Origin: Opitutales bacterium | GTDB lineage: Bacteria > Verrucomicrobiota > Verrucomicrobiia > Opitutales > JABSRG01 | Direction of reading: 5' to 3' | DNA: 64,000 bases | Assembly: GCA_028280845.1 (NCBI GenBank) | Contig: JANQKZ010000014.1 | Location: 60,672 to 124,671 of the forward strand | Shown: positions 1 through 64,000 of the stretch, in pieces | Numbering within the stretch: the stretch's first letter is position 1 | Layout of the letters: each line of letters starts with the position of its first letter | Notes under the pieces: model-generated | Database searches by the model: none | The model's input: only the letters and a program-made list of their open reading frames with translations | What the model was told of the DNA's origin: nothing | Position numbers and translations under genes: made by a program

Positions 1-427
1 TATGGGCGTAGTCGTGGATGGCCGTCTGAAGGGCGTCGGCGTATTTGGTGTCGACATTCTGTTTGGCCCGCATAGCTGCAATCATGATAGCATGTACGGC
101 TTTGAGCTGCTCCACATAATTGTCCATGGAGGGCTTGATGCGTTGAGCCAGAAAGTACTCTCCACAAAGGTCCTGAATTTTCTGAGCATGCGATTCTTTG
201 TTATTCACCCAGCGGACAAATTGCTGATGAGACTTGATGTCGCCCGGTTCTAATTTGGCCATTTCCACCATGGCTTTCCGAATCGTCTCGGTATGCTCAT
301 GCATGATGGTGAAGGTCGTTTCATCATCAAAAATTCCGCATGGCACCTGGCAGTGCGCCCCCAGGTGGGCGGAGGTGAGGAAAAAGGAAGCTACAAGGAG
401 AAGCAGAGTCAGAGGACGGTTTTTCAT
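1..427 (-). CDS. sodN: nickel superoxide dismutase precursor (NiSOD); C-terminal end runs off the window
   Basis: Absent from the supplied ORF track because there is no stop inside the window. Reverse-strand ATG at 427..425. Translation is MKNRPLTLLLLVASFFLTSAHLGA-HCQVPCGIFDDETTFTIMHEHTETIRKAM... The Ni-hook H-C-x-x-P-C-G-x-[Y/F] sits directly after a leader, which is diagnostic of NiSOD. Confidence 0.85.
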   Translation of the reverse strand, partial: MKNRPLTLLLLVASFFLTSAHLGAHCQVPCGIFDDETTFTIMHEHTETIRKAMVEMAKLEPGDIKSHQQFVRWVNNKESHAQKIQDLCGEYFLAQRIKPSMDNYVEQLKAVHAIMIAAMRAKQNVDTKYADALQTAIHDYAH

Positions 428-513
428 AATGATTATGGCGTTATGGTTGTGTGATTTTTAGCATACGCGGAGCTTTCAGCTTGTCCAATGCGATTCGTAA
501 AAAGGCGCCTGGG

Positions 514-618
514 ACGGAGGTCGGAAGTCGGAAGTCGGAGGTCGGAGATCGGAAGTCGGAGGACGGAGATCGGAAGTCGGAAGTCGGAGGTCGGAAGTCG
601 GAGGTCGGAGATCGGAAA
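514..618 (+). repeat. tandem heptanucleotide array, 15 units, consensus TCGGARG (locus A)
   Basis: Read directly: acggagg tcggaag tcggaag tcggagg tcggaga tcggaag tcggagg acggaga tcggaag tcggaag tcggagg tcggaag tcggagg tcggaga tcggaaa. Intergenic, between the lacI-family stop (661) and the sodN start (427). Confidence 0.95.
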
Positions 619-660
619 CCGGTGGCTGGGTCTAATTTAGAGTAAGAAGTAGAGATCAAT

Positions 661-1692
661 TTAGACCCTGCCCAGGGTTTGGCCATCTTGCCATTCGCAG
701 GGGACTAGGGTGATGAGGGGGGCTTTGGGGACGCCAAAGCTGTTGCGGTTCATGAGGTCTATGACCCGGATGGCGGCCTGCTCGCCCATATGCCTCCATT
801 GAGGGCGGACTCCGGAGTATTGGGGGGCTCCGGTGCTCATATCGGTGTAGATGAAACTGATATCCCTTGGAACCTGGTAACCCATTTTCTTCAGGTAATC
901 GTAAAGTCGTCGCACGGGAGAGATGACCACCTCCGGTTGATGTCGATCGAGCCATTCGGGCAACATCCGCTCAAACCCATCTTTTCGCTCTAACATGTTG
1001 AGAACCGGAATCTGGTCCTTTTCCGGAATGGTTTCCCGAGCCATGAGGTAGCCAGCCATGCGGCGGTAATTGGTCAGGGATTCCGGAATCGTATGGGTAG
1101 CGTAGCCAATCCGTTTAAAGCCGTGCTCGAGCGCCTTTTCAACAGCCATGCTCGACCCGGTGTAATGATCGGAATCAATCCGATGGACGATGGGGGAGAG
1201 GAGCGAGAATTCAATCCCCACACAGGCAAATTTGCTGAGATCAAATACGATGGATAACTTGCGCTCAAAAAAGTGCTCGAAGACCACGCCTCGAATACCA
1301 CGGGATTCTAAAATCTGAAATATTCGCTCCGGAGTCATTCCTGTTTCACTCAGATGATGGTCTTCTACCTCGTAACCGAGCTGTTGAGCCTGCTCGCGTA
1401 ACCCCTCGCGAAAGTTGAGCAAATTGATATGGACCGGGCGACCGTGGGGGACCCAGTGAATCAGAGCCAGGGTTTGCTGGGCGTGGCTCGGCGTGCCTTG
1501 ACGGACCTGGGCCATCAGAGCGGATATCAAGGGATTGGGCTGGTAGTTGAGCGTTTTGGCCGCCCGGAGAATACGGTCACGTGTCTTGGGGCTGTGGCCC
1601 GGCGTATTGCGCAAGACCCGGCTAACCGTCATTTTCGACACCCCTGCCGCGTCGGCAATGGTTTGCAAGGTCACCGGTTCGCGTGTTTCCAT
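661..1692 (-). CDS. LacI/GalR-family transcriptional regulator
   Basis: 343 aa. N-terminal HTH is VTLQTIADAAGVSKMTVSRVLRN, followed by a periplasmic-binding-protein-like sugar-binding fold. Confidence 0.9.
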   Translation of the reverse strand: METREPVTLQTIADAAGVSKMTVSRVLRNTPGHSPKTRDRILRAAKTLNYQPNPLISALMAQVRQGTPSHAQQTLALIHWVPHGRPVHINLLNFREGLREQAQQLGYEVEDHHLSETGMTPERIFQILESRGIRGVVFEHFFERKLSIVFDLSKFACVGIEFSLLSPIVHRIDSDHYTGSSMAVEKALEHGFKRIGYATHTIPESLTNYRRMAGYLMARETIPEKDQIPVLNMLERKDGFERMLPEWLDRHQPEVVISPVRRLYDYLKKMGYQVPRDISFIYTDMSTGAPQYSGVRPQWRHMGEQAAIRVIDLMNRNSFGVPKAPLITLVPCEWQDGQTLGRV

Positions 1693-1701
1693 CAGGGGAG
1701 T

Positions 1702-1717
1702 TTGTTACGTGTAACAA
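1702..1717. promoter_or_regulatory. candidate LacI-family operator: perfect palindrome TTGTTAC-GT-GTAACAA
   Basis: 7-bp perfect inverted arms with a 2-nt spacer. Lies 10 nt upstream of the regulator ATG, in the divergent region toward the sulfatase gene. Confidence 0.6.
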
Positions 1718-1753
1718 TTCTCCGCAAGGGGATTTTTGGCGGATAGAGGGAGG

Positions 1754-1858
1754 GTGGAAGTCGGAGGGCGGAGGGCGGAAGTCGGATGTCGGATGTCGGA
1801 GATCGGAAGTCGGAAATCGGAGGTCGGAAGTCGGAGGTCGGAGGTCGGAAGTCGGGGG
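1754..1858 (+). repeat. tandem heptanucleotide array, 15 units, consensus TCGGARG (locus B)
   Basis: gtggaag tcggagg gcggagg gcggaag tcggatg tcggatg tcggaga tcggaag tcggaaa tcggagg tcggaag tcggagg tcggagg tcggaag tcggggg. Same orientation as locus A. Sits in the divergent promoter region between lacI and the sulfatase. Confidence 0.95.
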
Positions 1859-2010
1859 GTATTTTCTGAAAACTGGGTTCTGGGGCTCCTACTTCGTTCC
1901 GCTAAGACGTAACTTCGAGGGGCGCGGCGCGGCTCTTCTGGAAGCGTAAGAGCAAGGCGAGGGAGAGGGAAAGGTTGATTGATGGGGGAGCTTGGTGCAT
2001 CATCTTGTTT

Positions 2011-3459
2011 ATGTTTGGTTTGAGGATCCTTGCTTTCTTTTTGGTGTTTGCATCTTCGCTGTTTGCTGAGGAGCGGCCGAATATATTGTTTTGTATCGCC
2101 GACGATTGGGGATGGCCGCACGCCGGAGCATATGGAGATGAAGGGGTGTTGACTCCGGCTTTTGACCGAGTGGCGGAGCAGGGGGTTCTGATGCGGTATG
2201 CTTTTGTCTCCTCGCCGAGTTGCACGCCGTCGCGCAACGCGATCCTCACTGGGCGATACCATTGGGAATTAGGTCCGGGGGCCCAGCTGTGGTCGACTTT
2301 ACCAGAGGAGTTGGAGACCTTCCCCCACTTGCTGGAAGATGCCGGGTACCGCATTGGACATTATCGGAAATCCTGGGGGCCTGGAAAGTTGGATGGAAAG
2401 TGGGAGAAGCGGCACCCTGCAGGACCTAAATATCAATCCTTTGAGCAGTTCCTCGCGGAGGGGCCCGAGAATCAGCCCTTTGCTTTCTGGTTGGGAGCGA
2501 GGGACCCTCACCGGGGGTATCGTGAAGGTTCCGGGGTCGAGAATGGGATCGATCTGGAGAAGGTACACCTCTTTGAGCACTTTCCAGATCATGAAGTGGT
2601 CCGATCGGATGTGGCGGACTATTATCACGAGGTGCAGCGATTTGATCGACTGGTCGGGCATGCGCTTGACCTCTTGGACGAACGCGGGGTCTTGGATAAC
2701 ACCCTCGTGGTCGTGACCGGCGATCATGGAATGCCATTTCCGCGGGCGAAATCCAACTGCTATGATTCGGGGGTGCGTGTTCCCTTGGCCATCCTTTGGA
2801 AGGCCGGAGCTATCCACCGGCTAGAGCCCTATGAATCGTTTGTTTCTCTGGTCGATCTGGCTCCCACGTTTCTAGAAGCGGCGGGGCTTGAACCGCTCGA
2901 GGTGATGAATGGGCGTTCTCTGCTGCCTGTGCTGCGGGGTGAGAAGGATGATTTTAATCGCAGCTACGTCATCTTCGGGAAGGAGCGGCATGTGCCGGGG
3001 CAGGAAGCTCCGGATATGGGGGGGTATCCGACCCGGGGAATCCGAACGGAGCGCTTTCTCTACCTGCGGAACTATCAACCTGATCGGTGGCCGAATGGAG
3101 GTCCCAATTGGAAACGGTCGGCCATCCCGGGAGTGTGGTATGGAGATACGGACAACGGGCCTACGAAAACCTATATAATCGAGCATAAGGACAGCGACGA
3201 GGCGCACGCGCGGTATTGGCAATGGAATTTCGGGAAGCGACCGGCGGAAGAGCTCTATGATTGTGAACTCGACCCGGGACAGCTGACCAACGTGATTGAT
3301 GATCCTGCCTACAAAAATGCGCTGCTCTACCTGAAGGGTCTGATGCAAGAACGCCAGCTCGCGAGCGGAGACCCACGGGCCGAGGGTGGTCCACCTTTAC
3401 CTGACTGGGATAATATGATTTATCTCGGGCGGGGACCCCGGCATCCGGATGCGAACTAG
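2011..3459 (+). CDS. formylglycine-dependent sulfatase (Cys-type), secreted
   Basis: ORF 1975..3459 begins at TTG. The ATG at 2011 gives the signal peptide MFGLRILAFFLVFASSLFA. Sulfatase motifs are PNILFCIADDWG and SCTPSRNAILTGR (C-x-P-x-R). Confidence 0.9.
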   Translation: MFGLRILAFFLVFASSLFAEERPNILFCIADDWGWPHAGAYGDEGVLTPAFDRVAEQGVLMRYAFVSSPSCTPSRNAILTGRYHWELGPGAQLWSTLPEELETFPHLLEDAGYRIGHYRKSWGPGKLDGKWEKRHPAGPKYQSFEQFLAEGPENQPFAFWLGARDPHRGYREGSGVENGIDLEKVHLFEHFPDHEVVRSDVADYYHEVQRFDRLVGHALDLLDERGVLDNTLVVVTGDHGMPFPRAKSNCYDSGVRVPLAILWKAGAIHRLEPYESFVSLVDLAPTFLEAAGLEPLEVMNGRSLLPVLRGEKDDFNRSYVIFGKERHVPGQEAPDMGGYPTRGIRTERFLYLRNYQPDRWPNGGPNWKRSAIPGVWYGDTDNGPTKTYIIEHKDSDEAHARYWQWNFGKRPAEELYDCELDPGQLTNVIDDPAYKNALLYLKGLMQERQLASGDPRAEGGPPLPDWDNMIYLGRGPRHPDAN

Positions 3460-3651
3460 AATTCGTGTCTATGGAAGGTGGATGGTATCTCCCTTCGCGA
3501 AAGCATTGGGATCCATGCCGCCGCCATAATAGGTGAATCGTTCGGTATCCAGATCACTGAGGGTGGATTCAGGAGGGCTCGTGATCCGATCTGATCTACG
3601 GGGGAAGCGGGGATCTGCTCAATCCCGTCGACCCGGGCGACCGGCTTTTTC

Positions 3652-4674
3652 CTACGAGAAGTCGTCGACTTCGCGGTAGGCCTCGATGAGGCGTATTTCG
3701 CCGGCTTTCCCTTTTTCCATGATGCCATGCTCCATGCCGACGATGCCGGTGAAGCCTTTTTCGTGCATGACCTTGAAGATGTTTTTGTAGTTGATCTCCC
3801 CTGTGGTGGGCTCTTTACGGCCTGGATTGTCGCCGACCTGGAAGTAGGGGGTTTCGTCCCAGCAATCGAGCATGTTGGGGATGAGGTTTCCGACGGAGAT
3901 CTGTTGGTGATAGAGATCGTTTAAGATCTTGCAGGAGGGGCTGTTGACCATTTTGCAGACGACGTAGGCATCCTGGACCCGCTCGAGGAAGAGGTTGGGG
4001 TGGTTGTAGAAGTTGAGGGGTTCGAGGACCATAACGAGGCCATGGGGTTCGAACATCCCGGCCATGTATTTCAGGTGATCGACAACGTTGAGCAATTGGT
4101 ATTCCCGGTCGAGGGAGGCGTCGATGGCGCCGGGGACGACAGTCATCCACTTGGCGTTGCAGCGTTTGGCGGTTTCGATGGCCCGTTCGCAGTGGGCTTT
4201 CAGCATGGCGCGGACACCCTCCTGGTCCCGTTCGTTTCTCCGGGGGGCAGGGGAAACAGTCCGGGTGGAGACCACGCCGTTTTCTTCGACCAGCTGAATA
4301 TCGAGGACATTGCCGGACAGTGCTCTGCTGCCGAAGGCACCGATACCGAAGGCGACGAAGACGCCCATTTCCATGCCGAGCTGATCCAACTTTTTGGAGA
4401 TGCGTTTCTGTTCGTCGAGTGGACGAAGCATCATACGATTATCCTCGAGTGCACGGAAGCCGTTATCGTAGAAGAACTGGAGTTCATCCTCGAAGTTGCC
4501 TCTTCCAACATGTTCCTTCCCCATTCCGAAATGGGGGGCATACTTGAGTTTAAACGGAGATTTAGACATGGGGCTATTAGCGGTTTCGTGTTGAGCGGCT
4601 TGGGCAGTTCCGGCAGCAACGGTGCCGAGTGCTCCTGCAGCCAGGGTAGCTTTATTGAATTCGCGACGATTCAT
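3652..4674 (-). CDS. Tat-exported xylose-isomerase-like TIM-barrel protein (hydroxypyruvate isomerase / sugar phosphate isomerase family)
   Basis: 340 aa. Twin-arginine leader is MNRREFNKATLAAGALGTVAAGTAQA. The remainder resembles the AP-endonuclease-2 / sugar isomerase TIM-barrel family. Confidence 0.7.
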   Translation of the reverse strand: MNRREFNKATLAAGALGTVAAGTAQAAQHETANSPMSKSPFKLKYAPHFGMGKEHVGRGNFEDELQFFYDNGFRALEDNRMMLRPLDEQKRISKKLDQLGMEMGVFVAFGIGAFGSRALSGNVLDIQLVEENGVVSTRTVSPAPRRNERDQEGVRAMLKAHCERAIETAKRCNAKWMTVVPGAIDASLDREYQLLNVVDHLKYMAGMFEPHGLVMVLEPLNFYNHPNLFLERVQDAYVVCKMVNSPSCKILNDLYHQQISVGNLIPNMLDCWDETPYFQVGDNPGRKEPTTGEINYKNIFKVMHEKGFTGIVGMEHGIMEKGKAGEIRLIEAYREVDDFS

Positions 4675-4853
4675 AGGCAGTTAGTGTGAAAGGCTTTTCG
4701 ATAGCTGAAAAGGAAATTGAGGCTCGCCAATTTGATGTTAAGGTCAGACGTTGAGGGTTGCTAACAAACTAAGCCCTAGACCACGTGTTCCACCCATTAA
4801 CAGTTCAGCGCAGCTGTCAATCCTCCCATTCCCGGTTAAGGGGGGCCTTGGCT

Positions 4854-5195
4854 ATGCTGTTGGCGTTGAGTTTGGTGTTGGTTTCTTTCGCGGCGTATAG
4901 CCCAGGCCTTCACGGTTGGCTGCACGGAGACCCGTCGGAGGCTGTGGCCTGCCAGGGCTATCACCATCATCATCACGCTTGTACTCACGGGGAGTCGGGG
5001 GAAGGGCCTGTTGGAGAAGAGGAGCCCCATATCTGCGGGGTGGTGCAATTGATGAATGGTGGGATGTTGTTATTTATCTTCGTTTTTTTCATTTCTATCG
5101 GACTGCTCTTCATTTTGCAGGAGCTGATCGTTAGTGCGAGTAGTGGGGCTGTTGTTCGGATAAGGGGGGCACGGGCTCCACCTGGTTTGGGTTAA
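4854..5195 (+). CDS. hypothetical His/Cys-rich small membrane protein (putative metal-binding)
   Basis: ORF 4785..5195 starts at GTG. The ATG at 4854 gives an N-terminal hydrophobic segment, then SPGLHGWLHGD, YHHHHHACTH and HICGVV, then a second TM segment. It lies immediately upstream of the TonB-dependent receptor. Confidence 0.5.
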   Translation: MLLALSLVLVSFAAYSPGLHGWLHGDPSEAVACQGYHHHHHACTHGESGEGPVGEEEPHICGVVQLMNGGMLLFIFVFFISIGLLFILQELIVSASSGAVVRIRGARAPPGLG

Positions 5196-5295
5196 GTGAA
5201 CCGAATTGAAATGCAGTCGTTCCTCCACTCGGAAAGGCCGCACCACTCTTGCATCATGCCCAGGTGTCCTGGGCGTGCCTTAACCTTAACCACTC

Positions 5296-7449
5296 ATGAA
5301 TTTATACAAACTCGCCTTTGGGCTTATATTTTTTATCTTACCCCTGGCTCTCTTTAGCCAGGACCCCTATACGCCGGTGGAGGACCTGGACCCCATGGTC
5401 GTCACCGGCAACGTTGCTCCGACGAAAAGTAGTGAAGTCATCTCCCCGGTTACCATTCTGACCGGCGATGACTTGGTTCGTATTCGGTCTAACTCGCTGG
5501 GAGAAACCTTGAATGGATCGCTTGGCATTCATGGAACCGCCTTTGGGGCCGGGGCCAGCCGCCCGGTGATCCGCGGCTTTGAAGGTCCCCGGGTTCGCAT
5601 CCTGGAAAGTGGTGTAGAAAGTATGGATGTTTCGGATACCAGTCCGGATCACGCCGTTAGCCTCGAACCCTTTTTTACCGAATCTATTGAAGTGGTCCGT
5701 GGGCCCTCCACGCTTCTTTATGGGAGTTCTGCCGTGGGAGGGGTCGTCAACCTGATCGATAACCGGATCCCGCGGGATAACTCCATTGCACCGGTCAGCG
5801 GTGGAGTCGAAGGACGCTATCATACGGTTTCCGAAGGGTATGACATGATGGGCCGATTCAATTATACCGAGCCCAACTGGGCGATTGGAATTACCGGCTT
5901 AACCCGGGACCACAAGGATTATGACATCCCCGGTTTTGCGGAATCCGTTTACCAGATGGAGGCTGAAGAGGCGGAGCACGATGAAGATGAAGACCATGAT
6001 GAAGGGGAAGAGCATGAACATGAAGCGGAGGAAGAGGTGTTCGGAACTCTCGAAAATAGCTTCGTTAAGACCGAAACCAGCTCGGTGGCCTTCTCCTGGT
6101 TTCCCTCCGAAGGCCAGCAAGTCAGCCTGGGCTATTTCATGATGGACTCTCAATACGGCGTGCCTGGTCACGCGCATCACCACCATGAAGATGAGCATGG
6201 TGACGAAGATCATGATGAGGGTGAGCACGATGAGGATGAAGACCATCACGATGAGGACGAGCATGGTGACGAGGAGGAAGAAATGGTGACCATCGACCTC
6301 GAGCAGCGGAAATGGGATGTCGAGGGCGCCTTCACATTTTCCGAAGGTTTTCTGGAAACGGTAAATTTCCGTTTTGCCCATTCCGACTACATCCACACCG
6401 AGTTCGAGGGAGATGAAGAGGGGACGGTGTTCGAACGCACGGGCTGGGAAGCCCGCCTGGAGGCCGGCCACCGCTTTTCGGAAACTGTGCGCGGGGTAGC
6501 CGGTATCCAATATATCGACTCGGACTTCAGCGCGGAAGGATTTGAGGCCTTCGTCCCGCCATCTGAGACAAGGGACTTCGGTATTTTTGTCTTGGAGGAA
6601 TGGACCCTGGGCGACTTTCGTCCTCAAGCCGGTATCCGTTGGGAGCAGCGGGATATCACTGCCAATACGGGCCAGGAATATGATGGCTCGGCCCTGAGCT
6701 ATTCCCTGGGAACCTTTATTCCCCTGGGGAGTTATTGGAACGCTGGGGTGACCTTTGCGCGGTCGGAGCGCCATCCTACGGCGACTGAGCTCTTTGCGGA
6801 TGGCCCTCATGCGGCGACCCGGCAATATGAGATTGGTGATCCCAACCTCGGGAAGGAAAAATCCAACGGGGTCGACGCCGTTCTCCGTCACTTGGGAGAG
6901 GTGTTTTCGGGACAGGTATCTGTCTTTTACAACCAGTTTGAAGACTACATCAATCTGGCACCTACCGGAGGTGAAGAAGACGAGCTGCCGGTATTTCAAT
7001 TCGAAGCGGTCGACGCCCGGTTTTACGGGGCAGAAGTTCAGGCTACCTGGCATGCGTATCACTCGCCGGAAAGCAGTCTGGACTTCACAGCCCTCTTTGA
7101 CATGACCCGGGCGGAGAATACGACCGATGATGTCGACCTCCCCAAGATTCCGCCCGCTCGACTGGGCGCGCGGGGCCGGTATTCCGTCGGTGGCTTTACC
7201 GTCGGGACCACCTTGCGCTACTCATTCGAGCAGGAAGACCTGGCGCCCTTTGAATTACCTACGGATGCCTTCACGGAATGGAATGCCGATATTGGTTACA
7301 GCTTTATCTGGGATGGTGCGCAAATGACGGCGTTCATTCGGGCAGACAATATCCTTGATGAGGAAATTCGTTTCCATACGTCGGCGATCAAAGACCTGGC
7401 TCCGCGACCGGGAAGGAATTTCAGCTTTGGATTTAGCGCGCAATTTTAG
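5296..7449 (+). CDS. TonB-dependent outer-membrane receptor with His/Asp/Glu-rich inserts (ZnuD-like metal receptor candidate)
   Basis: 717 aa with a signal peptide. The plug region is DPMVVTG...VEVVRGPSTLLYGSSAVGGVVNLI, and the C-terminal beta-strand ends in ...FSFGFSAQF. Inserts are EAEEAEHDEDEDHDEGEEHEHEAEEE (5956..6039) and HAHHHHEDEHGDEDHDEGEHDEDEDHHDEDEHGDEEEE (6169..6282). Confidence 0.9.
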   Translation: MNLYKLAFGLIFFILPLALFSQDPYTPVEDLDPMVVTGNVAPTKSSEVISPVTILTGDDLVRIRSNSLGETLNGSLGIHGTAFGAGASRPVIRGFEGPRVRILESGVESMDVSDTSPDHAVSLEPFFTESIEVVRGPSTLLYGSSAVGGVVNLIDNRIPRDNSIAPVSGGVEGRYHTVSEGYDMMGRFNYTEPNWAIGITGLTRDHKDYDIPGFAESVYQMEAEEAEHDEDEDHDEGEEHEHEAEEEVFGTLENSFVKTETSSVAFSWFPSEGQQVSLGYFMMDSQYGVPGHAHHHHEDEHGDEDHDEGEHDEDEDHHDEDEHGDEEEEMVTIDLEQRKWDVEGAFTFSEGFLETVNFRFAHSDYIHTEFEGDEEGTVFERTGWEARLEAGHRFSETVRGVAGIQYIDSDFSAEGFEAFVPPSETRDFGIFVLEEWTLGDFRPQAGIRWEQRDITANTGQEYDGSALSYSLGTFIPLGSYWNAGVTFARSERHPTATELFADGPHAATRQYEIGDPNLGKEKSNGVDAVLRHLGEVFSGQVSVFYNQFEDYINLAPTGGEEDELPVFQFEAVDARFYGAEVQATWHAYHSPESSLDFTALFDMTRAENTTDDVDLPKIPPARLGARGRYSVGGFTVGTTLRYSFEQEDLAPFELPTDAFTEWNADIGYSFIWDGAQMTAFIRADNILDEEIRFHTSAIKDLAPRPGRNFSFGFSAQF

Positions 7450-7518
7450 CAGGCAATCCAGGGAACCAAGGGAATAAATCCCGAGTCAGGGGTTCTGATC
7501 ATAGGACACTGACACAAA

Positions 7519-7680
7519 ATGAAAGAAAATAATACGAACCCAACTGACAAAGGCGTTCGCAGCCTGGCCGGGGACCGACGTCCCACGCTGGCGCGGCGCC
7601 GTAACACCCTTGGACTCAGCCGGCGATTACTCGAGCGGCGGACCGATTCGATCGGATATTCGCTGTTTGGCTTGAATTAA
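7519..7680 (+). CDS. candidate small basic protein (53 aa), function unknown
   Basis: The ATG..TAA ORF is below the ORF-track size cutoff. It encodes MKENNTNPTDKGVRSLAGDRRPTLARRRNTLGLSRRLLERRTDSIGYSLFGLN and is followed 35 nt later by a strong intrinsic terminator. There is no homology evidence. Confidence 0.3.
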   Translation: MKENNTNPTDKGVRSLAGDRRPTLARRRNTLGLSRRLLERRTDSIGYSLFGLN

Positions 7681-7715
7681 TCGTCGGTGGTGAAGCCCAA
7701 AAATTAGAAACTAAC

Positions 7716-7752
7716 GACCTTCCGGGATCCTTTCCCGGGAGGTCTTTTTTTT
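7716..7752 (+). terminator. rho-independent terminator
   Basis: 12-bp stem GACCTTCCGGGA / TCCCGGGAGGTC (one G-U pair), 5-nt loop, followed by T8. Confidence 0.85.
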
Positions 7753-7958
7753 GTGTGGGGGAGGGATACTGGCTAGTCGAAGTTTGGGATTAACAGTAGA
7801 ATCGAATTTTCAAGGGGGTAGGGCGAGCCGTTAAGGTATGCGAAATAGACATTCTGCGACTGGACGAGGGCGTCCAGCCCTACCTCTAATTTCAAATATC
7901 AGTCAACCCCAGGGGATAGGGCTGGGGGGTAAGATAAAGAATAGGCGTAAGAGAGAGA

Positions 7959-9224
7959 TTATGGGGAGAGGTAGGGGATGACCATGGGGCCTTCGGGGAG
8001 GACAGCTATGGGGGCGTGTTTTCCTAATTTCTGGACTTCGACTTGGACGGTGGTCTGGAGATCGGCCACGTATTGCATAGCAGCGCGTTCAACATCTTCC
8101 CGCGAGAGTTCACTGTAGAGGCTGACTCTGGCCTGGAGAAGAACCATGGCAAATTGCTGAATCTGCCATTGATCGAGAAAAGGGGAAGGGGCATTAAAGA
8201 CCGAATCCATCATAGATTGCGGTGATTCATTTTCGAAGATGACCCGCTTAAAGTTACCATGGTCGGGAAATCCATCGGAGCAGGCAGCAGCGGAGATGAT
8301 ATGGCCTCCCTCTTCGACAATGTGGAGGGCCGCGGTGAGTCCTTTAACGGTTTGGTAGAGGTTTTGGTCAAGGGGGAATCCGCTATTGGTCGTCAGGATC
8401 AGGGGAAAGGGCCCAGGGCAAGGAAACATGGCTGATTCTTTTGCAAATCGGCATCCGGCTGCATGGGCGGCAAGGACATCGCCGAAGAAAAACCCGGTGA
8501 TCGCTTTCTGGCGGTTCAGCGTCACATTAATGAGGAAATCGACCGGGAGCAGGGAGCCATTGGCTCGCACCTGGTCCTGTGTTGGATTGCCTACCAGGTT
8601 GCCCCAGGTGCTATGGGGATCGGCCACGACGGCGGGGCGATGGTAATGCATGATGGAGTCCAGATCGGCGATAGCAGGAAAGACCCCCTTATAACCCCCG
8701 GAGAACCCAGCCCAGAAGTGGGGTTCGATGAAGCCGAGGACGAGCCGCTTATCGGCTTCGACATAGTGGGTATTGTAGGCCACCGGATTGCCGTCCGGAT
8801 CGTGGCCGACCGGGGTCATGCTATCAGGGTCGCCGGCGTCGTGATTGACGACGGCGAAACGGTCATAGATGGCGTCTCCCAGCATGTTTCGGAGTTCCGG
8901 TTCGGTATTGGCGCGGTGGGTCCCGGTGCCGTTGATAATGGTGAATTGCTCATCGCGGACATGGTTCAGATACTCGAATAGCCAGGGGAGTACGCGCCGA
9001 AGAGGAAAGGCACGAGTTATGTCAGGAATCACGATGGCGACCCGGTCGCTGGGGCGAATGAGCTCGCGCAGGGGGGGAGATTGGTAGGGTTGCTCAAAGG
9101 CCTCGAGGCACGCCTGGTGTTCGTCGGGAACGCCAGGAACCTGTTTGGGTTCGATCAGGGTGACATTGTGGGAAGGGATTTCGATGCGGAGGTCAGTCCG
9201 GCCGTATTGGAGGAAGGTGTTCAC
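7959..9224 (-). CDS. larA: LarA-family nickel-pincer-dependent 2-hydroxyacid racemase/epimerase homolog (DUF2088)
   Basis: 421 aa, GTG start. The N-terminus YGRTDLRIEIPSHNVTLIEP...DRVAIVIPDITR and the motif INGTGTHRANT are typical of lactate racemase-like proteins. Confidence 0.75.
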   Translation of the reverse strand: MNTFLQYGRTDLRIEIPSHNVTLIEPKQVPGVPDEHQACLEAFEQPYQSPPLRELIRPSDRVAIVIPDITRAFPLRRVLPWLFEYLNHVRDEQFTIINGTGTHRANTEPELRNMLGDAIYDRFAVVNHDAGDPDSMTPVGHDPDGNPVAYNTHYVEADKRLVLGFIEPHFWAGFSGGYKGVFPAIADLDSIMHYHRPAVVADPHSTWGNLVGNPTQDQVRANGSLLPVDFLINVTLNRQKAITGFFFGDVLAAHAAGCRFAKESAMFPCPGPFPLILTTNSGFPLDQNLYQTVKGLTAALHIVEEGGHIISAAACSDGFPDHGNFKRVIFENESPQSMMDSVFNAPSPFLDQWQIQQFAMVLLQARVSLYSELSREDVERAAMQYVADLQTTVQVEVQKLGKHAPIAVLPEGPMVIPYLSP

Positions 9225-9422
9225 GGAGGGTGGATTTAGGATTTAAGATTAGGTCCTACTTTGGGTGTGTCCCCTCGAAGATAAGGGTTATGGAGAAGGC
9301 TCGCTGTCCAGGAAGTAAATCCCAGGCAATGCTCAGGGTTTTGAATATCTGAAAACTGGTATCTGACATCTGGGTTCTCCCTCAAGCGTATGATTAAGAG
9401 CAGGAGTAAGCGGATCGAGGGG

Positions 9423-10103
9423 TTAAGATTTTTGGATGGGGAGGTCTTTAAGGATGGGTTCACGGTTGAGCTTGCTTTTCAGACGGGCCAGCATGATGAG
9501 GAGGAGTTCGGCGGTGGCAAGAGTGTCTCCCTCGGCGGTGTGGCGGTTTTCAATAGGGAGGTTGACGTGGGCGCAGACTTCGTCGAGGGAAGGCGGGCGT
9601 TGATTGCCGTATCCGGTTTTTCGGAAAGCATCTAAGGTGCGCATGGCGAGGTGGGCCGTATCGAGGATCGGATTCCGGAGATGAACCTGAAAGTGGCGTT
9701 GCATGGCCTGGTTGAGCATTCGGATATCAAACTGGATGTGGTGCCCGACAATGATGGTGTTCGTGATATCGGGGATGAGGGATTGGAGGACTTCCAGCTC
9801 AGGAGTTCCCTGGTCGATTTCCGTAGAGAGCAGTCCATGAATGGCGGGCGATTCTTTGAGGTCGAGGGAGGGGTGGAAGATGACGTGGCTACGGGCGGTG
9901 TTGAGGTATAGCTTGTAATCACTGACTTTCACCCAGGCGAGGGAGACCATGCGGTCGTGTTGGAGGTCGAAGCCCGTGGTTTCAGAGTCCAACACGATGA
10001 AGGAGGAGTCCTGGATCAGGCGGGTGCGGGTCCATGACCGGAAAGTGTGCGCCAGGTAGTGGGCGAGGGGAGCGGGCGGCTCCTTTTTTTTCCACCAGAT
10101 CAT
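9423..10103 (-). CDS. DEDDh 3'-5' exonuclease (DnaQ / Pol III epsilon-like)
   Basis: Exo motifs are FIVLDSETTG (ExoI), VGHHIQFDIRML (ExoII) and HTAEGDTLATAELL (ExoIII, H-x4-D). The ATG at 10103 lies 2 nt after the upstream gene's TGA. The track ORF extends to a TTG at 10130. Confidence 0.85.
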   Translation of the reverse strand: MIWWKKKEPPAPLAHYLAHTFRSWTRTRLIQDSSFIVLDSETTGFDLQHDRMVSLAWVKVSDYKLYLNTARSHVIFHPSLDLKESPAIHGLLSTEIDQGTPELEVLQSLIPDITNTIIVGHHIQFDIRMLNQAMQRHFQVHLRNPILDTAHLAMRTLDAFRKTGYGNQRPPSLDEVCAHVNLPIENRHTAEGDTLATAELLLIMLARLKSKLNREPILKDLPIQKS

Positions 10104-10105
10104 GG

Positions 10106-12067
10106 TCAAGCGGGGCGCTGTTCCAGACAAAACTCTGCGCGAAGACTGGTCTGGAGGAGGCGTTGGATGTCGAAGGCATTGGCCAGTTGGGCGCGTTCGA
10201 GTTTGGACAGATTTTCGGGGTTGATGAAGCGTCCTGAATCTTTTTGAGCGAAACCATTTACAGTGCGCAAGCGCATGAGTAACTCATAAGCTTCCCGGCC
10301 GTAGGCCGCCACTTCGCTCAAACTTTGGGCTCTGGCTCCAATCTCATCCAGGCGGTTTCCGGTGGAGTAGTAGTGGGTTATTCGATACTTGAACGAAAGG
10401 ACCCGGGCCGCGTCACGTATGGGGCTCATCCCCCTTGCCTTAATATCAAATCGCCCCTCTTGGATTCCTTTCTTTTCGACGATGAATTTGCCCCAGAAGT
10501 TGAGTGGTGGAGGGGATTCCACGGCGTATTCGGCCATTTTACGAAGCAAGGTGGGCTGCTTATCCACATGATCAAAAATGAGGGTGCGCAAGTCGGATGC
10601 GAGCTCTGGGTGACCCGCCACGAAACGCATATCAAAGAGGGTGATCCCTCGCAGCATGGCAACTCCGTCGGAAAAGCCGGTTAAGGCCCGGATTTCCTCT
10701 TCCCATTCAAGGGTGGATCGGCACCAGCGAGGATTGGAGGCCATAACGCCTCCCTGACAACGCGAAAAGCCGGCATCGACAAGGCGTTGGACGACTTTAT
10801 TCGTGAGGCGGAGAAAGGCTTGGCGAAGGGTTTCATCGCTTTCGGCATCTCCAGTCGATTGGAAGATGAATCCATTATCCATGTCGGTTCGTAAAATCTG
10901 CTCGCGGCGGCCATCGCTGCCGACCGCAATCCAAGCCCAGGGATGGTCGGGAACGGGTTGGTGTTCCTTCTCCAATTCAAGGATCGTCAACTCGATAAGC
11001 CGCTCGACCATGGCGTCGTAAAATTCCGCGCAAATCTGTCCCATGAAGATAGAAGAGGCCCCTGCTTTTAAATAGCCGTAAACGAGGTGCTCGATATCAT
11101 CGGCCATCTCCTTGAAGCGGGCGGGCGAGCGTGCCAAACGGATTTCCCGGAGGAGGCCAGCGGGATGGTGGCCGCTTTGGGTGAGCAGGTCCTTGTGGGT
11201 TACGACGTCAAGCGCTGGTGAATTCGGTGTGCCATCCTCGGTGATACAAATCTGGCCAATCCGTTGGCGAAGCATGAGAAGGATGGCCGTGGTAGCGCTT
11301 TCATCTGGGCCGATGGTGTGGACCGGTGTCGCCATGTGCTGGGATACCGGATCGCTCTTAGGGTGGTCATCGACGATGATCCGTTTGATGAGCGCGCTCC
11401 CGCTGAGGATTCCCAAGGGGTGGCGATCTTGGTTAACGACGAGGATGGAGGGTACCCGCTTGGTTGACATGAGCGTGGCCGCTTCTTCGATATTGGCTTC
11501 CGGGGAACAGGTGAGCAGGCGATTGAGGGGCCGCATTTCGATCTTTCGGGCGCCGACCAGGTGAGCTTCGAGAATATTGGACTCCGGTCTTGCTATTGAG
11601 GCTTTCGTGCTTGGGAGGGTTACATTGCCCCCAACGCGAGTAGCCCAGAAGAGATGCCGGCGAACGTAGTGGCGAGCGGCATCGTTGGCCTCCAACAAGG
11701 GCTGCAGGATATTCCAGGGGAGGGCGTAGACCAGGCTCTCCTCCACAACATGAGCCGTGACCCGGTAGGGTTCTCCTTCAATAAAGGCGGTGAGGCCGAG
11801 GACATCTCCCTCGTCGCGGACGCCGACCATTTCCTCGCGGTCATCGACTTTCCAGATATATTCTACTCGACCGCGGGCGAGGAAGCCGACTTCGTTGCGA
11901 GGGTTTTCTCCCTGAGTCCACACGGTATCGTCCCTCGCATAAATGCGAATGATGACCTGCGCGGCAAGTTGCTCGACCTCGGTGGCTCCGAGCATGGAGA
12001 AGGGAGGATACTGCAACAACGCCCGGGCTACCCGCTTGGGAATTTGATTGGTCGAGGAAGCGTTCAC
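10106..12067 (-). CDS. cNMP-binding + tandem CBS + DUF294 nucleotidyltransferase signal-transduction protein
   Basis: 653 aa. N-terminal cyclic-nucleotide-binding fold, a central CBS pair, the NTase signature AVGSDGRREQILRTDMDNG (G-S...D-x-D), and a C-terminal DUF294_C-like helical region. Confidence 0.8.
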   Translation of the reverse strand: MNASSTNQIPKRVARALLQYPPFSMLGATEVEQLAAQVIIRIYARDDTVWTQGENPRNEVGFLARGRVEYIWKVDDREEMVGVRDEGDVLGLTAFIEGEPYRVTAHVVEESLVYALPWNILQPLLEANDAARHYVRRHLFWATRVGGNVTLPSTKASIARPESNILEAHLVGARKIEMRPLNRLLTCSPEANIEEAATLMSTKRVPSILVVNQDRHPLGILSGSALIKRIIVDDHPKSDPVSQHMATPVHTIGPDESATTAILLMLRQRIGQICITEDGTPNSPALDVVTHKDLLTQSGHHPAGLLREIRLARSPARFKEMADDIEHLVYGYLKAGASSIFMGQICAEFYDAMVERLIELTILELEKEHQPVPDHPWAWIAVGSDGRREQILRTDMDNGFIFQSTGDAESDETLRQAFLRLTNKVVQRLVDAGFSRCQGGVMASNPRWCRSTLEWEEEIRALTGFSDGVAMLRGITLFDMRFVAGHPELASDLRTLIFDHVDKQPTLLRKMAEYAVESPPPLNFWGKFIVEKKGIQEGRFDIKARGMSPIRDAARVLSFKYRITHYYSTGNRLDEIGARAQSLSEVAAYGREAYELLMRLRTVNGFAQKDSGRFINPENLSKLERAQLANAFDIQRLLQTSLRAEFCLEQRPA

Positions 12068-12229
12068 TCAGCCTATTAGGGAGAGCGAGGGGGGAAATGT
12101 CGATGCCAGGAGGAAGGGCGGTCGTTGATGGTGGAGTGGGGAATGGTCCGTGGAGCGCGGGGCTGGCCCTGCGGTCCTCCCTGTTGCTTTTTGAGGAGTA
12201 AGAGCAGGAGAAGGTGTGAGGGGCTTTGC

Positions 12230-13336
12230 CTAGTGGGCATGGGCCAATTCGTACATGTTGGCGGCCATTTTGGTTGTTTCGACCCAGGCTCGCCAGGTGG
12301 CGTGGAGTTCCTGGCGGAGGCGGCGGATCTCGATTTTGATCAATCGCTTCTGTTCCGCGGTGGCTCGTTTCAGTTCCGCATATTTCCGGGTGAGCATGGA
12401 GGCCTTGGAGTCGAAGGCGTGGGCCAATTCCTCGAGTTTCCGCTTCAGCTCCGTGGCCGTTTCATCGAGTTCCTGACTCAGATGATCAAAGATGAGCTTT
12501 TTATCTTTGTTCACGAGAATCTTTTGCAGGCGGATTTTGTCCACAGTGCGGAGGTTGGAGGTCAGGCCAATCTTGGATGCCATCCAGATAATCCACTTGG
12601 AGGGATCAAAGTGATACCAGCGAATGCCATTGCGGAAGTCGTTGGCAAAGGCGTGGTGGTAGTTGTGGTAGCCTTCGCCAAAGGTGAGCAGAGCCATGAT
12701 GGCATTGTCGACAGCGGTTAATTCCTTGGCATAGGTTTTGGAGCCCCAGGTATGCGCGAGGGAGTTGATGAACCAGGTGCTGTGGTGAATTGCGAAGACC
12801 CGCAGCACAAAGGTGGAGTAAAAGGCAGCCAGCGGATCCATGAAGAGGCAGCCGAAGAGGAATATCCCGATATTGATGACGAGCGTCAGGGCCAGAAAAT
12901 GTTTGTGCTGAAACATGACCCGGGGGTTTTGCAGGAGGTCACTTACCTGGGATTCATCCATTTCCCGTTTGTAATCAAACAACCATCCCATGTGGGCGTA
13001 GAAGAAGCCCCGGTTGATGTTGTAGGGGTCCTTGTCTGTATCGACGTGTTTGTGGTGCATGCGGTGGTCGTAGGACCAGGCCAGCGCAGACCACTGAAGG
13101 GACAGGGTAGAGGCCAGGAGGGTAATCCATTCGAAGACCGGTTGGGCATTGTAGGTCTTATGGGAAAAGAGCCGGTGATAGCCCACGGTGATGGCCAAAC
13201 CGCCAATGCAATAGGTCAGAAGGAAGGCGACGGCAGCCTGCCAGGAAAAGACAGAGATGAATGCAGGAAGGAGCGCCACTACCAGGACGTGGTAAATGGC
13301 GATGAAAGCAAAGGTATCCCAATTTTTAATACGCAT
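12230..13336 (-). CDS. acyl-CoA/acyl-lipid delta-9 fatty acid desaturase with a C-terminal coiled-coil extension
   Basis: Histidine boxes are HRLFSH, HRMHHKH and HNYHH. The likely ATG is at 13336 (MRIKNWDTF...); the track ORF extends to 13405. The last ~100 aa are heptad-like and rich in K/E/L/R. Confidence 0.85.
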   Translation of the reverse strand: MRIKNWDTFAFIAIYHVLVVALLPAFISVFSWQAAVAFLLTYCIGGLAITVGYHRLFSHKTYNAQPVFEWITLLASTLSLQWSALAWSYDHRMHHKHVDTDKDPYNINRGFFYAHMGWLFDYKREMDESQVSDLLQNPRVMFQHKHFLALTLVINIGIFLFGCLFMDPLAAFYSTFVLRVFAIHHSTWFINSLAHTWGSKTYAKELTAVDNAIMALLTFGEGYHNYHHAFANDFRNGIRWYHFDPSKWIIWMASKIGLTSNLRTVDKIRLQKILVNKDKKLIFDHLSQELDETATELKRKLEELAHAFDSKASMLTRKYAELKRATAEQKRLIKIEIRRLRQELHATWRAWVETTKMAANMYELAHAH

Positions 13337-13443
13337 AGGAAAAAAAATAGTAGTACAGCCTCTAATTCGCGGCACCACCATCGGGGCAAAGCCCGGCAGT
13401 TTCAATAGCAGATTTGGAAAAAATGAAAGGGATCCAAGCGGGG

Positions 13444-14616
13444 TTAGCGGACAATTCGGCGGAGGGGAATATTCACTTGTGATGGAGCCGGCACTCCTGC
13501 TTTGATCGCGGGTAAGAAACGAACCGTTAGGATGAGTTCCCGGATTTGTTGATCGGTCTGAGGATTTCCAGTATCTACTTGAATATCAGATATTTCCCCG
13601 AGTGCGTTGAGCTGGAAAGATACCTTTGTCCGGTCGATCTGACTCGAACTCAAGACGCCTTCAAAATGGGCTATATCGAGCGGTTCAAATAGTTGTGGCT
13701 TTCGATCCGGCCCGCTGTAGTTTGTGACGTAATACCCATATAAGTATTCGTAGGCTTCATCGTCATTCATGGGAAGCAGCTCGGTGGTGAGGCTGGAAGG
13801 GAGCTCTTCGCGGCCAGTATAGAAGTGATACTGCATTTGAACGACATTGAAGTCCTTAGGGAAATTCCCCATCCACAGGCGGACTTTTTTGGGCTTGTGG
13901 GCCTCCAGATCCCCGATGGATTTAGTCAGGATATTCAAGACGGGTTTATCGCTGTCCAGCCCGGGATAGGTAAACTGAGCGACGGCAAAGAGGTAGGCTT
14001 CTTCCATATCCGTGTCCGGGGTGACCCTAAAACTAATATAGAGAGAATCGACCAGGTCGTCGCTGAACAGGAGTTGTTCCTCCATGTCTTGAATCTGATC
14101 GCGGATTTGAAGGATGTTATCCTCGGCTTCGTTGATCTGCTCCTGGATGCCACCGGCGGAGGATTGGGTCTGAATCGGAGCTGACCCGAAAACGGCATTG
14201 CTACCGGCGCGCATCAAATAGCTCAACTGTGCTTCCCACTGGCTGCGGCGAGATTCCAGAGCCTGGATGGTGGTCAGGTAGGACTCTTCCTGGCTGGCCT
14301 TGGGCCGAACCTCGAGATCTTCGACGTGAATATACTTCGTAGAAAATTTAGGGGAGCTCTTTAGTTTCAGCTGGTTTTCGTGGCTGACCCGTTTGAGTTT
14401 TCCCTCATAGGGAATGAGGAAGCGTTCATCCTCGAAGCCCATGACGGGAAACTCTTTTCCCTCATATTCAATGTGGAGGTTGATCCCGCGGAACATCGCA
14501 TTTTCCACGGGTTTATCAAAGAGGGCGGGCTGGGGGTCATTTGAATTTGCGAATAAAACTCCGCCAAGGCTGATAGCTATGCTCAGCCCGAAGGCAATTT
14601 TCCGGTGTCTAATCAT
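13444..14616 (-). CDS. secreted hypothetical protein with a possible TonB-C-like C-terminus
   Basis: 390 aa. Signal-like N-terminus, central coiled-coil segment, and a C-terminus (...ELILTVRFLPAIKAGVPAPSQVNIPLRRIVR) that resembles the TonB C-terminal fold pattern. Confidence 0.55.
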   Translation of the reverse strand: MIRHRKIAFGLSIAISLGGVLFANSNDPQPALFDKPVENAMFRGINLHIEYEGKEFPVMGFEDERFLIPYEGKLKRVSHENQLKLKSSPKFSTKYIHVEDLEVRPKASQEESYLTTIQALESRRSQWEAQLSYLMRAGSNAVFGSAPIQTQSSAGGIQEQINEAEDNILQIRDQIQDMEEQLLFSDDLVDSLYISFRVTPDTDMEEAYLFAVAQFTYPGLDSDKPVLNILTKSIGDLEAHKPKKVRLWMGNFPKDFNVVQMQYHFYTGREELPSSLTTELLPMNDDEAYEYLYGYYVTNYSGPDRKPQLFEPLDIAHFEGVLSSSQIDRTKVSFQLNALGEISDIQVDTGNPQTDQQIRELILTVRFLPAIKAGVPAPSQVNIPLRRIVR

Positions 14617-14809
14617 GGAGGGTAACAGGCCAAATCCCTAAGACTGTGAAGCAGGATTTTTGATCCAATTGGGGTTCGGCATTAAGGTTTATTACGATAA
14701 CCCCCTGTGATCAACCTCCGGGTTAGGTGACGGACCAGTAAGCCTGGAGAGAGGTATCCCTAAAAAACCGTTGGAGCAGAGGGCAAAGGGATCTATGGGA
14801 TGATGCGCG

Positions 14810-16198
14810 ATGCGAACCCAACGATTTATCCTGTTCATCTTATGCTTGGAGTGGGGCGGCTTATGGATGCATGCGGAGATTCCCGACATGCTGGTGTTCC
14901 TCACGGATGATTTGAGCCTGAGAGATGTATCCTGCTATGGGTCCCCGGATGTCCGAACGCCGAATATGGATCGGTTGGCTGCAGCCGGGATGCGGTTTGA
15001 TCTGGCTTTTGTGGCCTCCCCCGCCTGTGCGCCCAGTCGGGCTGCCCTGTTGACTGGCCTGATGCCGGCCCGGAATGGGGCAGAGTCCAATCATACATAT
15101 CCGCATGCCCCGTATTACCCCGGCTTTATCGGGTTGTTCCAGAAGATGGGGTATGAGGTGGTTTCATTTGGAAAAATCTCCCACGGGAGACTGGAGCACA
15201 AGCAACGCTGGAACTGGGATCATCTGGAGCGGCACTATGATGCGGAAACGGTACGCGCCTTTCTGGAGTCCCGCGATCCGGCTCAACCCCTGCTCCTCAT
15301 GGTGGGCACGCCTGATCCCCATGTGCCCTGGACGGAAGATATTTCTGGAGTTGGGGAGGCTCTGGTCTTGCCCCCGTTCCTGGTGGATACTGAGGAAACC
15401 CGGCAGTATCGCCGACAGTATTACGCTGATGTGATGAAGGCGGACGCAGCCTTTGGGGCCATTTACGATCTTTTCCTGGAGTATTCTGGCGAGGCATCCC
15501 CGGTTTTGTTTTCCAGCGACCATGGAGCGCAGTGGCCGGGAGGGAAATGGACTTTGTATGATGAAGGAACTCGGGTCCCACTGATGATTGCCTGGCCGGG
15601 GAGGATCGAACCGGGATCCGTTTCCGAGGCGATGGTCAGCTGGGTGGACCTTTTGCCAACCCTGTTAGATCTGGCAGGTGGTGAGCTCCCAAGCGAGATA
15701 GATGGGAACAGTTTTGCGGAGGTCCTGGAGGGTGAGCGTGCGCATCACCGAGACGAGGTGTTTACCACCCACACCGGGGACTCCAATCGGAATTTGTCTC
15801 CGATGCGAGCGGTGCGGACCGAACGGTTTAAGTATATCCGGAATTTTTACCCGCAACACCTTTACACCACCCACATCGATCATCTGCGCAAAGTGAACGC
15901 CGGAGCCTACTGGACCTCTTGGGAGGAAGCGGCCCGGGAGGACCCTGCTGCCGCTAGCCTGGTCCTCCGGTATTACCTGAAACCGGCGGAGGAGTTTTAT
16001 GATCTGGAAAAAGACCCGGAGGAACTGAACAACCTGGCGGGCGATCCACGTTACCGGGTGCATATCCATCGCATGCGGGAACAGCTCGGGGCCTGGATGG
16101 TGGAGCAGGGGGATACCCTCCGTGTGGTGTCCGACTTTCACCGAATAGAGGATCGCCAATCGCTGTTGGATGAGCTGCAGGCCGTGGCGGAAGAATAA
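14810..16198 (+). CDS. formylglycine-dependent sulfatase
   Basis: 462 aa with a signal peptide. Motifs are LVFLTDDLS and SPACAPSRAALLTGL (C-x-P-x-R). Confidence 0.9.
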   Translation: MRTQRFILFILCLEWGGLWMHAEIPDMLVFLTDDLSLRDVSCYGSPDVRTPNMDRLAAAGMRFDLAFVASPACAPSRAALLTGLMPARNGAESNHTYPHAPYYPGFIGLFQKMGYEVVSFGKISHGRLEHKQRWNWDHLERHYDAETVRAFLESRDPAQPLLLMVGTPDPHVPWTEDISGVGEALVLPPFLVDTEETRQYRRQYYADVMKADAAFGAIYDLFLEYSGEASPVLFSSDHGAQWPGGKWTLYDEGTRVPLMIAWPGRIEPGSVSEAMVSWVDLLPTLLDLAGGELPSEIDGNSFAEVLEGERAHHRDEVFTTHTGDSNRNLSPMRAVRTERFKYIRNFYPQHLYTTHIDHLRKVNAGAYWTSWEEAAREDPAAASLVLRYYLKPAEEFYDLEKDPEELNNLAGDPRYRVHIHRMREQLGAWMVEQGDTLRVVSDFHRIEDRQSLLDELQAVAEE

Positions 16199-16226
16199 GT
16201 CGATGTCCTGTTTCAGGGAATAAACC

Positions 16227-17144
16227 TTAAGGGTTATCTTTGGTGAGCCGGACGTCGATGGGGCTGAGGGTATCTATATGTAAATCGCGTTGGGGGAAAG
16301 CGATGACAATTCCGGCTTCGCGGAAGCGCTGGTCGATGGTGAAGTGCAGGTCTGACTGGACTCGGCGCAGGTCCATGGGACGTTTGACATGAGTCCAGAA
16401 GAGAACGGTGAAGTTCAGGCAGTTATCCCCAAACTCTTCAAAGAGGACGATGATCTCCTGGTCTTTATCGATATCCGGGTGCTGCTTAGCGGCATCTTCC
16501 ATCAGGTCATGGACTGCCCTGGTGTCGGACCCATAGGCTACGCCAACGCGGACCTCACCGCGGAGTTTGGCGTCGAACAGAGTCCAATTGACTACCTTCT
16601 GTTCAAGAAAGAAGGAATTGGGAACCAACACGTCCACGCCGTTGGTCCGTCGAATACGAACGCTGCGATTTCCAATATCGGCGATCTTTCCACGTTCCCC
16701 ATCTTCGAGCTCCACAATATCTCCGATCCGGATTGGCCGCTCCATCATAATGATAAAGCCGGAGATCAGGTTGTTGATGAGGTTCTGCGCCCCGAATCCT
16801 ACCCCAATCGCGAGCCCTCCGCCGAGGACCGTGAAAATAGTGACGGGAATGCCGGCGATCGGCAGGGCGAGGAAGACCACGAGCAAGATGAGGCTGTAAA
16901 AGACCAGCCGCTGAATTAAATAGGCACTATTTGCGGTGAACTTGTCTCCCTGGCGAATGCGCTTGCCCAGTAGTGACGCGGTTCGCCGTGCGATGAAACT
17001 CCCTACCAAGATAACGAGGAGCGCGATAATGACCTGATTCAGGTAAACGGAGGTATCTCCGCTATTGAAGAGCCGAAGGTGCCACACGTCAAAAAACCAA
17101 TGCACCAGGGTTTGCAGTAGAGGATACTCTTCCAGGCTCATCAC
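16227..17144 (-). CDS. MscS-family mechanosensitive ion channel
   Basis: 305 aa. Three TM segments followed by the conserved PIRIGDIVELEDGERGKIADIGNRSVRIRRTNG beta-domain. Confidence 0.9.
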   Translation of the reverse strand: MMSLEEYPLLQTLVHWFFDVWHLRLFNSGDTSVYLNQVIIALLVILVGSFIARRTASLLGKRIRQGDKFTANSAYLIQRLVFYSLILLVVFLALPIAGIPVTIFTVLGGGLAIGVGFGAQNLINNLISGFIIMMERPIRIGDIVELEDGERGKIADIGNRSVRIRRTNGVDVLVPNSFFLEQKVVNWTLFDAKLRGEVRVGVAYGSDTRAVHDLMEDAAKQHPDIDKDQEIIVLFEEFGDNCLNFTVLFWTHVKRPMDLRRVQSDLHFTIDQRFREAGIVIAFPQRDLHIDTLSPIDVRLTKDNP

Positions 17145-17566
17145 TGCGCAATAAAGGCTTTCATAGCCTGCAGGGTTTCCGGGCTGACGTGGTGCTCAAT
17201 GCCTTCCGCATCTGCTTCTGCGGTCTGGGGAGAGACACCGAGCTGAACGAGAAAGTTGACCACGGTTTCATGACGCTGGCGGCTTTCTTCGGCCATGCGG
17301 GCTCCGGCCTTTGTCAACGAAATGGCTTTATAGGGTTCGGTATGGACCAGACCCTGCTCCTGCAACCGGCCGATGGTTCGAATGACTGTGACGTGAGAGA
17401 CGCCAAAATGCCGGGCGAGGTCGGTCACTCTGGCCTGTTGATCGGATTCGATGAGGCCGGCTATTGCCTCCACGTAGTCCTGGGCGATTTCCCGGGCATG
17501 TTGAGTGCGAATGCGTTGATGGTGGAGCGCACTGGCATTGGGCTCTTCCGGTGAGGTTGGGGCCAT
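17141..17566 (-). CDS. mntR: MntR/DtxR-family metal-dependent transcriptional repressor
   Basis: 141 aa. HTH is VTDLARHFGVSHVTVIRTIGRLQEQGLV, with a dimerisation helix RQRHETVVNFL. It overlaps mscS by 4 nt (ATGA). Confidence 0.85.
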   Translation of the reverse strand: MAPTSPEEPNASALHHQRIRTQHAREIAQDYVEAIAGLIESDQQARVTDLARHFGVSHVTVIRTIGRLQEQGLVHTEPYKAISLTKAGARMAEESRQRHETVVNFLVQLGVSPQTAEADAEGIEHHVSPETLQAMKAFIAQ

Positions 17567-17694
17567 GCTAGCATCATGATTTTAAAGTTCGGTTCTGACA
17601 AGTTACTTCCATGTGTGTCCCTACCCAGTCGCGCACTCAACGTGTTGTTCAGATGCACACATGGGCTTGACAAGGAGGCAGGCAGGCATCACCT

Positions 17695-17712
17695 TTGTAG
17701 CCTATGCTACAA
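17695..17712. promoter_or_regulatory. candidate DtxR/MntR-type operator: palindrome TTGTAGC-CTAT-GCTACAA
   Basis: 7-bp perfect inverted arms with a 4-nt spacer, about 25 nt upstream of the likely lipoprotein start (17737) of the metal ABC operon. Further inverted repeats are ATGCTAGCAT (17565..17574) and CCATGTGTG/CACACATGG (17609..17617 / 17656..17664). Confidence 0.45.
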
Positions 17713-17736
17713 TTGTGGACTGGGCGACGACCAAAT

Positions 17737-18744
17737 ATGAGGAGTAGACAGCGGAGGGTGATCCCTGGGCTGGCGATGCTGGCAGTGGCGGTTTTCGCGG
17801 GCTGCGGACCAAAGGCCCCCGAGGATTCAAGACAGGGCGAGTATCGTGTGGCGACGACGGTGGGCATGATCACGGATGTGGTGAAAGTCATAGCGGGAGA
17901 CCGGGCGGAGGTGCGCGGAATCATTGGTGAAGGGGTGGATCCTCACTTGTATAAGCCGACCCGAGGGGATGTGGTGATCCTGAATGAGGCGGACATAATT
18001 TTTTATAACGGGTTGATGCTGGAGGGGAAGATGGCAGACGTCCTGGTAAAAATGGCGACGCAGGGGAAGCCGGTCCAAGCGGTAACGGAGGTGATCCTGG
18101 CAGGAGGCGACTATGTCATGGTGGATGAGAGTGAGCACTACGATCCCCACGTGTGGATGGATGTGGGCGGGTGGATGCGAGCGGTGCCGATTGTGGTGGA
18201 GGCTCTGTCGGACTTTGATCCGGAAGGCCGGTCGGGCTACGAGGAACGGGGGCAGTCTTACCTGGACTCTCTCAAAGCGCTGGACGCTTATGCCCGGGCC
18301 AGTTTTTCCAGTATACCCGAGGAACAACGGGTGTTGATCACGGCTCACGATGCCTTCAATTACCTGGGGCGGGCTTATGGAATCGAGGTGCGGGGGATTC
18401 AGGGGATCAGCACGGAATCGGAAGCCGGGGTTCGCGATATTGAAACCCTGATCCGATTTATCGTGAAGCAGAATATTCCGGCGGTGTTTGTGGAGACCTC
18501 GGTCGCTGACAAAAATGTGCGAGCCCTCGTGGAGGGGGCGGCGGCGCAAGGGCATACGATCCGGGTGGGTGGGTCTTTGTTTTCGGATGCGATGGGCGCG
18601 CCGGGCAGCTATGAAGGCACCTACATAGGCATGCTCGACCACAACATTACGACGATCACCCGGGCCTTGGGGGGGACGGCTCCTGCTGGCGGGTTTCAAG
18701 GGAAATTAAGCGCCGGTTCCCCGGCTGGGAGGGGTGCCCAGTGA
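17737..18744 (+). CDS. metal (Mn/Fe/Zn) ABC transporter substrate-binding lipoprotein, cluster A-I (TroA/MntC/YtgA-like)
   Basis: The ATG at 17737 gives MRSRQRRVIPGLAMLAVAVFAGC, which contains a lipobox. Conserved motifs are DPHLYKP and DPHVWMD. The track ORF starts at 17704. Confidence 0.85.
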   Translation: MRSRQRRVIPGLAMLAVAVFAGCGPKAPEDSRQGEYRVATTVGMITDVVKVIAGDRAEVRGIIGEGVDPHLYKPTRGDVVILNEADIIFYNGLMLEGKMADVLVKMATQGKPVQAVTEVILAGGDYVMVDESEHYDPHVWMDVGGWMRAVPIVVEALSDFDPEGRSGYEERGQSYLDSLKALDAYARASFSSIPEEQRVLITAHDAFNYLGRAYGIEVRGIQGISTESEAGVRDIETLIRFIVKQNIPAVFVETSVADKNVRALVEGAAAQGHTIRVGGSLFSDAMGAPGSYEGTYIGMLDHNITTITRALGGTAPAGGFQGKLSAGSPAGRGAQ

Positions 18745-19535
18745 ATGCGATGCCGGCGCATCCCCCGGGAGACCCTGTGGCCTCCCATCCCTTGCAGATC
18801 CGTGATCTGACGGTAGCGTATCAGCGCAAGCCCGTGATCTGGGACATCGATTTAAAGATCGATGCGGGCCGGTTGGTTGCCATTGTGGGGCCCAATGGGG
18901 CAGGGAAGAGCACACTGCTGAAGGCGGCCCTGGATTTAATCCCCAAGTCGAGCGGAGAGGTCCTGATGTTTGGCCAATCCTATTCCCAGGTGAGGAAGCG
19001 GATAGGCTATGTTCCCCAGCGCGAGAGTGTGGATTGGGATTTTCCGGTGAGTGCTCTCGATGTGGTAACGATGGGAACTTATGGGCGGCTTGGCTGGTTT
19101 CGGCCAGTCAACCGTCGGGTGAAAGCGCGAGCAATGGAAGCGCTGGATCGAGTCGGGCTGGCAGATTATGCACACCGGCAGATCAGCCAGCTTTCGGGGG
19201 GACAGCAGCAACGGACTTTTCTGGCGCGTGCATTGGCCCAGGACGCGGATCTCTACTTTATGGACGAGCCTTTTGCGGCGGTGGACGCGGCGACGGAGCA
19301 AGCCATCGTGGCCCTGCTGAAAGACCTGAAGGCCAACCATAAAACCTGTCTCGTGGTGCACCATGACCTGGCCACTGTGCCGCAGTATTTTGATTGGACG
19401 GTGCTGCTCAATATGCGGGTGGTGGCCTCAGGGCCAACGGAGACCGTCTTTTTAGAGGCAAACCTGCGCAAGACCTATGGCGGTAAGCTGGACTTGTTGG
19501 CCCAGGCAGCGGAGGCGGTGCGGAAGCTCCAGTAA
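18741..19535 (+). CDS. metal ABC transporter ATP-binding protein
   Basis: Walker A GPNGAGKST, signature LSGGQQQR, Walker B LYFMDEP. 4-nt overlap with the upstream gene. Confidence 0.9.
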   Translation: MNAMPAHPPGDPVASHPLQIRDLTVAYQRKPVIWDIDLKIDAGRLVAIVGPNGAGKSTLLKAALDLIPKSSGEVLMFGQSYSQVRKRIGYVPQRESVDWDFPVSALDVVTMGTYGRLGWFRPVNRRVKARAMEALDRVGLADYAHRQISQLSGGQQQRTFLARALAQDADLYFMDEPFAAVDAATEQAIVALLKDLKANHKTCLVVHHDLATVPQYFDWTVLLNMRVVASGPTETVFLEANLRKTYGGKLDLLAQAAEAVRKLQ

Positions 19536-19549
19536 GCGCGATTGGACCG

Positions 19550-20926
19550 ATGGATTGGGAGCAGATCATAAGCGTATTATTTCTGCGGGATTACAACACC
19601 CGGCTGGTGGTTTTCTCTACCTTGTTGCTCGGTGTGACATGTGGAATCATGGGCGGATTTCTGCTCCTGAGAAAACGTTCATTGATGGGGGATACCTTAT
19701 CCCATGCCACCCTGCCCGGGATCGTGGGCCTATTCCTGGCCGGAGTCTTTCTGGGAAATGATGGAAAGTCCTTCATGCTGCTTCTGGTCGGTGCTGCAGT
19801 TACCGGTCTCCTGGGGTGTTGGCTTGTGCTCTTTATCCGCGAACATACCCGGTTGAAAGATGACGCGGCGATGGGCATTGTGTTGAGCGTATTTTTCGGG
19901 GCCGGGGTGGCATTGCTCGGCATGGCACAGACGCTGCCGGAAGGAAGTGCGGCGGGGCTGGAGTCCTTTATCTATGGGAAGACGGCTTCGATGGTAGCGA
20001 CTGACTTTCAAATCCTGGTGGTGGTGTCGCTGCTGGTATTGGGTATCTCCATCCTCCTGTTTAAGGAATTCAAGCTGCTCTGTTTTGACGAAACCTTTGC
20101 GCGGTCGCTGGGCTTCTCCACACGATGGCTCGACGTGTTGATGTTGGGACTGGTCACGGCCGTGACCGTGGCGGGGCTTCAGGCGGTGGGATTGATCCTC
20201 ATCATCGCCTTCTTGATTACACCGGCAGCGGCAGCTCGTTTCTGGACGGAGAAACTGGAGAGGATGTTAATCCTTTCGTCTATTCTAGGCGGGCTGAGTG
20301 GCTGGATCGGTGCAAGTCTGAGCGCCTTGTTGCCGCGCATGCCTGCGGGGGCGGTCATTGTCCTGGTGGCCGCGGGCTTCTTTGTCTTCAGCATGTTGTT
20401 CGGGACGGCACGCGGGGTGCTCCTGCGGTATCGCCAGCATCGGGAGCTCCGGTTCCTCGTCAGTCGCCAGCACTTGCTCCGGGCTCTTTTTGAAATTCTG
20501 GAAGGGCAGCAGTCCGGTGTGGATGAACTGGAGGTGACGCCAGTTCCCTATGAGGAGGTTCGGATTACGCGAACGTGGACGGATCGGGCGTTGAACAAAA
20601 CCCTGGCTCATGCCTTCCGGGATGGCCTGGTCAAAACCCGACCTACGGACGACACGATCCTCCTTTCCTCCCGCGGGCTTGAAGAGGCGGCAAAGGTGAC
20701 TCGAAACCACCGGCTGTGGGAATTGTATTTGATCGAGTTTGCTGATATTGCTACCAGCCGGGTAGACCGGGGTGCCGATCGGGTGGAGCATGTCCTGGGC
20801 GAGGAGTTGGTGCAGGCCCTGGAGGCCAAGCTGCAGACTTATCGCTGGGATGAGCAAGTCCTTGTTCCGGCCAGTCCCCACCCAATTGCGGGAGGGGTTG
20901 CCCCCTCAACGGAGGCCACTCCATGA
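19550..20926 (+). CDS. ABC-3 metal transporter permease fused to a C-terminal DtxR-like repressor domain (YtgC-YtgR-type)
   Basis: 458 aa. The first ~290 aa are a polytopic ABC-3 permease. The C-terminal ~150 aa contain ...TRNHRLWELYLIEFADIATSRVDRGADRVEHVLGEELVQALEAKL, which matches the DtxR dimerisation/metal-binding helix pattern (RKHRLAERLL...HDEACRWEHV). Confidence 0.8.
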   Translation: MDWEQIISVLFLRDYNTRLVVFSTLLLGVTCGIMGGFLLLRKRSLMGDTLSHATLPGIVGLFLAGVFLGNDGKSFMLLLVGAAVTGLLGCWLVLFIREHTRLKDDAAMGIVLSVFFGAGVALLGMAQTLPEGSAAGLESFIYGKTASMVATDFQILVVVSLLVLGISILLFKEFKLLCFDETFARSLGFSTRWLDVLMLGLVTAVTVAGLQAVGLILIIAFLITPAAAARFWTEKLERMLILSSILGGLSGWIGASLSALLPRMPAGAVIVLVAAGFFVFSMLFGTARGVLLRYRQHRELRFLVSRQHLLRALFEILEGQQSGVDELEVTPVPYEEVRITRTWTDRALNKTLAHAFRDGLVKTRPTDDTILLSSRGLEEAAKVTRNHRLWELYLIEFADIATSRVDRGADRVEHVLGEELVQALEAKLQTYRWDEQVLVPASPHPIAGGVAPSTEATP

Positions 20927-21840
20927 GTTGGTTACCGTTGGATACCTGGATCGTGGTGACCGGTGCGTTGTGCGCAGCGGCGTGCGCCCTCCTGGGCAAC
21001 TTCCTGGTTTTACGAAAAATGAGTATGATGGGAGACGCCATCAGCCATGCGGTGCTGCCTGGGCTGGCGATTGCCTTTCTCCTTACGGGGTCACGCTCCA
21101 GTATTGCGATGTTCATTGGGGCGGCGCTAGTCGGGGTGATGACGGCCGTGTTTACGCAGTGGATCGGCAAGTTCGGCAATGTGGAACGGGGGGCCTCGAT
21201 GGGGATCGTCTTTACCACGTTGTTTGCGCTTGGCCTGCTTCTGATCGTGAAAGGGGCGGATCACGTGGATCTGGATCCCGGGTGTGTGCTCTATGGGGCT
21301 TTGGAGCTGACCCCACTGGATCCCGGGTTTACCCTGAGTGGCTTTGGACTGACCCTGACGGTCCCGCGCGCCACGGCGGTGCTGTCTGGCATCTTTTTAC
21401 TCAATCTCGGATGCATCTTGCTCTTCTACAAGGAGCTAAAAATCAGCTCTTTTGATCCGGAGTTGGCCACCACCCTGGGAATCGATGCGCGGTGGATGCA
21501 CTATCTTCTGATGACCCTGGTGGCGATTACGGCGGTAGCGGCTTTTGAAGCAGTAGGGAGCATTATTGTCATTGCGATGTTGATCGTCCCGGCAGCCTCG
21601 GCCTATCTCTTGACCCACCGGTTGTCTACAATGATTCTCCTGAGCCTGGTTTTCGGAGTGGCCGCAGCGGTGTTAGGCCATATCTCCGCCATCACGGTGC
21701 CTCACTGGTTTGGGTTTTCCGATACTTCCACCTCCGGGATGATGGCCGTGGTGTCCGGAGTGCTCTTTGGGTTGGTTGTTTTGTTGTCCCCCAACCAGGG
21801 ATTGTTGTTTCGATCTCGTCGAACGGGGAAGGCAGGTTGA
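20923..21840 (+). CDS. ABC-3 metal transporter permease (second subunit)
   Basis: 305 aa polytopic membrane protein, paralogous to the N-terminal part of the upstream gene. 4-nt overlap. Confidence 0.9.
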   Translation: MSWLPLDTWIVVTGALCAAACALLGNFLVLRKMSMMGDAISHAVLPGLAIAFLLTGSRSSIAMFIGAALVGVMTAVFTQWIGKFGNVERGASMGIVFTTLFALGLLLIVKGADHVDLDPGCVLYGALELTPLDPGFTLSGFGLTLTVPRATAVLSGIFLLNLGCILLFYKELKISSFDPELATTLGIDARWMHYLLMTLVAITAVAAFEAVGSIIVIAMLIVPAASAYLLTHRLSTMILLSLVFGVAAAVLGHISAITVPHWFGFSDTSTSGMMAVVSGVLFGLVVLLSPNQGLLFRSRRTGKAG

Positions 21841-21896
21841 ATTGGAAGTTTTTTGGTCTGCTGGCGGGGTCCTACGATGGGGAAAGGAAAGGCTAC

Positions 21897-22508
21897 TTAG
21901 TGGTATCGGGTTTCTTGAAGGGCTTTGCGGATCCGGTTCCAGATGGTGAGGAGGCAGAGGAGGGAGAGGATGATGAGGAGGGGATTGGTGAACACGAGGA
22001 AGGACGGCCAGATGCCGCCGAAGGCGGCCCATGCCCCGATGACGAAGGCGCGGTCACTTTTGCCCATGGGGCCATCGTAACGGCGGGAGGCTCCGATCTG
22101 GACGGCGATGCAGCCTGTTGCCTCCGTGGTGACGGCGAGGATGGCGAAGAGCGCTGCGAGGGGAAAGCATACCCCCGGAATGAAACCGAGGGCGAGGTAG
22201 AGTGCGGCGTCGGAAAGGATATCGCCCAATTCATTCAGGAAGGCTCCGAGCTTACTTTTCTGGTTAAACTCTCGAGCCAACATGCCATCGATTGCATTCA
22301 AGGCCATGCGGATGAAGAGGACGGCCGGGTAGGCGAGAATCGCGATACGCAATTCGGGATAGGCGGCGAGGGCAGTGGCTGCGAGGATGGATAGGAAAAG
22401 CGCAAACAGGGTGACCTGGTTAGCCGTGATCCCGGCCTTCTCCAGGCGGTGACAAAGGGGCCGAAGGAGGTTCTGGAATTTTGTTTTCAGCTTGTAGATG
22501 GAAGGCAC
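21897..22508 (-). CDS. CDP-alcohol phosphatidyltransferase family protein
   Basis: 203 aa. Signature D-G-x2-A-R-x8-G-x3-D-x3-D, read as AIDGMLAREFNQKSKLGAFLNELGDILSD. Confidence 0.85.
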   Translation of the reverse strand: MPSIYKLKTKFQNLLRPLCHRLEKAGITANQVTLFALFLSILAATALAAYPELRIAILAYPAVLFIRMALNAIDGMLAREFNQKSKLGAFLNELGDILSDAALYLALGFIPGVCFPLAALFAILAVTTEATGCIAVQIGASRRYDGPMGKSDRAFVIGAWAAFGGIWPSFLVFTNPLLIILSLLCLLTIWNRIRKALQETRYH

Positions 22509-22517
22509 GTTTTAAAG

Positions 22518-22559
22518 CCGTAAGTCGGAAATCAGTAATTGGAAATCGGCAGTAGGAGG
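22518..22559 (+). repeat. degenerate heptanucleotide array (locus D, ~6 units)
   Basis: ccgtaag tcggaaa tcagtaa ttggaaa tcggcag taggagg. Same strand and phase logic as loci A/B. Lies between the cdsA stop and the CDP-alcohol transferase start. Confidence 0.6.
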
Positions 22560-22574
22560 GCGTGGGTCCGGGAA

Positions 22575-23525
22575 TTATTGGCCGAAGAAGTAGCGGACGA
22601 CGTGGTAGTAGACGGGGGCGGCGAAGCAGAGAGAGTCGATGCGGTCCATCATGCCGCCGTGGCCGGGAATGATAGTCCCATAGTCTTTGATACCTCGATC
22701 CCGTTTGATTGCTGACATGACCAGGCCACCGAAAAAACCCATGAGGCAGAGCAACATCGCCATGGCACCGGCCTGCCAGAAATTAAAGGGGGTGGCCCAC
22801 CAGAGGCAGGCCCCCACCAGGGAGGCGGAAAGTGTCCCACCAATCAGGCCCTCGGCGGTTTTATTCGGGCTGAGTTTGGGAACGACCGGGGTTTTACCGA
22901 TAGATTTGCCCCATACGTACTGGAGAACGTCTGAGACCTGGACCACGATGACCATAAAGAGCAGGAGCTTCACATTTTCGCCTTCGTAGCCATCGATTTC
23001 GAGGGTGAGGAGCCCCGGACCATAGCTGATGAAATAGACGCATACCATCAATCCCCACTGCACCTTTGAGGTCCGTTCCAGGAAGTCTTTCGTCTCCCCC
23101 GCGAGGGCTGCTCGGATTGGTATGAATATAAACGCGTATACCGGGATGAAAATGTAGGCAAACCCACCCAACTCCATGCCGATGGTCAGGTATTGCGCAG
23201 GGAGGATGAAAAAGAAGGCCCAGAACAAGGCTCGATGATCCCCCTGGCGGGTAGGGGCCATGGTAATAAACTCCCGGAGAGCTTGAAACGATATGGCTGT
23301 AAATATGATGAGGGTGCCCACTTTCCCGACCATGAGGGCGACCCCGAAGGTGGCGATCATGACCCACCATGCCTTTATACGAGCCAAGAGATTGTGATAA
23401 AACCTGGAGCTGCCATCCGGATCCAAGCGGTGGCGGAATGACCGGGCGAAAAGCGATGCGAGGGAGATCGCGACGATAACGCCAGTGATCAACAACATGA
23501 GTTCCGCATCGAATTGCAGGTTCAT
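22575..23525 (-). CDS. cdsA: phosphatidate cytidylyltransferase
   Basis: 316 aa. CdsA signature is SAIKRDRGIKDYGTIIPGHGGMMDRIDS. Confidence 0.9.
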   Translation of the reverse strand: MNLQFDAELMLLITGVIVAISLASLFARSFRHRLDPDGSSRFYHNLLARIKAWWVMIATFGVALMVGKVGTLIIFTAISFQALREFITMAPTRQGDHRALFWAFFFILPAQYLTIGMELGGFAYIFIPVYAFIFIPIRAALAGETKDFLERTSKVQWGLMVCVYFISYGPGLLTLEIDGYEGENVKLLLFMVIVVQVSDVLQYVWGKSIGKTPVVPKLSPNKTAEGLIGGTLSASLVGACLWWATPFNFWQAGAMAMLLCLMGFFGGLVMSAIKRDRGIKDYGTIIPGHGGMMDRIDSLCFAAPVYYHVVRYFFGQ

Positions 23526-24163
23526 GGGGAGGACACCTTTCGTTGAGAGACGTGGATGGAGTCCTCCACATCATCCTGGGCGAGGAGGGCAGATTTTGCT
23601 TTCTGCAAGAACGCATCTTTGTGCTCCCCAGCATCGAGGTAGAGCGGATCTCCGTAGATTAAGGTGGCGATCAAGGGCAACGGGAAGAGTTCCCCCTTGG
23701 GCAAAATGCGGAAGAGATTGTTTAGCAGCACGGGGATGAATACGGTCTCATTCGTAGATCGGGCGAGGTGGTAGAGGCCACTTTTAAATTCTCCAACTTC
23801 CCCCGTTCGACTCCGAGTCCCCTCGGGAAATATGATCAAGTTGGATCCTTCAGAAAGGACCTGTTTCATCTCCTGCATCGGGTTGTTTTCCCGAGTGACC
23901 GCGCGACGCTCGATCAAAATGGCGTGGAATACTTTGGAGGCCAGGTAGCGGCGGAGTTTGTTTTTGGTCCAGTAGTCCTTGGCGGCAATGGGGCGGGTGA
24001 TTGCTCGGACCTCCCGGGGTAGTGAGGCCCAGATGACAGGGAAATCCAGGTTACTTGTATGGTTGGAGAAAAAGACTATCGGTTTCCCCTTCGGTAACTC
24101 CGGGAATCTCCGCACCGTGCAACCGCTGAGCACACGAATCAGAACAGCGAGGAAGACAGCCAT
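23522..24163 (-). CDS. plsC: 1-acyl-sn-glycerol-3-phosphate acyltransferase
   Basis: 213 aa. H-x4-D box NHTSNLD and FPEGTRS. 4-nt overlap with cdsA. Confidence 0.85.
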   Translation of the reverse strand: MAVFLAVLIRVLSGCTVRRFPELPKGKPIVFFSNHTSNLDFPVIWASLPREVRAITRPIAAKDYWTKNKLRRYLASKVFHAILIERRAVTRENNPMQEMKQVLSEGSNLIIFPEGTRSRTGEVGEFKSGLYHLARSTNETVFIPVLLNNLFRILPKGELFPLPLIATLIYGDPLYLDAGEHKDAFLQKAKSALLAQDDVEDSIHVSQRKVSSP

Positions 24164-24392
24164 TGCTCCAACCTAACGGTTGGAAGAGGAAGTGGGAAGG
24201 ATTTAGTGTCGAGTGTCTGGTGGCTAGTGGTGGGATGCGGGGTTCGGTTTGGGTTTGTTTTGTTTTCTGTATCGAAGATGAGGAAGATGAAGGGTAAGAG
24301 GATAGGGGGAGGAATGGTTCGACAAAGTGTGGGGGAAGCGATGTGTTGATCACGGACTTTTCTTCACTAAAACCGCTACACATTTTTAGTTT

Positions 24393-25142
24393 ATGCCGGA
24401 TTCCGAAATCAGATCGGACTATGATGATATTGCAGATGCTTACCGGGAATCAAAGAAGCATAGTTTTCGGAGCGTCATTGAGGAACATACCTTGTTTACC
24501 GTAGCAGGCGATGTATCCGGATTAGATATTGTGGACCTTGCTTGCGGCGAAGGTCACTACACCCGAAAGCTCAAGGCTGCCGGAGCTGCATCCATTCTGG
24601 GCGTGGATCTATCGGCGGAGATGATGAAACTCGCCATCGAGGCAGAACAGGCAGATCCCTTGGGCTGCACCTATCTGCAGCAAGATGCCTCTACCTTGGA
24701 ATTGGAGAAGCAAGTGGACCTCGTGGTGGGTATGTTCCTGCTCAACTATGCCCGATCTTTTAATGAGCTGCTGGCATTTACGCGTAGCGCTTTCCGCCTG
24801 CTGAAGTCGGGCGGACGCTTTATTGGCTTTAATGATAATCCCTTAATGGGAGCCACGGATGTTGGATTTTACACTCAGTATCAGTTTGAGAAAATTCGTA
24901 AGCCTGATGCTATGCCTGGAGACGTCATCATCTATCGGGTGACAAATCTGGATGGAACAGTATTTGATATTATCAATTATTATCAACCACCCGAAGTCTA
25001 TACCACCGCATTCGAGGAGGCAGGCTTTGCTGATTTTAAGTGGGATGGTCCGTATTTACACCCGGATGCCCAAGGTGATCCTCACTGGGACCGCTTTATG
25101 CAATCTCCTCCCTGTAATGGGTTTACCGCGACCAAACCGTGA
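24393..25142 (+). CDS. class I SAM-dependent methyltransferase
   Basis: 249 aa. Motif I is IVDLACGEGHYTRKL. Confidence 0.8.
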   Translation: MPDSEIRSDYDDIADAYRESKKHSFRSVIEEHTLFTVAGDVSGLDIVDLACGEGHYTRKLKAAGAASILGVDLSAEMMKLAIEAEQADPLGCTYLQQDASTLELEKQVDLVVGMFLLNYARSFNELLAFTRSAFRLLKSGGRFIGFNDNPLMGATDVGFYTQYQFEKIRKPDAMPGDVIIYRVTNLDGTVFDIINYYQPPEVYTTAFEEAGFADFKWDGPYLHPDAQGDPHWDRFMQSPPCNGFTATKP

Positions 25143-26632
25143 CCGAACCCAAATCCAACGCAAGGTCTATCAGCGGAGGCGACGCCTCCTTGACCAATCT
25201 TGATCTGGCCCCGGTTCCCCTGGCGGAGCGGATATGGACGCGGTGGAATTTTGCCTCCCTGTGGATAGGTATGGCTGTCTGTGTGCCGACTTATATGTTG
25301 GCAAGCAGTCTGATCGAAGGGGGGATGAATTGGTGGCAGGCTACCCTTACCATCCTTTTGGGGAATCTCATCGTATTGATTCCCATGATCCTGAATGGTA
25401 TTCCGGGGGCGCGATATGGAATCCCGTTTCCCGTTCTGCTTCGGGCGAGTTTTGGTACCCGAGGCGCGGTGTTTGCCGGCCTGCTGCGCGCTCTCGTGGG
25501 GTGCGGCTGGTTTGGTATCCAAAGTTGGATCGGTGGCAGTGCCCTCTATCACCTCCTCCTGGTTCCGATGCCGGAACTGCAGCAGACTCCCTACCTGGGA
25601 GATTTCATTGGATTTAACTTAGCTGAGGGTCTCTGTTTCCTGGCTTTTTGGGGGCTCAATATCTGGGTTATCTGGAAGGGAATGGACTTGGTGCGCCGCG
25701 TAGAGAGTTGGGCGGCCCCCGTTCTTCTGGCTGCAGGGTTATTACTTTTTGGTTGGGCTTGGATGGAGGTAGGCTCTTTCCAAAAGGTGTTGGATGCCTC
25801 TAAGCATATTCAAGGAGATAGCTCTCAGGGTTTCGGTACCCATTTCTGGCCGAGCCTGACTGCCATTGTCGGCTTTTGGGCGACTCTCTCTCTCAACATT
25901 CCGGACTTTACGCGATACGCCCGAAGCCAGCGGGCGCACATCGAAGGCCAAACTATCGGGCTGCCCGCAACTATGGTGGCGTTTTCCTTTATCGGGATTT
26001 TTGTAACGAGTGCCACTGTTCTGATCTATGGCGAAGATATATGGAATCCAATTGATCTACTGGCCCGATTTGACACCCTTTGGGTCGTGGTCCTCTCCAT
26101 GGTGATCCTGTCGGTGGCCACGTTATCGACGAATATTGCAGCGAACATTGTGGCGGCGGCCAACGACATTTCCAATGTCGCACCAGACCGAATCGGGTTT
26201 CGCATGGGGGGATTGATTACCGGAATAATTGGTATCCTGATGTGCCCGTGGAAGTTGATTGCGGATCCCCAGGGCTATATTTTCCTGTGGCTCATTGCCT
26301 ATTCCTCGCTGCTGGGCGCAGTCGGAGGAATCATGATCGCCGATTTTTTTATACAAAGGAAGGGGGTCCTTCAGACCAAAGACCTCTTTCTGGAATGTGG
26401 AATCTATAAACGCTGGAATGGTGCGGCCTGGTGGGCTCTGGGGATCAGCCTCCTGCCCGTTCTCCCCGGCTTTTTTCACCAGGTGGGTCTCTTCGACCTG
26501 TCCGAGCGGGGGCATTTCTGGGTAAGCCTATACGATTACGCGTGGTTCATCACGCTTTCGATTTCGATGGTTGTTTATCTGGGGCTGTCCAATTTGTCCA
26601 AGCAGTCAAGTTTACCCGAACTTACCACCTGA
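25139..26632 (+). CDS. NCS1-family nucleobase/allantoin/cytosine-type cation symporter
   Basis: 497 aa, 12 TM. The N-terminal NLDLAPVPLAERIWTRWNFASLWIGM is typical of NCS1. 4-nt overlap with the methyltransferase. Confidence 0.85.
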   Translation: MTEPKSNARSISGGDASLTNLDLAPVPLAERIWTRWNFASLWIGMAVCVPTYMLASSLIEGGMNWWQATLTILLGNLIVLIPMILNGIPGARYGIPFPVLLRASFGTRGAVFAGLLRALVGCGWFGIQSWIGGSALYHLLLVPMPELQQTPYLGDFIGFNLAEGLCFLAFWGLNIWVIWKGMDLVRRVESWAAPVLLAAGLLLFGWAWMEVGSFQKVLDASKHIQGDSSQGFGTHFWPSLTAIVGFWATLSLNIPDFTRYARSQRAHIEGQTIGLPATMVAFSFIGIFVTSATVLIYGEDIWNPIDLLARFDTLWVVVLSMVILSVATLSTNIAANIVAAANDISNVAPDRIGFRMGGLITGIIGILMCPWKLIADPQGYIFLWLIAYSSLLGAVGGIMIADFFIQRKGVLQTKDLFLECGIYKRWNGAAWWALGISLLPVLPGFFHQVGLFDLSERGHFWVSLYDYAWFITLSISMVVYLGLSNLSKQSSLPELTT

Positions 26633-27644
26633 ATTGCTGGGGTCCAAAGTCTGAAAAGTCGGACTGGTAATAGGCTGTGACCTGTTCACCCGGAGGGACA
26701 ATTGCATCTACTGCGCGGTTATCCTCCTCGGTGATTTCTACGGGGAGGGCGTTGAGATAGGATTCCAACTGGTCCGTGGTCCGCGGGCCTATGATCGGGC
26801 TGGTGATTCCGGGCTGGGACATGGCCCAAGCGGTTGCAAATTCGGCGAGGGTAATCGATTTGGCATTCGCCAGCGGGATAAGGGCCTCGACTGCCTGGAG
26901 GGCTGATTCTCTGAGGCGCATGGCATGCCTCCAGTTTTGCGTGTCGGCGTAGCGGGAGTCCGATGGCGCTTGAGTCGCCTCGGTGGTGGTATATTTGCCG
27001 GTCAAGAGTCCGCCCGCGAGCGGACCAAAGGGAAGGAGTCCAAAACCATAGGTCTGGGCCATCGGGATCAATTCTCTCTCGATTCTTCGATCCAGAATAG
27101 AGTAGGGAGGCTGCTCAGTCACAAACCGATTCAGGTTTAATTCTTTGGCGGTCCATAGCGATTCGACCAATTTCCAGGAGACAAAAAAGCTGGTACCGAT
27201 ATAGCGCACTTTTCCCGCGCGGACCAGGTCATCCAGTGCCCTGAGCGATTCGTCGATGGCGACCTCTGAGCGGGGGCGATGGAGTTGGTAAAGATCGATG
27301 TAGTCTGTTTGCAGCCGCTTCAAACTGGCATCGCACTGTTCGATAATGTGCCGCCGGGAGATGCCCTCCATATTGGGATCATCATCCGCCATGGCGCCGT
27401 GGACCTTGGTCGCCAGGATGACCTGGTTGCGTTTGCCGATGCGCTTCAGTCCTTCACCGGTTATTTCCTCACTGCGGCCTCGTGAATAAACATTGGCCGT
27501 GTCCAACAGGTTAATGCCTGCCCCGATCGCACGATCGATGATCGTGTAAGCGTCTCCAGGGGAGGTTTTACTTCCAAAATTCATGCAACCCAGGGTAAGT
27601 GGGCTGACTTTCAGGCCGGTGCGGCCCAAGAGGCGGTACTTCAT
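26622..27644 (-). CDS. aldo/keto reductase
   Basis: 340 aa. MKYRLLGRTGLKVSPLTLGCMNFG..., DTANVY, and the overall AKR pattern. Confidence 0.9.
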   Translation of the reverse strand: MKYRLLGRTGLKVSPLTLGCMNFGSKTSPGDAYTIIDRAIGAGINLLDTANVYSRGRSEEITGEGLKRIGKRNQVILATKVHGAMADDDPNMEGISRRHIIEQCDASLKRLQTDYIDLYQLHRPRSEVAIDESLRALDDLVRAGKVRYIGTSFFVSWKLVESLWTAKELNLNRFVTEQPPYSILDRRIERELIPMAQTYGFGLLPFGPLAGGLLTGKYTTTEATQAPSDSRYADTQNWRHAMRLRESALQAVEALIPLANAKSITLAEFATAWAMSQPGITSPIIGPRTTDQLESYLNALPVEITEEDNRAVDAIVPPGEQVTAYYQSDFSDFGPQQFRW

Positions 27645-27870
27645 AACGGTGGGATGGGTGTGAGAGGTGAACAGGTTGTGGAGGGTGAAGCGTGGCTTGG
27701 GTGTGTAATTCGACGTGTCTATTGGATATGGGTCATATTCTCAATCTTACTTCTGCATCAAGGCGCTTGACTGAAAAGTAATGGAGGGCTCCCGGGAAGC
27801 ACTTCAGGATTGCGCTGGAAGGTAGGGGTGGTGACAGTCATGTAACCCCAAACCCTTCGATTCTATCACT

Positions 27871-29004
27871 ATGAAAAAAGGTCTTCTTCTGTTCGTATCC
27901 CTGTTGTTAGCCACGATGGCTTCCCTGAATGGTAAACCCACGGTGACGGTTTCTTCCTTCGGAGCCACCGCTGATGGAGACCCGGTCCACCTCTATACCC
28001 TGAAGAATCGGAATGGGATGTCTGCCGACATCATGACTTATGGGGGGACCGTGGTGCGGTTGATGGCCCCAGACCGGGATGGGCAGCTGGGTGACATCAC
28101 CCTCGGGTTTGATAATGTAGCCGATTATGAAGCGAAGTCACCGTATTTCGGTTGCCTCGTCGGTCGCTATGGGAATCGTATTGCCGGAGGGAAGTTCAGC
28201 CTGAATGGCAAGACCTACACCCTTGCGACCAACAATGGCACAGCCCATCTGCACGGAGGTGATGTTGGCTTCGATAAAAAGGTCTGGAAGGCGAAGCCGG
28301 TCGTCAAAGGCATGAGCGCGGGAGTCACGCTCTGGTATACGAGTGCGGATGGAGAGGAGGGCTACCCGGGTAACTTGAAGGTCAAAGTCACCTATCTCTT
28401 GACCGACAACAATGAGTTGGAGATTCGCTACCATGCGACGACAGACCAGGCGACCCCGGTGAATTTGACGAATCATATGTATTTTAACCTCCGCGGTGAA
28501 GGGGTTGGCGACATCAATAGCCATGTGCTGATGATTGATGCGGATCGGTTTACGCCGGTCGATGCGGCGCTCATCCCCACCGGTGAATTGGCTCCGGTAG
28601 CGGGTACTCCCTTCGATTTTACCACGCCGACTGCGATCGGCCTGCGGGTTGATGACGATCATGACCAGTTAGCATTGGGTGGAGGCTATGATCACAACTT
28701 TGTGCTGAACAAACCCTACGGCATGATGGGGTTGGCTGCCGAGGTCTATGAGCCCGTTACGGGACGTGTGATGCAGGTGTACACGGAGGAGCCCGGCATT
28801 CAGTTTTATGGAGGTAACTTCCTTGAAACCGATGGGGTGGTCCGTGTTGGAAAAAGCGGGGTGCCCTACAACTTCCGAAACGGATTCTGCCTGGAAACCC
28901 AACATTTTCCTGACTCCCCGAATCAGCCGGACTTCCCCTCGACCATCCTGGAGCCGGGTGGAACCTATGAGACGACCACGGTTTATCGCTTCTCTGCCCG
29001 CTAA
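27871..29004 (+). CDS. galM: aldose 1-epimerase (galactose mutarotase), secreted
   Basis: 377 aa with a signal peptide. GalM pattern is GRYGNRIAGGKFSLNGKTYTLATNNG...HLHGG, then LTNHMYFNL. Confidence 0.9.
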   Translation: MKKGLLLFVSLLLATMASLNGKPTVTVSSFGATADGDPVHLYTLKNRNGMSADIMTYGGTVVRLMAPDRDGQLGDITLGFDNVADYEAKSPYFGCLVGRYGNRIAGGKFSLNGKTYTLATNNGTAHLHGGDVGFDKKVWKAKPVVKGMSAGVTLWYTSADGEEGYPGNLKVKVTYLLTDNNELEIRYHATTDQATPVNLTNHMYFNLRGEGVGDINSHVLMIDADRFTPVDAALIPTGELAPVAGTPFDFTTPTAIGLRVDDDHDQLALGGGYDHNFVLNKPYGMMGLAAEVYEPVTGRVMQVYTEEPGIQFYGGNFLETDGVVRVGKSGVPYNFRNGFCLETQHFPDSPNQPDFPSTILEPGGTYETTTVYRFSAR

Positions 29005-29024
29005 GGATCCGTTGTTTTTAGGGG

Positions 29025-29873
29025 ATGTCCGGTGATTTGCAGGTCCGTTGCCTCAGTGCGGACGAGATGGAAACGCCGCTTGCGATGGCCCGCGAAGAAG
29101 GGTGGAACCCCGGTATTCAGGACGCCGTTACTTTTTTTCCTGCCGATCCGCATGGGTTCCTTGTGGGGGAGATAGAGGGCGAGCCGATCTGCACGATTTC
29201 AGCGGTTCGCTACGAATCCCATTTTGGCTTCCTTGGCCTTTATATCTGTGCGCCGGAGTGGCGAGGAAAGGGCTACGGGCTACGTATATGGAAACGAGCG
29301 ATGAATTGGTTGGATGGGCGTATTATCGGGTTGGACGGGGCGGTAGAGCTGCAGGATATCTACCGCCGTTCCGGGTTCGAATTTGCCTATAACCATGTAC
29401 GGTTCGAAGGAAGGTCCGGAGGCGACCCGATTGACAATCCAAGAATCGTTCCGCTCTCCACCGTCGGGTGGGAAGCGGTGGAATCTATGGACCGGCAGTG
29501 TTTTCCTGCGAGACGGACTGCCTTTCTCCGGTCCTGGATTTCCCAAAGCCAGGGAATTGGACTAGGCTTCGTGGACTCCGATACTTTGCTGGGGTATGCC
29601 TGTATCCGTCCCTGCGCAGTGGGATACAGAATCGGGCCCTTGTTTGGCCAGACCGAAGCGGTGGCCGATACCCTTTTTCAACAATTGGTTGCCCATGTGC
29701 CGACCGGTCAACCGGTTATCCTGGATATACCTAAGTCGAATCCAGCAGCCCGCGACCTTGTACAACGCTACGGCATGCAAGCCGTGTTTGAGACGGCCAG
29801 GATGTATACGGGACCGGTTCCGGAGACCCGACTCGATTGGGTCTACGGGGTGACCACTTATGAACTGGGTTAA
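29025..29873 (+). CDS. GNAT-family N-acetyltransferase (two-domain, YitH-like)
   Basis: 282 aa. The acetyl-CoA motif region is WRGKGYGLRIWKRAM. Confidence 0.75.
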   Translation: MSGDLQVRCLSADEMETPLAMAREEGWNPGIQDAVTFFPADPHGFLVGEIEGEPICTISAVRYESHFGFLGLYICAPEWRGKGYGLRIWKRAMNWLDGRIIGLDGAVELQDIYRRSGFEFAYNHVRFEGRSGGDPIDNPRIVPLSTVGWEAVESMDRQCFPARRTAFLRSWISQSQGIGLGFVDSDTLLGYACIRPCAVGYRIGPLFGQTEAVADTLFQQLVAHVPTGQPVILDIPKSNPAARDLVQRYGMQAVFETARMYTGPVPETRLDWVYGVTTYELG

Positions 29874-29968
29874 CCGTTCGGTAGATTTTGAAAAATAAGA
29901 ACATTGATCAATCAGGTCTGCTCCTTCTGACTTAATTTTTACCCCAAACCAACCACCCCCCCCTTACT

Positions 29969-31927
29969 ATGGCTATCTTAGATATCATCCTATTCGTAGG
30001 ATCAGTTCTCGGTGTGATTGTCCTCGGCATTGTCATGAGCCGAGGTGAAGAATTAGAAAGCGATCATGGGGCCAGTGATTATTTCCTGGCCGGCCGTGGA
30101 TTAACCTGGTGGCTCGTCGGGTTCTCCTTGATCGCGGCGAATATTTCGACCGAACAGTTTGTCGGGATGTCCGGAAAGGCGGCAGATTGGTTGGGGATGG
30201 CGATTGCCAGTTATGAGTGGATGGCAGCTATCACGCTGGTGGTGGTCGCGTTTGTCTTTCTTCCCAAATTGTTGAAGACAGGGATCTATACGATTCCTGA
30301 GTTTTTAGAGTACCGGTATGGTCTGCTATCTCGGGCCGTTATGGCGATTGCCACCTTGATTATCCTGGTTGGGGTGCCTACGGCGTCGGTGATTTTTTCG
30401 GGGGCCAAAGTGGTCAGTGTGGCGTTTCCAGACACCCCTGTCCTTGGGAGCTTGACCGCGATGTGCTGGATCATCGGAATCTTGGCTGCGACCTACGTGT
30501 TTGTGGGCGGGTTGAAAGCCTGTGCATGGACGGACCTGGTTTGGGGATCTGCCCTCATTGTCGGTGGGGCCATCATCGCGTATCTCGCCTTTCAGGAACT
30601 GGGGTCCCGTCCCGCAGAAGAATTGATTCTGACCAAAGTCGCGACTTCTGAAGCGACGGTGGCTGATTTGGAAGCGGCCGGGGGGTTTGAGCGCTTCAAG
30701 CTCCTCAACCAGGGAGAAGCGATGGACGGCCCGAATGGAAGTGGAGGCAAACTCCATATGAAGCGATCGAAGCAGGATCCCGAAATCCCATGGACGGCCC
30801 TGGTCCTCGGCCTCTGGATTCCCAACTTTTTCTACTGGGGGTTGAACCAGTATATTGTGCAACGGACCCTGGGGTCCAAGTCCCTGGCTGAAGGCCAAAA
30901 GGGAGTTGTCTTTGCGGCATTCCTCAAGCTGATCATTCCCTTTGTGGTGGTGATTCCAGGTATCTTGGCCTTTAACCTGTTTAGCGGCGATTTAAAGACC
31001 GAGGCGGATCGAAAGAACGCCGTGGTGATTGCAGACTTTGAGACTTCTCCCGAGAAGGTGTTCCCCTTCAGCCCCGAATTTGCGACGGTCAACCCGGAGA
31101 TGGCGCGCAGAATGTATGACCACAACCGGGCTCAGCTGGGGCCAGTCATGACGATGGAGTGGACCCCGGATGAATTTCTCGCCGAACGCAACGCCGGCGT
31201 GATTGCGGAAGCGTCATCAAAGAACATTCCTTCGACCACACCTGTGGTTGGATATGACTACGATGCTGCTTTCGGAACGCTGCTGAAAAATCTGCTCTTT
31301 CCCGGCATTCGGTGGTTTGTGTTTGCGGCCATTACCGGGGCTGTGATCAGCTCACTAGCCTCCATGCTCAACTCAGCCTCCACCATCGCGACGATGGATG
31401 TATATAACAAGTTGAGGAAGAATGCCTCGCAGCTCGAGTTGGTCAAGGCCGGACGCGGCTTTGTGGTCGCCTTTGTCCTGATTGCCTCGATCATTGCACC
31501 TACCCTGGGGAGCCCGGTCTTCTCCGGGATCTTTACCTTTATCCAGGAATTCCAAGGGTTTATCAGCCCTGGTATCCTAGCGGTGTTCCTGTTCGGCTTC
31601 CTGGTCCCCAAGGCCCCAAAATACCTCGGATGGGTTGGTATCCTGGCTAATGTTATATTGTATGGCTTTTTCAAATGGATCGGCGGACCTCTACTGGTTG
31701 AGAACGGGCTTTGGTTTTCTTCCGAAATGGCCTTCCTGGACCGGATGGGTGTCTGCTTTATCATTGTCCTGATTATATGCGGAGTGGCGACCCTCGTGAA
31801 TCCGCTGAAGGAACCGGTGAAGATGCCTGTGAATGAGCAGATGGATGTGACGCCATCCAAGACCGCCTTTTATGGCGGGATTGGGGTGGTGGCGTGTACC
31901 GTCGTCCTCTACGCCATCTTCTGGTAG
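29969..31927 (+). CDS. sodium:solute symporter (SSS/SGLT family)
   Basis: 652 aa polytopic protein. DYFLAGRGLTWWLVGFSLIAANISTEQFVGMSG is the canonical SSS N-terminal pattern. Confidence 0.9.
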   Translation: MAILDIILFVGSVLGVIVLGIVMSRGEELESDHGASDYFLAGRGLTWWLVGFSLIAANISTEQFVGMSGKAADWLGMAIASYEWMAAITLVVVAFVFLPKLLKTGIYTIPEFLEYRYGLLSRAVMAIATLIILVGVPTASVIFSGAKVVSVAFPDTPVLGSLTAMCWIIGILAATYVFVGGLKACAWTDLVWGSALIVGGAIIAYLAFQELGSRPAEELILTKVATSEATVADLEAAGGFERFKLLNQGEAMDGPNGSGGKLHMKRSKQDPEIPWTALVLGLWIPNFFYWGLNQYIVQRTLGSKSLAEGQKGVVFAAFLKLIIPFVVVIPGILAFNLFSGDLKTEADRKNAVVIADFETSPEKVFPFSPEFATVNPEMARRMYDHNRAQLGPVMTMEWTPDEFLAERNAGVIAEASSKNIPSTTPVVGYDYDAAFGTLLKNLLFPGIRWFVFAAITGAVISSLASMLNSASTIATMDVYNKLRKNASQLELVKAGRGFVVAFVLIASIIAPTLGSPVFSGIFTFIQEFQGFISPGILAVFLFGFLVPKAPKYLGWVGILANVILYGFFKWIGGPLLVENGLWFSSEMAFLDRMGVCFIIVLIICGVATLVNPLKEPVKMPVNEQMDVTPSKTAFYGGIGVVACTVVLYAIFW

Positions 31928-32072
31928 CGGAAAGGTCTGGACGGTTGAAGGCTTTCCGGGGTCGGCCTCAGCTCCAACGTATAAGAACCAGCTTATGGAG
32001 GTGGGAACCCCGGCTTCCTTTTTTAGAGGGGCTCTGGTTTGGGCTTTTCTTGTACTATGGGAGTTTGATTGT

Positions 32073-33803
32073 ATGTCGACCGCTATGGAAATTCTAATCA
32101 ATCATCTGGGTTACCGGTCAGCCTGTCCGAAGGTCGCGATTCTTCAGGCGTGGGAGCCCTTTGAGGGGGCTCCGGTAGTGGAACTGGTGGAGGTCTCGAC
32201 CAGTGAGGTGGTCCTGGAAATGGAGGGAGCAGGCAATCAGCCGGTGGATGGTTGGACGGGTCGATGGTTTTCGTCGGTCGACTTTTCCCAGGTGGATTCG
32301 CCAGGGACCTATTACCTGGTAAGTGGCGATCATCGGTCGCCTGCTTTTGAGATTCAGGAGACGGCGGCTTTGCTGGAGGAACCGCTTTCCGATATTCTGC
32401 ACTATTTCAAGTCGCAACGCAGCGGAGGGGTGTATGACCGGCATGACCGGAAATGCCCCATTTATGGAGAGGACCGAAGCGTGGATGTACATGGGGGGTG
32501 GTATGACGCCTCCGGGGACGTGAGCAAATATCTGAGTCACCTCTCCTACGCCAACTATCTCAACCCACAGCAGACACCTATGGTGGTCTGGAATTTCCTC
32601 AAGGCTTACACCCTGTTAGCGGCTAATGGAAGGGTGTCGGATTATACCCTGGAACGTATCCTGGACGAGGCCACCCATGGCGGGGATTTTCTTGTCCGTA
32701 TGCAGGATGAAGCAGGGTTCTTCTACATGATTGTTTTTGATGTCTGGAGTAAGGATGTGAGTCAGCGGGATATCTGTTCCTACGCGACCCAGGCGGGCCA
32801 TAAATCGAATCAATATCAGGCCGGTTTTCGGCAGGGGGGCGGGTTGGCTATCGCTGCGCTGGCCGCGCTATCTCGTTTCCCCAGTCATGGGGATTACCCG
32901 GCCTCCACTTACTGGGAGTGTGCAGAGAAGGGATATCTTCACTTAAAGGAACACAACGAAGCTTACCTGGATGATGGCAAAGCCAACATCATCGATACAT
33001 ATTGTGCGCTCCTCGCCTCGGTTGAGCTGACGAAGGCGGCGAAGAACCCGGACCAGCAGTCCTTTTACCTGGAGGAGGCCCGGGTGTGGGCCTCCGAGCT
33101 CATGTCTTATCTGCACGAGCATCCGGATTATGGGGTATTGTGGATGGCTAATTCTGAGGGCACCCGACCCTATTTCCATGCGACGGAAGCCGGGCTTCCC
33201 GTTCTCGCCCTGATGGAATACCTTTCCGTTGAACCTGATGCTGAACGGAGAGGCCCTATCTCAGTGGCCTGCAAACGGTCTATTCAGGCCGAAGTGTCCA
33301 TGACACAAGCGGTTTGGAACCCCTTTGGATATGCCCGACAGGTGACGCAGTCCCTAAGCGGGGTGCGTCAGGCGGCGTTCTTTGTCCCGCATGCCAACGA
33401 GAGTGGCTATTGGTGGCAGGGGGAAAATGCGCGGCTGGCGTCCCTGGTTTCCATGGGCATGCTAGCGATAGGCACGCTGCGCCTTGATCCGGCTACGGCG
33501 GTAGAAATCCAGCGATATAGCACGCAGCTATTGGATTGGATTTTTGGTCTCAACCCATTCGATACCTGTATGCTGGATGGGCATGGGCGCAATAATCCAA
33601 GCTATTGGCCAGAGGCCGGATACTACAACGCCAAGGGAGGAGTCTGTAACGGGATCACATCCGGGTTTGAAGATGAGCAGGATATCGCCTTCAAGCCGGA
33701 ACCTCATGACAAGGATCCGATGCAGAATTGGAGGTGGGGGGAGCAGTGGATTCCCCATGCGGGGTGGTTGTTCCTGGCGATCGTGGCGTGGGAGCTTAAG
33801 TAG
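32073..33803 (+). CDS. GH9-like glycoside hydrolase with N-terminal Ig-like domain, no signal peptide
   Basis: The ATG at 32073 (MSTAMEILINHLGY...) avoids overlap with the SSS gene; the track ORF starts at 31872. HYFKSQRSG and HGGWYDASGDVSKY resemble the GH9 QRSG / GGWYDAGD blocks. Confidence 0.7.
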   Translation: MSTAMEILINHLGYRSACPKVAILQAWEPFEGAPVVELVEVSTSEVVLEMEGAGNQPVDGWTGRWFSSVDFSQVDSPGTYYLVSGDHRSPAFEIQETAALLEEPLSDILHYFKSQRSGGVYDRHDRKCPIYGEDRSVDVHGGWYDASGDVSKYLSHLSYANYLNPQQTPMVVWNFLKAYTLLAANGRVSDYTLERILDEATHGGDFLVRMQDEAGFFYMIVFDVWSKDVSQRDICSYATQAGHKSNQYQAGFRQGGGLAIAALAALSRFPSHGDYPASTYWECAEKGYLHLKEHNEAYLDDGKANIIDTYCALLASVELTKAAKNPDQQSFYLEEARVWASELMSYLHEHPDYGVLWMANSEGTRPYFHATEAGLPVLALMEYLSVEPDAERRGPISVACKRSIQAEVSMTQAVWNPFGYARQVTQSLSGVRQAAFFVPHANESGYWWQGENARLASLVSMGMLAIGTLRLDPATAVEIQRYSTQLLDWIFGLNPFDTCMLDGHGRNNPSYWPEAGYYNAKGGVCNGITSGFEDEQDIAFKPEPHDKDPMQNWRWGEQWIPHAGWLFLAIVAWELK

Positions 33804-33856
33804 GAAATCAGAAATCAGAAATCGGAAATCAGAAATCGGAAGTCGGTGGTCGGAGG
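33802..33856 (+). repeat. heptanucleotide array (locus C, ~8 units; TCAGAAA grading into TCGGAGG)
   Basis: aggaaa tcagaaa tcagaaa tcggaaa tcagaaa tcggaag tcggtgg tcggagg. Starts inside the GH9-like stop codon, in a convergent intergenic region. Confidence 0.85.
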
Positions 33857-33973
33857 ATCTCCGCTTCCGTTGTCGTTACGTCGTGCCGAGACAAGTCGCT
33901 CCGTGATGCTGGTGGCCTGGAGCGTTGTCGTGATAACGGCGGCTAGCGCCCGGAGCACATTTTTGTTCTCATA

Positions 33974-35341
33974 TCAACCATTCATGAGGTACCCCTCTCG
34001 ATAGGGTTTAGTGAGGAAAGCATTGGCGGATTCCAGATTCGTTACGAGACCATTGGCGCCGTCATAGGTGAGGGTGGGCCGTTCGCCCATTTCTCCTTCG
34101 CCTTCACCGGCGCGGAAGCCGACGAGGCCGAGGCACATGGTTTCGATCATATCCGCACTGTATTTAAAGTTACAGGCAGTGTTCATGGGGTCGCCATTTC
34201 TGCAAGCGGCGGTCCATTGCTTCTGGAAGTGCTCCAAGGGGGGCTCCAGCTCGTCTTCGGATGGGGGATCGAAATAGGTCAGGTCGGCCTGTGCACCGTA
34301 GGGATAAAGAATGCGATTGCGAAAATCGGCAATGATGAAGCCACGATCTCCCTTGAACCATGCTCCATGGCCGATGGCATTGAGGTTGACCCAGTCGAGG
34401 GGGGATTCGGGCATGGCGCCGCCCTGATACCAAGTGACCCGGATATCTTCGCGCCAGTCATTGGCGGGGAAGATATAACTGGCTGACATGTTGACCGGGG
34501 TCACATCCCGGTTGAGGGATTCGGGAGAGGCGACAGAGATGCTGGTGGGGAGCTCGGCGTCGATGACATTCCAGACGAGGTCCATGGTATGGCTGCCCAT
34601 ATCCCCGATCTGGCCGACACCCCAGTCCCAATACATATTCCACTGAAGGCAGTTCAGCCCGACCTTGCCCTTAACGTACTCGGGGTGGAATGGACGATAG
34701 GGGGAGGGTCCGAGCCAGAGGTCCCAGTTTAGTGTATCCGGAGGTTGGATACCGGCGAGATAGCCGGGTTTAGGGATTTGCCGGTTACCCCAGACAGCTA
34801 CATCTCTCAAGTCGCCGATGGCGCCCCCATGAATCATTTCCCGCAAGCGGCTGAAGTTGGGATGGGCATGGCGCTGCATGCCGACCTGGGTGGCCAGCTT
34901 GTCCTTCTTCTTCATGTAGGTTTCCCGAACGATGCGAGATTCTTCGACAGTGATGGCAAGGGGCTTCTCCATAAAGCAATGGAGGTCGCGATTGAGGGAC
35001 CAGTTGGCGATGAAGGCGTGGTGATGATCCGGGGTGCAACAGAGGACAGCATCGAGGCCCGGATGGTCCAGGGCCTTGCGCCAGTCTTCGTAGACTTTGG
35101 CCTTGGGGAATTCCTTCACTGCGTAAGGCAGGTTCTTCTGATTGACTTCACAGATGGCGACCACATTTTCGTCGTGCAATGTGGCGTAATGCGCCTTGGC
35201 CCGGCCATAAGCGCCGATTAAGGCGATATTGAGCTTATTGTTGGGGCGATTCTTTCCGAACAGGGTCCCGGTAGGAAGAATCATGAGCCCAGCACCGGTA
35301 GCACTGGCACGTTTGATGAGTTGTCGACGGGTAATAGCCAT
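33974..35341 (-). CDS. Tat-exported Gfo/Idh/MocA-family oxidoreductase
   Basis: 455 aa. Twin-arginine leader is [23 protein letters not shown]. Rossmann region is [14 protein letters not shown]. Confidence 0.85.
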
Positions 35342-35420
35342 GAGTGTGGAGGCAGATTGGGGTTATTAATATGAACTTGGTAGTCCACGAAACTAGGTTC
35401 AGGTTCCGATATAAACAAGT

Positions 35421-37694
35421 TTACTTTCCGCTCATTGCGTAGAGGTAGCCATAGAGGAGGATTTTCTGGCGCGCAGACTGTTGGGGGGTGGTTTCGCTGT
35501 TGGGAACACTATACCGGCTGTTCCAGAAGTGTTCCCCCAGTGGCCAGAGGAGCTTATCGTCGGGATAGTTGCGTTTGATGTACCATTCACAGCGGTGAAT
35601 ATCGTCGGAATCTTTCCAACCGTCCCGCATCATATAGGGAGTCCATCCGGGAGTAAGTCCGGGCGCTCCATCCCGCCGACCGGGCGCAAAGGTTTGAGTG
35701 ACGCAGCGATCCCCCAGGCCAGTCATGAGCACCAGGCCGAGGGGGTTGCGCCCCAAAGTCCACTCCGCTTCGGAATACAGGCCTTTGGCATAATAGGCCA
35801 TTGCTGCGGGATCGTCTGAAAGGTGGTGAGCAATGGCGACGAGGGACATTTCATTCATGGTGAGGGCAACTCCATCCCCATTCACCAGATCGCGAGCGGC
35901 CTTGGTGGGGCTATCTTTCATGCGGTCAACGTAACCGGTGCGCGCCTGATTCAGGATAGAGGCCTTCATATTGGCCTGCAGTTCAGGATAGGTAACTTTC
36001 TGCGGGGTGAGGATGTAAGCGGTGCTGGCATACTGTTGTCCAAATGCACGGTGGCGTCTGATGAGAGAATCAGGCCCGGAGACCACGCTCTCCACCTTCA
36101 CAATCTCTTCATACTTCCGGTCGCCGGTCAGGTTGAAAAGAAAGGCCGCCGCCGTCATGCGAAGATCGCGTCCGCGAAGTTCCATGGCCGCATCATCCAA
36201 CATACGGTTCGTTTGGGCTTCTGCCCAATTGAAGGCAGCTTGAGCAGAATCCGCGTATATCCATTGGAGGGAAGTCATCCCGGCCCGGCGAAAGCAGTCA
36301 GCCACCATGGCGCTGCCAGCGGCAACACAATAACCCTGCCAGGCGCAGGCGGCTCCTGCATAGTTTACGGTTTTGGGTGGAGTGATATTGGCAAGACCTG
36401 AGAGGTAGCCACCGTCATGATCGCGCATGCGGAGCCACCAATCGATTTCCCATAGGGCTTCATCCAGAATATCAGGTATTCCGTTATCTGTCTCAGGGAT
36501 ATAAAGTTGCCCATCTGAGAAGGCAGCAGGGTTCAGGTAGTAGGTCAGCAAAATATCAAATACACAGATGTAGTTCACCGGGCGTTGATCGTTATCATAT
36601 GCATCTGACCATCCTCCCCAAGTAGCATGGGCGACACGACCTGTGGAAGCCTCGGCGTACCAAGGCATATTGTCGGGATTGACTCCGGTAACCATATTGC
36701 GCCCGGAAATATAGACGGTGAATCCCTCTGGATCGACGCCTTGCTTGTAAAGGGGTTGGCGTGCTTTGGGGAATCCCCCCGCCGGGTCTTCTTCGCACCC
36801 CATGCGTTGGTAAAACATGCCCTGCATGGCGACCTTAAATGCCTCTTCGTATCGGTTGGGGCCAATATCAAAGGGGTATGAACTGCCCAAGCCCTCTACG
36901 ACCAGGCGGTAGGTTCCGGGCTGAGTAAAGGAGGAGAAATCGCATTGCCAGACATCGGCTCCCGTGAGGTCTTTGTCAGTTCCGGGTTCGGGCCCCTGTT
37001 TGGCATAAAATTCCACCTTGCCTGTGAAGGGGGTCGATCCCGTATCGATATTTACAAGGTGAAAGGGGGTTCCTTCAAGATGTTGGAAATCCCAAGCACC
37101 GCCGTCGCCCGCCCAAAGATATAGGTCCGCTGTCTTATGGGAGGCCGTTGCGTCGTAGCCTATATTGGAAATTTTAATCGCAGGAGACACCATCTCAGCT
37201 TCGATAAAAGTAAAGTCGATATCCAGTCGATCGGAGTTAGTGGCCCGATTGATCTTCAGGGTGTAGGTTTCGCCCGGCTTCAGATTGTGGGCAAATTTGA
37301 GGTAAATCCAATGGTGCATGGCGGGTTTGCGCTCGTCATGGCTGGCTTCCCAGACCTTGGATTTGCGGTAGACCGCAATGGGAGATCGAGCGATATCGGA
37401 TACAAGTGAATAGGTGGAGGGTTGGACGGCGACCTGCGAATCGAGCGGCTCTCCATAGGGGATGTATTGATCCTTGTCGGGGCAGAGGGACCACTTTTCG
37501 GTGTGATAAGGGCCCCATCCATTGCAGCTGCCTTCGGTGTGATCCCAGTTATACTCCACGGTGCCGTCCTGCCAGTGAATAACCAGGCTATTCGTGTCGA
37601 CCGGGCTGGCCTTTAGCAGCTTGGTTGCATTCACAGCGGGAAGACCGGCAATGAGAAATATGGAAAGGACGACTCCAGCAAGATAGCTCTTCAT
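35421..37694 (-). CDS. secreted GH9-like (alpha/alpha)6-barrel glycoside hydrolase candidate with N-terminal Ig-like domains
   Basis: 757 aa with a signal peptide. FKVAMQGMFYQRMG and WGGWSDAYDNDQRP align by eye to the GH9 QRSG and GGWYDAGD blocks but are divergent. Confidence 0.55.
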   Translation of the reverse strand: MKSYLAGVVLSIFLIAGLPAVNATKLLKASPVDTNSLVIHWQDGTVEYNWDHTEGSCNGWGPYHTEKWSLCPDKDQYIPYGEPLDSQVAVQPSTYSLVSDIARSPIAVYRKSKVWEASHDERKPAMHHWIYLKFAHNLKPGETYTLKINRATNSDRLDIDFTFIEAEMVSPAIKISNIGYDATASHKTADLYLWAGDGGAWDFQHLEGTPFHLVNIDTGSTPFTGKVEFYAKQGPEPGTDKDLTGADVWQCDFSSFTQPGTYRLVVEGLGSSYPFDIGPNRYEEAFKVAMQGMFYQRMGCEEDPAGGFPKARQPLYKQGVDPEGFTVYISGRNMVTGVNPDNMPWYAEASTGRVAHATWGGWSDAYDNDQRPVNYICVFDILLTYYLNPAAFSDGQLYIPETDNGIPDILDEALWEIDWWLRMRDHDGGYLSGLANITPPKTVNYAGAACAWQGYCVAAGSAMVADCFRRAGMTSLQWIYADSAQAAFNWAEAQTNRMLDDAAMELRGRDLRMTAAAFLFNLTGDRKYEEIVKVESVVSGPDSLIRRHRAFGQQYASTAYILTPQKVTYPELQANMKASILNQARTGYVDRMKDSPTKAARDLVNGDGVALTMNEMSLVAIAHHLSDDPAAMAYYAKGLYSEAEWTLGRNPLGLVLMTGLGDRCVTQTFAPGRRDGAPGLTPGWTPYMMRDGWKDSDDIHRCEWYIKRNYPDDKLLWPLGEHFWNSRYSVPNSETTPQQSARQKILLYGYLYAMSGK

Positions 37695-37715
37695 GTTTTA
37701 TCTGTATTGAAATTA

Positions 37716-39617
37716 TTAATACCGTCTTATCTCGACCCCCAGGTTGATTTGAACTTTGTCAAGAGCCATGCCGATAAACATGGGGTAATACCAGTTCGCA
37801 TAACGCCCCCAGACGGGGCCTTGAATTCGGGTGAAGGCGGCCTGCACCCGAGGGAGGGCCGGGCGGGCGGCGGTGCCCACTTCGGCCAGAGCGCGGGCGG
37901 CCCGGAGGGCATAGGCGGGCTCGGTGTTGATGAAATCTTCGAGGCGGGTGAGGAGGTGGTCGAGGGCATCGGTCCGGTTGGGATTGAAGGTGAGGAGGGC
38001 TTCCGCTGCGACGATAGACACGGAGGGGTCTCGATCCGTCAGGAGCTCGCTGAGCAGGGGTTCGGACTCCGGATAAAAATCAGGGCGCCCGAGCAGCCCA
38101 AGGGCGGCCCAATGGCGGACGGCATTATCGGAGGCATGGGCGAGGGTGCGGAGCTGAGTAAGTGTGGTATCGGGGTGGCTGGCGGTTTCGGCGGCCTCAA
38201 GGATGGTGTCCAGAGCATAGCGCTTTGGGTCCTGAGCCATGTCGTAAATAGAGTCATGGGCGCCTCGGCGCATCATTTCCCCTTCGGCGAGGAAGGCGGC
38301 ATCTCGGATTTCGAGGGTCCATGTATTCAATTTCTGATGGAGATCTGCTTTGATCTCAGCGTAGGCGGGATCCTCGGCCAGGTTGTTCATTTCATTCGGA
38401 TCTTCCCAAAGGTCATACAACTCCTCATGCGGTTTGGGTTGGAACATGGCCTCAATGAAGGCAGGAGCCTTTCCCGATTCCATGACTTGGCGGACTTCGC
38501 GGACGGATCCCTTGGTGTCGGAAAAGATGACCGAGTTACGCAGGTAGGGGCGAAATGGCATGTAGTTCCGGATGTAGAGGTAACGTTCATTCCGAACGCA
38601 GCGGGAGAGGTCTTCGACATCGTCAGCCCGGTCGCGGGCCCCAAAGTTATAGGCATCCAGGTTAAGTTTTTCGTAAGCCCCGCCGAGGAAGGTCTGCCCC
38701 TGGTGGGCGGGCAGCGGTGGGAGTCCGGCAAGCTTCAAGGTGGTGGCCGGCAAGTCGACAAAGCCGACTCGGGCATCGCTGGTGGTGCCCATGGCCTGGG
38801 GGGCCAGGTGGGCCCATTTTTCCGGAATGTGGACCATGAGCGGGACCTTTAGCCCGGTTTCATAGAGCCACCGTTTATAGCGGGGAAAACCGGAACCATG
38901 ATCGGAAAAGAAGAAGATGATCGTGTTATCTTTCAGTCCGTCGGCTTCGAGATCGGCCAGGACGGAACCGAAAAAGGCGTCCATGGCGGTAATCAGATCG
39001 TAGTGGTGGGCTACGATATTCCGGATACCGGGCGTGTCGGGCAGATGCGGAGGGATGGGTGCCCGGGCAGGATCATGGGGGGCGATATCATCCCCTGCGA
39101 CGTCACGGAAACTGTTGGTGTGGCCTTCATGGGTTTCCTGAAAGTTGACCACATGATAAAACGGTTGGTCGGGATCGGGGCGGTTGCGCCAGTGGGCTTC
39201 GCCGCTGTTTTCATCCCACAATCCCTCAGGAGAAAAATTATAATCCGTTTTCCGATTATTTGTACAATAGTAACCGGCTTCGCGCAGCAGGACAGGGAGA
39301 GGGTTCACTTTGGGCGATTGAGGAATTACACTGCGCAGGTTCATACTTCCCAGCGAAATGGAATAGGCCCCGGTTACGAGGGTAGAGCGCGCGGGTGCGC
39401 AGATCGGCATGGTAGACCAGGCGTTCGTGTAGCGAATGGCCTTTTGGGAAAAAGTATCGAGGTTGGGGGTGTAGGCGTATTCGTCTCCATAGCACCCAAG
39501 GAAGGGGCTCATGTCCTCACACGTGATCCAGAGGATGTTAGGCCGGTCCCGGGCAGTCCCCGAGGATACAAGGCCTAGAATGAACAGGAGTAAGAAAAGG
39601 GTGAGTCTGGGTTTCAT
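37716..39617 (-). CDS. sulfatase fused to a C-terminal HEAT/armadillo-like repeat domain
   Basis: 633 aa with a signal peptide. Motifs are PNILWITCEDMS and ICAPARSTLVTGAY (C-x-P-x-R). The C-terminal ~190 aa have repeated helical units (AVRHWAALGLLG, DPSVSIVAAEALL, ALRAARALAEVG). Confidence 0.85.
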   Translation of the reverse strand: MKPRLTLFLLLFILGLVSSGTARDRPNILWITCEDMSPFLGCYGDEYAYTPNLDTFSQKAIRYTNAWSTMPICAPARSTLVTGAYSISLGSMNLRSVIPQSPKVNPLPVLLREAGYYCTNNRKTDYNFSPEGLWDENSGEAHWRNRPDPDQPFYHVVNFQETHEGHTNSFRDVAGDDIAPHDPARAPIPPHLPDTPGIRNIVAHHYDLITAMDAFFGSVLADLEADGLKDNTIIFFFSDHGSGFPRYKRWLYETGLKVPLMVHIPEKWAHLAPQAMGTTSDARVGFVDLPATTLKLAGLPPLPAHQGQTFLGGAYEKLNLDAYNFGARDRADDVEDLSRCVRNERYLYIRNYMPFRPYLRNSVIFSDTKGSVREVRQVMESGKAPAFIEAMFQPKPHEELYDLWEDPNEMNNLAEDPAYAEIKADLHQKLNTWTLEIRDAAFLAEGEMMRRGAHDSIYDMAQDPKRYALDTILEAAETASHPDTTLTQLRTLAHASDNAVRHWAALGLLGRPDFYPESEPLLSELLTDRDPSVSIVAAEALLTFNPNRTDALDHLLTRLEDFINTEPAYALRAARALAEVGTAARPALPRVQAAFTRIQGPVWGRYANWYYPMFIGMALDKVQINLGVEIRRY

Positions 39618-39644
39618 AAGGCGATAGGCAAAAAAGAGGGGGGA

Positions 39645-41063
39645 TTACTTTCCTTCAGCTTCCCACTGTTTCATTAAGGCGATATTGCGCTCCAGGATTT
39701 CCCGTTGGCCCTCGTGTCGGCCGCCGGTATACACCGCCATGTCGGAGTCGTATTGGGCTCCTTCGGGAAGCTGCCCCTGGTCTCCCGTATCTGTGATCCA
39801 GGTATCGAGGAGGTTACGATGGGTCTTGAGGACTTCCATATAGGCGGGGTGGGCGGCCAGGTTGTTCAATTCCCATGGGTCACTGGCAAGATCATATAAT
39901 TCCTCTACCGGGCGAACCGGAGCGACCAGTGCGACCTGGTTCTCATTCAGTTTCCCCGCCTTTCCCCACTCGCGAACCGCTTGAACGATGGCCTTGTCAT
40001 CTTTGTAGCGGTTAGGCTGCAGGTGAGGGCGATCCGGATAGCCATTTCGGATATATTTAAATTGCTTTGTGCGTACACTGCGCAGCTGTTCCACGGTCTC
40101 GTCGCAGCGATCGCGGGCCGAGATAACAAATTCGCGTTGCGCGCCGGGTTCCAACACATTTCGAGCCTGCATCCAGTCGGGGATGTCGATACCGGCAAGG
40201 GCGAGGGAGATGGCGGCCATGTCAATGTGGGCGATCAATTCATCATTGATGACTCCGGCCGGGACGGCGGGCCCTTTCACGATAAACGGAATTTTTATGC
40301 CCTCCTCATAGAGAAACTGTTTCCCCCGGACATGGCTGACTCCGTGGTCGGTCATGAAAATGATTACTGTGTTGTCCAGTCTACCCGCTTCTTTGAGCTG
40401 GTCCAAAATTCGACCCACTTCGATATCTGTGTAATTGACGGTATCCAGATAGGCGGCCCAGTCCTGCAGCAGAACGGGGTGGTTCGGATAGTAAGGAGGC
40501 AAGGTAACTGCATCGGGGGCAATCAGCGCTGGCAGTTCTTGGGCCACTCTGGCATTGAGAATCCCCAGGTGATTTCTCCATTTTCCTCCGCGAAGATGGA
40601 TCTGGGCGAAGAAAGGTTGGTTTGTGGGCGCATCCGTCCAGTCCTGGGCATCGTACATGGTGCGATCCCATTCAAAATTATAATCGGTCTTTCTGTTATT
40701 GGCGGTGAAGTAGCCTGCGTCCTGGAATAATTCGGGCAGAGGTCGGACCGGGTAGGGCAGGTGGATTTTGACTTCGCCCCGCCCACTGCGGTGATGATGC
40801 GCGCCGATGGTGGTTTGATACATACCATTAATCATGGCCGATCGGGCCGTTGAGCAAACGGGAGCCGTGACAAAAGCCTGGGTAAAGGTGGTTCCATCCC
40901 GGGCCAGTTGGTCAATGACGGGAGTATCGACGAGCGCTTCCCCCTGATAGCCGAAATGAGAGGACATGTCTTCTACTGTGATCCAGAGGATATTGGGGCG
41001 GGAATCCGCCTCGAGCAGGGGGGCCAGGACGCAAGCCAGAAGAAGTAGAATGATTTGGGGCAT
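39645..41063 (-). CDS. sulfatase with a variant active-site motif C-S-T-A-R
   Basis: The ATG at 41063 gives the signal peptide [19 protein letters not shown]; the track ORF extends to 41147. Motifs are [12 protein letters not shown] and [16 protein letters not shown]. The motif codons are at 40856..40842. Confidence 0.85.
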
Positions 41064-41384
41064 GTTGTGGAGTTCTGGGTTATGGTTGAGAATAAAAAAG
41101 GTATTCTGCATTTCGATGGAGGGGTTAGCCAACGTTGAAGAACACAAGATTTAAACTATTTTTATGGGGCCGGGCTTAGTCGGAGAGATTACTCTTGGCG
41201 GTATGGGCAGTTTGACCCAGACCAGCATAGGTGACCGCCTGTTAGCGGACCTGATTCCGGATTTGCGAGCTGCCTTAAAGCCATCTCCCCGAAGTTGTCG
41301 ACCAGTCGGGCTGAGGGAATTGTTGGCGGCGTGCCGGGGTATTTCGCTGTTGCGTGAAGGGGGAGCAGCAGCCAAAACCCTTGC

Positions 41385-42704
41385 ATGGTCGAAGAAGACG
41401 GCGGTTCATTTCTCATTCATGCCCTGCGAGGGATTTTTGGAATTCTTGTGCTTCTCGGAGTTTGCTACGCGTTCAGTTCGAATCGAAAGCAAATCAACTG
41501 GCGCCTGGTGGGTGGAGGGATAGGCTTGCAGTTTGTGTTAGCCATCCTCGTGTTGAAGGTACCGTTTGTCGAGCAGACCCTTCGCATGATCTCCATGTTT
41601 TTTGTCGAGGTCCTCGGGTTTTCCGCTCAGGGAGGTGCCTTTATTTTTGGGGAATTGACCACAGATGCGGGAAGCTATGGGGCGATATTTGCCTTTAGAG
41701 TGGTGCCCTCGATTATCTTTTTCTCCGCAGTCACATCGGTGCTCTACTACTTGGGAATTCTCCAGAAATTTGTCTACGTGTTCGCCTGGATCATGAAGAA
41801 AACCATGCGTCTATCCGGGGCGGAGAGTCTGGCTGCCGCGGCCAACATCTTCCTGGGGCAAACTGAAGCTCCTCTGGTGGTGAAACCCTATATCGAGAAG
41901 ATGACCCGTAGCGAGATCCTGGCCTTAATGACGGGGGGAATGGCCACGATTGCGGGCGCGGTCATGGTGGCGTTCATTGGCTTTCTAGGTGGGGAAGACC
42001 CCGTGATGCAGGCTGAATTTGGAAAACACTTACTCACCGCTTCGCTGCTCAACGCCCCGGGGGCACTGGTGTGCGCGAAAATCCTTTTACCGGAGAGCGA
42101 GCATGTTAATGAACGGCTGGAGATATCGAAGGACCGCCTGGGCGTAAATGTATTTGATTCCGCTTGCGGAGGGACGACACAAGGGGTCGCCCTGGCTTTC
42201 AATGTAGCGGCTATGTTGATGGTGTTTATTGCCTTTATCGCCATGTTTAATTTCGTGTTGTCGAACTGGCTTGGCAACTGGACGGGTTTGAATGCCTGGG
42301 TGGCTGAAAACACAGGAGGACAATTTGAGGCCTTTTCTTTGGAATATATCTTTGGTCTGCTGTTTGCACCAGTAGCCTGGATTATCGGGGTGGACTGGGC
42401 CAGCGCGATGCAGGTCGGGCGCCTGCTCGGAGAAAAGTTGGTGCTCAATGAATTTGTCGCCTACGCCAACTTGGGGGAGTTGATTCGATCGGACTTATTG
42501 ACGGATCCTCGAGCAGTTATCATTTCCACATATGCGCTGTGCGGATTTGCCAATTTCAGTTCAATGGGAATCCAGATTGGAGGTATCGGCAGCCTGGCAC
42601 CCGGCCGTCGTGGTACCTTGAGCGAGCTGGCATTTCGCGCTTTGCTGGGCGGCACGATCGCCTGCTTGATTTCGGCCTCCATTGCCGGGGTGTTAGTGGC
42701 TTAA
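41385..42704 (+). CDS. nupC: NupC/CNT-family concentrative nucleoside transporter
   Basis: 439 aa. N-terminal RGIFGILVLLGVCYAFSSNRKQINWRLV, with CNT-family C-terminal blocks (NEFVAY, ALCGFANFSS). Confidence 0.85.
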   Translation: MVEEDGGSFLIHALRGIFGILVLLGVCYAFSSNRKQINWRLVGGGIGLQFVLAILVLKVPFVEQTLRMISMFFVEVLGFSAQGGAFIFGELTTDAGSYGAIFAFRVVPSIIFFSAVTSVLYYLGILQKFVYVFAWIMKKTMRLSGAESLAAAANIFLGQTEAPLVVKPYIEKMTRSEILALMTGGMATIAGAVMVAFIGFLGGEDPVMQAEFGKHLLTASLLNAPGALVCAKILLPESEHVNERLEISKDRLGVNVFDSACGGTTQGVALAFNVAAMLMVFIAFIAMFNFVLSNWLGNWTGLNAWVAENTGGQFEAFSLEYIFGLLFAPVAWIIGVDWASAMQVGRLLGEKLVLNEFVAYANLGELIRSDLLTDPRAVIISTYALCGFANFSSMGIQIGGIGSLAPGRRGTLSELAFRALLGGTIACLISASIAGVLVA

Positions 42705-43492
42705 CCCGTATCCCGGCCTGGCGTTTTGCGCCACATCATCGGCGTGGTTTCCGCAATGGGTCTAAAGCCCATGGGTTCGAGGATGCGTTGACTGGCGGGA
42801 AAGGCATCTACGAAGGCATACTTCACACCAGCGGCTCGCAATAGCTCCAAACGCCTCCGGACCAGGGTTCGATAGTATCCCTGCTTTCGATACGGTTCCA
42901 AGGTTCCCCCACAAAACAGTCCTGCAAATTCGTTTTCAAAATCATCGAAATCCACACGGCCAACGGCGACCGGAATACCGTCCGGAGTATGGGCCATAAA
43001 GATGGCAATGGATTTAGGATCATTCAGGAGCCGGCGGCGGGTCCATGCCCCGGCCGTATCTCCAAAAATCTTCCGGCAGAGTTGGTCAAAAATATCCCAA
43101 TCCTCCCTCGTGTGGATCTGCCGGACCGTTTCCATGGGCCTGGGAGCTTGAGGAAGCGGGGTTTCGTAGACATCGAACACCATGAAAGCTTCGGTCTGTC
43201 CCCGTTTGAACCCTTTAGATTCCAGGACCTGAACCAGGTCAGGCGGTGGGTCATGGGAATACACTTTCCATTCAAAGGATTGGTCCAGGGCATCGTAGTG
43301 ATCGGTTTGCCGTTGGATAAAGGCGTCCAGGTCTTCCTGGCCCGGATCCGCAAACAGCAGAAAGCCTGTCTCGTCGGCTTCTTTTCCGGTTGTGCGAACC
43401 ACCCCGTCGTTAATCTCCCATTCCCCCCGGGGATGGCGGCGATGCCGATCGAAGCGTTCAAGGATGGCTTCGGTGGACTCTGTTGAGTTCAT
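42701..43492 (-). CDS. GNAT-family acetyltransferase
   Basis: 263 aa. The acetyl-CoA-binding region is YRKQGYYRTLVRRRLELLRAAG. Confidence 0.7.
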   Translation of the reverse strand: MNSTESTEAILERFDRHRRHPRGEWEINDGVVRTTGKEADETGFLLFADPGQEDLDAFIQRQTDHYDALDQSFEWKVYSHDPPPDLVQVLESKGFKRGQTEAFMVFDVYETPLPQAPRPMETVRQIHTREDWDIFDQLCRKIFGDTAGAWTRRRLLNDPKSIAIFMAHTPDGIPVAVGRVDFDDFENEFAGLFCGGTLEPYRKQGYYRTLVRRRLELLRAAGVKYAFVDAFPASQRILEPMGFRPIAETTPMMWRKTPGRDTG

Positions 43493-44209
43493 CTACCTGG
43501 ATTCCTTTACCCCTTTGGAAACAGACTTTGGGATTCCCCACCAGATGCCAAAGGCAGCCCCGCAGGCTCCGCCCATGATATGGGCAAACTGGGAGATGTG
43601 ATCCTCACCAAAGGCGGATGCGATTTCCTTTCCCAGGAAGAGGACCGAGACGATAAGAAAGGTAAGTGGAATGGTGTTTTTCTGATAATTGGCAAAGCTG
43701 GTGAGTAAAATCATCATGAAGGTGATCCCGCTGGCACCCAAAAGCGTTGAATTGAAAATCAGGGTGTGGAAAATGCCGGTAATGAGGGCGGTAAGGAGGG
43801 TAAACAGGGACAGGCGCAGGGTGCCGTACTTCTCCTCGAGGAGAGGGCCGACAAGGAGAATAATGGTGAAATTTGCGAGGAAGTGGGCCCAGCTCCAACT
43901 CCCCATGGTGTAGGTGAATAACCGGATGTAAAAAAGCGGGTTCGCATAGTCAAAGCTCCCGGGCAGGCTGAACACGTCCCGAGTGGTGGCGCCGCCTGTC
44001 ATGGTGTGGAGCAGCAGAGCTACCAGAGAGAGCGCGGCATAAGTCAGGATGAGGGGGGAATTAATGTCGATACGGATCGATTCCTTTTTCCAGGGAACGC
44101 GTGTCTTAAGGGTCTTATTCCAGGATTTCCGGTATGCCTGTTTGGAGGCGAGAGTCTCCGGGGAGGGTTCGCTCGAGCCGGTTTTGGATGAGGTGGGTTC
44201 AGCGTTCAC
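43493..44209 (-). CDS. rhomboid-family intramembrane serine protease
   Basis: 238 aa polytopic protein. Catalytic GASG (LLGASGITF) and the downstream H in FAHIMGGACGAAFG. It directly abuts the GNAT gene. Confidence 0.8.
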   Translation of the reverse strand: MNAEPTSSKTGSSEPSPETLASKQAYRKSWNKTLKTRVPWKKESIRIDINSPLILTYAALSLVALLLHTMTGGATTRDVFSLPGSFDYANPLFYIRLFTYTMGSWSWAHFLANFTIILLVGPLLEEKYGTLRLSLFTLLTALITGIFHTLIFNSTLLGASGITFMMILLTSFANYQKNTIPLTFLIVSVLFLGKEIASAFGEDHISQFAHIMGGACGAAFGIWWGIPKSVSKGVKESR

Positions 44210-46514
44210 GGTCTAACATTTTATTGATGAGGTCAGTTTGACGCAAGGCGGCTTCCTTGTTGTGGACGCCAATTTGCCAGGCTTCCGGGTCGCCTACCAC
44301 ATAGGCCTTTTGTCTTCCCCGGGTGACTCCTGTGTAAATGAGGTTTCGTTGAAGCATGAGGAAGTGTTGTTTCATGAGTGGAATAAGCACCACCGGGTAC
44401 TCGCTGCCCTGGCTTTTGTGGATACTGATCGCGTAAGCCAGGTTTAGATCCGAGAGTTCGCCCTTTTCGAAATCATGTATTTCTCCGTCGAAATCGATGA
44501 GGAGGCGGACCCCATCGGGACTGATTCCGGTGATAAGCCCAATGTCCCCGTTGAAGAGGTTTTTTTCGTAATTGTTTCTGGTTTGAATGACCTTGTCGCC
44601 GATTCGGAAAGCACTTGCTCCCATACGTATTTCTGCGGGGATCGGTTTGCCTGTTCTCTGACGGAAGTGGTTCTGGGTGGGACGCAGGTGGGTCCCCCGG
44701 CTCTGGCTAAGCCCCGCGTTTTTACGTTGCCGGGCAAGTTCGATGGGGTTGAGGTGTTTCTGGAGTTCTGTATTTAAATTTTGGATACCGACAATACCTT
44801 TGTGCATGGGGGCCAGAACCTGGGTATCCCGAATAGGGTCCATTCCCAGGCGGTCCGGAATATAATCACGGACGGTTCGGATAGTTTTCTGCAGGCAGGC
44901 CTCGGGGGAATCAGCGGTGATGAAGTGAAAATCATGCCCTTCGTCGATATCTTTTGCGAGGTTGGCGGAGTAGGGGAGGCTTGTTTCGCCGTGCAGAATG
45001 CGGTGGGCCATGGAAACGATGCTGCTGGTTTCCTCCTGGCGAAATATTCGCTGCAGACGGGTGACGGGAATTTTCCCGCTGGCAATGAGGTCTTTCAGGA
45101 CATTGCCCGGGCCGACACTGGGCAGTTGATCGGAATCGCCGACCAGGAGCAGGTGAGCCTTGGGTTTGAGTGCTCGGAGGAGGTGAGCGGCCAGGCGGGT
45201 GTCGAGCATACTGCTCTCGTCGATGATAAGGATGGTGGCATCCAGGGGGTTATCGGGCCCATGAAAAAACCCGCCCTCTGAGGGGTCAAACTTCAGTAGC
45301 CGATGGATGGTGGAGGCGGGGTGGCCCGTGCTATCGGCCATGCGTTGGGCAGCCCGACCGGTGGGAGAGGCTAACTGGATCCGGGCTTTTTTTGCGGCGA
45401 GGATGCTGACGAGGCTGCGAAGGATGGTGGTTTTACCGGTTCCAGGGCCACCTGTGAGGATGGAGACTTTATGGGTGAGGGCGGTTTCCAGCGCCGTGGA
45501 TTGTTCGGAGGCGAAGGCAAAGCCCGCTTTGTTTTGGGCCCATTCGAGGGCTTTATCTACCCGGATCCCGGGCAACGAAGAGGGGGCCTTGAGCAGGCGG
45601 ACGACACATTCCGCAAGCTGGGATTCGGCCTTCGCGGTTTTCGGCAACTGGTAGTATTGCTTATCCTCACGGCGTACTTCGACCATTTCCCTCCGCCCGG
45701 CCATGGCATGCAATTCATCGACGACACGGTCGCCACCGACTTCTAACAAGGTGGTGGCCGCGGCGATGAGATCCCGGGCTGGAATCAAGGTATGGCCTTC
45801 TTCCTCCAGGTTGGAGCAAGTATGAGAGATTCCGGCGGCGATCCGGGTGGCGGATTCATTGGGCAGTCCAAGATTGCGAGCGATTTTGTCTGCAGTCTTG
45901 AATCCGATTCGATCAATTTCGCGGGCGAGACGAAAGGGGTCTTCCTGGATAATCTGTTTGGTTTCCGCTCCGTATTTTTTCACCAGGCGAACACAGTGAG
46001 CAGTGGTCACTCCATAGGTCTGGAGGAACATGAGGACGTCTCTGAACGCGCGTTGGTCATCCCATGACTTTTTGATGGAGGCAGCTCTGCCACGACCAAT
46101 GCCTTCGACTTCTTGAAGTCGCTTAGACTCCTCTGTGATCACGCGGAGGGTGTCGGCCCCGAATTTGTCGACAATGCGCTCGGCGTACTTGGGGCCGATA
46201 CCGGGGACCAGGCCGCTACCCAGGTATTTGCGGATTCCATAGACATTGGAGGGAAGGCGCGAGGCGAAGGTATCAATTTTAAACTGATCTCCATATTCGG
46301 GATGGTGGGACCACTGACCGAAGAGCTCGAGGGTTTCCCCGCATTGGACGCCAGGAAGGACGCCGGTGATGGATGTGGTGCGACTCTTAGCTCCGGCCTC
46401 CTGGAGCCGGAATTCGCCTACGGTGTAGGCATTCTCTTCATTGCTGTAGATGATTCGCTCCAGGACGCCTTGAATGCGGGCCTGGGTCGAAGACGATGGG
46501 GAAGGATGTACCAC
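44199..46514 (-). CDS. recD2: RecD2-type SF1B ATP-dependent DNA helicase (RecD-like/YrrC)
   Basis: 771 aa. N-terminal OB/HhH modules, Walker A LTGGPGTGKTT, DESSMLD, LVGDSDQLPSVGPG, and a C-terminal SH3-like/UvrD_C_2 region (AISIHKSQGSEYP). Confidence 0.9.
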   Translation of the reverse strand: MVHPSPSSSTQARIQGVLERIIYSNEENAYTVGEFRLQEAGAKSRTTSITGVLPGVQCGETLELFGQWSHHPEYGDQFKIDTFASRLPSNVYGIRKYLGSGLVPGIGPKYAERIVDKFGADTLRVITEESKRLQEVEGIGRGRAASIKKSWDDQRAFRDVLMFLQTYGVTTAHCVRLVKKYGAETKQIIQEDPFRLAREIDRIGFKTADKIARNLGLPNESATRIAAGISHTCSNLEEEGHTLIPARDLIAAATTLLEVGGDRVVDELHAMAGRREMVEVRREDKQYYQLPKTAKAESQLAECVVRLLKAPSSLPGIRVDKALEWAQNKAGFAFASEQSTALETALTHKVSILTGGPGTGKTTILRSLVSILAAKKARIQLASPTGRAAQRMADSTGHPASTIHRLLKFDPSEGGFFHGPDNPLDATILIIDESSMLDTRLAAHLLRALKPKAHLLLVGDSDQLPSVGPGNVLKDLIASGKIPVTRLQRIFRQEETSSIVSMAHRILHGETSLPYSANLAKDIDEGHDFHFITADSPEACLQKTIRTVRDYIPDRLGMDPIRDTQVLAPMHKGIVGIQNLNTELQKHLNPIELARQRKNAGLSQSRGTHLRPTQNHFRQRTGKPIPAEIRMGASAFRIGDKVIQTRNNYEKNLFNGDIGLITGISPDGVRLLIDFDGEIHDFEKGELSDLNLAYAISIHKSQGSEYPVVLIPLMKQHFLMLQRNLIYTGVTRGRQKAYVVGDPEAWQIGVHNKEAALRQTDLINKMLDRER

Positions 46515-46533
46515 GCGGATGAGCTAAGACCAT

Positions 46534-47208
46534 TCAATCGGTCTGAGCAAGTGCGGGAAGGTCGAAAACAGAGTCCTCAAGTTCATTCATTGAGGCGAAG
46601 ACCCCATCGGCGTCGGTTTCTTCTCTGAGGGCTTCTACTGAATGGGAACCGGTGCCAACGAGGTAGACCCTGGCCATGTTGACGGCCCGCGCGGCTTCTG
46701 CATCGAAAGGGGAGTCTCCGATCATCCAGGTATGGGTGGCAGGCATACCAATTTTGTCCAGGACCATTTCGGAGAAGGCTTTGGCCGGTTTGCGGAAGCC
46801 TTCCAGTCGCTCGCTTCCCTCGATGATTTTCATATAGGGTTCAAGCCCGAGGTAACGGCACACATCCTGGCTGCTTTCGTGGTTCTTGTTGGTGAAGACA
46901 CCGAGGACATACCGGTCCGTGGCGTGAAGCTTTTGAACCAGTTCAATGGCTCCGGGAAGGAGCCGCAAGCCTTCGGAAAAGTTGACCTTAAAATACTGGT
47001 TGAAAATGGGAATCGCCTCCTCGGTAAAATCCTCTTTGAGAAGCCGTCGCATGGTTACCGGAACGGAGCCTCCCACTGTGCGCCGAACGGTGTCGTAGTC
47101 TGTAGGAGGTAAGCCCAGCGTCCCCAAGGTATGCACGTAGGCCGCGTAGATCGCGTCGAAGTTGTCCACCAGGGTGCCGTCCAAATCAAATAGAATTGCC
47201 GTCTTCAT
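46534..47208 (-). CDS. HAD-superfamily hydrolase (phosphoglycolate phosphatase-like)
   Basis: 224 aa. Motif I is ILFDLDGTLVDN. Motif IV is MIGDSPFDAEAA. Confidence 0.85.
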   Translation of the reverse strand: MKTAILFDLDGTLVDNFDAIYAAYVHTLGTLGLPPTDYDTVRRTVGGSVPVTMRRLLKEDFTEEAIPIFNQYFKVNFSEGLRLLPGAIELVQKLHATDRYVLGVFTNKNHESSQDVCRYLGLEPYMKIIEGSERLEGFRKPAKAFSEMVLDKIGMPATHTWMIGDSPFDAEAARAVNMARVYLVGTGSHSVEALREETDADGVFASMNELEDSVFDLPALAQTD

Positions 47209-47358
47209 CCGGGACCGAGGTTGGCTTGGGAGGTACCGTTGGACAAGCGGGAAAATGAAAATTCGAGTGACGGTTGAGCAGGGGTTGACGCCGGGATGAA
47301 GAAAGGTCCGCTTGACCTCTAGGAGGGGTCTGTTAGCACTTGATTAGCTGAAACTTAT

Positions 47359-48501
47359 ATGCCCGTCGTCGACCAGAACCCCAAGGCCAGATTGGAATCC
47401 AATGGAAGTGTATTTCGTTTGGTCTTGTCGGGAGATTGGGTGCTTCAATCCGGTGCTCCAAGCTTTCATGAATTGAATTGGGATCCCCTGCAGGGAAAAA
47501 AGGGGGTTGGGATTCTGGAAATCAATGGTCGGGATCTTGGCCGTTGGGATACGACTCTCCTTCCCATGCTGTTGGCGGCGCATAATTTTTGCGAAGAGCA
47601 CGAAGTCTCATTGAATCTGGAAGGCCTTCCGGAGGGGATACGGCGGTTGTTCAACCTGGCCACGGCAGTTCCAGTAAAAACCGACGCCACGCATGCGGAG
47701 GACGAACCCGGGTTCTTTCGGCAGATTGGTAATTGGGCCATGAATTTTCGTCAGGGCGCAGACGATTGGTTTGAGTTCATAGGTCGTCTATTTTTAGGGT
47801 TTATGCGTCTGGCCCGAGGAAAGGCACAGGTCCGGATGCGGGACTTTGCCCTAGTGGTCGAGTCGACGGGCGCCATGGCTTTTCCCATTGTTTCGCTGAT
47901 CAGTTTTCTGGTGGGGTTGATCATTACCTTTCTCGGGATCGTGGTGCTGATCCGGTTTAATGCTGAATACTATGTATCCTACCTGGTGGGTTATGGTATG
48001 CTACGAGAGATGGGAGCTTTGATGACGGGAATTATCCTAGCTGGTCGGACTGGTGCGGCCTTTGCCGCTCAGATTGGCAGTATGAAGGTAAACGAAGAAC
48101 TGGATGCCCTGCGGGCTTCAGGCGTTGACCCGGTGGAATTCCTGGTGATTCCCCGTGTGCTGGCTCTGGTCCTGATGATGCCACTGCTCGTTATCTATTC
48201 CATGGTAGTGGGAATCATTTCCGGCATGGCGATTGCCAACGTCATGCAAAACATGGCTCCGGAGATCTTTGTGAAAGGTCTTTTGGAAGCTGTCACCCTG
48301 TCAGACCTTATGCTGGGTCTGATAAAGTCGGTTGTCTTTGGGATTCTGATCGCCATGTCGGGCTGTTTGCGGGGTCTCCAATCAGGGAACGATGCGAATG
48401 CGGTGGGGGTAGCGACTACCCAGGCCGTGGTGACGAGTATCACCCTCATTGTGGCATTCAATGCGTTGATTGATTGGATCGCCGCCATTTACAACGTGTA
48501 G
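47359..48501 (+). CDS. MlaE/YrbE-family ABC permease with N-terminal STAS-like domain
   Basis: 380 aa. The N-terminal ~120 aa are soluble; the C-terminal part is an MlaE-type 5-6 TM permease. Confidence 0.8.
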   Translation: MPVVDQNPKARLESNGSVFRLVLSGDWVLQSGAPSFHELNWDPLQGKKGVGILEINGRDLGRWDTTLLPMLLAAHNFCEEHEVSLNLEGLPEGIRRLFNLATAVPVKTDATHAEDEPGFFRQIGNWAMNFRQGADDWFEFIGRLFLGFMRLARGKAQVRMRDFALVVESTGAMAFPIVSLISFLVGLIITFLGIVVLIRFNAEYYVSYLVGYGMLREMGALMTGIILAGRTGAAFAAQIGSMKVNEELDALRASGVDPVEFLVIPRVLALVLMMPLLVIYSMVVGIISGMAIANVMQNMAPEIFVKGLLEAVTLSDLMLGLIKSVVFGILIAMSGCLRGLQSGNDANAVGVATTQAVVTSITLIVAFNALIDWIAAIYNV

Positions 48502-48506
48502 GTGCG

Positions 48507-49268
48507 ATGTCGAAGGAAGCGTTAATTCGAGTCGAAAACCTGACCATGGCCTATGGGGATTTCGTAGTTATGCGGGATCTCAATTTTGATGTGAAGCAGG
48601 GAGAGGTGATGGTCATTATGGGGGGGTCCGGTTGTGGGAAGAGCACCCTGCTGCGCCATTTGATCGGTTTGCAGGAACCGGCCAAGGGTGAAATTTATTA
48701 TGGGGATACGAATTATACCCAGTCGGACCCGGATCGGCGGCAGAAGATCAATCGTCGCTTTGGAGTGACCTTTCAGCAGGGAGCCCTATGGAGTAGCATG
48801 ACCTTGGAGGAGAATGTGGCCTTCACCCTCGAGGAGTATACGAATCTGCCTCCGGAAGAGATTCAGTCGCTAGTCCGTTCCAAGCTTTCCCTGGTTGGGC
48901 TTCGTGGCTTCGAGCAGTACTACCCGGCAGAGATCAGCGGGGGGATGCGAAAACGGGCCGGCCTGGCCCGTGCCATAGCCCTGGATCCGGATATCCTCTT
49001 TTTTGATGAACCTTCAGCGGGGTTGGATCCCCTGAGTTCCAAACGGCTGGACCAGTTAATCATGGAGCTTCGCGACAGCCTGGGGGCTACGATTGTCATC
49101 GTTACTCATGAGCTGGAGAGCATCTTTGATATTAGCGATCGGGCAATTTTCCTCGATACCTCGGTTCGGACGATCACCGCCATCGGGCATCCGAAAGCGA
49201 TGTTAAAGGATCCTCCGAATGAGAATGTGTACCGTTTCCTCAGTCGGGACGCAACGAAGCCTGCATGA
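48507..49268 (+). CDS. MlaF-like ABC transporter ATP-binding protein
   Basis: ATG at 48507 (MSKEALIRVENL...). Walker A GGSGCGKST, signature ISGGMRKR, Walker B LFFDEP. Confidence 0.9.
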   Translation: MSKEALIRVENLTMAYGDFVVMRDLNFDVKQGEVMVIMGGSGCGKSTLLRHLIGLQEPAKGEIYYGDTNYTQSDPDRRQKINRRFGVTFQQGALWSSMTLEENVAFTLEEYTNLPPEEIQSLVRSKLSLVGLRGFEQYYPAEISGGMRKRAGLARAIALDPDILFFDEPSAGLDPLSSKRLDQLIMELRDSLGATIVIVTHELESIFDISDRAIFLDTSVRTITAIGHPKAMLKDPPNENVYRFLSRDATKPA

Positions 49269-49324
49269 CTTTTTCATTTAACAATTCCTCAACTTTTCTA
49301 TTATTCACAAATTCCTGCTTCTAA

Positions 49325-50326
49325 ATGGCTAAACGCGCAAACCCAGTAACAATCGGCATCTTCGTGACCGGGGCCTTTCTCCTGTTTACCGGCCTCCTGG
49401 GTTTTTTGGGGACAGCCGGCCTCTTTGAAAAGAAGGAGCAGTTTATCCTCTTCTTTGATGAGTCGGTCAATGGGTTGAACGTGGGGTCCAGTGTGAAATT
49501 TAAAGGGGTTCCGATTGGGCGAGTGAAACGAATCTTAATTCGGGCGGAGAACCAACCTGAATCATCTTCGGCCGTTCCGGTCATTATTGAACTGGATGGG
49601 CATCGTTTGCAGCGGAATTACAATGTCGGCCTGGATTTGAGTGATCCCAATGCATTTGCCGACCAGATCGCCAACGGGCTGCGTGCCCGGTTGAATTCGG
49701 AAAGTTTTATTACCGGCCTGCTCTATGTGGACCTGGATTATATCCAAGATCCGTCTCCGCCGCGTATCGTGCAGGAAACCTTCATCTACAAGGAAATCCC
49801 GACCGTTCCCTCTACGGTCGCGGAGTTGACGCAACAAGCCTTTGAAGCCATTGCCACCTTCAGTCAGATGGACCTTGAGGGCACCCTGATCAGTCTAAAA
49901 GACCTGTTGGATTCTACTCGGACAAAGGTTGACCAAGTGGATATTCCACGGATTACTGATTCTGTAACCGGCGCTGCAGATGCTTTTACAGCCTTAGCCC
50001 AGTCCGAAGAAGTTAAACAAGCGATCATTTCGTTGGATGATACGCTGCAAGAAATTCAAGTCCTGAGTCAGTCGCTTCAGACCAACACCAATGATATACG
50101 GGGGGATCTTGGGGATTCTCTGGATGCGCTGGAAGCTACCCTGGCTGAAGCCACCAAGACCTTATCCACGATAGGGTTTGCCTTGAGTGAGGAGTCACCC
50201 GTTATGTTGGAGCTGGAGGAAATGATGAAAAATATTTCCAGAGCCGCCAATTCCACTCAAGCCCTGGTCGAATATTTGGAACGGAACCCCAAGGCCCTCA
50301 TCACCGGACGCCCCGTAAACCCTTAA
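49325..50326 (+). CDS. MlaD/MCE-domain protein
   Basis: 333 aa. N-terminal TM, MCE fold region (GLNVGSSVKFKGVPIGRVKRI), and a long helical C-terminus. Confidence 0.85.
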   Translation: MAKRANPVTIGIFVTGAFLLFTGLLGFLGTAGLFEKKEQFILFFDESVNGLNVGSSVKFKGVPIGRVKRILIRAENQPESSSAVPVIIELDGHRLQRNYNVGLDLSDPNAFADQIANGLRARLNSESFITGLLYVDLDYIQDPSPPRIVQETFIYKEIPTVPSTVAELTQQAFEAIATFSQMDLEGTLISLKDLLDSTRTKVDQVDIPRITDSVTGAADAFTALAQSEEVKQAIISLDDTLQEIQVLSQSLQTNTNDIRGDLGDSLDALEATLAEATKTLSTIGFALSEESPVMLELEEMMKNISRAANSTQALVEYLERNPKALITGRPVNP

Positions 50327-50336
50327 ACGAAGATTT

Positions 50337-50978
50337 ATGCATGCGAAGCCCCTCAGGTTAAAGGGAATGATTCTCGGTGGATTGGCCGCCAGCATTCTGC
50401 TAACCGGTTGTATCAATCTGGAACCGGTCGAAGATCCCACCCGGACTTATATTCTGAGTTCCGCGGATCTCTCCCCGATTCGTCTCAGCCGAGAAGGCGA
50501 GACGATTTCCCTTTTTATCGAGCGTGTAGAGATTCCACCCTACCTGGATGACCGGCGATTGGTTACCCGAGTTGCCCCTAATGAAGTCGAGTTTCACGAG
50601 TTTTATCGATGGGCAGAGCCCATTGCGGAGGGAATAGGGCGGACCATCGCGGAGAACCTTGATTCAATGGAGGTAGTGAAGGATGTAGGCTACCATCCCT
50701 GGCGAAAGTATGGCCGGAATGACTACCGGATTCGCCTGAAGATCTTCCACTTTGAAGCCAATGAAACCGGGGATGTCGAGTTTTCGGGAATTGCCGAGAT
50801 TTATGAGCCGGGTGATGCTCTGGTCATGGTCACGACGCGTGATTTTCGGTTTCGGTCCCCAGTCATCGGACAAGGAATGGATGGGGTTGTGGCCGCCATG
50901 AGTGATTCCCTGGCTCAGTTTTCCACCAAGCTGGCTGAGGCTTATCGGGAGCGAAGCCTGGACGACGAGCCTAATTAA
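50337..50978 (+). CDS. ABC-type transport auxiliary lipoprotein (PqiC/DUF330-like)
   Basis: 213 aa with lipobox LLTGC. It occupies the last position of the MCE operon. Confidence 0.7.
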   Translation: MHAKPLRLKGMILGGLAASILLTGCINLEPVEDPTRTYILSSADLSPIRLSREGETISLFIERVEIPPYLDDRRLVTRVAPNEVEFHEFYRWAEPIAEGIGRTIAENLDSMEVVKDVGYHPWRKYGRNDYRIRLKIFHFEANETGDVEFSGIAEIYEPGDALVMVTTRDFRFRSPVIGQGMDGVVAAMSDSLAQFSTKLAEAYRERSLDDEPN

Positions 50979-50983
50979 TCCGT

Positions 50984-51619
50984 TTATTTGTCATAAGGCC
51001 AAGAGGTCACCTCCTGGCCCGCTCCGGCTCCAGCCGAATAAATAAGAACCGGTTGCCTGATGTTTGAGGTCGTGACCGGTTGGAAGGTGTCTTCACTTGC
51101 GCCATCAATATGAGTCGCCGGTCCACTGGTTGTCAGGATCTGGCGTGCGATTTGCCCATTATAATCGGTGTCGAGTACTACGATAATGTCCGTATTGCCG
51201 AAGGCGTCTATAATGGCTTTCCCATTAAAATCCTGTTCGCTGAAGCTATGATAACTCCGTGCCTTTGAATTTAATCGCCGGTGGGGAGTTTTGAGGATGG
51301 TCGTTCCATCATAACTATACCCAGTCAGGGTTCGGTAAACATCTTCCCCGGCGTCTTCCAGAGAGAGCGCACTATCGGGGTTTCCCTCTGGCTGCCCGAA
51401 GAGTGGATAAAAGCCATAGTCGGATTTGTAGTTTATACAGGCCGTGGATAGCTGGCTGAAGAGGGCCCTGGTTTGAGTCCGTTTGGCCTGCGTGCGCACT
51501 GCCCCCACAGTCGGTATCAGTAAACCCGCCAATATGGCAATGATCGCGATAACGGCCAGGAGCTCGACGAGGGTAAACCCCTTCGCCCGGGACTTCGGGT
51601 AAGGTAAGAGTAAGCGCAC
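50984..51619 (-). CDS. prepilin-type N-terminal cleavage/methylation domain protein (T2SS pseudopilin-like)
   Basis: 211 aa. The class III signal is KGFTLVELLAVIAIIAILAGLLIP. Confidence 0.85.
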   Translation of the reverse strand: MRLLLPYPKSRAKGFTLVELLAVIAIIAILAGLLIPTVGAVRTQAKRTQTRALFSQLSTACINYKSDYGFYPLFGQPEGNPDSALSLEDAGEDVYRTLTGYSYDGTTILKTPHRRLNSKARSYHSFSEQDFNGKAIIDAFGNTDIIVVLDTDYNGQIARQILTTSGPATHIDGASEDTFQPVTTSNIRQPVLIYSAGAGAGQEVTSWPYDK

Positions 51620-51713
51620 ACCTACAGGGTGAAAGCCGGCGGCTTCCGGTTCAACTGCAAAGCAATGCCGTCACGGGGATGTAAAGGAAGGGGTGGACTA
51701 GGTTTTGCCATAA

Positions 51714-51746
51714 TTGCAATGCAAATAATGCAATTACAATGCAATT
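51714..51746. promoter_or_regulatory. cluster of TGCAA-containing direct repeats (AATGCAATT x2, spaced 11 nt) inside an AT-rich island
   Basis: ttgcaatgcaaataATGCAATTacAATGCAATT read directly. It lies in the divergent region between the prepilin-like gene and the sigma-28 gene. Confidence 0.4.
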
Positions 51747-51899
51747 TCATATCTATATATGAAGAGTAATGGGGTGAAAATTTAATTCAAAAAAATATAA
51801 TATTTATAATCAGCGACTTACGTATTTTTGAAATTGGGTTGGCATTATGCATGCAACAGAGAGGGCAAACTTTTCTTTAATCTCTAAAGCACACACACT

Positions 51900-52640
51900 A
51901 TGAAACCTTTAGTTGAACCCACAGCCCAAGCGGAAGTCCTCGATCAGGCGGCCTTAGTTGAACAATTTTTACCTTTGGTCCACGCGGTCGTGGGCGGAAT
52001 GCGCAACCAGCTTCCTCAACATGCGGATCTTGAGGAACTGGCGAGTGTAGGGGTTACCGGCCTGATGGCAGCGATCGAAAAATTTGATCCTGAGCAACGC
52101 AATACGTTTGAGGGGTATGCGGTATTGCGGATTCGTGGAGCGATTCTGGACGAGCTGCGCCGGATGGATGCCATGCCCCGGACGGCCCGCCATAAGTGGC
52201 GTAAGCTCCAAGGCGTGGTGGCTGATCTGGAACAACGCAAGGGTCGGGCTCCGACCGAGGAAGAGGTGCGTGTTGAGCTTGGGCTGACCCCCAAAGAATT
52301 CTCCAAATTCCAGCGGCAGACCCATAATCTGAGCTTTTTCTCGCTAGATGGAGGCGCTATCGACGGTGACGAGGATGCCGGAAACTTCCACGATCTGATT
52401 GCTGATGAAAATCAGCCGATTGGCTCGGATCTGGCAGAACATAAAGAGCAGCTCGCCTTGCTGGCGGATTTCTTGGAAGCACTTCCGGAGCGCCAGCAAA
52501 AAGTCCTCGCTCTTTATTATCATGAAGGCCTTCGCCTCAGCGAGATTGCAGAGATCTTTGCAGTGACGGAAGCCCGCATCTGTCAAATCCATACCAAGGC
52601 CCTGGGCTCCTTACGGAAGCTCATGGAAAATGTAGATTGA
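51900..52640 (+). CDS. fliA: FliA/WhiG-family (sigma-28) RNA polymerase sigma factor
   Basis: 246 aa. Region 2 is GLMAAIEKFDPEQRNTFEGYAVLRIRGAILDELR. Region 4 is LSEIAEIFAVTEARICQIHTKAL. Confidence 0.85.
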   Translation: MKPLVEPTAQAEVLDQAALVEQFLPLVHAVVGGMRNQLPQHADLEELASVGVTGLMAAIEKFDPEQRNTFEGYAVLRIRGAILDELRRMDAMPRTARHKWRKLQGVVADLEQRKGRAPTEEEVRVELGLTPKEFSKFQRQTHNLSFFSLDGGAIDGDEDAGNFHDLIADENQPIGSDLAEHKEQLALLADFLEALPERQQKVLALYYHEGLRLSEIAEIFAVTEARICQIHTKALGSLRKLMENVD

Positions 52641-52692
52641 GCGAAGTTTTCCCATCCCATCGCGGACACAGTCCGCGAACCCGTATCCTCCG

Positions 52693-52726
52693 GGCCGCTC
52701 TCCATGTGAGAGCGGCCTATTTTTTT
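52693..52726 (+). terminator. rho-independent terminator
   Basis: Perfect 10-bp stem GGCCGCTCTC / GAGAGCGGCC, 5-nt loop, then TATTTTTTT. Confidence 0.85.
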
Positions 52727-52812
52727 GGAGGTTGATGGCGCCGTCCGGTTCCAGCGCTTCATGTCGTTCGCAAACCCTTGACAGGGCAGGGGTGAAGCGG
52801 GTTGAAGACAGC

Positions 52813-53604
52813 ATGACCGAAATGGTGGAGACCCAGGACTATCGAACTTCTGAGCGGAAGGTGAGCGGATTTGCGCGGCAATTCCCGAGTATTGCCTTTT
52901 ACCGGAAGCTGGGGTGGATCGTGTATAGTGCGCGCAACCTGGCCCTGAAAGGGGGATATAACCAGGAGCGATGGATTCGCAGCTCAGAAACGGTAATAGA
53001 AGCGATGGAAGACGTGGGAGGGCGCTTTGAGGTTGAAGGGTTGGACGCATTGCCTCCACACGATGGCCCTTGTATATACCTGGGGAATCATATGAGTACG
53101 TTGGAGACTTTCACTTTACCTTGGATTTTGCGAAAACGCCATCCACTGACCTACGTGATTAAGAAAGACCTGACCGAGCTACCTGTTTTTAAGCACGTGG
53201 TGTTGGCCAGAACTCCGATCGTGGTGGGCCGGAAGAGTCCTCGGGAAGACCTTACCTTGGTGCTGAAGGAAGGAGAGGCCAAAATAAAGGCCGGGTATTC
53301 GATCATCATCTTTCCGACGACGACCCGGACCCTGCATTTTGACTCATCGGCCTTTAATACGATCGGGGTCAAGTTGGCCCGGCGGGCGGGAGTTCCGGTC
53401 ATCCCCCTGGCCTTGAAAACAGACGCCTGGCGTTCCGATGGCTGGCCCATTAAAGATGCCGGCAAAATTGAACCGCATCAGACGGTCCACTTTGCGTTCG
53501 GTCCGCTGATGGAGGTTGAGGGAAATGGCAAGGTCACCAACGACGCAGCTCGCGACTTTATCGTAGAAAAGCTTCGTAGCTGGGGGACCGAGATCCGTTC
53601 ATAA
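52813..53604 (+). CDS. lysophospholipid acyltransferase (PlsC-like) family protein
   Basis: ATG at 52813 (MTEMVETQ...). Acyltransferase block is YLGNHMSTLETF (H-x4-E variant), followed by IIIFPTTTRT. Confidence 0.65.
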   Translation: MTEMVETQDYRTSERKVSGFARQFPSIAFYRKLGWIVYSARNLALKGGYNQERWIRSSETVIEAMEDVGGRFEVEGLDALPPHDGPCIYLGNHMSTLETFTLPWILRKRHPLTYVIKKDLTELPVFKHVVLARTPIVVGRKSPREDLTLVLKEGEAKIKAGYSIIIFPTTTRTLHFDSSAFNTIGVKLARRAGVPVIPLALKTDAWRSDGWPIKDAGKIEPHQTVHFAFGPLMEVEGNGKVTNDAARDFIVEKLRSWGTEIRS

Positions 53605-53632
53605 AAAAAAGCCGGAGTGCAGGCACTCCGGC
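53603..53632 (-). terminator. rho-independent terminator for the DUF481 gene (possibly bidirectional)
   Basis: Inverted repeat GCCGGAGTGC / GCACTCCGGC (53611..53632), followed on the minus strand by T8 (the A8 at 53603..53610 on the plus strand). Confidence 0.8.
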
Positions 53633-53667
53633 AGAAGAATGAAGGAGGGAACTATCCCAGGATGGGC

Positions 53668-54711
53668 CTAATCAAAGTTGAGAATGAGGGAGGCGTAGTA
53701 GCGCATATCCCAACTTTCAAACCCGACGGCGGGCTCGCTGTTGTATTTATTTGAGATTCCCAGACCCAGGGACCACCACTTGCTCGGCAGGGGAATTTCG
53801 AAGTCGGTTACATGATTAATGAGGAAGTTACCGAAATCGGAGGTGGCCGGATTGAAATTCAACTCTGTAGCGACGGACCAATAATCATTGTGGGTATATT
53901 TGTGGCTGAGGCCGAAATCCAGAGTCAGGTCATCCTCTGAGATGCTGTCGAGAAAGGTTTGATGGCGGTAAGCGGTACCTACCCGACCCGTCAGGTTATG
54001 GTTGTCCTGATTGATGAAGCGATAGGTTGCCCCCCCACCAGCGGTAGCCCGGAAGTCGAGGTTTTCAAACTCGTCTTTTTCACCTTCGGCCCGGACATAC
54101 CAACCCAAGTCCCCGACCACGAACGATTCATAACGCACACCGCCAACGGTCTCATCATCCGTTTTGACGCCCTCTACCTCGGCTGTGAAGTAGGATCCGT
54201 AAAAGAGCAGGGTGTCGTCGGGACCTTTTAGGGTAGCGCTTCCTCGCAGGCCAAAGCTATTTTCTTCCACATTTCCGGTCTTACCCGCAACATTGCCGGA
54301 AAGGGAGTAAGACCATTTCCGACGCAGGTTTTCTTCGGCCGCGATGAGGGGATCTTTGTCGCCGACATTCCAGGACATGACTACGCGGTCCATAGTGGTG
54401 CTCATGGTGCCGTCATCATTGATGATCTGCATTTCACCATCCGCCCTGGCTTTAACCTGGCCTGACATGGTGTTGCCACTGTCAAGGCGAACGAAGACGG
54501 GATCTTGCGTCTCGAAGGTCACCACTTCTGCAGTGTCAATTTCGAGCGTTCCGGCATAGGACGTTTCGAGTGTGATTTTTCCATTTTCAATCCCCTTGAT
54601 GGTCCCAACAAGCTGGGCTCCATCCCTGGTGGAAACCATATCGGCACCGGCGATAGTTGGAATAAGGATCCACGCCAGGACCGTTACAATTCGATGTGTG
54701 AGTATAGTCAT
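53668..54711 (-). CDS. outer-membrane beta-barrel protein (DUF481/YdiY-like) with an N-terminal soluble repeat domain
   Basis: 347 aa with a signal peptide. The C-terminal two thirds show alternating beta-strand patterning and aromatic-rich strand ends. Confidence 0.6.
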   Translation of the reverse strand: MTILTHRIVTVLAWILIPTIAGADMVSTRDGAQLVGTIKGIENGKITLETSYAGTLEIDTAEVVTFETQDPVFVRLDSGNTMSGQVKARADGEMQIINDDGTMSTTMDRVVMSWNVGDKDPLIAAEENLRRKWSYSLSGNVAGKTGNVEENSFGLRGSATLKGPDDTLLFYGSYFTAEVEGVKTDDETVGGVRYESFVVGDLGWYVRAEGEKDEFENLDFRATAGGGATYRFINQDNHNLTGRVGTAYRHQTFLDSISEDDLTLDFGLSHKYTHNDYWSVATELNFNPATSDFGNFLINHVTDFEIPLPSKWWSLGLGISNKYNSEPAVGFESWDMRYYASLILNFD

Positions 54712-54748
54712 AGGGGTTAAACGTCGTTATGAATTCGGAGTTAAGTAT

Positions 54749-54782
54749 AAAAAAGAGCCCCGGCCACTCAAGGCCGGGACTC
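54749..54782 (-). terminator. rho-independent terminator downstream of ilvB
   Basis: Stem CCCGGCC / GGCCGGG extended by GAG/CTC, then a T-run on the minus strand (A6 at 54749..54754 on the plus strand). Confidence 0.7.
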
Positions 54783-54796
54783 AAATAAAACAGGGC

Positions 54797-56587
54797 CTAC
54801 TTCCCGTTGGGTTTAATGAGGATTTCCTTGGCCGATTTACCCTGCTGGATCATGGGCAGTACGTGCTCGGTATATGGCACAATGACGTCGAGCAGGTAGG
54901 GGCCGTCGTAATCGAGCATTTCCTGGATGGCCTCGCGCAGCTCTTCCTTCTTATAGACCCGCCGAGCCTTCACTCCAAAGCCTTCGGCCACGGTAATGTA
55001 GTCGGGGTAAATGCCGTCGAGGTTTTCCGGGCTGCCGATATTGTCGGGGTCGCCGAGGATGGTCTGAGCGCGGCAGCTTTCATAGAGGAGGTCTTCCCAC
55101 TGGACCACCATACCCAGGTGCTGATTATTCAGGATCATGGTTTTGGCATGGATCTGTTCCACCTTGGCCGTCGCCAATTCTTGAACATTCATCAGAAAGG
55201 AGCCGTCACCGTCGATGTTGATCACCTGGCGGTCGGGGAATGCGACCTTGGCGCCCAGGGCGGCAGGGAGACCGAAGCCCATCGTGCCGAGTCCGAGCGA
55301 GCTGATATAGGTCCGGGGTTCGTTAAAGTTGTAGAACTGAGCCGCCCACATTTGGTGCTGGCCGACGCCAGTGGTAATGATGGCATCTCCCATGGTTTCC
55401 TCGTAGAGTACCTGAACTGCTTCCTGAGACAGAATATGTTTGGATTCGTCGTAAGCGAAGGGATGCTCCTTCTTCCAGGAATTGAGGGTGCTATACCATT
55501 CTGTGTATGGCCTTTTCCGGTAACCGGACTCCTTGATCAAGGTGTTCAGGCGTCCCAGGGCATATTTGATGTCGGTATGGATCGGAAAGTGGGCTTTCTT
55601 GTTCTTGTTGTGCTCCGAGCGATCGATGTCGAAATGGACAATGTAGGATTTCGGGGCAAACATTTCTACCTTGCCGGTGATTCGGTCATCGAAGCGAGCA
55701 CCAGCGCATATGAGCACATCGCTTTCGCACACGGCCCAGTTGCCCGCGACGGATCCATGCATTCCGAACCAGTAGAGGGATTGCGGATGATCTGCGGGAA
55801 AGGCTCCGAGGCCCATGAGGGTCGAGGCCACGGGAAGGTTGGTCAGCTGGGCAAACTCACGCAATTCTTCGTGGGCATCCCCACTGATAATTCCTCCACC
55901 GATGTAAAGGACGGGACGCTCGGCGTTGGTAATGATTTCCAGGATTTTGAGCAGGTCCTCGTCGGGTGCATGAGGTGGCTTCTGGAGACCTGGCAGATCC
56001 AGTTCGGCGGGGAACACGGGCTCCCAGATCTTTTGTTGAACATCTTTGGGGATATCGATTAGCACGGGGCCGGGACGTCCGGAGGTGGCAATGTGAAATG
56101 CTTCTTTGATGATGCGGGGAAGTTCCTCGGCCTCGAGTACCAGGTAGGAGTGTTTCACCACTGGCAAGGTCATGCCATAGACGTCTGTTTCCTGGAAGGC
56201 GGTTTTACCGATGAATTGTTGATACACCTGGCCGGTGATAGCGACGAGGGGAGTGGAGTCCATCCAGGCGTCGGCGATACAGGTGATGAGGTTGGTGGCG
56301 CCTGGGCCACTGGTGGCCATGCAAACTCCGGCCTTGCCGGTGGTTCGCGCGTATCCATGAGCCATGAAGCCGCCACCCTGCTCAAATCGTGGCAATATGG
56401 TGCGGATGTCCTTTTCGCGCTTCACCAGAGCCTGGTGCAACTCCATGGAAGCACCGCCAGGATAGGCAAATACAACGTCCACTCCCTCACGGATCAGGGC
56501 CTCGACGAGCACATCTGCACCTTTCATAGCCGGCAGCTTTTCGTCTTGGGGTGGGAAATCAACAACAGGTTTGGGTTGCGTGGACAT
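54797..56587 (-). CDS. ilvB: acetolactate synthase (acetohydroxyacid synthase) large subunit, biosynthetic type
   Basis: 596 aa. The ThDP enzyme pattern is [31 protein letters not shown], and the TPP motif [16 protein letters not shown]. Confidence 0.95.
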
Positions 56588-56726
56588 GGGATGGATTGGG
56601 TTTGTGTGATGAATGAAATGAAGTGAGGGTGGAGCGAAGTACAGCGAACAGGCTAATCCGGATCGGGGAGTTTCCGAGTCGGGGCAACCTGCATGCTAAG
56701 GTAGGAAGATATGCGCAAGTTGCCCC

Positions 56727-56840
56727 TTAACCGCTTACAACGACGGCTACGAGGACATCAATAATACCAACAACCACCAGGCTCACCAGGGGGAGATCTC
56801 CGGCAGTTCGAATCACAGATGGTTGTTGTAAGTGGGTCAT
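56727..56840 (-). CDS. candidate ilvB leader peptide (37 aa, Val/Ile/Leu-rich)
   Basis: Minus-strand ATG..TAA encodes MTHLQQPSVIRTAGDLPLVSLVVVGIIDVLVAVVVSG. The stop codon abuts the hairpin GGGGCAAC-N30-GTTGCCCC (56726..56681), and the ilvB ATG lies 139 nt downstream. It is below the ORF-track cutoff. Confidence 0.45.
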   Translation of the reverse strand: MTHLQQPSVIRTAGDLPLVSLVVVGIIDVLVAVVVSG

Positions 56841-56915
56841 CAGTTGACAGAGTTGCTTTTCAGAAAGCGGTCCTTACGCTACAAGGATAGCAAAGACGGT
56901 CAATCCGGAAAAACG

Positions 56916-57725
56916 ATGCCACGAATTTTTTTCATAGGAGATATTGTCGGCCGACCCGGTCGGGACATCATAACCAATCACCTCTCCGCGCTCCGGGAAG
57001 CATACCAGGTGGACTTGGCCGTGGCAAACGGGGAAAATGCCGCAGGGGGTTCCGGGATCACCGGTAGTATTGCGGCACAACTGTTGAAGGCGGGAGTTGA
57101 TGGTATCACTTTGGGCGACCATTGCTGGGATCAGAAGGAATGGGCAGCGGAGATTGATCACTATGAACAGGTGTGCCGCCCGGCCAACTTTCCCAGGGCT
57201 CAGCCCGGTCGATCGAGCCTGGTCCTGGATGGTCCTGATGGATTCCGATTGGGGATAGTCACAGTCCTTGGGCGACAGTATATGAAGGTGCATACGGAGG
57301 ATCCGTTTGCCTGTGCGGACCGGATGTTGGCCGAGCTGGAAACCCAAGGAGTAGCCCATGTGCTGGTCGAGATTCATGCAGAAGCGACGAGTGAGAAGGT
57401 GGCTATGGGTTGGCATTTGGACGGGCGTGCCATCGGCGTGATTGGCACGCATACACATATTCCGACGGCAGATCTCAAGGTTTTACCCCAGGGAAGTGCC
57501 TATCAGACAGATGTCGGGATGACCGGGCCCTACCGATCAGTTTTGGGCCGTGACGTGAATGCGGTGTTGGGGAAATTTCGTGATGGAATGCCAAGGCGTT
57601 TCCCCGTAGCCGAACAGGACGTAAAACTCTGTGGCTGTATTCTCGACTTTGATCCTGAAGCAGGGCGAGTGTTGGCTGTCGAACAAGTAATCTACCCCTT
57701 ACCAGCTGTAGTGGAAGACCCATGA
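56916..57725 (+). CDS. ymdB: YmdB-family metallophosphoesterase (2',3'-cyclic-nucleotide phosphodiesterase-like)
   Basis: The ATG at 56916 gives MPRIFFIGDIVGRPGRD...NGENAAGG. The track ORF starts at 56832. Confidence 0.85.
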   Translation: MPRIFFIGDIVGRPGRDIITNHLSALREAYQVDLAVANGENAAGGSGITGSIAAQLLKAGVDGITLGDHCWDQKEWAAEIDHYEQVCRPANFPRAQPGRSSLVLDGPDGFRLGIVTVLGRQYMKVHTEDPFACADRMLAELETQGVAHVLVEIHAEATSEKVAMGWHLDGRAIGVIGTHTHIPTADLKVLPQGSAYQTDVGMTGPYRSVLGRDVNAVLGKFRDGMPRRFPVAEQDVKLCGCILDFDPEAGRVLAVEQVIYPLPAVVEDP

Positions 57726-58126
57726 TCCGAGGAATGCTAGTTATCCTGGTGGCCAGCACGGGCCTGGCAGGCTTGACCTATATCCTGGTCCCTCCCAAAA
57801 ACTACGAGGCGGATCCGATCTACCGGACCTATTCCGATGTGAGCTCAATCGAGGGGGAAATCCTGTGGGTTGACGCCCGGGAGGAGGAGGCTTTTGTGGA
57901 GCAACATTGGCCGGGTGCGATCCTGCTGAATGAGGATGGGTTTGAGGACCAGATCCCCGCCTTCCTGGAAATATGGAATCCGGATATGACTGTCCTGGTC
58001 TACTGTGAGCTGGAAGGTTGTCATCGATCCCTCGCGGTGGCGAATCTGCTCAGAGAAGATTTTCAGATTGCTAACGTTTTCGTGCTGCGGGGTGGGTGGA
58101 CCGAACTCCGCCCTTTGATGCCATAG
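57722..58126 (+). CDS. membrane-anchored rhodanese-like domain protein
   Basis: 134 aa. N-terminal TM, then a rhodanese fold with the active-site loop YCELEGCHRS. 4-nt overlap with ymdB. Confidence 0.75.
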   Translation: MIRGMLVILVASTGLAGLTYILVPPKNYEADPIYRTYSDVSSIEGEILWVDAREEEAFVEQHWPGAILLNEDGFEDQIPAFLEIWNPDMTVLVYCELEGCHRSLAVANLLREDFQIANVFVLRGGWTELRPLMP

Positions 58127-58139
58127 CCTGCCCGTGCGG

Positions 58140-60191
58140 CTAATACTCGATAGCGATGGCCGTATGCCCGGTCATCTCGGGAATAACCATGCTCACTTTG
58201 CCTGAGTCCGCTTTCAGGTCGAGTGGGATTCCGGATGGAACGAGGTAGGCCCGTTTGATATCTAGGGGAAGATTGAGACTGACCGGAATGTTATGCAGGG
58301 GGATAAGGTCCTCGATCACCTGGACTTCGCCGCGTTGGATGGGGGTGGCATAGAGCAGATGCAACACATAGCGCCGGTCATCTGGTTGGTGTAACAAGTT
58401 GATCCGTCCCATGCTGGGAAGCTCCACTTCTACTAATGGATCGGTCCGAAGCAGAGCGAGGCCGTTGAAGAAGAGCTCCCGATGCAGGCGCATTCCCTGG
58501 GCCCGGTATTGAAGATCAAGATCGTGGGCAAGGAGGATCACGTTGTCCTTCCGGATCGCCGCAGGATGGGTGGCCGCTTCCAGGCGGTAGGGGGTGTTGG
58601 CGTGCGAGGAAAAATGGCGTAGAGTTCGGGAGAAAAAGGGTTCATGAATCCGGGCGAGCACTTCGGTATCCGGATGGGGGTTCAAACGGAGGGCCGCTCG
58701 ATAGTTCAGGAAGGGGGAGTCTACGATCCGTGCTCCCACCGCCGGAAGGGCCACGGTGTAATCAATATCGTAGTTTCCACGCCCCAGTAAGTCCGCGCCA
58801 ACATTTACAATGGGGTTCCCGTTATGCAGGAAGCCCTCGCCGAGAAAGAGGAGTTTGCCTCCATTGGCATGGTACTGGCGAACCTTAGCCAGGTCGGCTT
58901 CGAATAACCCACCACTGGTGATGATAATAACATCAAACTCCGACCAGTCCTCCCGGGTATTGACAACATTAAAGTTTACCTGTGTTTCGAGCAGCATCCG
59001 GGTGGTTCCCTCAAGGGCGGACAGATCGCCTCCGAGGTATAGACCGGTGCTGGCAGCATGGTCCGCCCCGATGCCGTAGCGTTCAATTTGCTCCACATAT
59101 TCGAAGGCGTGGCCGATGCTCTCATAGGTTGCCATTTCCATGATACCGGAAGGGTGGAGTTGATCGCCAATATTTACATTGGCCCCAAAGGCCACCATGG
59201 TAGCTGCCTCATACCACAGGGCATCCTTGTGTTTAAATCCGCCAAACTCGCCCCAGGCCTTGTGGAACTTTCCGCTCATAGCGATGATGTCCTTGTCCAG
59301 ATTGGCAAAATATTTGGAACGCCACGGGAAGAGATCGTAGCCTCCCCAGGCAGTGGGTAAGTCTTCTAAGTCATATTTGGAATTAAACCGGTAAAATTCG
59401 TATTGATACTGGTTCAGTTGCTCACTGTTAAAGTTGGCGGTGGTGCCGTTGAAGAAAACGGAGGCTTCGGGGTTTATCCGACTGACCAGTTCCGCGGTAG
59501 AGTGGAGAAAGGCTTCATACTTTTCGCGATGTCGCTGAAAGACCGCGTGATCGTCGGTAGGGTCGACTCCGTGGGCTTCAAAATCATTCAATGCCCAGTC
59601 ATTGTAGTTGATCCGAAATGGGGTGATGATATCGAACCAGAGGCCATCCACCTCGTAGTTCTCCAGGATTTCTTTTACCTGCTGGTGAATCTGGTCTACG
59701 TAAGGACCCTCAGGGGGGAGATAGTACCATGCATATTGGGGCAGGGGGTCATCGAGGCCGCGCCCCTTGATACGTTCCTCGTGGGGGGAGCGTCCATCCT
59801 TGTTGATCAACCGCCACTCCGGGTGGAGTTCGGCATCGCGGACGGACCATCCGACGGTGAAGTACAATTTCACCTTCACCCCGATTTCCCGGCAGGCATC
59901 GATCTGGGCTCCCATCAAGTCAAAGTCCAGGTGAGGATGCATGGCTCCCACCTCGGTGGGGTAGTAGCTCCACCCGTGATGCCCTTTGGCAAACAGGTTA
60001 ATGGCATTCACATTCCCAGCGAGCAAAGCCTGCTGGAATTGTTCCTTGTCAAAATGGGCCCCAATATCCGTGATCTCCTCGGAGGTGTGGAAATCGAGGT
60101 GAATCTGGCGAGTGCCTTCCTGATTGGGGGAGTGTTGGTCAGCAAGGATTAAGGAGGAGGTCAGCAGCAGGGGTATGAGGAATGGTTTCAT
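58140..60191 (-). CDS. secreted putative glycoside hydrolase (GHL6-type TIM barrel plus GATase1-like / beta-galactosidase-trimerisation-like domain)
   Basis: 683 aa with a signal peptide. HLDFHTSE...NLFAKGHHGWSYYPT is typical of the hypothetical glycosyl hydrolase 6 family. The family call is made from memory. Confidence 0.5.
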   Translation of the reverse strand: MKPFLIPLLLTSSLILADQHSPNQEGTRQIHLDFHTSEEITDIGAHFDKEQFQQALLAGNVNAINLFAKGHHGWSYYPTEVGAMHPHLDFDLMGAQIDACREIGVKVKLYFTVGWSVRDAELHPEWRLINKDGRSPHEERIKGRGLDDPLPQYAWYYLPPEGPYVDQIHQQVKEILENYEVDGLWFDIITPFRINYNDWALNDFEAHGVDPTDDHAVFQRHREKYEAFLHSTAELVSRINPEASVFFNGTTANFNSEQLNQYQYEFYRFNSKYDLEDLPTAWGGYDLFPWRSKYFANLDKDIIAMSGKFHKAWGEFGGFKHKDALWYEAATMVAFGANVNIGDQLHPSGIMEMATYESIGHAFEYVEQIERYGIGADHAASTGLYLGGDLSALEGTTRMLLETQVNFNVVNTREDWSEFDVIIITSGGLFEADLAKVRQYHANGGKLLFLGEGFLHNGNPIVNVGADLLGRGNYDIDYTVALPAVGARIVDSPFLNYRAALRLNPHPDTEVLARIHEPFFSRTLRHFSSHANTPYRLEAATHPAAIRKDNVILLAHDLDLQYRAQGMRLHRELFFNGLALLRTDPLVEVELPSMGRINLLHQPDDRRYVLHLLYATPIQRGEVQVIEDLIPLHNIPVSLNLPLDIKRAYLVPSGIPLDLKADSGKVSMVIPEMTGHTAIAIEY

Positions 60192-60224
60192 AAAGATTGG
60201 GTATACAGGGGTGTCTTACAACAG

Positions 60225-60746
60225 GTGGATGGGAGAGGGAATCTAATTCAGAGAATTTGCTTCGGGCTTGCACCCGCAGTTGAATCATATGCTCATGGTA
60301 AGGTGAAGGCTTCACCGGTGAGCATCCTTACAATCAGTGCCCGCATCATTATCGCCCTGGTGTTCTTATTGTCTGGGGTTTTAAAGCTAGTCGACCTGCA
60401 TGGGTTTCTTGGATCTGTCAAACATTACGAGCTCTTTGGGGATGGTCTGCTTGCGCTGAGCATTAGCTATACGATTCCATGGATCGAAATCCTGGCGGCT
60501 TTGAGCCTCTTCTGGAAACCTATGCAAAGGAGCGGATGGGCTATCCTGGCCGGCCTGTTGTTGGCCTTTCTTGCACTGAACCTGTTTGCCTGGGCCCAGG
60601 GCTTACCGGGAGATTGTGGCTGCTTCGGGAAATGGGATGTTCTTGGGAAATCTCATTCAGGTCAGTTTCTTCGGAACCTGGTTTTTCTCTATATCCTATG
60701 GTTGGGGAGACCATGCCCACTCTTGGGGAATGTTCGAAAAGAGTGA
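60225..60746 (+). CDS. MauE/DoxX-family redox-associated membrane protein
   Basis: Four TM segments with RIIIALVFLLSGVLKL and the GDCGCFG motif. The start is uncertain: GTG at 60225 or GTG at 60303. Confidence 0.7.
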   Translation: MDGRGNLIQRICFGLAPAVESYAHGKVKASPVSILTISARIIIALVFLLSGVLKLVDLHGFLGSVKHYELFGDGLLALSISYTIPWIEILAALSLFWKPMQRSGWAILAGLLLAFLALNLFAWAQGLPGDCGCFGKWDVLGKSHSGQFLRNLVFLYILWLGRPCPLLGNVRKE

Positions 60747-60794
60747 CCGCTTATACCGGGGAGGGGATGACGGAAGCCTGATCGATTGCGATCC

Positions 60795-61664
60795 TTACTC
60801 CTGCTTCGGGTTCCGGGTTTCCGGCTTCTTGCCAAAAGGTTTGGCGATCAAGTGATGAGGGCTGAGTTTTTCAATCTGTTGCACCAGATGAACCGGGGTG
60901 AGGGTGACCTGTTTGAGGATTTTGCCGGGGTTGATTTTAAGACCGGCGTTGATGAACAGTAGCAGAACCAGTCCAATTCCGACCCCTGCCGCGACGACTT
61001 CCCAGAAGAAGGAGGGTGGTTTATCTTCCAGTCCACTGGGTATATTCATACCCAACATAGAGCCAACCAGGGTAAGGGGAACGAACAGGGCAACCAACCA
61101 GTTCAAGCGCTGTTGCTGAAGGGCCATCTGGAGGGAGAGCTCGGCCTGTTGCTCAGCCTTCTTCGCATTAAGAAATTCCAGGCCGGCCTTGGTCTCATTC
61201 ATCAGAATTTCGGCTTCCCGCTCGAGGACCTGAGCCCGATCCCGCAGGTCGATGAGATCAGCCTGGCGGGGCACCTGGTCCACCGCACTCTGGAGCGCGT
61301 TGTGGGCGTTTCGAAGAGCAATCCCAATAGGGAGGACTTTCATATAAACCGTAAAGTACTGCTCGGAAGAGTTGGCCTCATCCATGAGCCTGCCCAGCCA
61401 TTCCACTTGGTCTTCGTAGCGGTCAAACAAGGCTTCCGGTTTATTGGAATCGCCCTCGGGCGACCATTTCCACTGCTTCTTGGAATTGCGGAAATACAAG
61501 ACGGATTGGCGATCAGGCGATCCCCCATCCGGAGGATCGTGGAGGACGACAAACAGATCGTGCCCTTCCGCCAGAGCCCGTTGCTTCACCAGCTTCCCGG
61601 CCAACCGTTCGATCAGGGGTTGGGGAGCGTTCCACAATGGTGGGATTTCGAAGGAATCCGACAT
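60795..61664 (-). CDS. atypical CorA-like protein (GMN motif, two C-terminal TM helices, unrelated N-terminal domain)
   Basis: 289 aa. LVALFVPLTLVGSMLGMNIP is followed by a second TM segment. The N-terminal ~190 aa are helical/coiled-coil with no motif I recognise. Confidence 0.55.
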   Translation of the reverse strand: MSDSFEIPPLWNAPQPLIERLAGKLVKQRALAEGHDLFVVLHDPPDGGSPDRQSVLYFRNSKKQWKWSPEGDSNKPEALFDRYEDQVEWLGRLMDEANSSEQYFTVYMKVLPIGIALRNAHNALQSAVDQVPRQADLIDLRDRAQVLEREAEILMNETKAGLEFLNAKKAEQQAELSLQMALQQQRLNWLVALFVPLTLVGSMLGMNIPSGLEDKPPSFFWEVVAAGVGIGLVLLLFINAGLKINPGKILKQVTLTPVHLVQQIEKLSPHHLIAKPFGKKPETRNPKQE

Positions 61665-61788
61665 GCTGCATTTTTACTGCAGTTGCCCTCGAGGTCACGG
61701 CGAAATTTGGGATACCGGATGATCTTTTTTCCGCGATGTGACTGTCTTTGGACCCTCTAGCAGGCCATGGAGTCGTTCCTCCACACTT

Positions 61789-62865
61789 TCACCAGGCCTT
61801 TTGCCATCCGAGGGTCAGGATCCAATCGGTTTCGAGTTGGGGACCATCGAGGTCCTGGTGGATGGGGACTTCCCATTCCAGGGCTAGTCGGTGACCTTTG
61901 AAGGGGCCCTGGGTCGCCATGAGGTTCAGGCCCAGACCGAGGTCCAGGCGCTGGCCACCGCGGAGCTCCGGCTGAGCGGTCGGGACACTGCGGATTGGGG
62001 CTCCGGGCATGGGGCGGGTGGCAATACGGCTGTCTTGTCCATCTATTGCCCCCCAGTCGGTTCCAGTAAACCGGATGGAAGCGCTGAACCCATCGGTAAA
62101 CGGTTTTGCTACCCAGCCGGTGAGTTTTACCTGGTTCCCGAGCGTGTAGTCCGCATCGTTGGAGCCGAGGCGAATTTCACCGCTGAGTTGGGCACCCCAG
62201 GACCACTTGGGGGCAAACCCACGGTAGGTGATGCCGGGAAGCACATCCCAAGTGCCGGAGCCGGTTTGCATCGGGTACGGTAGCGTCCTTACCCCGGGAT
62301 TATTGGGGGGGACAGGAATGAAATCTTCCTCGTCGATCGACCCTGTAGGAATACTCAGTCCGAGATTGAGCAATACCCGGTGGGATTCGTCATCGGTCTG
62401 GAAAACCTGGTAGAGGGCAGAAACCCGTGTATCTGAAAACCCACTACTTTTGGTGGTAAACTGGGTGCCGCCAATCATAGGAATGGCATCGGAAACCAGG
62501 TGATCCATGGATAGGTCGACCCAATTGAGCATCGCCATGAGCGTTATCTTGTCTGAGGGAGCAAACATGACCCCGACCATATGCATATCCATGCGCATCT
62601 CCAGGGGAGCTACGGCGAAGCGGGAGTCCACAGCGGGCGGGGCGAGGAAATCGGCCGGCTCGACGGAGTCAGTCCCGATTCGGTTTCCTTCCATTTGCAT
62701 GGACATGAAACGGTAGGAGGCCATCCATTCTCCTTTTTGGTGAGAATGGTCGCCCATGACCCCGATGGGTGCATGGCCATCAATACGGGAATAGTGGGCA
62801 GTCAGATGTGAGGGCAAAACAGCTGAAGTAATTAGCGAAGAAATAATAAATAGATATTGATTCAT
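61789..62865 (-). CDS. outer-membrane beta-barrel transporter (MetA-pathway / 'transporter' family-like)
   Basis: The ATG at 62865 gives a signal peptide (MNQYLFIISSLITSAVLPSHLTA). HAPIGVMGDHSHQKGEWMASYRFMSMQMEG is the characteristic N-terminal block of that family, and the C-terminus is ...LTLGWQKAW. The track ORF extends to 62958. Confidence 0.6.
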   Translation of the reverse strand: MNQYLFIISSLITSAVLPSHLTAHYSRIDGHAPIGVMGDHSHQKGEWMASYRFMSMQMEGNRIGTDSVEPADFLAPPAVDSRFAVAPLEMRMDMHMVGVMFAPSDKITLMAMLNWVDLSMDHLVSDAIPMIGGTQFTTKSSGFSDTRVSALYQVFQTDDESHRVLLNLGLSIPTGSIDEEDFIPVPPNNPGVRTLPYPMQTGSGTWDVLPGITYRGFAPKWSWGAQLSGEIRLGSNDADYTLGNQVKLTGWVAKPFTDGFSASIRFTGTDWGAIDGQDSRIATRPMPGAPIRSVPTAQPELRGGQRLDLGLGLNLMATQGPFKGHRLALEWEVPIHQDLDGPQLETDWILTLGWQKAW

Positions 62866-62978
62866 TGGAGGAAAGGGTTGGGACATAGGATTACCGGGAC
62901 ATACCGGGGCACGGTTGAGGCGGCAGGTCATACGACCTGGCAGGGTTCGGGGGTTCATCCACCCCCGTCAGGCTAACT

Positions 62979-63380
62979 TCAAGCCGCCTGCTTGGGAGGA
63001 GGCGGTTCCTCGCCGGAGATCCATTGCCCGGCGATTTCCTGATCACTGACCACCGCTTGTCGGCGAGGGTTCGGGGGCCACAGTCCATCCACCCGGCCAT
63101 TTAAATCACTCAGGAGCCATACCGGCTTCCAGAATAGCAATCCTGGGGTGTCATGATCTCTCTGGACCTGGTCTACGATAGAGCAGAGCTCACAATTGAA
63201 GTTACCTCCGAGATTGTCCTCCATCATCGCAATAAAGGATTGGATCCGGGAATCATGGTCACTTGTTCCGGTGTCAGCTTGGGTCATCCCAATCCATGCC
63301 CAGCTCTGAAGGAGCAAGGAGGGAAGTTGAGTAGCCCCGATCGTGGCGACCAATGCTAAAACTAAACCGAAGGTGCGCAT
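62979..63380 (-). CDS. hypothetical small exported/membrane protein with a C-x-x-C motif
   Basis: The ATG at 63380 gives MRTFGLVLALVATIGATQLPSLLLQSWAWIGM...NFNCELCSIV (133 aa). The longer track ORF (to 63662) would overlap the Zn-peptidase gene. Confidence 0.45.
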   Translation of the reverse strand: MRTFGLVLALVATIGATQLPSLLLQSWAWIGMTQADTGTSDHDSRIQSFIAMMEDNLGGNFNCELCSIVDQVQRDHDTPGLLFWKPVWLLSDLNGRVDGLWPPNPRRQAVVSDQEIAGQWISGEEPPPPKQAA

Positions 63381-63495
63381 GAAGCGGGAACATGATTTCG
63401 CATGTCCTCCCCATGGGGCAAGATCGATCTTAAAAAAAGGGGCGCAGTCGTTCGACAAGACTGCACCCCAAAAAGGTATAGGGCTGGCAGAACTT

Positions 63496-64000
63496 TTACC
63501 GGCGGGCGGCCAGGAAGTAGTAGACCATCCAAGCCAAGCTGGAGATAAAGGCCGCCACATAAGTCCACGCGGCCGCATCGAGGGTTTTGCGCACTCCGAC
63601 GAGCTCATCTTCACCAATGATGCCCAACCCAACCAGTTCCTGCTTGGCACGTACACTGGCATCGAACTCCACCGGCAGGGTAATAAGTTGGAACAGGGTC
63701 AATACCGCATAACAGATAGCGACGACCATGAACACTTGCTGAAAAGGGAGGAAAAAGATTCCAGCAAACAAGCTGATAGGCAAAATCTGGGAAGCAATAT
63801 TAGTCACCGGTACGAGAGCCATCCGGGCTTGCAGCATGGAATAGCCAACTTTGTGTTGGATAGCGTGCCCGGCTTCGTGGGCAGCTACCCCCAAGGCGGC
63901 GAGACTGGTTCCCCGATAGTTCTCTTCACTGAGCACCAGCCGCTTATGAGTGGGATCATAGTGGTCAGTGAGGCGACCTTGGGTGGCTACAATCTGAACG
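63496..64000 (-). CDS. membrane zinc metallopeptidase (YugP / Zn_peptidase_2-like); N-terminus outside the window
   Basis: The reading frame is open to the window edge. HExxH is in AAHEAGHAIQH, followed by C-terminal TM helices. Confidence 0.75.
   Translation of the reverse strand, partial: VQIVATQGRLTDHYDPTHKRLVLSEENYRGTSLAALGVAAHEAGHAIQHKVGYSMLQARMALVPVTNIASQILPISLFAGIFFLPFQQVFMVVAICYAVLTLFQLITLPVEFDASVRAKQELVGLGIIGEDELVGVRKTLDAAAWTYVAAFISSLAWMVYYFLAARR

Follow-up and report, generated by a model that had tools for sequence, protein, structure and literature searches.

Tandem heptanucleotides are not new to bacterial genomes: the STRR sequences of cyanobacteria, reportedly described by Mazel et al. 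in 1990, are said to comprise arrays of the heptamers CCCCAGT, TTGGTCA and CAACAGT. Among the long simple-sequence repeats (SSRs) of prokaryotes with units of 5–11 nt, heptanucleotides are the commonest and have been attributed to polymerase slippage, according to the account of Mrazek, Guo and Shah (2007) given in PMC4679880. The latter study itself concerns direct repeats of the heptamer TAACTGA, which occur in Beggiatoaceae, Cyanobacteria and Bacteroidetes (MacGregor, 2015; PMC4679880). In Haemophilus influenzae, a phase-variable (ATCTTTC)n array in the 5′ UTR of hmw1A alters expression, and there is proof that this repeat is transcribed, that it pairs with a G-rich arm to give a long hairpin, and that RNase III cuts it (PMC12721329).

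The 64-kb stretch of DNA analyzed here (the window) contains two arrays of the unit TCGGARG, located on either side of a gene for a LacI-family regulator. Array A occupies positions 514..618 and array B positions 1754..1858; both comprise 15 units, and in both the G-rich strand is the + strand. The preliminary description had reported two same-strand arrays of 15 units flanking lacI, and Tandem Repeats Finder and shuffled sequences bear this out. The former returns a period of 7 for each (515–616, 14.6 copies and 84% matches for array A; 1756–1855, 14.3 copies and 83% matches for array B). The two-unit pattern TCGGARGTCGGARG, with at most one mismatch, matches the window 22 times, exclusively on the + strand, where shuffling leads one to expect 0.14 matches and none of 100 shuffles reaches 22. 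Read in register, array A is ACGGAGG TCGGAAG TCGGAAG TCGGAGG TCGGAGA TCGGAAG TCGGAGG ACGGAGA TCGGAAG TCGGAAG TCGGAGG TCGGAAG TCGGAGG TCGGAGA TCGGAAA, and array B is GTGGAAG TCGGAGG GCGGAGG GCGGAAG TCGGATG TCGGATG TCGGAGA TCGGAAG TCGGAAA TCGGAGG TCGGAAG TCGGAGG TCGGAGG TCGGAAG TCGGGGG, the first six units of which are degenerate (GTGGAAG, GCGGAGG, GCGGAAG and, twice, TCGGATG). About half of the units in the two arrays contain GGAAG rather than GGAGG, and each array holds 5 GGAGG and 14–16 GGA motifs. As had been noted earlier, the order of units differs between the arrays: their in-register identity is 77–89%, depending on the shift, and their longest exact run in common is 27 nt. In the present assembly both arrays do number 15 units, an equality that may be of limited meaning. 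An approximate 49-nt higher-order repeat had also been proposed for array A. An identity of 0.88 is indeed found at that shift, but it is not distinctive, as comparable values are reached with shifts of 21 nt (0.88), 42 nt (0.87) and 63 nt (0.90) and Tandem Repeats Finder favors period 21. Open reading frames were listed across the arrays (441–686, 451–645, 1683–1949 and 1705–2262), and they exist because the heptamer unit is free of stop codons in all six frames; they are artifacts, and the arrays are non-genic, simple-sequence DNA, in keeping with the initial assignment of both to intergenic space.

The surroundings of the two arrays, in which the gene models are crude ORF calls, offer several candidate regulatory signals. 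The regulator gene itself (lacI, 661..1692, − strand; Pfam LacI and Peripla_BP_3) lies between A and B, and array A lies 42 nt 3′ of its stop codon. A predicted hairpin that lacks a U-tract (613..685, − strand; −22.5 kcal/mol, z = −2.2) spans this stop codon and sits between lacI and array A, which in a lacI transcript would be read as CYTCCGA, a 105-nt run containing 49 C and only 15 G. Downstream of array A lies sodN, the gene for a nickel superoxide dismutase (2..427, − strand). Between the array and the sodN start there is a sigma-70-like promoter match, TGGACA-16-TATGCT (460..487, − strand), which matches by consensus only and whose −35 hexamer lies 27 nt downstream of the array. On the other side of lacI, array B sits in the 282-nt divergent spacer that extends from the lacI start at 1692 to a sulfatase gene (1975..3459, + strand; identified from the ORF listing and a domain search), and it lies 61 nt 5′ of the lacI start. 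Judging from the translation, the true sulfatase start is likely the ATG at 2011, which precedes a signal-peptide-like sequence. A promoter scan of this divergent spacer yielded none detectable. Between lacI and array B, 11 nt 5′ of the lacI start, there is a strandless perfect palindrome, TGTTACGTGTAACA (1703..1716), which has no second exact copy in the window and is a candidate LacI-type operator. The closest non-identical homologue of the LacI protein shares 43% identity with it, the only 100% match being the protein itself; no close relative of the organism emerged from the databases. The homologues are named Verrucomicrobia, Rariglobus and Coraliomargarita, and five homologue loci (L122–L129) have another gene context and no heptamer arrays.

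A third array, array C, was overlooked in the preliminary description; it is found 32 kb from the other two, among unrelated genes. Array C (33803..33858, + strand) can be written (TCRGARR)8, its TCAGAAA/TCGGAAA units grading into TCGGAAG TCGGTGG TCGGAGG, and Tandem Repeats Finder assigns it 5.4–6.3 copies. It is set in the convergent gap that separates a GH9 gene from one for an oxidoreductase and begins at the GH9 stop codon, the TAG of which (33801–33803) is in register with the first unit; exact-protein look-ups of the two genes flanking it gave no match. Each of the three arrays in the window is in an intergenic gap, and each has its G-rich strand on the window's + strand, which shows a uniform GC skew of +0.12 and carries 26 kb of coding sequence, with 33 kb on the − strand. 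For 3 arrays and 29 usable intergenic gaps, the chance that two would be adjacent is about 0.2. The bracketing of lacI is thus not statistically remarkable, and the family is not lacI-specific, as it includes the array between the GH9 and oxidoreductase genes. Nothing shows that the arrays are a device built around the lacI regulator.

TCGGARG-type arrays are also found elsewhere: over 120 loci carry them, in many phyla but chiefly in the PVC superphylum and Bacteroidota, and their sizes are 4–33 units and up to about 240 nt. PVC assemblies supply 40 of 120 genome loci with this type of unit, and (TCGGAAG)n arrays are present in five cyanobacterial assemblies. The earlier remark that no equivalent was known from PVC bacteria is supported in that no paper was found to name the unit as a bacterial repeat, the literature search on it having returned eukaryotic ETS-site and primer matches only, but such arrays are not rare in that superphylum. 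Approximately 90% of the arrays with at least six units lie outside through-reading ORFs; the family is seen in all four flanking-gene arrangements; and loci with TCGGARG-type arrays bear other, unrelated heptamer arrays as well. Viral contigs contain 32 stretches of the real unit versus 99 and 17 of scrambled control heptamers. As composition-matched scrambles reach a similar frequency there, no dedicated mechanism is needed to explain why the heptamer recurs in different phyla, and the TCGGARG unit is not special. Across genomes, the G-rich strand of the array coincides with the locally G-rich strand in 71 cases versus 40, and in 20 versus 5 for longer arrays at clearly skewed loci. Derivation of the arrays from the Shine–Dalgarno (SD) site of the downstream gene was considered and rejected, as a long distance usually separates the 3′ end of an array from the start codon that follows.

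Orthologous sites in other genomes provide a view of how such arrays change. Of two loci, L005 and L103, whose flanks are 87% identical, one carries 22 mixed units and the other 12 pure units between the glnS stop codon and a conserved intrinsic terminator, and thus inside the glnS 3′ UTR. At another orthologous site, with flanks 79% identical, (GCAGTAG)8 in one genome corresponds to (GGAAGTC)8 in the other. Arrays have therefore been kept at the same site across 13–21% flank divergence, while both their length and their units turned over. At the same time, arrays are absent from most relatives at orthologous sites: 80 further metagenomic glnS loci have no array at the site, except for one that is unrelated, (CGTCACC)n. 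Viral contigs also furnish three pairs that match at 100% although the samples differ, and within each pair the short arrays are identical too, indicating that their instability is not extreme.

Considering this anatomy, dispersal, strandedness, spread across phyla, and turnover, we regard it as probable, at roughly 0.6, that the arrays are heptanucleotide long SSRs, that is, VNTR-like, non-coding members of a (TCRGARR)n family dispersed through a Verrucomicrobiota-like genome, that are made by slippage and tolerated. They show several features of that class, being composed of head-to-tail units within the 5–11-nt range, exceeding in length the expectation from composition, and occupying several non-coding loci. 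Slippage as the generator and neutrality at the lacI locus are what we infer. An array would originate from a chance duplication of 7 nt and would then grow, shrink, and have its units homogenized by strand slippage in the course of replication or repair; MutS-dependent mismatch repair does not deal with loops as large as 7 nt. Arrays would persist only where they break nothing essential, namely in intergenic spacers, and their G-rich strand would tend toward the strand that is already G-rich. Their GGAGG runs would be harmless here because the organism does not rely on SD-led initiation. Arrays A and B would be independent members of the family that came to occupy neighboring spacers by chance and that would at most provide spacers of variable length and a weak substrate on which lacI might rarely be deleted.

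Counting against this reading are the persistence of arrays at orthologous sites, the identical short arrays of the paired viral contigs and, as an observation that pure neutrality does not predict, a strand bias at stop codons. Among 112 arrays, the G-rich strand begins within 20 nt after a same-strand stop in 29 and the C-rich strand in 7; the counts are 12 versus 2 for arrays of at least six units, and symmetric, 15 versus 14, for a control heptamer unit. Such a bias is not known to have been described for heptamer repeats and, if upheld, would hint that the arrays function, or arise, in connection with the ends of genes. A role could take the form of selected RNA-level intergenic elements with sense and antisense functions, a proposal that we judge unlikely. 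In the sense orientation, the purine-rich (UCGGARG)n would be a 3′-UTR module placed directly behind the stop codon, where it might block exonucleases, form a two-tetrad RNA G-quadruplex, or serve as a docking site for a protein or the 30S subunit; the antisense (CYUCCGA)n, rich in C and poor in G, would load Rho and insulate neighboring transcription units, with array A insulating lacI from sodN. Consistent with these ideas are the glnS arrays ahead of their conserved terminator, the retention of an array at one post-stop site despite a changed unit sequence, the start of array C at the GH9 stop, and the C-richness of array A in the lacI transcript, following a hairpin without a U-tract. Yet just one of the three arrays in the window has the post-stop sense arrangement, most relatives have no array at the same site, and few canonical terminators adjoin arrays (6 versus 1 of 100 in a strict scan of other genomes, figures that carry little information). 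Purine-rich gene ends that seed purine-rich repeats could also give rise to the bias. Folding argues in the same direction: the arrays fold into ladders of 2-bp helices that do not surpass shuffled sequences, save for the + strand of array B (z = −3.2), and the longer segments 1740–2013 (+) and 425–700 (−) are no stabler than shuffles, with z = 0.10 and −0.17. Rfam has no match anywhere in the window, and the arrays, for which no discrete hairpins are predicted, do not qualify as a GGA-repeat sponge RNA of the CsrB/RsmZ type. The more sweeping version, that (TCGGARG)n is a selected intergenic RNA module, convergent or horizontally acquired, in PVC bacteria, Bacteroidota and others, with A and B insulating lacI, is distinctly unlikely. 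If it is true, the sense strand, directly behind stop codons, might stabilize 3′ UTRs or be a place for ribosomes or RNA-binding proteins to land, and the opposite strand would be a C-rich, Rho-type insulator.

Other proposals concern the DNA of the lacI locus more directly; three of them, phase variation by unit number, excision of lacI and SD or anti-SD mimicry, go back to the preliminary description and gained no positive support. By analogy to the transcribed, expression-controlling heptamer SSR already on record (PMC12721329), the number of units in B or A could tune lacI, the sulfatase gene or sodN as a contingency, or phase-variation, repeat. Array B does lie in a divergent regulatory spacer beside a LacI-type palindrome, array A just upstream of a promoter-like sodN site, and orthologous arrays in other genomes do differ in unit number; however, the arrays are too long for a core promoter, the lacI/sulfatase spacer yielded no promoter, no stable hmw-like hairpin is predicted (z = 0.1), and array C, in its convergent 3′ gap, is unable to control initiation. 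The occurrence of the family in all four gene arrangements and the environmental, rather than host-adapted pathogenic, nature of the host further render this idea improbable. It is also very improbable that the arrays form a recombination device in which A and B, through a RecA-dependent or slippage-mediated deletion, would cut out lacI and leave the adjacent genes heritably derepressed. They are 105-nt direct repeats set 1.24 kb apart with exactly one gene between them, and their exact run of 27 nt is close to the minimal length for RecA-dependent recombination in E. coli; but the bracketing has a probability of about 0.2 by chance, the overall identity of A and B is modest, the family shows no tie to regulators, an excision could not be reversed, and the sole independent assembly of the locus keeps lacI between the arrays. 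Still more doubtful is a titration of ribosomes or 16S rRNA by SD mimics (GGAGG, + strand) or anti-SD mimics (CCUCC, − strand). The abundance of GGAGG and GGA motifs in A and B, the G-poor leaders, and a mild enrichment of CCTCC/CTCCC in them (7/48 versus a background of 6.6%) would suit such a role. Yet, as the preliminary description had observed, the genome makes no use of SD sites: an SD-like motif precedes 4/48 starts, as compared to a 16% background, which leaves the mimic with no evident target. Half of the units, moreover, carry the GGAAG form, and TCGGARG-type arrays are found in phyla with and without SD usage. Finally, an origin from an adapter or from an assembly error has a negligible probability. 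The 10-nt sequence AGATCGGAAG, at 546, 567 and 1800, is also the one with which the Illumina TruSeq adapter begins, but the match never exceeds 10 nt and follows from TCGGAGA being succeeded by TCGGAAG. A Logan contig that covers this locus independently, and the ends of which fall inside both A and B, reproduces the array sequence exactly as far as those ends, with lacI present in between; it is the only match to the genome of the window, which does not figure among the genomes with TCGGARG-type loci. The carriers in other genomes include isolate genomes and long-read, chromosome-level assemblies, among them the cultivable Algoriphagus halophytocola TR-M5 (NZ_CP110226), Xanthomonas sp. Leaf148 and Thalassolituus marinus IMCC1826. 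The adapter explanation is accordingly rejected.

Viewed as tolerated long SSRs, the arrays have practical and evolutionary implications. Arrays well beyond read or k-mer length break short-read assemblies, and those described here explain such breaks in the intergenic spacers of genomes of this kind. They could also be used as VNTR markers for typing uncultivated strains of Verrucomicrobiota. Additionally, the heptamer recurs in many phyla and most often in lineages with little SD-led initiation, a pattern that, if upheld, suggests that loss of SD usage relaxes selection against GGAGG-rich DNA.

How do these arrays stand beside the systems described to date? With the prokaryotic long SSRs, as far as the account of Mrazek and colleagues is relayed in PMC4679880, they have in common that they are tandem heptanucleotides, mostly intergenic, at many loci per genome and across phyla of free-living bacteria; the TCGGARG unit and a PVC host are not among the described cases that we found, and the post-stop strand bias does not appear in the description as relayed there. 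The arrays are genuine tandem heptamers of non-coding DNA, and the cyanobacterial STRR sequences, to which they had been likened from the outset, are an apt comparison: both are dispersed and intergenic, both have no assigned function, and both disturb assembly. They differ in their units, which are TCGGAAG/TCGGAGG variants here, and in phylum, as the names of the LacI homologues indicate. The TAACTGA repeats likewise place one heptamer in intergenic arrays of distant phyla, with other heptamers mixed into the same spacers, length steps of 7 nt between close strains, and contigs that end in repeats. In the Beggiatoaceae genome (BOGUAY), however, TAACTGA occurs in 2–6 forward copies a few nucleotides upstream of start codons, whereas the arrays here have a different unit, number 8–15 units, and have no start codon closer than 61 nt. 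Dispersed non-coding families are also exemplified by REP/BIME elements, which are often located at gene 3′ ends; these are palindromic and linked to RAYT transposases, in contrast to the non-palindromic tandem arrays of the window, in which no transposase was seen. The hmw1A repeat of H. influenzae, lastly, resembles the present repeats in being a heptamer array in a regulatory spacer, where unit number could in principle tune expression, and differs in its long hairpin, to which nothing comparable is predicted here, and in its host-adapted, pathogenic host.

The best-supported reading of the TCGGARG-type arrays is that they are heptanucleotide long simple-sequence repeats, to which we give a probability of about 0.6; arrays A and B would then be independent neighbours. 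As the preliminary description had it, array A (514–618) and array B (1754–1858) are both heptamer arrays of 15 units, read in register, lying on one strand around the LacI-family gene lacI. This gene is at 661–1692 on the minus strand, with array A 42 nt past its stop and array B 61 nt ahead of its start. Tandem Repeats Finder reports a period of 7 at 515–616 (14.6 copies, 84% matches) and at 1756–1855 (14.3 copies, 83% matches), and the two-unit probe TCGGARGTCGGARG, allowing at most one mismatch, has 22 matches in the window, without exception on the plus strand, where shuffles expect 0.14. The arrays are indeed not simple duplicates, their in-register identity being 77–89% and their longest common exact run 27 nt; the units of array A are fairly uniform, and units 1–6 of array B are degenerate. 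The 49-nt super-period proposed for array A fares less well, as 21, 42 or 63 nt do equally well. The ORFs that a mechanical list draws across the arrays were set aside as artefacts, because the unit is free of stop codons in all six frames. Could the arrays themselves be artefacts, of assembly or of an Illumina adapter, with whose prefix AGATCGGAAG they share 10 nt? This is hardly credible and was ruled out, since the identity stops at 10 nt every time and (TCGGARG)n arrays are also present in isolate and long-read assemblies. An independent Logan assembly (SRR20820735) is identical to the window over 580–1852, its contig ends falling inside arrays A and B; the sequence is therefore reproducible, and it is at the repeats that k-mer assemblies break.

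The heptamer family is dispersed rather than bound to lacI, as follows from array C, (TCRGARR)8 at 33803–33858 on the plus strand, which had gone unreported. Its TCAGAAA/TCGGAAA units shade into TCGGAAG, TCGGTGG and TCGGAGG; it begins at, and in register with, the TAG codon that terminates a GH9 glycoside hydrolase gene (31872–33803, plus), and it occupies a convergent gap, on the far side of which a GFO/IDH/MocA oxidoreductase gene (33974–35341, minus) has its 3′ end. In all three arrays the G-rich strand is the plus strand. Over the whole window (1–64000) the plus strand carries a very strong and uniform excess of G over C (GC skew +0.12), which is not due to gene orientation, given that coding is split 26 kb to 33 kb between the plus and minus strands.

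The neighbours of lacI are the Ni-superoxide dismutase gene sodN (2–427, minus), a sulfatase gene (1975/2011–3459, plus) and a xylose-isomerase-like TIM-barrel gene (3652–4674, minus). An obvious candidate for a LacI-family operator is TGTTACGTGTAACA (1703–1716), a perfect 14-bp palindrome 11 nt ahead of the lacI start, in the gap that leads to array B; no second exact or good copy was found in the window, by the sulfatase and TIM-barrel genes included. A scan of 300–2200 found a single sigma-70-like promoter match, at 487–460 (minus) between array A and sodN, and none in the lacI/sulfatase spacer. The lacI stop lies within a hairpin that lacks a U-tract. Just 3′ of array B, CTCCTACTTCGTTCCGC (1886–1902) is partly complementary to array units, and a predicted fold pairs it with the final units of array B at a stability no greater than that of shuffles. 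The whole window has no match to an Rfam family, and the arrays and putative leaders fold overall no better than shuffled controls. The gene sodN also belongs to a nickel-themed neighbourhood with a small ORF bearing an HHHHH motif (4785–5195, plus), a TonB-dependent receptor gene (5296–7449, plus) with a long His/Asp/Glu-rich insert and an 18-nt tandem repeat at 5964–6017, and a homologue of LarA-type (nickel-pincer cofactor) lactate racemase (7959–9224, minus); together these may form a nickel uptake and use cluster.

A scan for (TCGGARG)3 in which each species was represented by one genome gave at least 120 stretches. In raw counts without denominators, with phyla taken from record titles, the matches listed include at least 40 from the PVC superphylum (Verrucomicrobiota, Planctomycetota, Lentisphaerota, Kiritimatiellota, Omnitrophota), at least 29 from Bacteroidota, at least 10 from Desulfobacterota, at least 9 from Proteobacteria and at least 5 from Cyanobacteria, the remainder being scattered over phyla, with isolates and long-read chromosomes included; an enrichment in PVC bacteria is suggested. 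Among the matches listed, arrays are as long as 225–242 nt and often lie at contig ends, and unrelated heptamer arrays are also present at these loci. In viral contigs the real unit yields 32 stretches and two scrambled units of equal composition yield 99 and 17, so the readiness with which heptamers in general form arrays is enough to explain the recurrence across phyla. At L072:844–898, and also in L043, L053, L080 and L061, two short arrays of the family stand back to back in inverted orientation; as single-stranded DNA or RNA they would fold into long hairpins.

Orthologous sites show what becomes of such arrays. In a Chitinophagales pair with 87% identical flanks (L005:1954–2107 and L103:3872–3955), the glnS stop and a conserved intrinsic terminator enclose a spacer occupied by 22 mixed units (TAGGAAG/TAAGAAG/TCGGAAG) in one genome and by 12 pure TCGGAAG units in its partner; the array is absent from all 80 further metagenomic glnS loci (59–84% protein identity), one of which has an unrelated (CGTCACC)n array near the analogous site (L340:3221–3311). 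In a Bacteroidota pair with 79% identical flanks (L009:6230–6300 and L120:1870–1937), the array directly follows a TGA stop and is (GCAGTAG)8 in one and at least (GGAAGTC)8 in its counterpart; homogenisation has replaced the unit of the entire array, with its position kept. The arrays are therefore lineage-specific gains whose length and unit change on evolutionary time. Within each of three pairs of viral contigs that are 100% identical but come from different samples, the short arrays are the same, and such arrays are thus not unstable enough to differ between near-identical genomes. Phase variation akin to the hmw1A (ATCTTTC)n system (PMC12721329) is improbable. Excision of lacI by way of the arrays is very unlikely. 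When three arrays are spread over the window's 29 usable intergenic gaps, two of them fall in neighbouring gaps with a chance of about 0.2, and the bracketing of lacI is statistically unremarkable.

A selected 3′-UTR or Rho-insulator element is rather unlikely overall. Position and orientation were analysed for 112 arrays of at least four units in L002–L121, among the matches listed and with crude ORF-based gene calls. An ORF reads through 31 of the 66 arrays of 4–5 units versus 5 of the 46 with at least 6, and all four flanking-gene arrangements are represented. The G-rich array strand coincides with the strand that is locally richer in G in 71 cases versus 40; among longer arrays at loci with a clear skew, the counts are 20 versus 5. 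Unexpectedly, arrays starting no more than 20 nt past the same-strand stop of an ORF that is 100 aa or longer present the G-rich strand in 29 cases and the C-rich strand in 7, across phyla, often with the first, degenerate unit in register with the stop codon; for a scrambled heptamer in viral contigs this adjacency is symmetric (15 versus 14). The asymmetry may stem from gene ends that, being rich in purines, seed repeats of similar composition, or from a role at the transcript level. Mimicry of Shine-Dalgarno (SD) or anti-SD sequences, for its part, is scarcely probable. The genome had been described as lacking SD sites, and an SD-like motif does precede only 4 of 48 predicted starts in the window against a 16% background, with G-poor leaders (17–19% G); we infer that GGAGG-rich arrays should be tolerated in such an SD-independent genome. 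In the 25 nt that precede starts, the motifs CCTCC/CTCCC show a mild enrichment (7/48 versus 6.6%).

It is established that 7-nt loops escape MutS-dependent repair. Most worth pursuing are the strand bias next to stop codons and the apparent concentration of the arrays in phyla poor in SD sites. Heptanucleotides are, in the portion of PMC4679880 that summarises Mrazek 2007, the commonest prokaryotic long simple-sequence repeats with 5–11-nt units, and are attributed there to polymerase slippage. Our literature search found no paper naming a bacterial repeat with the unit TCGGARG. The class itself is already known, its precedents including the STRR of cyanobacteria and the TAACTGA repeats shared across phyla; what sets the present arrays apart is the unit TCGGARG and the PVC host.

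Follow-up and report, generated by a model that had tools for sequence, protein, structure and literature searches.

Two adjacent genes on the minus strand occupy positions 9423 to 12067 of the window, that is, of the whole 64,000-nucleotide stretch of Opitutales DNA that was analysed. The first encodes a sensor-bearing nucleotidyltransferase (NTase) and the second a DEDDh 3'-5' exonuclease. The two genes and their parts are as follows.

10106..12067, minus strand: NTase gene, 653 aa, GTG start, TGA stop at 10106-10108 (open reading frame and four Pfam domains)
11687..11947, minus strand: CNB-like (cNMP_binding) sensor domain, aa 41-127 (Pfam 4.8e-12; phosphate-binding cassette non-canonical)
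11174..11536, minus strand: CBS pair (Bateman module), about aa 178-298 (Pfam CBS, two stretches, 1.6e-15)
10685..11098, minus strand: DUF294 polymerase-beta-type nucleotidyltransferase domain, aa 324-461 (Pfam 3.9e-38)
10877..10927, minus strand: catalytic motif, aa 381-397 (intact G-S…D-x-D)
10130..10552, minus strand: DUF294_C helical 'substrate-binding' domain (KNTase_C/HEPN clan), aa 506-646 (Pfam 3.7e-27)
10101..10108, minus strand: gene junction TGA-CC-ATG with a 2-nt spacer (TGA at 10106-10108, ATG at 10101-10103)
9423..10103, minus strand: DEDDh 3'-5' exonuclease gene, 226 aa, stop at 9423-9425 (RNase_T 3.2e-19)
9999..10103, minus strand: family-specific N-terminal extension of the exonuclease, aa 1-35, with the Tyr16 codon at 10056-10058 (Y16 in 70 of 71 partners)

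The domains of the NTase follow one another in the order cNMP_binding, CBS pair, DUF294 and DUF294_C. All four lie above the Pfam gathering thresholds, which bears out the architecture that an earlier note on this DNA had proposed, and database homologues have the same order. The public gene model gives the protein 629 aa and sets its start 24 codons too late, since residues 1-24 are kept among homologues in the alignment. The AF2 model has a mean pLDDT of 83. As far as its motifs tell, the first protein is a pair of ligand-sensing modules joined to a catalytically intact nucleotidyltransferase.

The first sensor module was described earlier as a cyclic-nucleotide-binding domain. This holds for the fold, as the Foldseek matches of the domain are CRP, GlxR and PKA-R domains, and fails for the canonical pocket. 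The phosphate-binding cassette (G-E-L…R-[ST]-A) has lost both of its defining residues, the canonical Glu and Arg being Leu92 and Tyr101 in an alignment to PDB 2pqq. Position 101 is Tyr in 30 and Phe in 6 of 45 family members. Gating by cAMP or cGMP is therefore not assured. PDB matches to the CBS pair span aa 173-280, and the secondary structure of the model agrees with this assignment.

The catalytic motif of the NTase, AVGSDGRREQILRTDMD, had been reported as intact, and it is so. Among 45 diverse homologues, E389 is invariant, R387 is kept in 44, G383 and S384 in 43 each, D395 in 41 and D397 in 39. The set expected of a polymerase-beta enzyme (G383-S384, D395, D397 and the downstream acidic D479) is kept in 39-45 of the 45. 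K543, D552 and R555 of DUF294_C are also conserved in these homologues. This domain has been placed with the C-terminal domains of GlnD and GlnE and is without the HEPN R-x4-6-H motif (PMC3710099).

The pair was said to be distinct from GlnD/GlnE-type systems, and this part of the earlier note has to be withdrawn. E. coli GlnD passes the Pfam DUF294 model with 26.3 bits against a threshold of 21. DrrA and both GlnE domains are the best structural matches: the top Foldseek matches are DrrA 6yx5_B, GlnE 1v4a and GlnE 3k7d, over 350-400 aligned columns with E about 1e-7, and the best of them is DrrA 6yx5_B (E 2e-07, TM 0.65 on target). The likeness covers the NTase domain together with the helical C-terminal domain. 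In hhalign, the NTase motif pairs with AVGGYGRGELHPLSDVD of GlnD, and the G-S…D-x-D and F-D-x-R motifs are aligned, in what is a weak match (probability 4.5%, E 0.009). When only the NTase module was used as a profile against the PDB, no solved structure proved related to it in sequence, so that the link to GlnE and DrrA rests on the fold, the match of GlnD to DUF294 and the weak hhalign alignment. With a profile of the full-length family, cNMP and CBS matches dominated the result. The catalytic module of the NTase is thus predicted, from sequence and modelled fold, to be GlnD/GlnE/DrrA-like and of the protein-AMPylase type. To our knowledge, all characterised members of this class put AMP or UMP on a protein tyrosine.

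A polymerase-beta fold is also common to CD-NTases, to which the protein had been likened, and it could suggest that the NTase makes a linear or cyclic oligonucleotide second messenger that the DEDDh enzyme degrades. The sensor domains upstream of the catalytic module would suit such a role. Orn degrades pGpG, and Orn/REXO2-type DEDDh enzymes are among the structural matches of the exonuclease. However, PADLOC assigns the NTase to no family, CD-NTase or other, which leaves the CD-NTase comparison without support. The structural matches are GlnE and DrrA and not cGAS or DncV, the helical domain belongs to the KNTase_C clan, and no receptor or effector gene is conserved beside the pair. A second-messenger function is very unlikely.

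The second gene encodes a complete DEDDh exonuclease that starts 2 nt past the TGA of the NTase gene, as the RNase_T match, the catalytic pentad and the junction sequence (coding strand GCT TGA CC ATG ATC) confirm. The ATG start is favoured by homologue alignments over the TTG at 10130 that the mechanical ORF list gives. There is no obvious Shine-Dalgarno sequence at the junction, and the exonuclease is likely translated through termination-reinitiation coupling. The pentad (Exo I D-x-E, Exo II D, Exo III H-x4-D) consists of D39, E41, D126, H188 and D193, and these residues are invariant in 70-71 of 71 partner exonucleases. Judged by its residues, the enzyme is catalytically intact. It falls below the curated cutoff of every NCBIfam exonuclease model, including that of its best match, PRK09145. 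Some sources name its homologues 'DNA polymerase III subunit epsilon'.

The AF2 model of the exonuclease has a pLDDT of 90.6, and its nearest folds are the exonuclease domains of DinG, PolC, epsilon and RNase T. Structural alignments to PolC and DinG leave the N-terminal extension uncovered. The extension contains a helix at residues 11-19 (pLDDT about 91) and a P-x5-6-Y motif that is also present in the Pseudomonas and Vibrio partners. Tyr16, which the model places in this confident helix packed on the core, may simply be a structural residue or belong to an interaction surface.

The four-domain family is very large, spans many phyla and has been annotated for over two decades. At E<=1e-30, clustering at 50% identity gives at least 944 clusters, most of which agree in length and architecture. 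Of 74 informative loci, drawn from about eight phyla, 71 have an exonuclease homologue beside the NTase gene, 70 of them downstream and one upstream. The pairing also extends to annotated Proteobacteria, with records in Pseudomonas, Vibrio and Ruegeria, where the pair often follows an acetate or solute symporter. The two genes stay adjacent well outside the circle of close relatives, a point on which the pairing had been staked. In the reciprocal direction, a DUF294 gene lies directly upstream of all three distant exonuclease homologues that were checked. Of the 70 downstream pairs, 33 have an exonuclease start that overlaps the stop of the NTase gene (-8, -4 or -1). No natural fusion of the two was found among the exonuclease homologues or 150 family representatives. 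The locus scan used a close alignment of 11 sequences; the diverse alignment of 45 sequences held no stretch conserved enough. The pair occurs once per locus, and similarity follows taxonomy, with 50-64% in Verrucomicrobia and about 30% in other phyla. Its inheritance looks vertical.

The locus is almost certainly a stand-alone verrucomicrobial copy of the widespread COG2905 module, in which a cNMP/CBS/DUF294 protein is joined by a DnaQ-like exonuclease. The pair is already known as PA3233/PA3232 in P. aeruginosa and PP_0354/PP_0353 in P. putida, and it has been studied genetically in Pseudomonas. The earlier view of a module of unknown function is right as regards the biochemistry, and wrong if taken to mean a new architecture, since the pair is already described in literature and databases. 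The DUF294 family was rightly called biochemically uncharacterised: a literature search found no biochemical characterisation, and a September 2026 preprint calls the function unclear.

Overlapping genes are a feature of toxin-antitoxin pairs, and generic DEDDh models in PADLOC match the exonuclease. The pair could on these grounds be a mobile toxin-antitoxin or anti-phage module of the MNT-HEPN type or, given the epsilon name borne by some homologues, a spare DnaQ proofreading subunit that lies beside a sensor gene by chance. Such readings are extremely unlikely. The adjacency is far too conserved for chance, and similarity tracks taxonomy. The partner is an RNase_T/DEDDh enzyme and not a HEPN RNase with an R-x4-6-H motif, which DUF294_C is also without, and the NTase has no PADLOC family. 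The Pseudomonas pair is regulated with carbon metabolism. A defence-system origin of the pair was considered and rejected, as PADLOC gives no family for the NTase.

The surroundings of the pair vary between groups. In other loci it is adjoined by BCCT or SSF transporters and an acyl-CoA synthetase. An SSF symporter lies near the pair in 21 of 80 loci, with 0 of 26 in the PVC group versus 21 of 54 elsewhere, so linkage to an SSS-type symporter is frequent in the family and not universal. No SSS-type carboxylate symporter (ActP/DUF485 or SSS/DUF4212) was found within 8 kb of the window pair, and no transporter or acyl-CoA synthetase is linked to it in the window. The sole SSF gene in the window is 18 kb off, inside a GH9/sulfatase cluster. 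None of the neighbouring genes in the window (LarA-like, desaturase and 390-aa) was met again when 82 related loci were searched. No other conserved neighbour of the pair was found, and in Verrucomicrobia there is no conserved third gene. No Rfam family or other conserved non-coding element was detected in the window, and promoter and terminator scans gave results at chance level. The window copy adds nothing unusual to the family, and it shows the pair as a self-contained unit that persists without a linked transporter.

The genetic evidence comes from Pseudomonas and Shewanella. The Pseudomonas pair belongs to an acetate and short-chain fatty-acid regulon, and in P. putida MxtR/ErdR directly targets PP_0354/PP_0353, whose phenotypes on pyruvate and propionate are mild. 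Growth of P. putida on pyruvate is impaired by deletion of pp_0353 (the exonuclease gene), as it is by deletion of actP-I, and is not impaired by deletion of pp_0354 (the NTase gene) (PMC9927547). Growth on propionate is lowered by both single deletions (bioRxiv 10.64898/2026.09.07.749794). In Shewanella and P. stutzeri, COG2905 genes are positively cofit with an adjacent DUF4212/SSS symporter, and Price et al. speculated that COG2905 is required to express the neighbouring symporter (bioRxiv 10.1101/072470).

These phenotypes bear on the simple antagonistic writer/eraser pair that had been suggested for the locus. In a form that we considered, the target is a third-party protein: a symporter or its small subunit, for example, or an acyl-CoA synthetase. 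The NTase would AMPylate or UMPylate it, and the DEDDh enzyme would take the nucleotide off again at the Tyr-O-P bond, a chemical counterpart of the 3'-O-P bond that such an enzyme normally hydrolyses. The class of the NTase, its strict pairing with the exonuclease and, in other phyla, the linked genes for transporters and an AMP-binding enzyme are consistent with this scheme. We know of no DEDDh enzyme that acts on protein-nucleotide adducts, which speaks against the scheme; each AMPylase known to us has a different eraser, which speaks for it. A further point in its favour is the recent identification of a ribonuclease, RNase Z, as the deAMPylase for SelO (PMC12663964). However, a writer and its eraser should give opposite phenotypes when deleted, and both P. 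putida deletions lower growth on propionate. The published deletion phenotypes are therefore a poor fit to simple antagonism. The positive cofitness with the symporter and the missing third gene in Verrucomicrobia also argue against the scheme, which we consider unlikely.

Regulation at the RNA level could follow from a different activity, in line with the nucleic-acid reading first given to the pair. The NTase would tail RNA 3' ends and the exonuclease would trim them, and the balance would set transcript stability or activity. At the tRNA 3' end, the CCA-adding enzyme adds nucleotides and RNase T removes them. A polymerase-beta NTase that adjoins a 3'-5' exonuclease structurally similar to RNase T recalls this arrangement, and the NTase has a basic C-terminal part (pI 9.7, aa 500-653). 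The idea of Price et al. would fit as well. Yet the nearest structural and sequence relatives of the NTase modify proteins; CCA-adding enzymes and poly(A) polymerases are not among them. Taken at full length, the NTase is an acidic protein (pI 6.2), and the window has neither an Rfam RNA nor another conserved non-coding element. RNA tailing and trimming by the pair is quite improbable.

The reading that we favour, and put forward only tentatively, is that the NTase controls its partner exonuclease by nucleotidylylation. The two proteins would be co-produced and work as a single unit: the NTase, as its sensor, would switch the exonuclease in a ligand-dependent manner. A candidate modification site is the conserved Tyr16 in the family-specific N-terminal helix. 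The exonuclease would be the output and the NTase its modulator, because the pyruvate phenotype appears only with the pp_0353 deletion and is shared with the actP-I deletion. Once regulated, the exonuclease may trim an RNA 3' end and thereby tune the expression of carboxylate uptake and assimilation functions, which are encoded beside the pair in many other phyla and not in this genome. The RNA substrate is putative, since the fold is nearest to the DNA-acting PolC, DinG and epsilon as well as to RNase T. The pair would then be a housekeeping regulator and not a toxin-antitoxin system. Several points count against nucleotidylylation of the partner: Tyr16 may have a purely structural or interaction role, the Pseudomonas phenotypes are mild, the Pseudomonas relative is only about 24% identical to the window protein, and the pair in the window has no linked gene for a transporter or an acyl-CoA synthetase.

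If the NTase controls the exonuclease, or cooperates with it, by nucleotidylylation, RNA processing in central carbon metabolism would be tied to the AMPylation or UMPylation of proteins. The boldest form of the idea is a new post-translational switch, in which an adenosyl or other ligand sensed by the CBS and CNB modules leads the NTase to nucleotidylylate the exonuclease tyrosine; alternatively, the exonuclease would be a de-NMPylase, the first one of DEDDh type. Each version would gate RNA processing for carboxylate transport or metabolism in many phyla, and the odds are against it. The question is now narrowed to a protein-AMPylase-type module with a non-canonical cNMP pocket and an always-intact exonuclease with a conserved N-terminal tyrosine.

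The closest known counterpart is the COG2905 operon of Proteobacteria (PA3233-PA3232; PP_0354-PP_0353), which shares the four domains, the downstream DEDDh exonuclease of 200-240 aa, the overlapping or near-overlapping codons and the P-x5-6-Y motif. It differs in sequence (about 24% identity), and the window pair is not beside actP/yjcH, DUF4212/SSS or glcB. GlnD and GlnE share the polymerase-beta NTase with G-[SG]-x-G-R-x-E…[ST]-D-x-D, followed by a helical domain of the KNTase_C clan. The window NTase is without the GlnD_UR_UTase, HD and ACT domains, all of which are seen in E. coli GlnD, and without the second NTase domain of GlnE. It has CNB-like and CBS sensors and a DEDDh partner instead, and its gene is not linked to one for PII or glutamine synthetase. 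Legionella DrrA/SidM-SidD has the NTase fold and, conceptually, a separate eraser enzyme. However, DrrA is secreted as an effector and carries GEF and PI4P-binding domains, and the eraser SidD has a phosphatase fold and is not a DEDDh enzyme. In MntA-HepT (MNT-HEPN), the partner RNase is AMPylated on a tyrosine by the nucleotidyltransferase, and by analogy the logic proposed for the NTase and exonuclease resembles it. The genes are likewise adjacent and overlapping, and DUF294_C belongs to the same Pfam clan as HEPN. In contrast to MntA-HepT, the window pair has a DEDDh partner in place of a HEPN RNase, a large sensor-bearing NTase and no defence-database match. The exonuclease shares its fold and catalytic pentad with the DnaQ-type enzymes (Pol III epsilon, PolC, DinG and RNase T), and is set apart from them by its own 35-residue N-terminal extension with a conserved Tyr and by its dedicated pairing with DUF294 proteins.

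The gene architecture in the window is not a new one; the pair is an unexceptional example of a module (COG2905-type) that is very common and already has a name. A nucleotidyltransferase (NTase) gene is followed by a DEDDh exonuclease gene in the following arrangement.

12067..10106, minus strand: NTase gene, 653-aa ORF, GTG start
NTase aa 41-127 (window 11687..11947), minus strand: cNMP_binding domain, Pfam 4.8e-12
NTase from about aa 183, minus strand: CBS, two stretches, Pfam 1.6e-15
NTase aa 324-461, minus strand: DUF294 domain, Pfam 3.9e-38
NTase aa 381-397, minus strand: motif AVGSDGRREQILRTDMD, quoted by the earlier note
NTase aa 506-646, minus strand: DUF294_C domain, Pfam 3.7e-27
10103..9423, minus strand: exonuclease gene, 226 aa, RNase_T/DEDDh, Pfam 3.2e-19
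7959..9224, same strand as the pair: LarA-like gene, neighbour
12230..13405, same strand as the pair: fatty-acid desaturase, neighbour

The junction reads GCT-TGA-CC-ATG on the coding strand, with 2 nt between the NTase stop and the exonuclease start, and all five DEDDh catalytic residues are present. The ORFs, the Pfam matches and the junction sequence thus confirm the domains, motif, 2-nt spacing and complete exonuclease originally described. An exonuclease start at TTG 10130, taken from a mechanical ORF list, was rejected in favor of the ATG at 10103. The public 629-aa NTase model, which starts at Met25, was also rejected. In the 24 residues upstream (window 11996..12067, minus strand), residues 7-23 are conserved and N7, I9, R12, P21, P22 and F23 are invariant in homologues; therefore, the longer reading from GTG 12067 is the real one.

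The pairing of the two genes is of ancient origin and specific on both sides. When 1.84 billion cluster representatives were searched exhaustively with HMMER (E<=1e-30), at least 944 clusters fell in the NTase family, the majority being full-length matches of about 630-655 aa. Scanning a single genome from each species gave more than 591 relatives, and the best 80 loci came from Verrucomicrobiota, Kiritimatiellota, Lentisphaerota, Chlorobiota, Bacteroidota, Leptospirales and Myxococcota, along with two MAGs labelled Gemmatimonadota. Six-frame ORFs of these 80 loci were compared with the window's exonuclease; in six the sequence ends <=523 nt past the NTase stop, leaving 74 informative loci. 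The exonuclease lies directly downstream on the same strand in 70 of the 74, directly upstream with a 4-nt overlap in one, and was absent from the six-frame ORFs of three. After refinement of exonuclease starts, 33 of the 70 downstream pairs overlap (-4 in 22, -1 in 8 and -8 in 3), and most of the others have gaps of <40 nt. The converse also holds: for three exonuclease homologues (29-41% identity), picked by exonuclease similarity alone, the gene immediately upstream was in every case of the cNMP/CBS/DUF294 type. The pair is likewise found in annotated records at about 24% identity. Pseudomonas aeruginosa has the order DUF485, cation/acetate symporter, cNMP/CBS protein and 3'-5' exonuclease; Vibrio cyclitrophicus has a DUF294 protein and then an exonuclease; Ruegeria TM1040 has DUF4212, SSS symporter, DUF294 protein, an unannotated 172-aa ORF and a 479-aa exonuclease. 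A 2012 paper noted a DUF294-dnaQ operon in Bacilli. Given the 71 of 74 loci, the reciprocal test, these records and the Bacilli operon, the adjacency is decisively not confined to close relatives. No fusion of the two proteins was found among exonuclease homologues or 150 NTase family representatives.

Some loci depart from the common arrangement. Two of the three lacking the exonuclease, both in Bacteroidota, have a DUF6962 7TM-like membrane protein directly downstream of the NTase (loci L050, 8014..8748, and L056, 8056..8811). In an Alphaproteobacterial variant, a 172-194-aa ORF with no Pfam match separates the NTase and exonuclease (L085, 7820..9780; L086, 7857..8441). The N-terminal 270 aa of the Ruegeria exonuclease are unknown sequence, and a Skermanella locus has no annotated exonuclease beside its NTase and extra ORF.

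The AlphaFold model of the NTase (mean pLDDT 83) was searched against the PDB. Over the catalytic half, the top matches were DrrA (6yx5_B), the GlnE N-terminal domain (1v4a) and the GlnE C-terminal adenylylation domain (3k7d), with 350-400 aligned columns; the remaining matches were CNB and CBS domains. A PDB profile search with the NTase module found no solved structure belonging to the family by sequence. On Pfam DUF294, which has a threshold of 21 bits, E. coli GlnD reaches 26.3 bits, and hhalign, with weak statistics, aligns AVGSDGRREQILRTDMD with GlnD AVGGYGRGELHPLSDVD and FDMRFVAG with IESRLLIG. In 45 homologues of 24-54% identity, E389 and D479 are present in all, R387 in 44, G383-S384 in 43, D395 in 41 and D397 in 39. 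The structural matches, the GlnD score and the conserved catalytic residues together argue for a predicted live enzyme of the GlnD/GlnE/DrrA class. To our knowledge, all characterised members of this class nucleotidylylate protein tyrosine. The module had been called distinct from GlnD/GlnE, which is wrong, as GlnE and DrrA are its top structural matches and E. coli GlnD lies above the DUF294 threshold. A published analysis (PMC3710099) places DUF294_C itself in the KNTase_C/HEPN clan, alongside the C-terminal domains of GlnD and GlnE, and lists it as lacking the HEPN catalytic motif. The suggested resemblance to CD-NTases found no support, the NTase having no PADLOC match. The NTase and CD-NTases have the polymerase-beta fold in common, and a pair that makes and degrades a nucleotide messenger is nevertheless improbable.

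The CBS pair is ordinary in appearance. The reading of a cyclic-nucleotide-binding domain holds for the Pfam match and the fold, which structural matches show to be as expected, but not for the canonical cassette. In comparison with a CRP-family structure, Leu92 and Tyr101 stand where the cassette has the Glu and Arg that bind the cyclic phosphate, and 36 of 45 family sequences have Tyr or Phe at position 101. Binding of cAMP or cGMP is thus not to be assumed, and neither may be the ligand.

The exonuclease model is confident (pLDDT 90.6); its nearest structural matches are exonuclease domains from DinG, PolC, a CRISPR-associated DnaQ, RNase T and epsilon, so the fold is silent on an RNA versus a DNA substrate. 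The NTase does adjoin an RNase T-like exonuclease, and tailing and trimming of RNA 3' ends by the pair is conceivable though unlikely. Overlapping genes and generic DEDDh matches could suggest a toxin-antitoxin, defense or proofreading role, which we consider very improbable. The DEDDh pentad is invariant among 71 partner exonucleases, which carry a family-specific N-terminal extension of about 35 residues. Tyr16 (codon 10056..10058, minus strand) is kept in 70 of the 71 and lies in a predicted helix (residues 11-19); a P-x5-6-Y motif can also be made out in the partners from Pseudomonas and Vibrio. Conservation and the model make Tyr16 a candidate modification or docking site.

In the window, the pair is a stand-alone unit. 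Lentimonas (64%) and Opitutaceae (about 55%) supply the closest homologues, which puts the source of the window among the Opitutales verrucomicrobia. The Lentimonas locus retains the pair with a 4-nt overlap while every other neighbor differs. The three nearest same-strand neighbors (LarA-like, desaturase and a 390-aa gene) were not found to recur in related loci L001-L082. Further neighbors include a TonB-dependent receptor, sulfatases, an MscS channel and a ZnuA/ABC-3 cluster. No Rfam RNA was found in the window, and promoter and terminator scans gave chance level only. The TonB-dependent receptor (5296..7449, plus strand) has two long His/Asp/Glu-rich inserts, e.g., HHHHEDEHGDEDHDEGEHDEDEDHHDEDEHGDEEEE; near it (17704..18744, 19550..20926), a ZnuA-type binding protein is encoded, as is an ABC-3 permease whose fusion partner is an iron-dependent-repressor C-terminal domain. 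As a set, these genes resemble an island for the uptake of metal (Zn/Mn). A polysaccharide-utilisation stretch (29969..41147) encodes an SSF transporter, two GH9 enzymes with CelD_N domains, two sulfatases, of which one has HEAT repeats, and a GFO/IDH/MocA oxidoreductase. Stretches of this kind are typical of Opitutales, and this one has no link to the pair. The window's sole SSF gene, within this GH9/sulfatase cluster, is 18 kb from the pair. Among the best 80 of the more than 591 loci, a sodium:solute symporter (SSF) is the sole recurrent neighbor besides the exonuclease, being near the pair in 21, all non-PVC. On metagenome contigs, one pair has a BCCT transporter directly upstream (L088, 422..2056), and another is preceded by an SSF symporter and a small ORF and followed immediately by a gene resembling AMP-binding acyl-CoA synthetases (L089, 24..1688, 4641..6179).

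The pair is already known and under study. In both Shewanella and P. stutzeri, COG2905 genes are cofit with the DUF4212/SSS symporter beside them, and were speculated to be required for symporter expression (Price et al., bioRxiv 10.1101/072470). P. aeruginosa PA3232-PA3235 are jointly induced on propionate. In P. putida, pp_0354 (NTase) and pp_0353 (exonuclease) form an operon directly bound by ErdR; both are dispensable on acetate, and on pyruvate exonuclease deletion impairs growth, like actP-I deletion, while NTase deletion has no effect (PMC9927547). Deletion of either reduces growth on propionate, and protein modification was suggested by the authors of that study (September 2026 preprint, bioRxiv 10.64898/2026.09.07.749794).

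Since the two deletions do not give opposite phenotypes and loss of the exonuclease mimics loss of the transporter, we favor a model in which the exonuclease would be the output of the pair and the NTase its ligand-gated controller. Control would be exerted through nucleotidylylation by the NTase, with Tyr16 as the candidate site; this proposal, which draws on the published phenotypes, is tentative. Overall, the observation in the earlier note was right and its interpretation only partly so. The worth of the window's instance lies in the family-level question and in the specific tests arising from the analysis. The proposed logic of the NTase and exonuclease presumably resembles that of MntA-HepT.

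Follow-up and report, generated by a model that had tools for sequence, protein, structure and literature searches.

The 64-kb stretch of DNA analysed here (the window) carries a four-gene metal transport operon in the order periplasmic metal-binding lipoprotein (SBP), ATPase, permease::DtxR fusion and second permease, which runs divergently from an E. coli-type mntR (Table 1). The SBP and ATPase genes overlap by 4 nt at the stop of the former, the ATG of the second permease overlaps the TGA of the fusion (ATGA), and on the other side the mntR stop overlaps the start of the channel gene by 4 nt. The open reading frame listed for the SBP (17704..18744) begins inside the operator described below; its probable true start is the ATG at 17737, from which the sequence reads into the lipoprotein signal MRSRQRRVIPGLAMLAVAVFAGC. 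The best NCBIfam matches of the SBP are AztC, EfaA and MntC, each under cutoff, placing it in the TroA/MntC/AztC cluster, and those of the ATPase, likewise under cutoff, are manganese/iron ABC ATP-binding proteins (PRK15056, MntA). We infer that the transported metal belongs to the manganese class (Mn/Fe/Zn).

Table 1. Features of the fused operon and its surroundings, with positions counted in the window.
Feature	Position	Strand	Description
MscS-family channel	16227..17144		adjoins mntR downstream
Stand-alone MntR	17141..17566	-	141 aa, two-domain, E. coli type
Symmetric element ATGCTAGCAT	17565..17574		intergenic
Symmetric elements CCATGTGTG/CACACATGG	17609..17617 and 17656..17664		intergenic
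MntR-type operator TTTGTAGCCTATGCTACAAT	17694..17713		perfect 7-bp arms, 4-nt spacer
Operator arms TTGTAGC and GCTACAA	17695..17701 and 17706..17712
Extended -10-like element TGCTACAAT	17705..17713		overlapped by the operator
Periplasmic metal-binding lipoprotein	17737..18744	+	ZnuA/TroA-type SBP; Pfam ZnuA, E 6.6e-74
ABC ATPase	18741..19535	+	Pfam ABC_tran, E 4e-30
Permease::DtxR fusion	19550..20926	+	458 aa, one uninterrupted reading frame
Permease domain of the fusion	19550..20410	+	aa 1-287, PsaC/TroC type, eight transmembrane helices
DtxR/TroR-type tail of the fusion	20411..20926	+	aa 288-458
Second permease	20923..21840	+	YtgD/TroD equivalent, without tail; Pfam ABC-3, E 2.9e-47

The preliminary description of this DNA had named a separate and divergently transcribed MntR, and this identification holds. 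The protein scores above the NCBIfam equivalog cutoff (NF008273, 175.7 bits versus 153), contains both PF01325 and PF02742 in Pfam and retains the Mn-ligand motif DAEGIEHH; its match to E. coli MntR 2h09 has E 4e-32. No further DtxR-family gene is found in the window, and Pfam finds no metal-handling genes among the neighbours at 10106..16198 and 21897..27644, which include a sulfatase, a desaturase, lipid-synthesis enzymes, a cytosine/purine permease and a methyltransferase. Rfam searches for RNA regulation give no match in the window that reaches its gathering threshold, and in 17000..18200 none even at E <= 1.

The third gene of the operon encodes two domains in one polypeptide. Pfam places ABC-3 (PF00950) at aa 19-284 (E 1.2e-59) and Fe_dep_repr_C (PF02742) at aa 375-430 (46.9 bits, the gathering cutoff being 27). 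The C-terminal tail, with a mass of about 19 kDa, opens with a long helix (290-320) that runs straight into DtxR helix 1 and continues with a winged helix (about 331-373), a dimerisation/metal domain (374-430) and an SPH motif (442-444); an SH3-like domain is absent. PF01325, the N-terminal DNA-binding domain of DtxR, has no match in the tail even at E <= 10. Despite this silence, the winged helix is recovered both by structure prediction and by the fusion-family profile, through DtxR residues 9-64. Against solved structures (PDB), the same profile aligns with DtxR residues 9-125 (E 1e-12) and with SloR 5-118 (E 4.5e-13), and phmmer aligns the tail to DtxR 35-117. The winged-helix-like segment and the DtxR helix pattern NHRLWELYL...ADRVEHV, both pointed out earlier in the C-terminal part, are indeed present, and the two motifs align with DtxR H79..E83 and C102..H106.

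Structure prediction supports the same division of the protein. The full-length AF2 model (pLDDT 91.0, pTM 0.85; a second model reaches pLDDT 85.8) has 8 long helices in the permease and folds the winged-helix region as helix, helix, helix and two-strand wing. Foldseek superposes the permease domain on PsaC of the S. pneumoniae Mn importer (7kyp; TM 0.88, rmsd 2.8 Å, 32% identity) and the tail on the DtxR-DNA complex 1ddn_A (TM 0.83, rmsd 2.8 Å, 123 columns), with DNA-bound DtxR and DR2539 giving the best superpositions of the modelled tail. PsaC, as seen in PsaBC, stops after its last transmembrane helix, whereas the fusion continues into the tail, and no solved structure matched by Foldseek spans a permease with a DtxR-like tail. 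In the model, the last transmembrane helix is followed by a five-residue break and then by the one continuous helix that enters DtxR helix 1, with pLDDT 96-98 around residues 270-300. These results confirm a PsaC/TroC-type ABC permease, of an importer that is probably manganese-class (Mn/Fe/Zn), joined to a complete two-domain DtxR/TroR-type module.

The assignment of the tail to the DtxR family is further supported by its metal ligands, since all seven DtxR metal-ligand positions are filled by ligand-competent residues. The putative primary site comprises H308, D410, E413 and H414 (equivalent to DtxR M10, C102, E105 and H106, with H308 placed on Met10 by the fusion-family profile), and the putative ancillary site comprises H387, E391 and D406 (equivalent to H79, E83 and H98). 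Four of these residues are identical to those of DtxR and three are swapped for other N/O ligands; an all-N/O ligand set suggests Mn(II) or Fe(II). H387, W390, E391, E413 and H414 are invariant in an alignment of 77 diverse fusions, and alignments of closer relatives show little or no variation at H308, D406 and D410. Judged by this conservation, selection still maintains the tail as a metal-binding module.

Conservation within the family is lowest in the winged helix, where identity is about 35% when permease divergence is held equal, versus about 71% in the dimerisation domain; this difference could reflect a weak constraint on DNA binding. A metal/dimerisation subdomain as conserved as the permease, beside a winged helix that is not, favours the reading that the tail stays on the permease as an in-situ sensor, binding cytoplasmic Mn/Fe and allosterically slowing or locking the importer (trans-inhibition), with transcription left to stand-alone regulators, namely MntR here and TroR-like proteins elsewhere. 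We hold this reading as a tentative possibility. The short and confidently modelled connection to the membrane points in the same direction. However, the recognition helix begins with an R-x-W motif that does not vary among closer relatives, the family consensus has basic residues at the positions equivalent to DtxR R47 and R50, and the fit of the modelled tail is best to DNA-bound DtxR and DR2539, all of which speak for a domain that may bind DNA.

It is scarcely credible, on the other hand, that the tail is a decaying remnant, left without a function in this lineage once regulation had passed to MntR. Such a history would fit the loss of the cognate operator described below, and also tail position 62 (the equivalent of DtxR S42), which is N here and R in all eight closest sisters with TroR-type boxes. 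Yet the tail has kept all seven ligand positions along with its R-x-W, HRLWE, VEH and SPH motifs, contains no frameshift or stop, and has a dimerisation domain 74% identical to the sisters, compared with 72% for the permease. The winged helix, at 40% identity to the sisters, lies within the family norm of 35 ± 10%, and the same figures show no special relaxation of this subdomain relative to the sisters that keep TroR-type boxes. An internal translation start at Met283 was considered as a route to a free tail and rejected, as Met283 is not conserved in the family consensus.

The permease-DtxR fusion is a published architecture that is very common in free-living bacteria, and is no discovery in itself. 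It is present in 136 of the 150 best-scoring diverse representatives (mutual identity all <50%), and a genome scan with a 9-sequence tail alignment as query finds the tail encoded in at least 568 species genomes. Carriers include Verrucomicrobiota (among them Akkermansia), Planctomycetota, Lentisphaeria, Kiritimatiellia, Spirochaetia and Parachlamydiales, and the nearest named relatives of the protein are from Coraliomargarita and Puniceicoccaceae (67-69% identity). Annotation pipelines label the fusion just "metal ABC transporter permease". Gene order is kept in 80 fetched loci wherever the contig allows, and the second permease keeps its position wherever the contig extends far enough. In Planctomycetota loci both permeases carry a tail, compared with one tail per permease pair here. 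The suggestion in the preliminary description that the fusion is older than chlamydial intracellular life is not a new idea: according to a review, Thompson et al. (2012) had already found fusions of this kind in 11 phyla (PMC5599777).

The operon shares its gene order and domain order with C. trachomatis ytgABCD, in which YtgC-YtgR (CT069/CTL0325), like the protein here, carries a DtxR/TroR-like C-terminal domain on the first, TroC-like, of two permeases. The chlamydial-phylum sequence compared was a Parachlamydiales fusion (P0471), which aligns end to end with the protein here (30% identity over 445 aa, E 3e-58) and differs from it in having a shorter winged-helix segment without the R-S-W-S motif. 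Taken with the Pfam, family-profile and AF2 results, this alignment bears out the original proposal that a free-living verrucomicrobium has a permease-DtxR fusion within an operon like ytgABCD. In Chlamydia, YtgR is released by cleavage and represses the ytg promoter in a metal-dependent manner (PMC5599777); the YtgR operator can be aligned to that of TroR (PMC6504234), and this provides a precedent for DNA binding by the tail. The chlamydial cleavage product of 28-30 kDa (PMC5599777; PMC7755916) is larger than the DtxR-like tail and would therefore keep part of the permease; it also differs from the released fragment of 15-20 kDa that had been predicted for the protein here. A WWW motif ties chlamydial YtgR to tryptophan (PMC7755916), whereas the protein here has no motif of that kind.

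The promoter of the operon points to the neighbouring regulator. A palindrome of the AACATAGC-N4-GCTATGTT type lies near the promoter, where it was found as the inverted repeat TTTGTAGC-CTAT-GCTACAAT. It scores 27.2 bits with a PWM built from other loci only (training range 18.4-28.0) and is the unique MntR-type box in the 64 kb, the runner-up site reaching 12.9 bits. The palindrome shares its TAGC-N4-GCTA core and 4-nt spacing with the operators of enterobacterial MntR at mntH and sitABCD (consensus AACATAGCnnnnGCTATGTT; PMC1698941), and differs from them in the outer half-site bases (TTGTAGC here versus ACATAGC). The enterobacterial SitC lacks a DtxR-type domain, its matches being to the permease part only, whereas the transporter here has one.

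No TroR-type box is found anywhere in the 64 kb, where the best PWM score is 10.1 against a training minimum of 17.4, and in 17541..17760, which takes in the 170-bp divergent region, the best score for a TroR/YtgR-type site is -10.4. In contrast with the chlamydial system, the promoter here has an MntR box beside a stand-alone mntR. On this reading of the promoter, the stand-alone MntR probably controls the operon, and because the TroR-type operator that most relatives have at this position is missing, the fused tail probably does not autoregulate its own promoter here.

The new observation of this analysis is that the operators at fused-operon promoters fall into two types. Among the 71 loci surveyed, 40 have TroR-type TTGA-N4-TCAA (for example ACTTTGAGTATTCAAAGT in sister locus L002, and in the Spirochaetia loci L053, L071 and L079) and nine have MntR-type TAGC-N4-GCTA, a core whose enrichment upstream of SBP genes is about 96-fold in the related loci. 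The TroR-type core is exactly that of the published Treponema TroR operators ACTTTGATGCATCAAAAT and ATTTTGATATATCAAAAT (PMC2628430), and it also stands at the promoters of 24 fused operons without an adjacent regulator, which adds to the precedent for DNA binding by such tails. An unlinked TroR-like protein might instead recognise the boxes at these loci. Treponema troABCD-troR encodes a transporter of the same family, and TroR is a DtxR-family Mn/Fe repressor from the same branch as the tail. In Treponema, however, the last gene of the operon encodes TroR as a protein of its own, whereas the TroR-like module here forms one polypeptide with TroC, and the window has no TroR-type operator.

A dedicated stand-alone DtxR-family regulator adjoins 27 of the 71 operons. 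TroR-type boxes occur in none of the eight loci with an adjacent small MntR, compared with 40 of the 63 others (Fisher p = 7.4e-4), and the combination of mntR and box seen here recurs in L059, with three boxes, and in L061. Covariation of the recognition helix with operator class was uninformative as such, the helices being nearly the same in both classes; this sameness in turn speaks against the tail as the determinant of operator class. For example, the tail recognition helices of L059 and L048 are about 68% identical and their operator classes are opposite, each fitting the adjacent stand-alone regulator. An unbiased enumeration of dyads in the 71 promoters recovers these two operator classes alone, without any further shared motif as a candidate for the tail's own site. 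As far as these promoter sequences tell, operator class follows the neighbouring stand-alone regulator and not the tail. The assignment of the MntR-type core to MntR is not airtight, because the core also occurs in Planctomycetota loci without an adjacent mntR (L050, L052, L060, L064 and L076).

These comparisons bear directly on the earlier suggestion that two DtxR-family regulators converge on one promoter, in which the released tail and MntR, perhaps sensing different metals, would both repress 17567..17736. YtgR does autoregulate the ytgA promoter in Chlamydia (PMC5599777), the symmetric elements ATGCTAGCAT and CCATGTGTG/CACACATGG in the intergenic region are unexplained, and the tail could conceivably read the MntR-type core of those Planctomycetota operons that have no mntR beside them. 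We nevertheless consider joint repression quite improbable, given the near-identical recognition helices in loci of opposite operator class and the lack of a third motif among the promoters. With a single MntR-type box and no TroR-type box here, and with TroR-type boxes and adjacent small MntR genes being mutually exclusive in related loci, the idea of two regulators on one promoter is therefore unsupported.

The explanation that we favour, and to which as a whole we give about an even chance, is that MntR controls the operon and that the tail is a releasable, metal-activated DNA-binding domain with targets elsewhere. At sufficient Mn, the Mn-loaded MntR would bind the single palindrome, which overlaps the extended -10-like element, and so turn off transcription of the operon. 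By analogy with Chlamydia, the tail would most likely remain a metal-activated DNA-binding domain that needs release from the membrane in order to dimerise, and once released it may act on sites outside the 64-kb window. One observation that stands against this explanation is the dedicated regulator next door to so many of the related operons, an unexpected finding if the tail alone sufficed for repression.

The same separate regulators, together with an operator class that tracks them and not the tail, also fit the tentative reading of the tail as a sensor that acts in place on the permease. A ligand-complete tail has been kept here though the promoter has no TroR-type box, and the presence of tails on both Planctomycetota permeases would make a DtxR-like dimer possible within one transporter. 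The trans-inhibition domains of MetNI (C2) and ModBC offer a parallel, by analogy only, as they too are transporter-attached cytoplasmic ligand-binding domains, and the tail could in like manner sense the imported substrate. Unlike the tail, however, these domains are not DtxR-like, and trans-inhibition domains are known from the ATPase (C2 of MetN, and ModC) and not from the permease, which counts against the reading. The cleavage of chlamydial YtgR and its repression of transcription (PMC5599777) count against it as well. We regard as unlikely the broader form of this idea, that across Verrucomicrobiota the tail is not a transcription factor but a permease-borne metal sensor that gates the importer directly. 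If true, it would be the first such regulatory domain on the membrane subunit of an ABC importer, and the role of uncleaved YtgC in Chlamydia would need re-reading.

The useful part of this analysis is the comparative result, namely that fused operons have a TroR-type or an MntR-type operator that follows the adjacent stand-alone regulator. The operon described here is a clean example, combining a fully conserved tail with the lack of a cognate site at its own promoter. It thus sharpens a question for the Chlamydia field, that of the purpose of a permease-tethered DtxR domain and of the need for its cleavage. Coraliomargarita and Akkermansia are culturable, non-pathogenic organisms in which this question is open to simple genetics and biochemistry.

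The gene neighbourhood proposed in the preliminary description, in which a metal-binding protein gene (SBP), an ATPase gene, the fusion gene and a second permease gene follow one another beside a divergent mntR, is confirmed by open reading frames, Pfam and NCBI models. Consecutive operon genes overlap by 4 nt or are separated by a 14-nt gap. The stand-alone regulator scores above the NCBI MntR equivalog cutoff (175.7 bits versus 153), matches E. coli MntR (PDB 2h09; E 4e-32) and keeps the Mn ligand motif DAEGIEHH. The mntR stop overlaps the start of an MscS-family channel gene by 4 nt, and the two genes are probably co-transcribed. The fusion protein has an exact NCBI entry (P0245 in our searches), and its closest named relatives are from Coraliomargarita and Puniceicoccaceae (67-69% identity), which places the source of the window among Opitutales-type verrucomicrobia.

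Features of the fusion operon and its promoter region, in window coordinates
Feature	Position	Strand	Remarks
MscS-family channel gene	16227..17144	-	Pfam MS_channel_2nd and MS_channel_3rd
mntR, stand-alone regulator gene	17141..17566	-	141 aa; upstream of operon, divergent
Perfect 10-bp palindrome	17565..17574		ATGCTAGCAT; across mntR start codon
Perfect 9-nt inverted repeat	17609..17617 and 17656..17664		CCATGTGTG / CACACATGG; 38-nt spacer
Consensus TTGACA	17667..17672		
Predicted MntR-type operator (class B)	17694..17713		TTTGTAGCCTATGCTACAAT; sole class B site in window
Extended -10-like element	17705..17713		TGCTACAAT
ZnuA/TroA-type binding protein (SBP) gene	ORF from 17704; likely true start ATG 17737		lipoprotein signal peptide from ATG 17737
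ATPase gene	18741..19535		
Permease::DtxR fusion gene	19550..20926	+	458 aa, uninterrupted ORF
Second ABC-3 permease gene	20923..21840		without tail

When 1.84 billion cluster representatives were searched exhaustively, 1119 matched at E <= 1e-30, and both the permease and the C-terminal DtxR/TroR-type domain (hereafter the tail) are present in 136 of the best 150, all less than 50% identical to one another. At least 568 tail-encoding loci are found when one genome per species is scanned. The best 80 of these come from Verrucomicrobiota (Opitutales/Puniceicoccaceae, Limisphaerales, Verrucomicrobiales and Akkermansiaceae, including Akkermansia muciniphila) and also from Planctomycetota, Lentisphaeria, Kiritimatiellia and Spirochaetia. 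The order SBP, ATPase, fused permease, second permease is kept at related loci wherever the contig allows, and a Parachlamydiales fusion aligns end to end with the window fusion (30% identity over 445 aa, E 3e-58). In Bacillota fusions occur as well, their tail being degenerate. In one such cluster (P0189; Sutcliffiella / Bacillus tianshenii), LKNRLMDMYL replaces the HRLWE motif of the 452-aa fusion and the tail query fails to detect the tail, which may be degenerate or repurposed. YtgC resembles TroC of Treponema pallidum at its N-terminus and TroR at its C-terminus (PMC5599777), and this 2017 review of chlamydial iron biology credits Thompson et al. (2012) with finding orthologous permease-repressor fusions in 11 bacterial phyla. 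With these already in the literature, the earlier suggestion of a fusion older than the intracellular life of chlamydiae is reasonable but not new.

Pfam assigns residues 19-284 of the fusion to an ABC-3 permease domain (E 1.2e-59) and residues 375-430 to the DtxR-family "metal binding and dimerisation" domain (46.9 bits versus a gathering cutoff of 27), while its model of the DtxR N-terminal DNA-binding domain has no match on the tail even at E <= 10. Alignments and structure prediction nevertheless recover this domain. The tail alone aligns to DtxR residues 35-117 (E 4e-6), and a profile built from nine tails matches DtxR 9-125 (E 1e-12) and SloR 5-118 (E 4.5e-13), as against just ~3e-3 to 8e-3 for E. 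coli and B. subtilis MntR. These scores place the tail in the DtxR/SloR/TroR branch and not in the MntR branch. The proposed DtxR-type domain aligns with DtxR, and every ligand position is ligand-competent: the primary-site residues M10, C102, E105 and H106 of DtxR correspond to H308, D410, E413 and H414, and the ancillary-site residues H79, E83 and H98 to H387, E391 and D406. This set consists of N/O donors throughout, with no sulfur, and in the DtxR/MntR selectivity literature such a pattern fits Mn(II)- or Fe(II)-type sensors. Across 77 diverse fusions, H387, W390, E391, E413 and H414 are invariant; in closer relatives the remaining ligands show little or no variation, as does the R-x-W motif that starts the recognition helix. 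AlphaFold2 confidently models both the tail alone (pLDDT 85.8) and the full-length protein (pLDDT 91.0, pTM 0.85). In the full-length model the permease resembles PsaC of the pneumococcal Mn importer (7kyp; TM 0.88, 2.8 Å), and the tail resembles DtxR and DR2539 in their DNA-bound forms (for DtxR, 1ddn_A, TM 0.83 and 2.8 Å over 123 columns; for DR2539, 2.4 Å). The SH3-like third domain is absent, the protein ending ~15 residues past a conserved SPH motif.

Palindromes were sought in the 300 nt upstream of the SBP gene at the 71 related loci with enough sequence. Class A (TTGA-N4-TCAA) has 41 sites in these 21.3 kb versus 14 in the remaining 851 kb (~117-fold enriched; 40/71 loci), and class B (TAGC-N4-GCTA) has 12 versus 5 (~96-fold; 9/71 loci); when all 4-mer dyads with spacers of 0-14 were enumerated without bias, no third family emerged. 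The TroR operators established by experiment in T. pallidum (ACTTTGATGCATCAAAAT) and T. denticola (ATTTTGATATATCAAAAT) have the class A core (PMC2628430), and the putative YtgR operator is reported to align with that of TroR (PMC6504234). Class B shares core and spacing with the enterobacterial MntR consensus AACATAGCnnnnGCTATGTT (PMC1698941).

A stand-alone DtxR-family gene lies directly upstream of the SBP gene at 27/71 loci, nearly always divergently. These adjacent regulators are either small two-domain MntR types (136-177 aa) or three-domain DtxR/TroR-like proteins (~220 aa) whose end is SH3-like. None of the eight loci with an adjacent small MntR has a class A box, versus 40/63 others (Fisher p = 7.4e-4). 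The tail recognition helix differs little between class A and class B loci; for instance, the tail helices of L059 (mntR and three class B boxes) and L048 (a TroR-like gene and a class A box) are ~68% identical. Judged from sequence, operator class tracks the stand-alone regulator where one is present, not the tail. At 24 loci a class A box occurs without an adjacent regulator; by analogy with Chlamydia the tail is the obvious candidate reader there, though an unlinked TroR-like protein could read these boxes instead.

At locus L046 of the human gut bacterium A. muciniphila (MAG contig CAMCXS010000113.1), the fusion operon follows a co-directional 247-aa TroR-like gene and carries the TroR-type box TTTCTTGATCGTTCAAGATT. 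Tail position 62 (N349) is equivalent to DtxR S42, a DNA-backbone contact. It is R in 8/8 closest sisters with TroR-type boxes and R/K in most other class A loci; the window and 6/8 loci with an adjacent small MntR have N, Q or G there. This comparison is confounded by shared ancestry.

The class B site of the window scores 27.2 bits, versus 12.9 for the runner-up in 64 kb, with a matrix built solely from other loci (training range 18.4-28.0), and overlaps the -10-like element ~25 nt ahead of where the SBP gene probably starts. The window has no class A site, the best intergenic score being -10.4 and the best in the whole 64 kb 10.1, versus a training minimum of 17.4. The combination of fusion, divergent MntR and MntR box is seen again at L059 and L061 at least. 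Sequence match, uniqueness, position and this recurrence with orthologous mntR suggest that Mn-MntR very probably represses the operon at this site. The PsaC-like permease, TroA/MntC-like SBP and MntR control point to a Mn-class importer. The preliminary description suggested that two DtxR-family regulators could converge on one promoter; with a single class B box and class A boxes absent from the 64 kb, joint control by MntR and the tail appears unlikely.

The closest sisters (L002-L009), without adjacent mntR, have a TTGACA -35 element followed 14-16 nt downstream by a class A box. In the window, 21 nt separate the TTGACA from the MntR-type box downstream; this TTGACA may survive from the ancestral promoter or belong to the present one. 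The 9-nt inverted repeat in the same intergenic region fits neither operator class and has no Rfam match. The 10-bp palindrome includes GCTAGC, the MntR-box half-site cores abutted in reversed order. Its class B matrix score is -5.8, and it might be due to chance or serve weakly in autoregulation.

By all sequence-testable criteria but one, the window protein belongs to the published YtgC-YtgR / TroC::TroR fusion family; the exception, which sets it apart from Chlamydia, is that its own promoter lacks a TroR-type operator. The tail would bind metal without autoregulating that promoter. We lean towards a DNA-binding repressor that has to be freed from the membrane to dimerise and acts on sites beyond the window, because the fold resembles a DNA-bound one, R-x-W is conserved, the DtxR R47/R50 equivalents are basic and Chlamydia offers a precedent. 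The YtgR cleavage product of Chlamydia is 28-30 kDa (PMC5599777; PMC7755916), at odds with the 15-20 kDa fragment first expected here; larger than the ~19 kDa tail, it would keep part of the permease.

The main rival to a released repressor, possible but rather doubtful, is a tail that senses metal in situ and feeds back on the transporter. Consistent with such a sensor, the junction is short and confidently modelled, with only about five non-helical residues between the last transmembrane helix and a continuous helix (290-320) that turns into DtxR helix 1. At 60-80% permease identity, the winged helix is also poorly conserved (~35% identity) versus the metal/dimerisation subdomain (~71%; 77 aligned fusions), separate regulators often adjoin fused operons, and Planctomycetota operons with a tail on both permeases would permit dimerisation inside a single transporter. 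Family-wide, the winged helix is by far the faster-evolving of the two subdomains, and the TroR-type operator core is constant across phyla. It is highly improbable that the tail is a decaying remnant, as its divergence in the window lies within the family norm and all motifs are intact.

Tails on both operon permeases occur at L050, L052, L060, L061, L064, L065, L067, L075, L076 and L077 (Planctomycetota and relatives), where the second-permease tail is of another subfamily (LVRSHRLWE.YLV, ..IHRQAEKLEHY, DPHG); with two tails per transporter, a DtxR-type dimer could arise while both stay attached to the membrane. One polypeptide, P0102 (824 aa), reads permease-tail-permease, and a single cut could not free its tail; P0099 (760 aa) and P0117 (806 aa) read permease-permease-tail. 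All three could instead be artefacts of gene calling or of a frameshift across the ATGA overlap.

In itself, the finding is ordinary. The operator comparison and culturable hosts, with A. muciniphila as a possible experimental host, make the role of the tethered DtxR domain more tractable.
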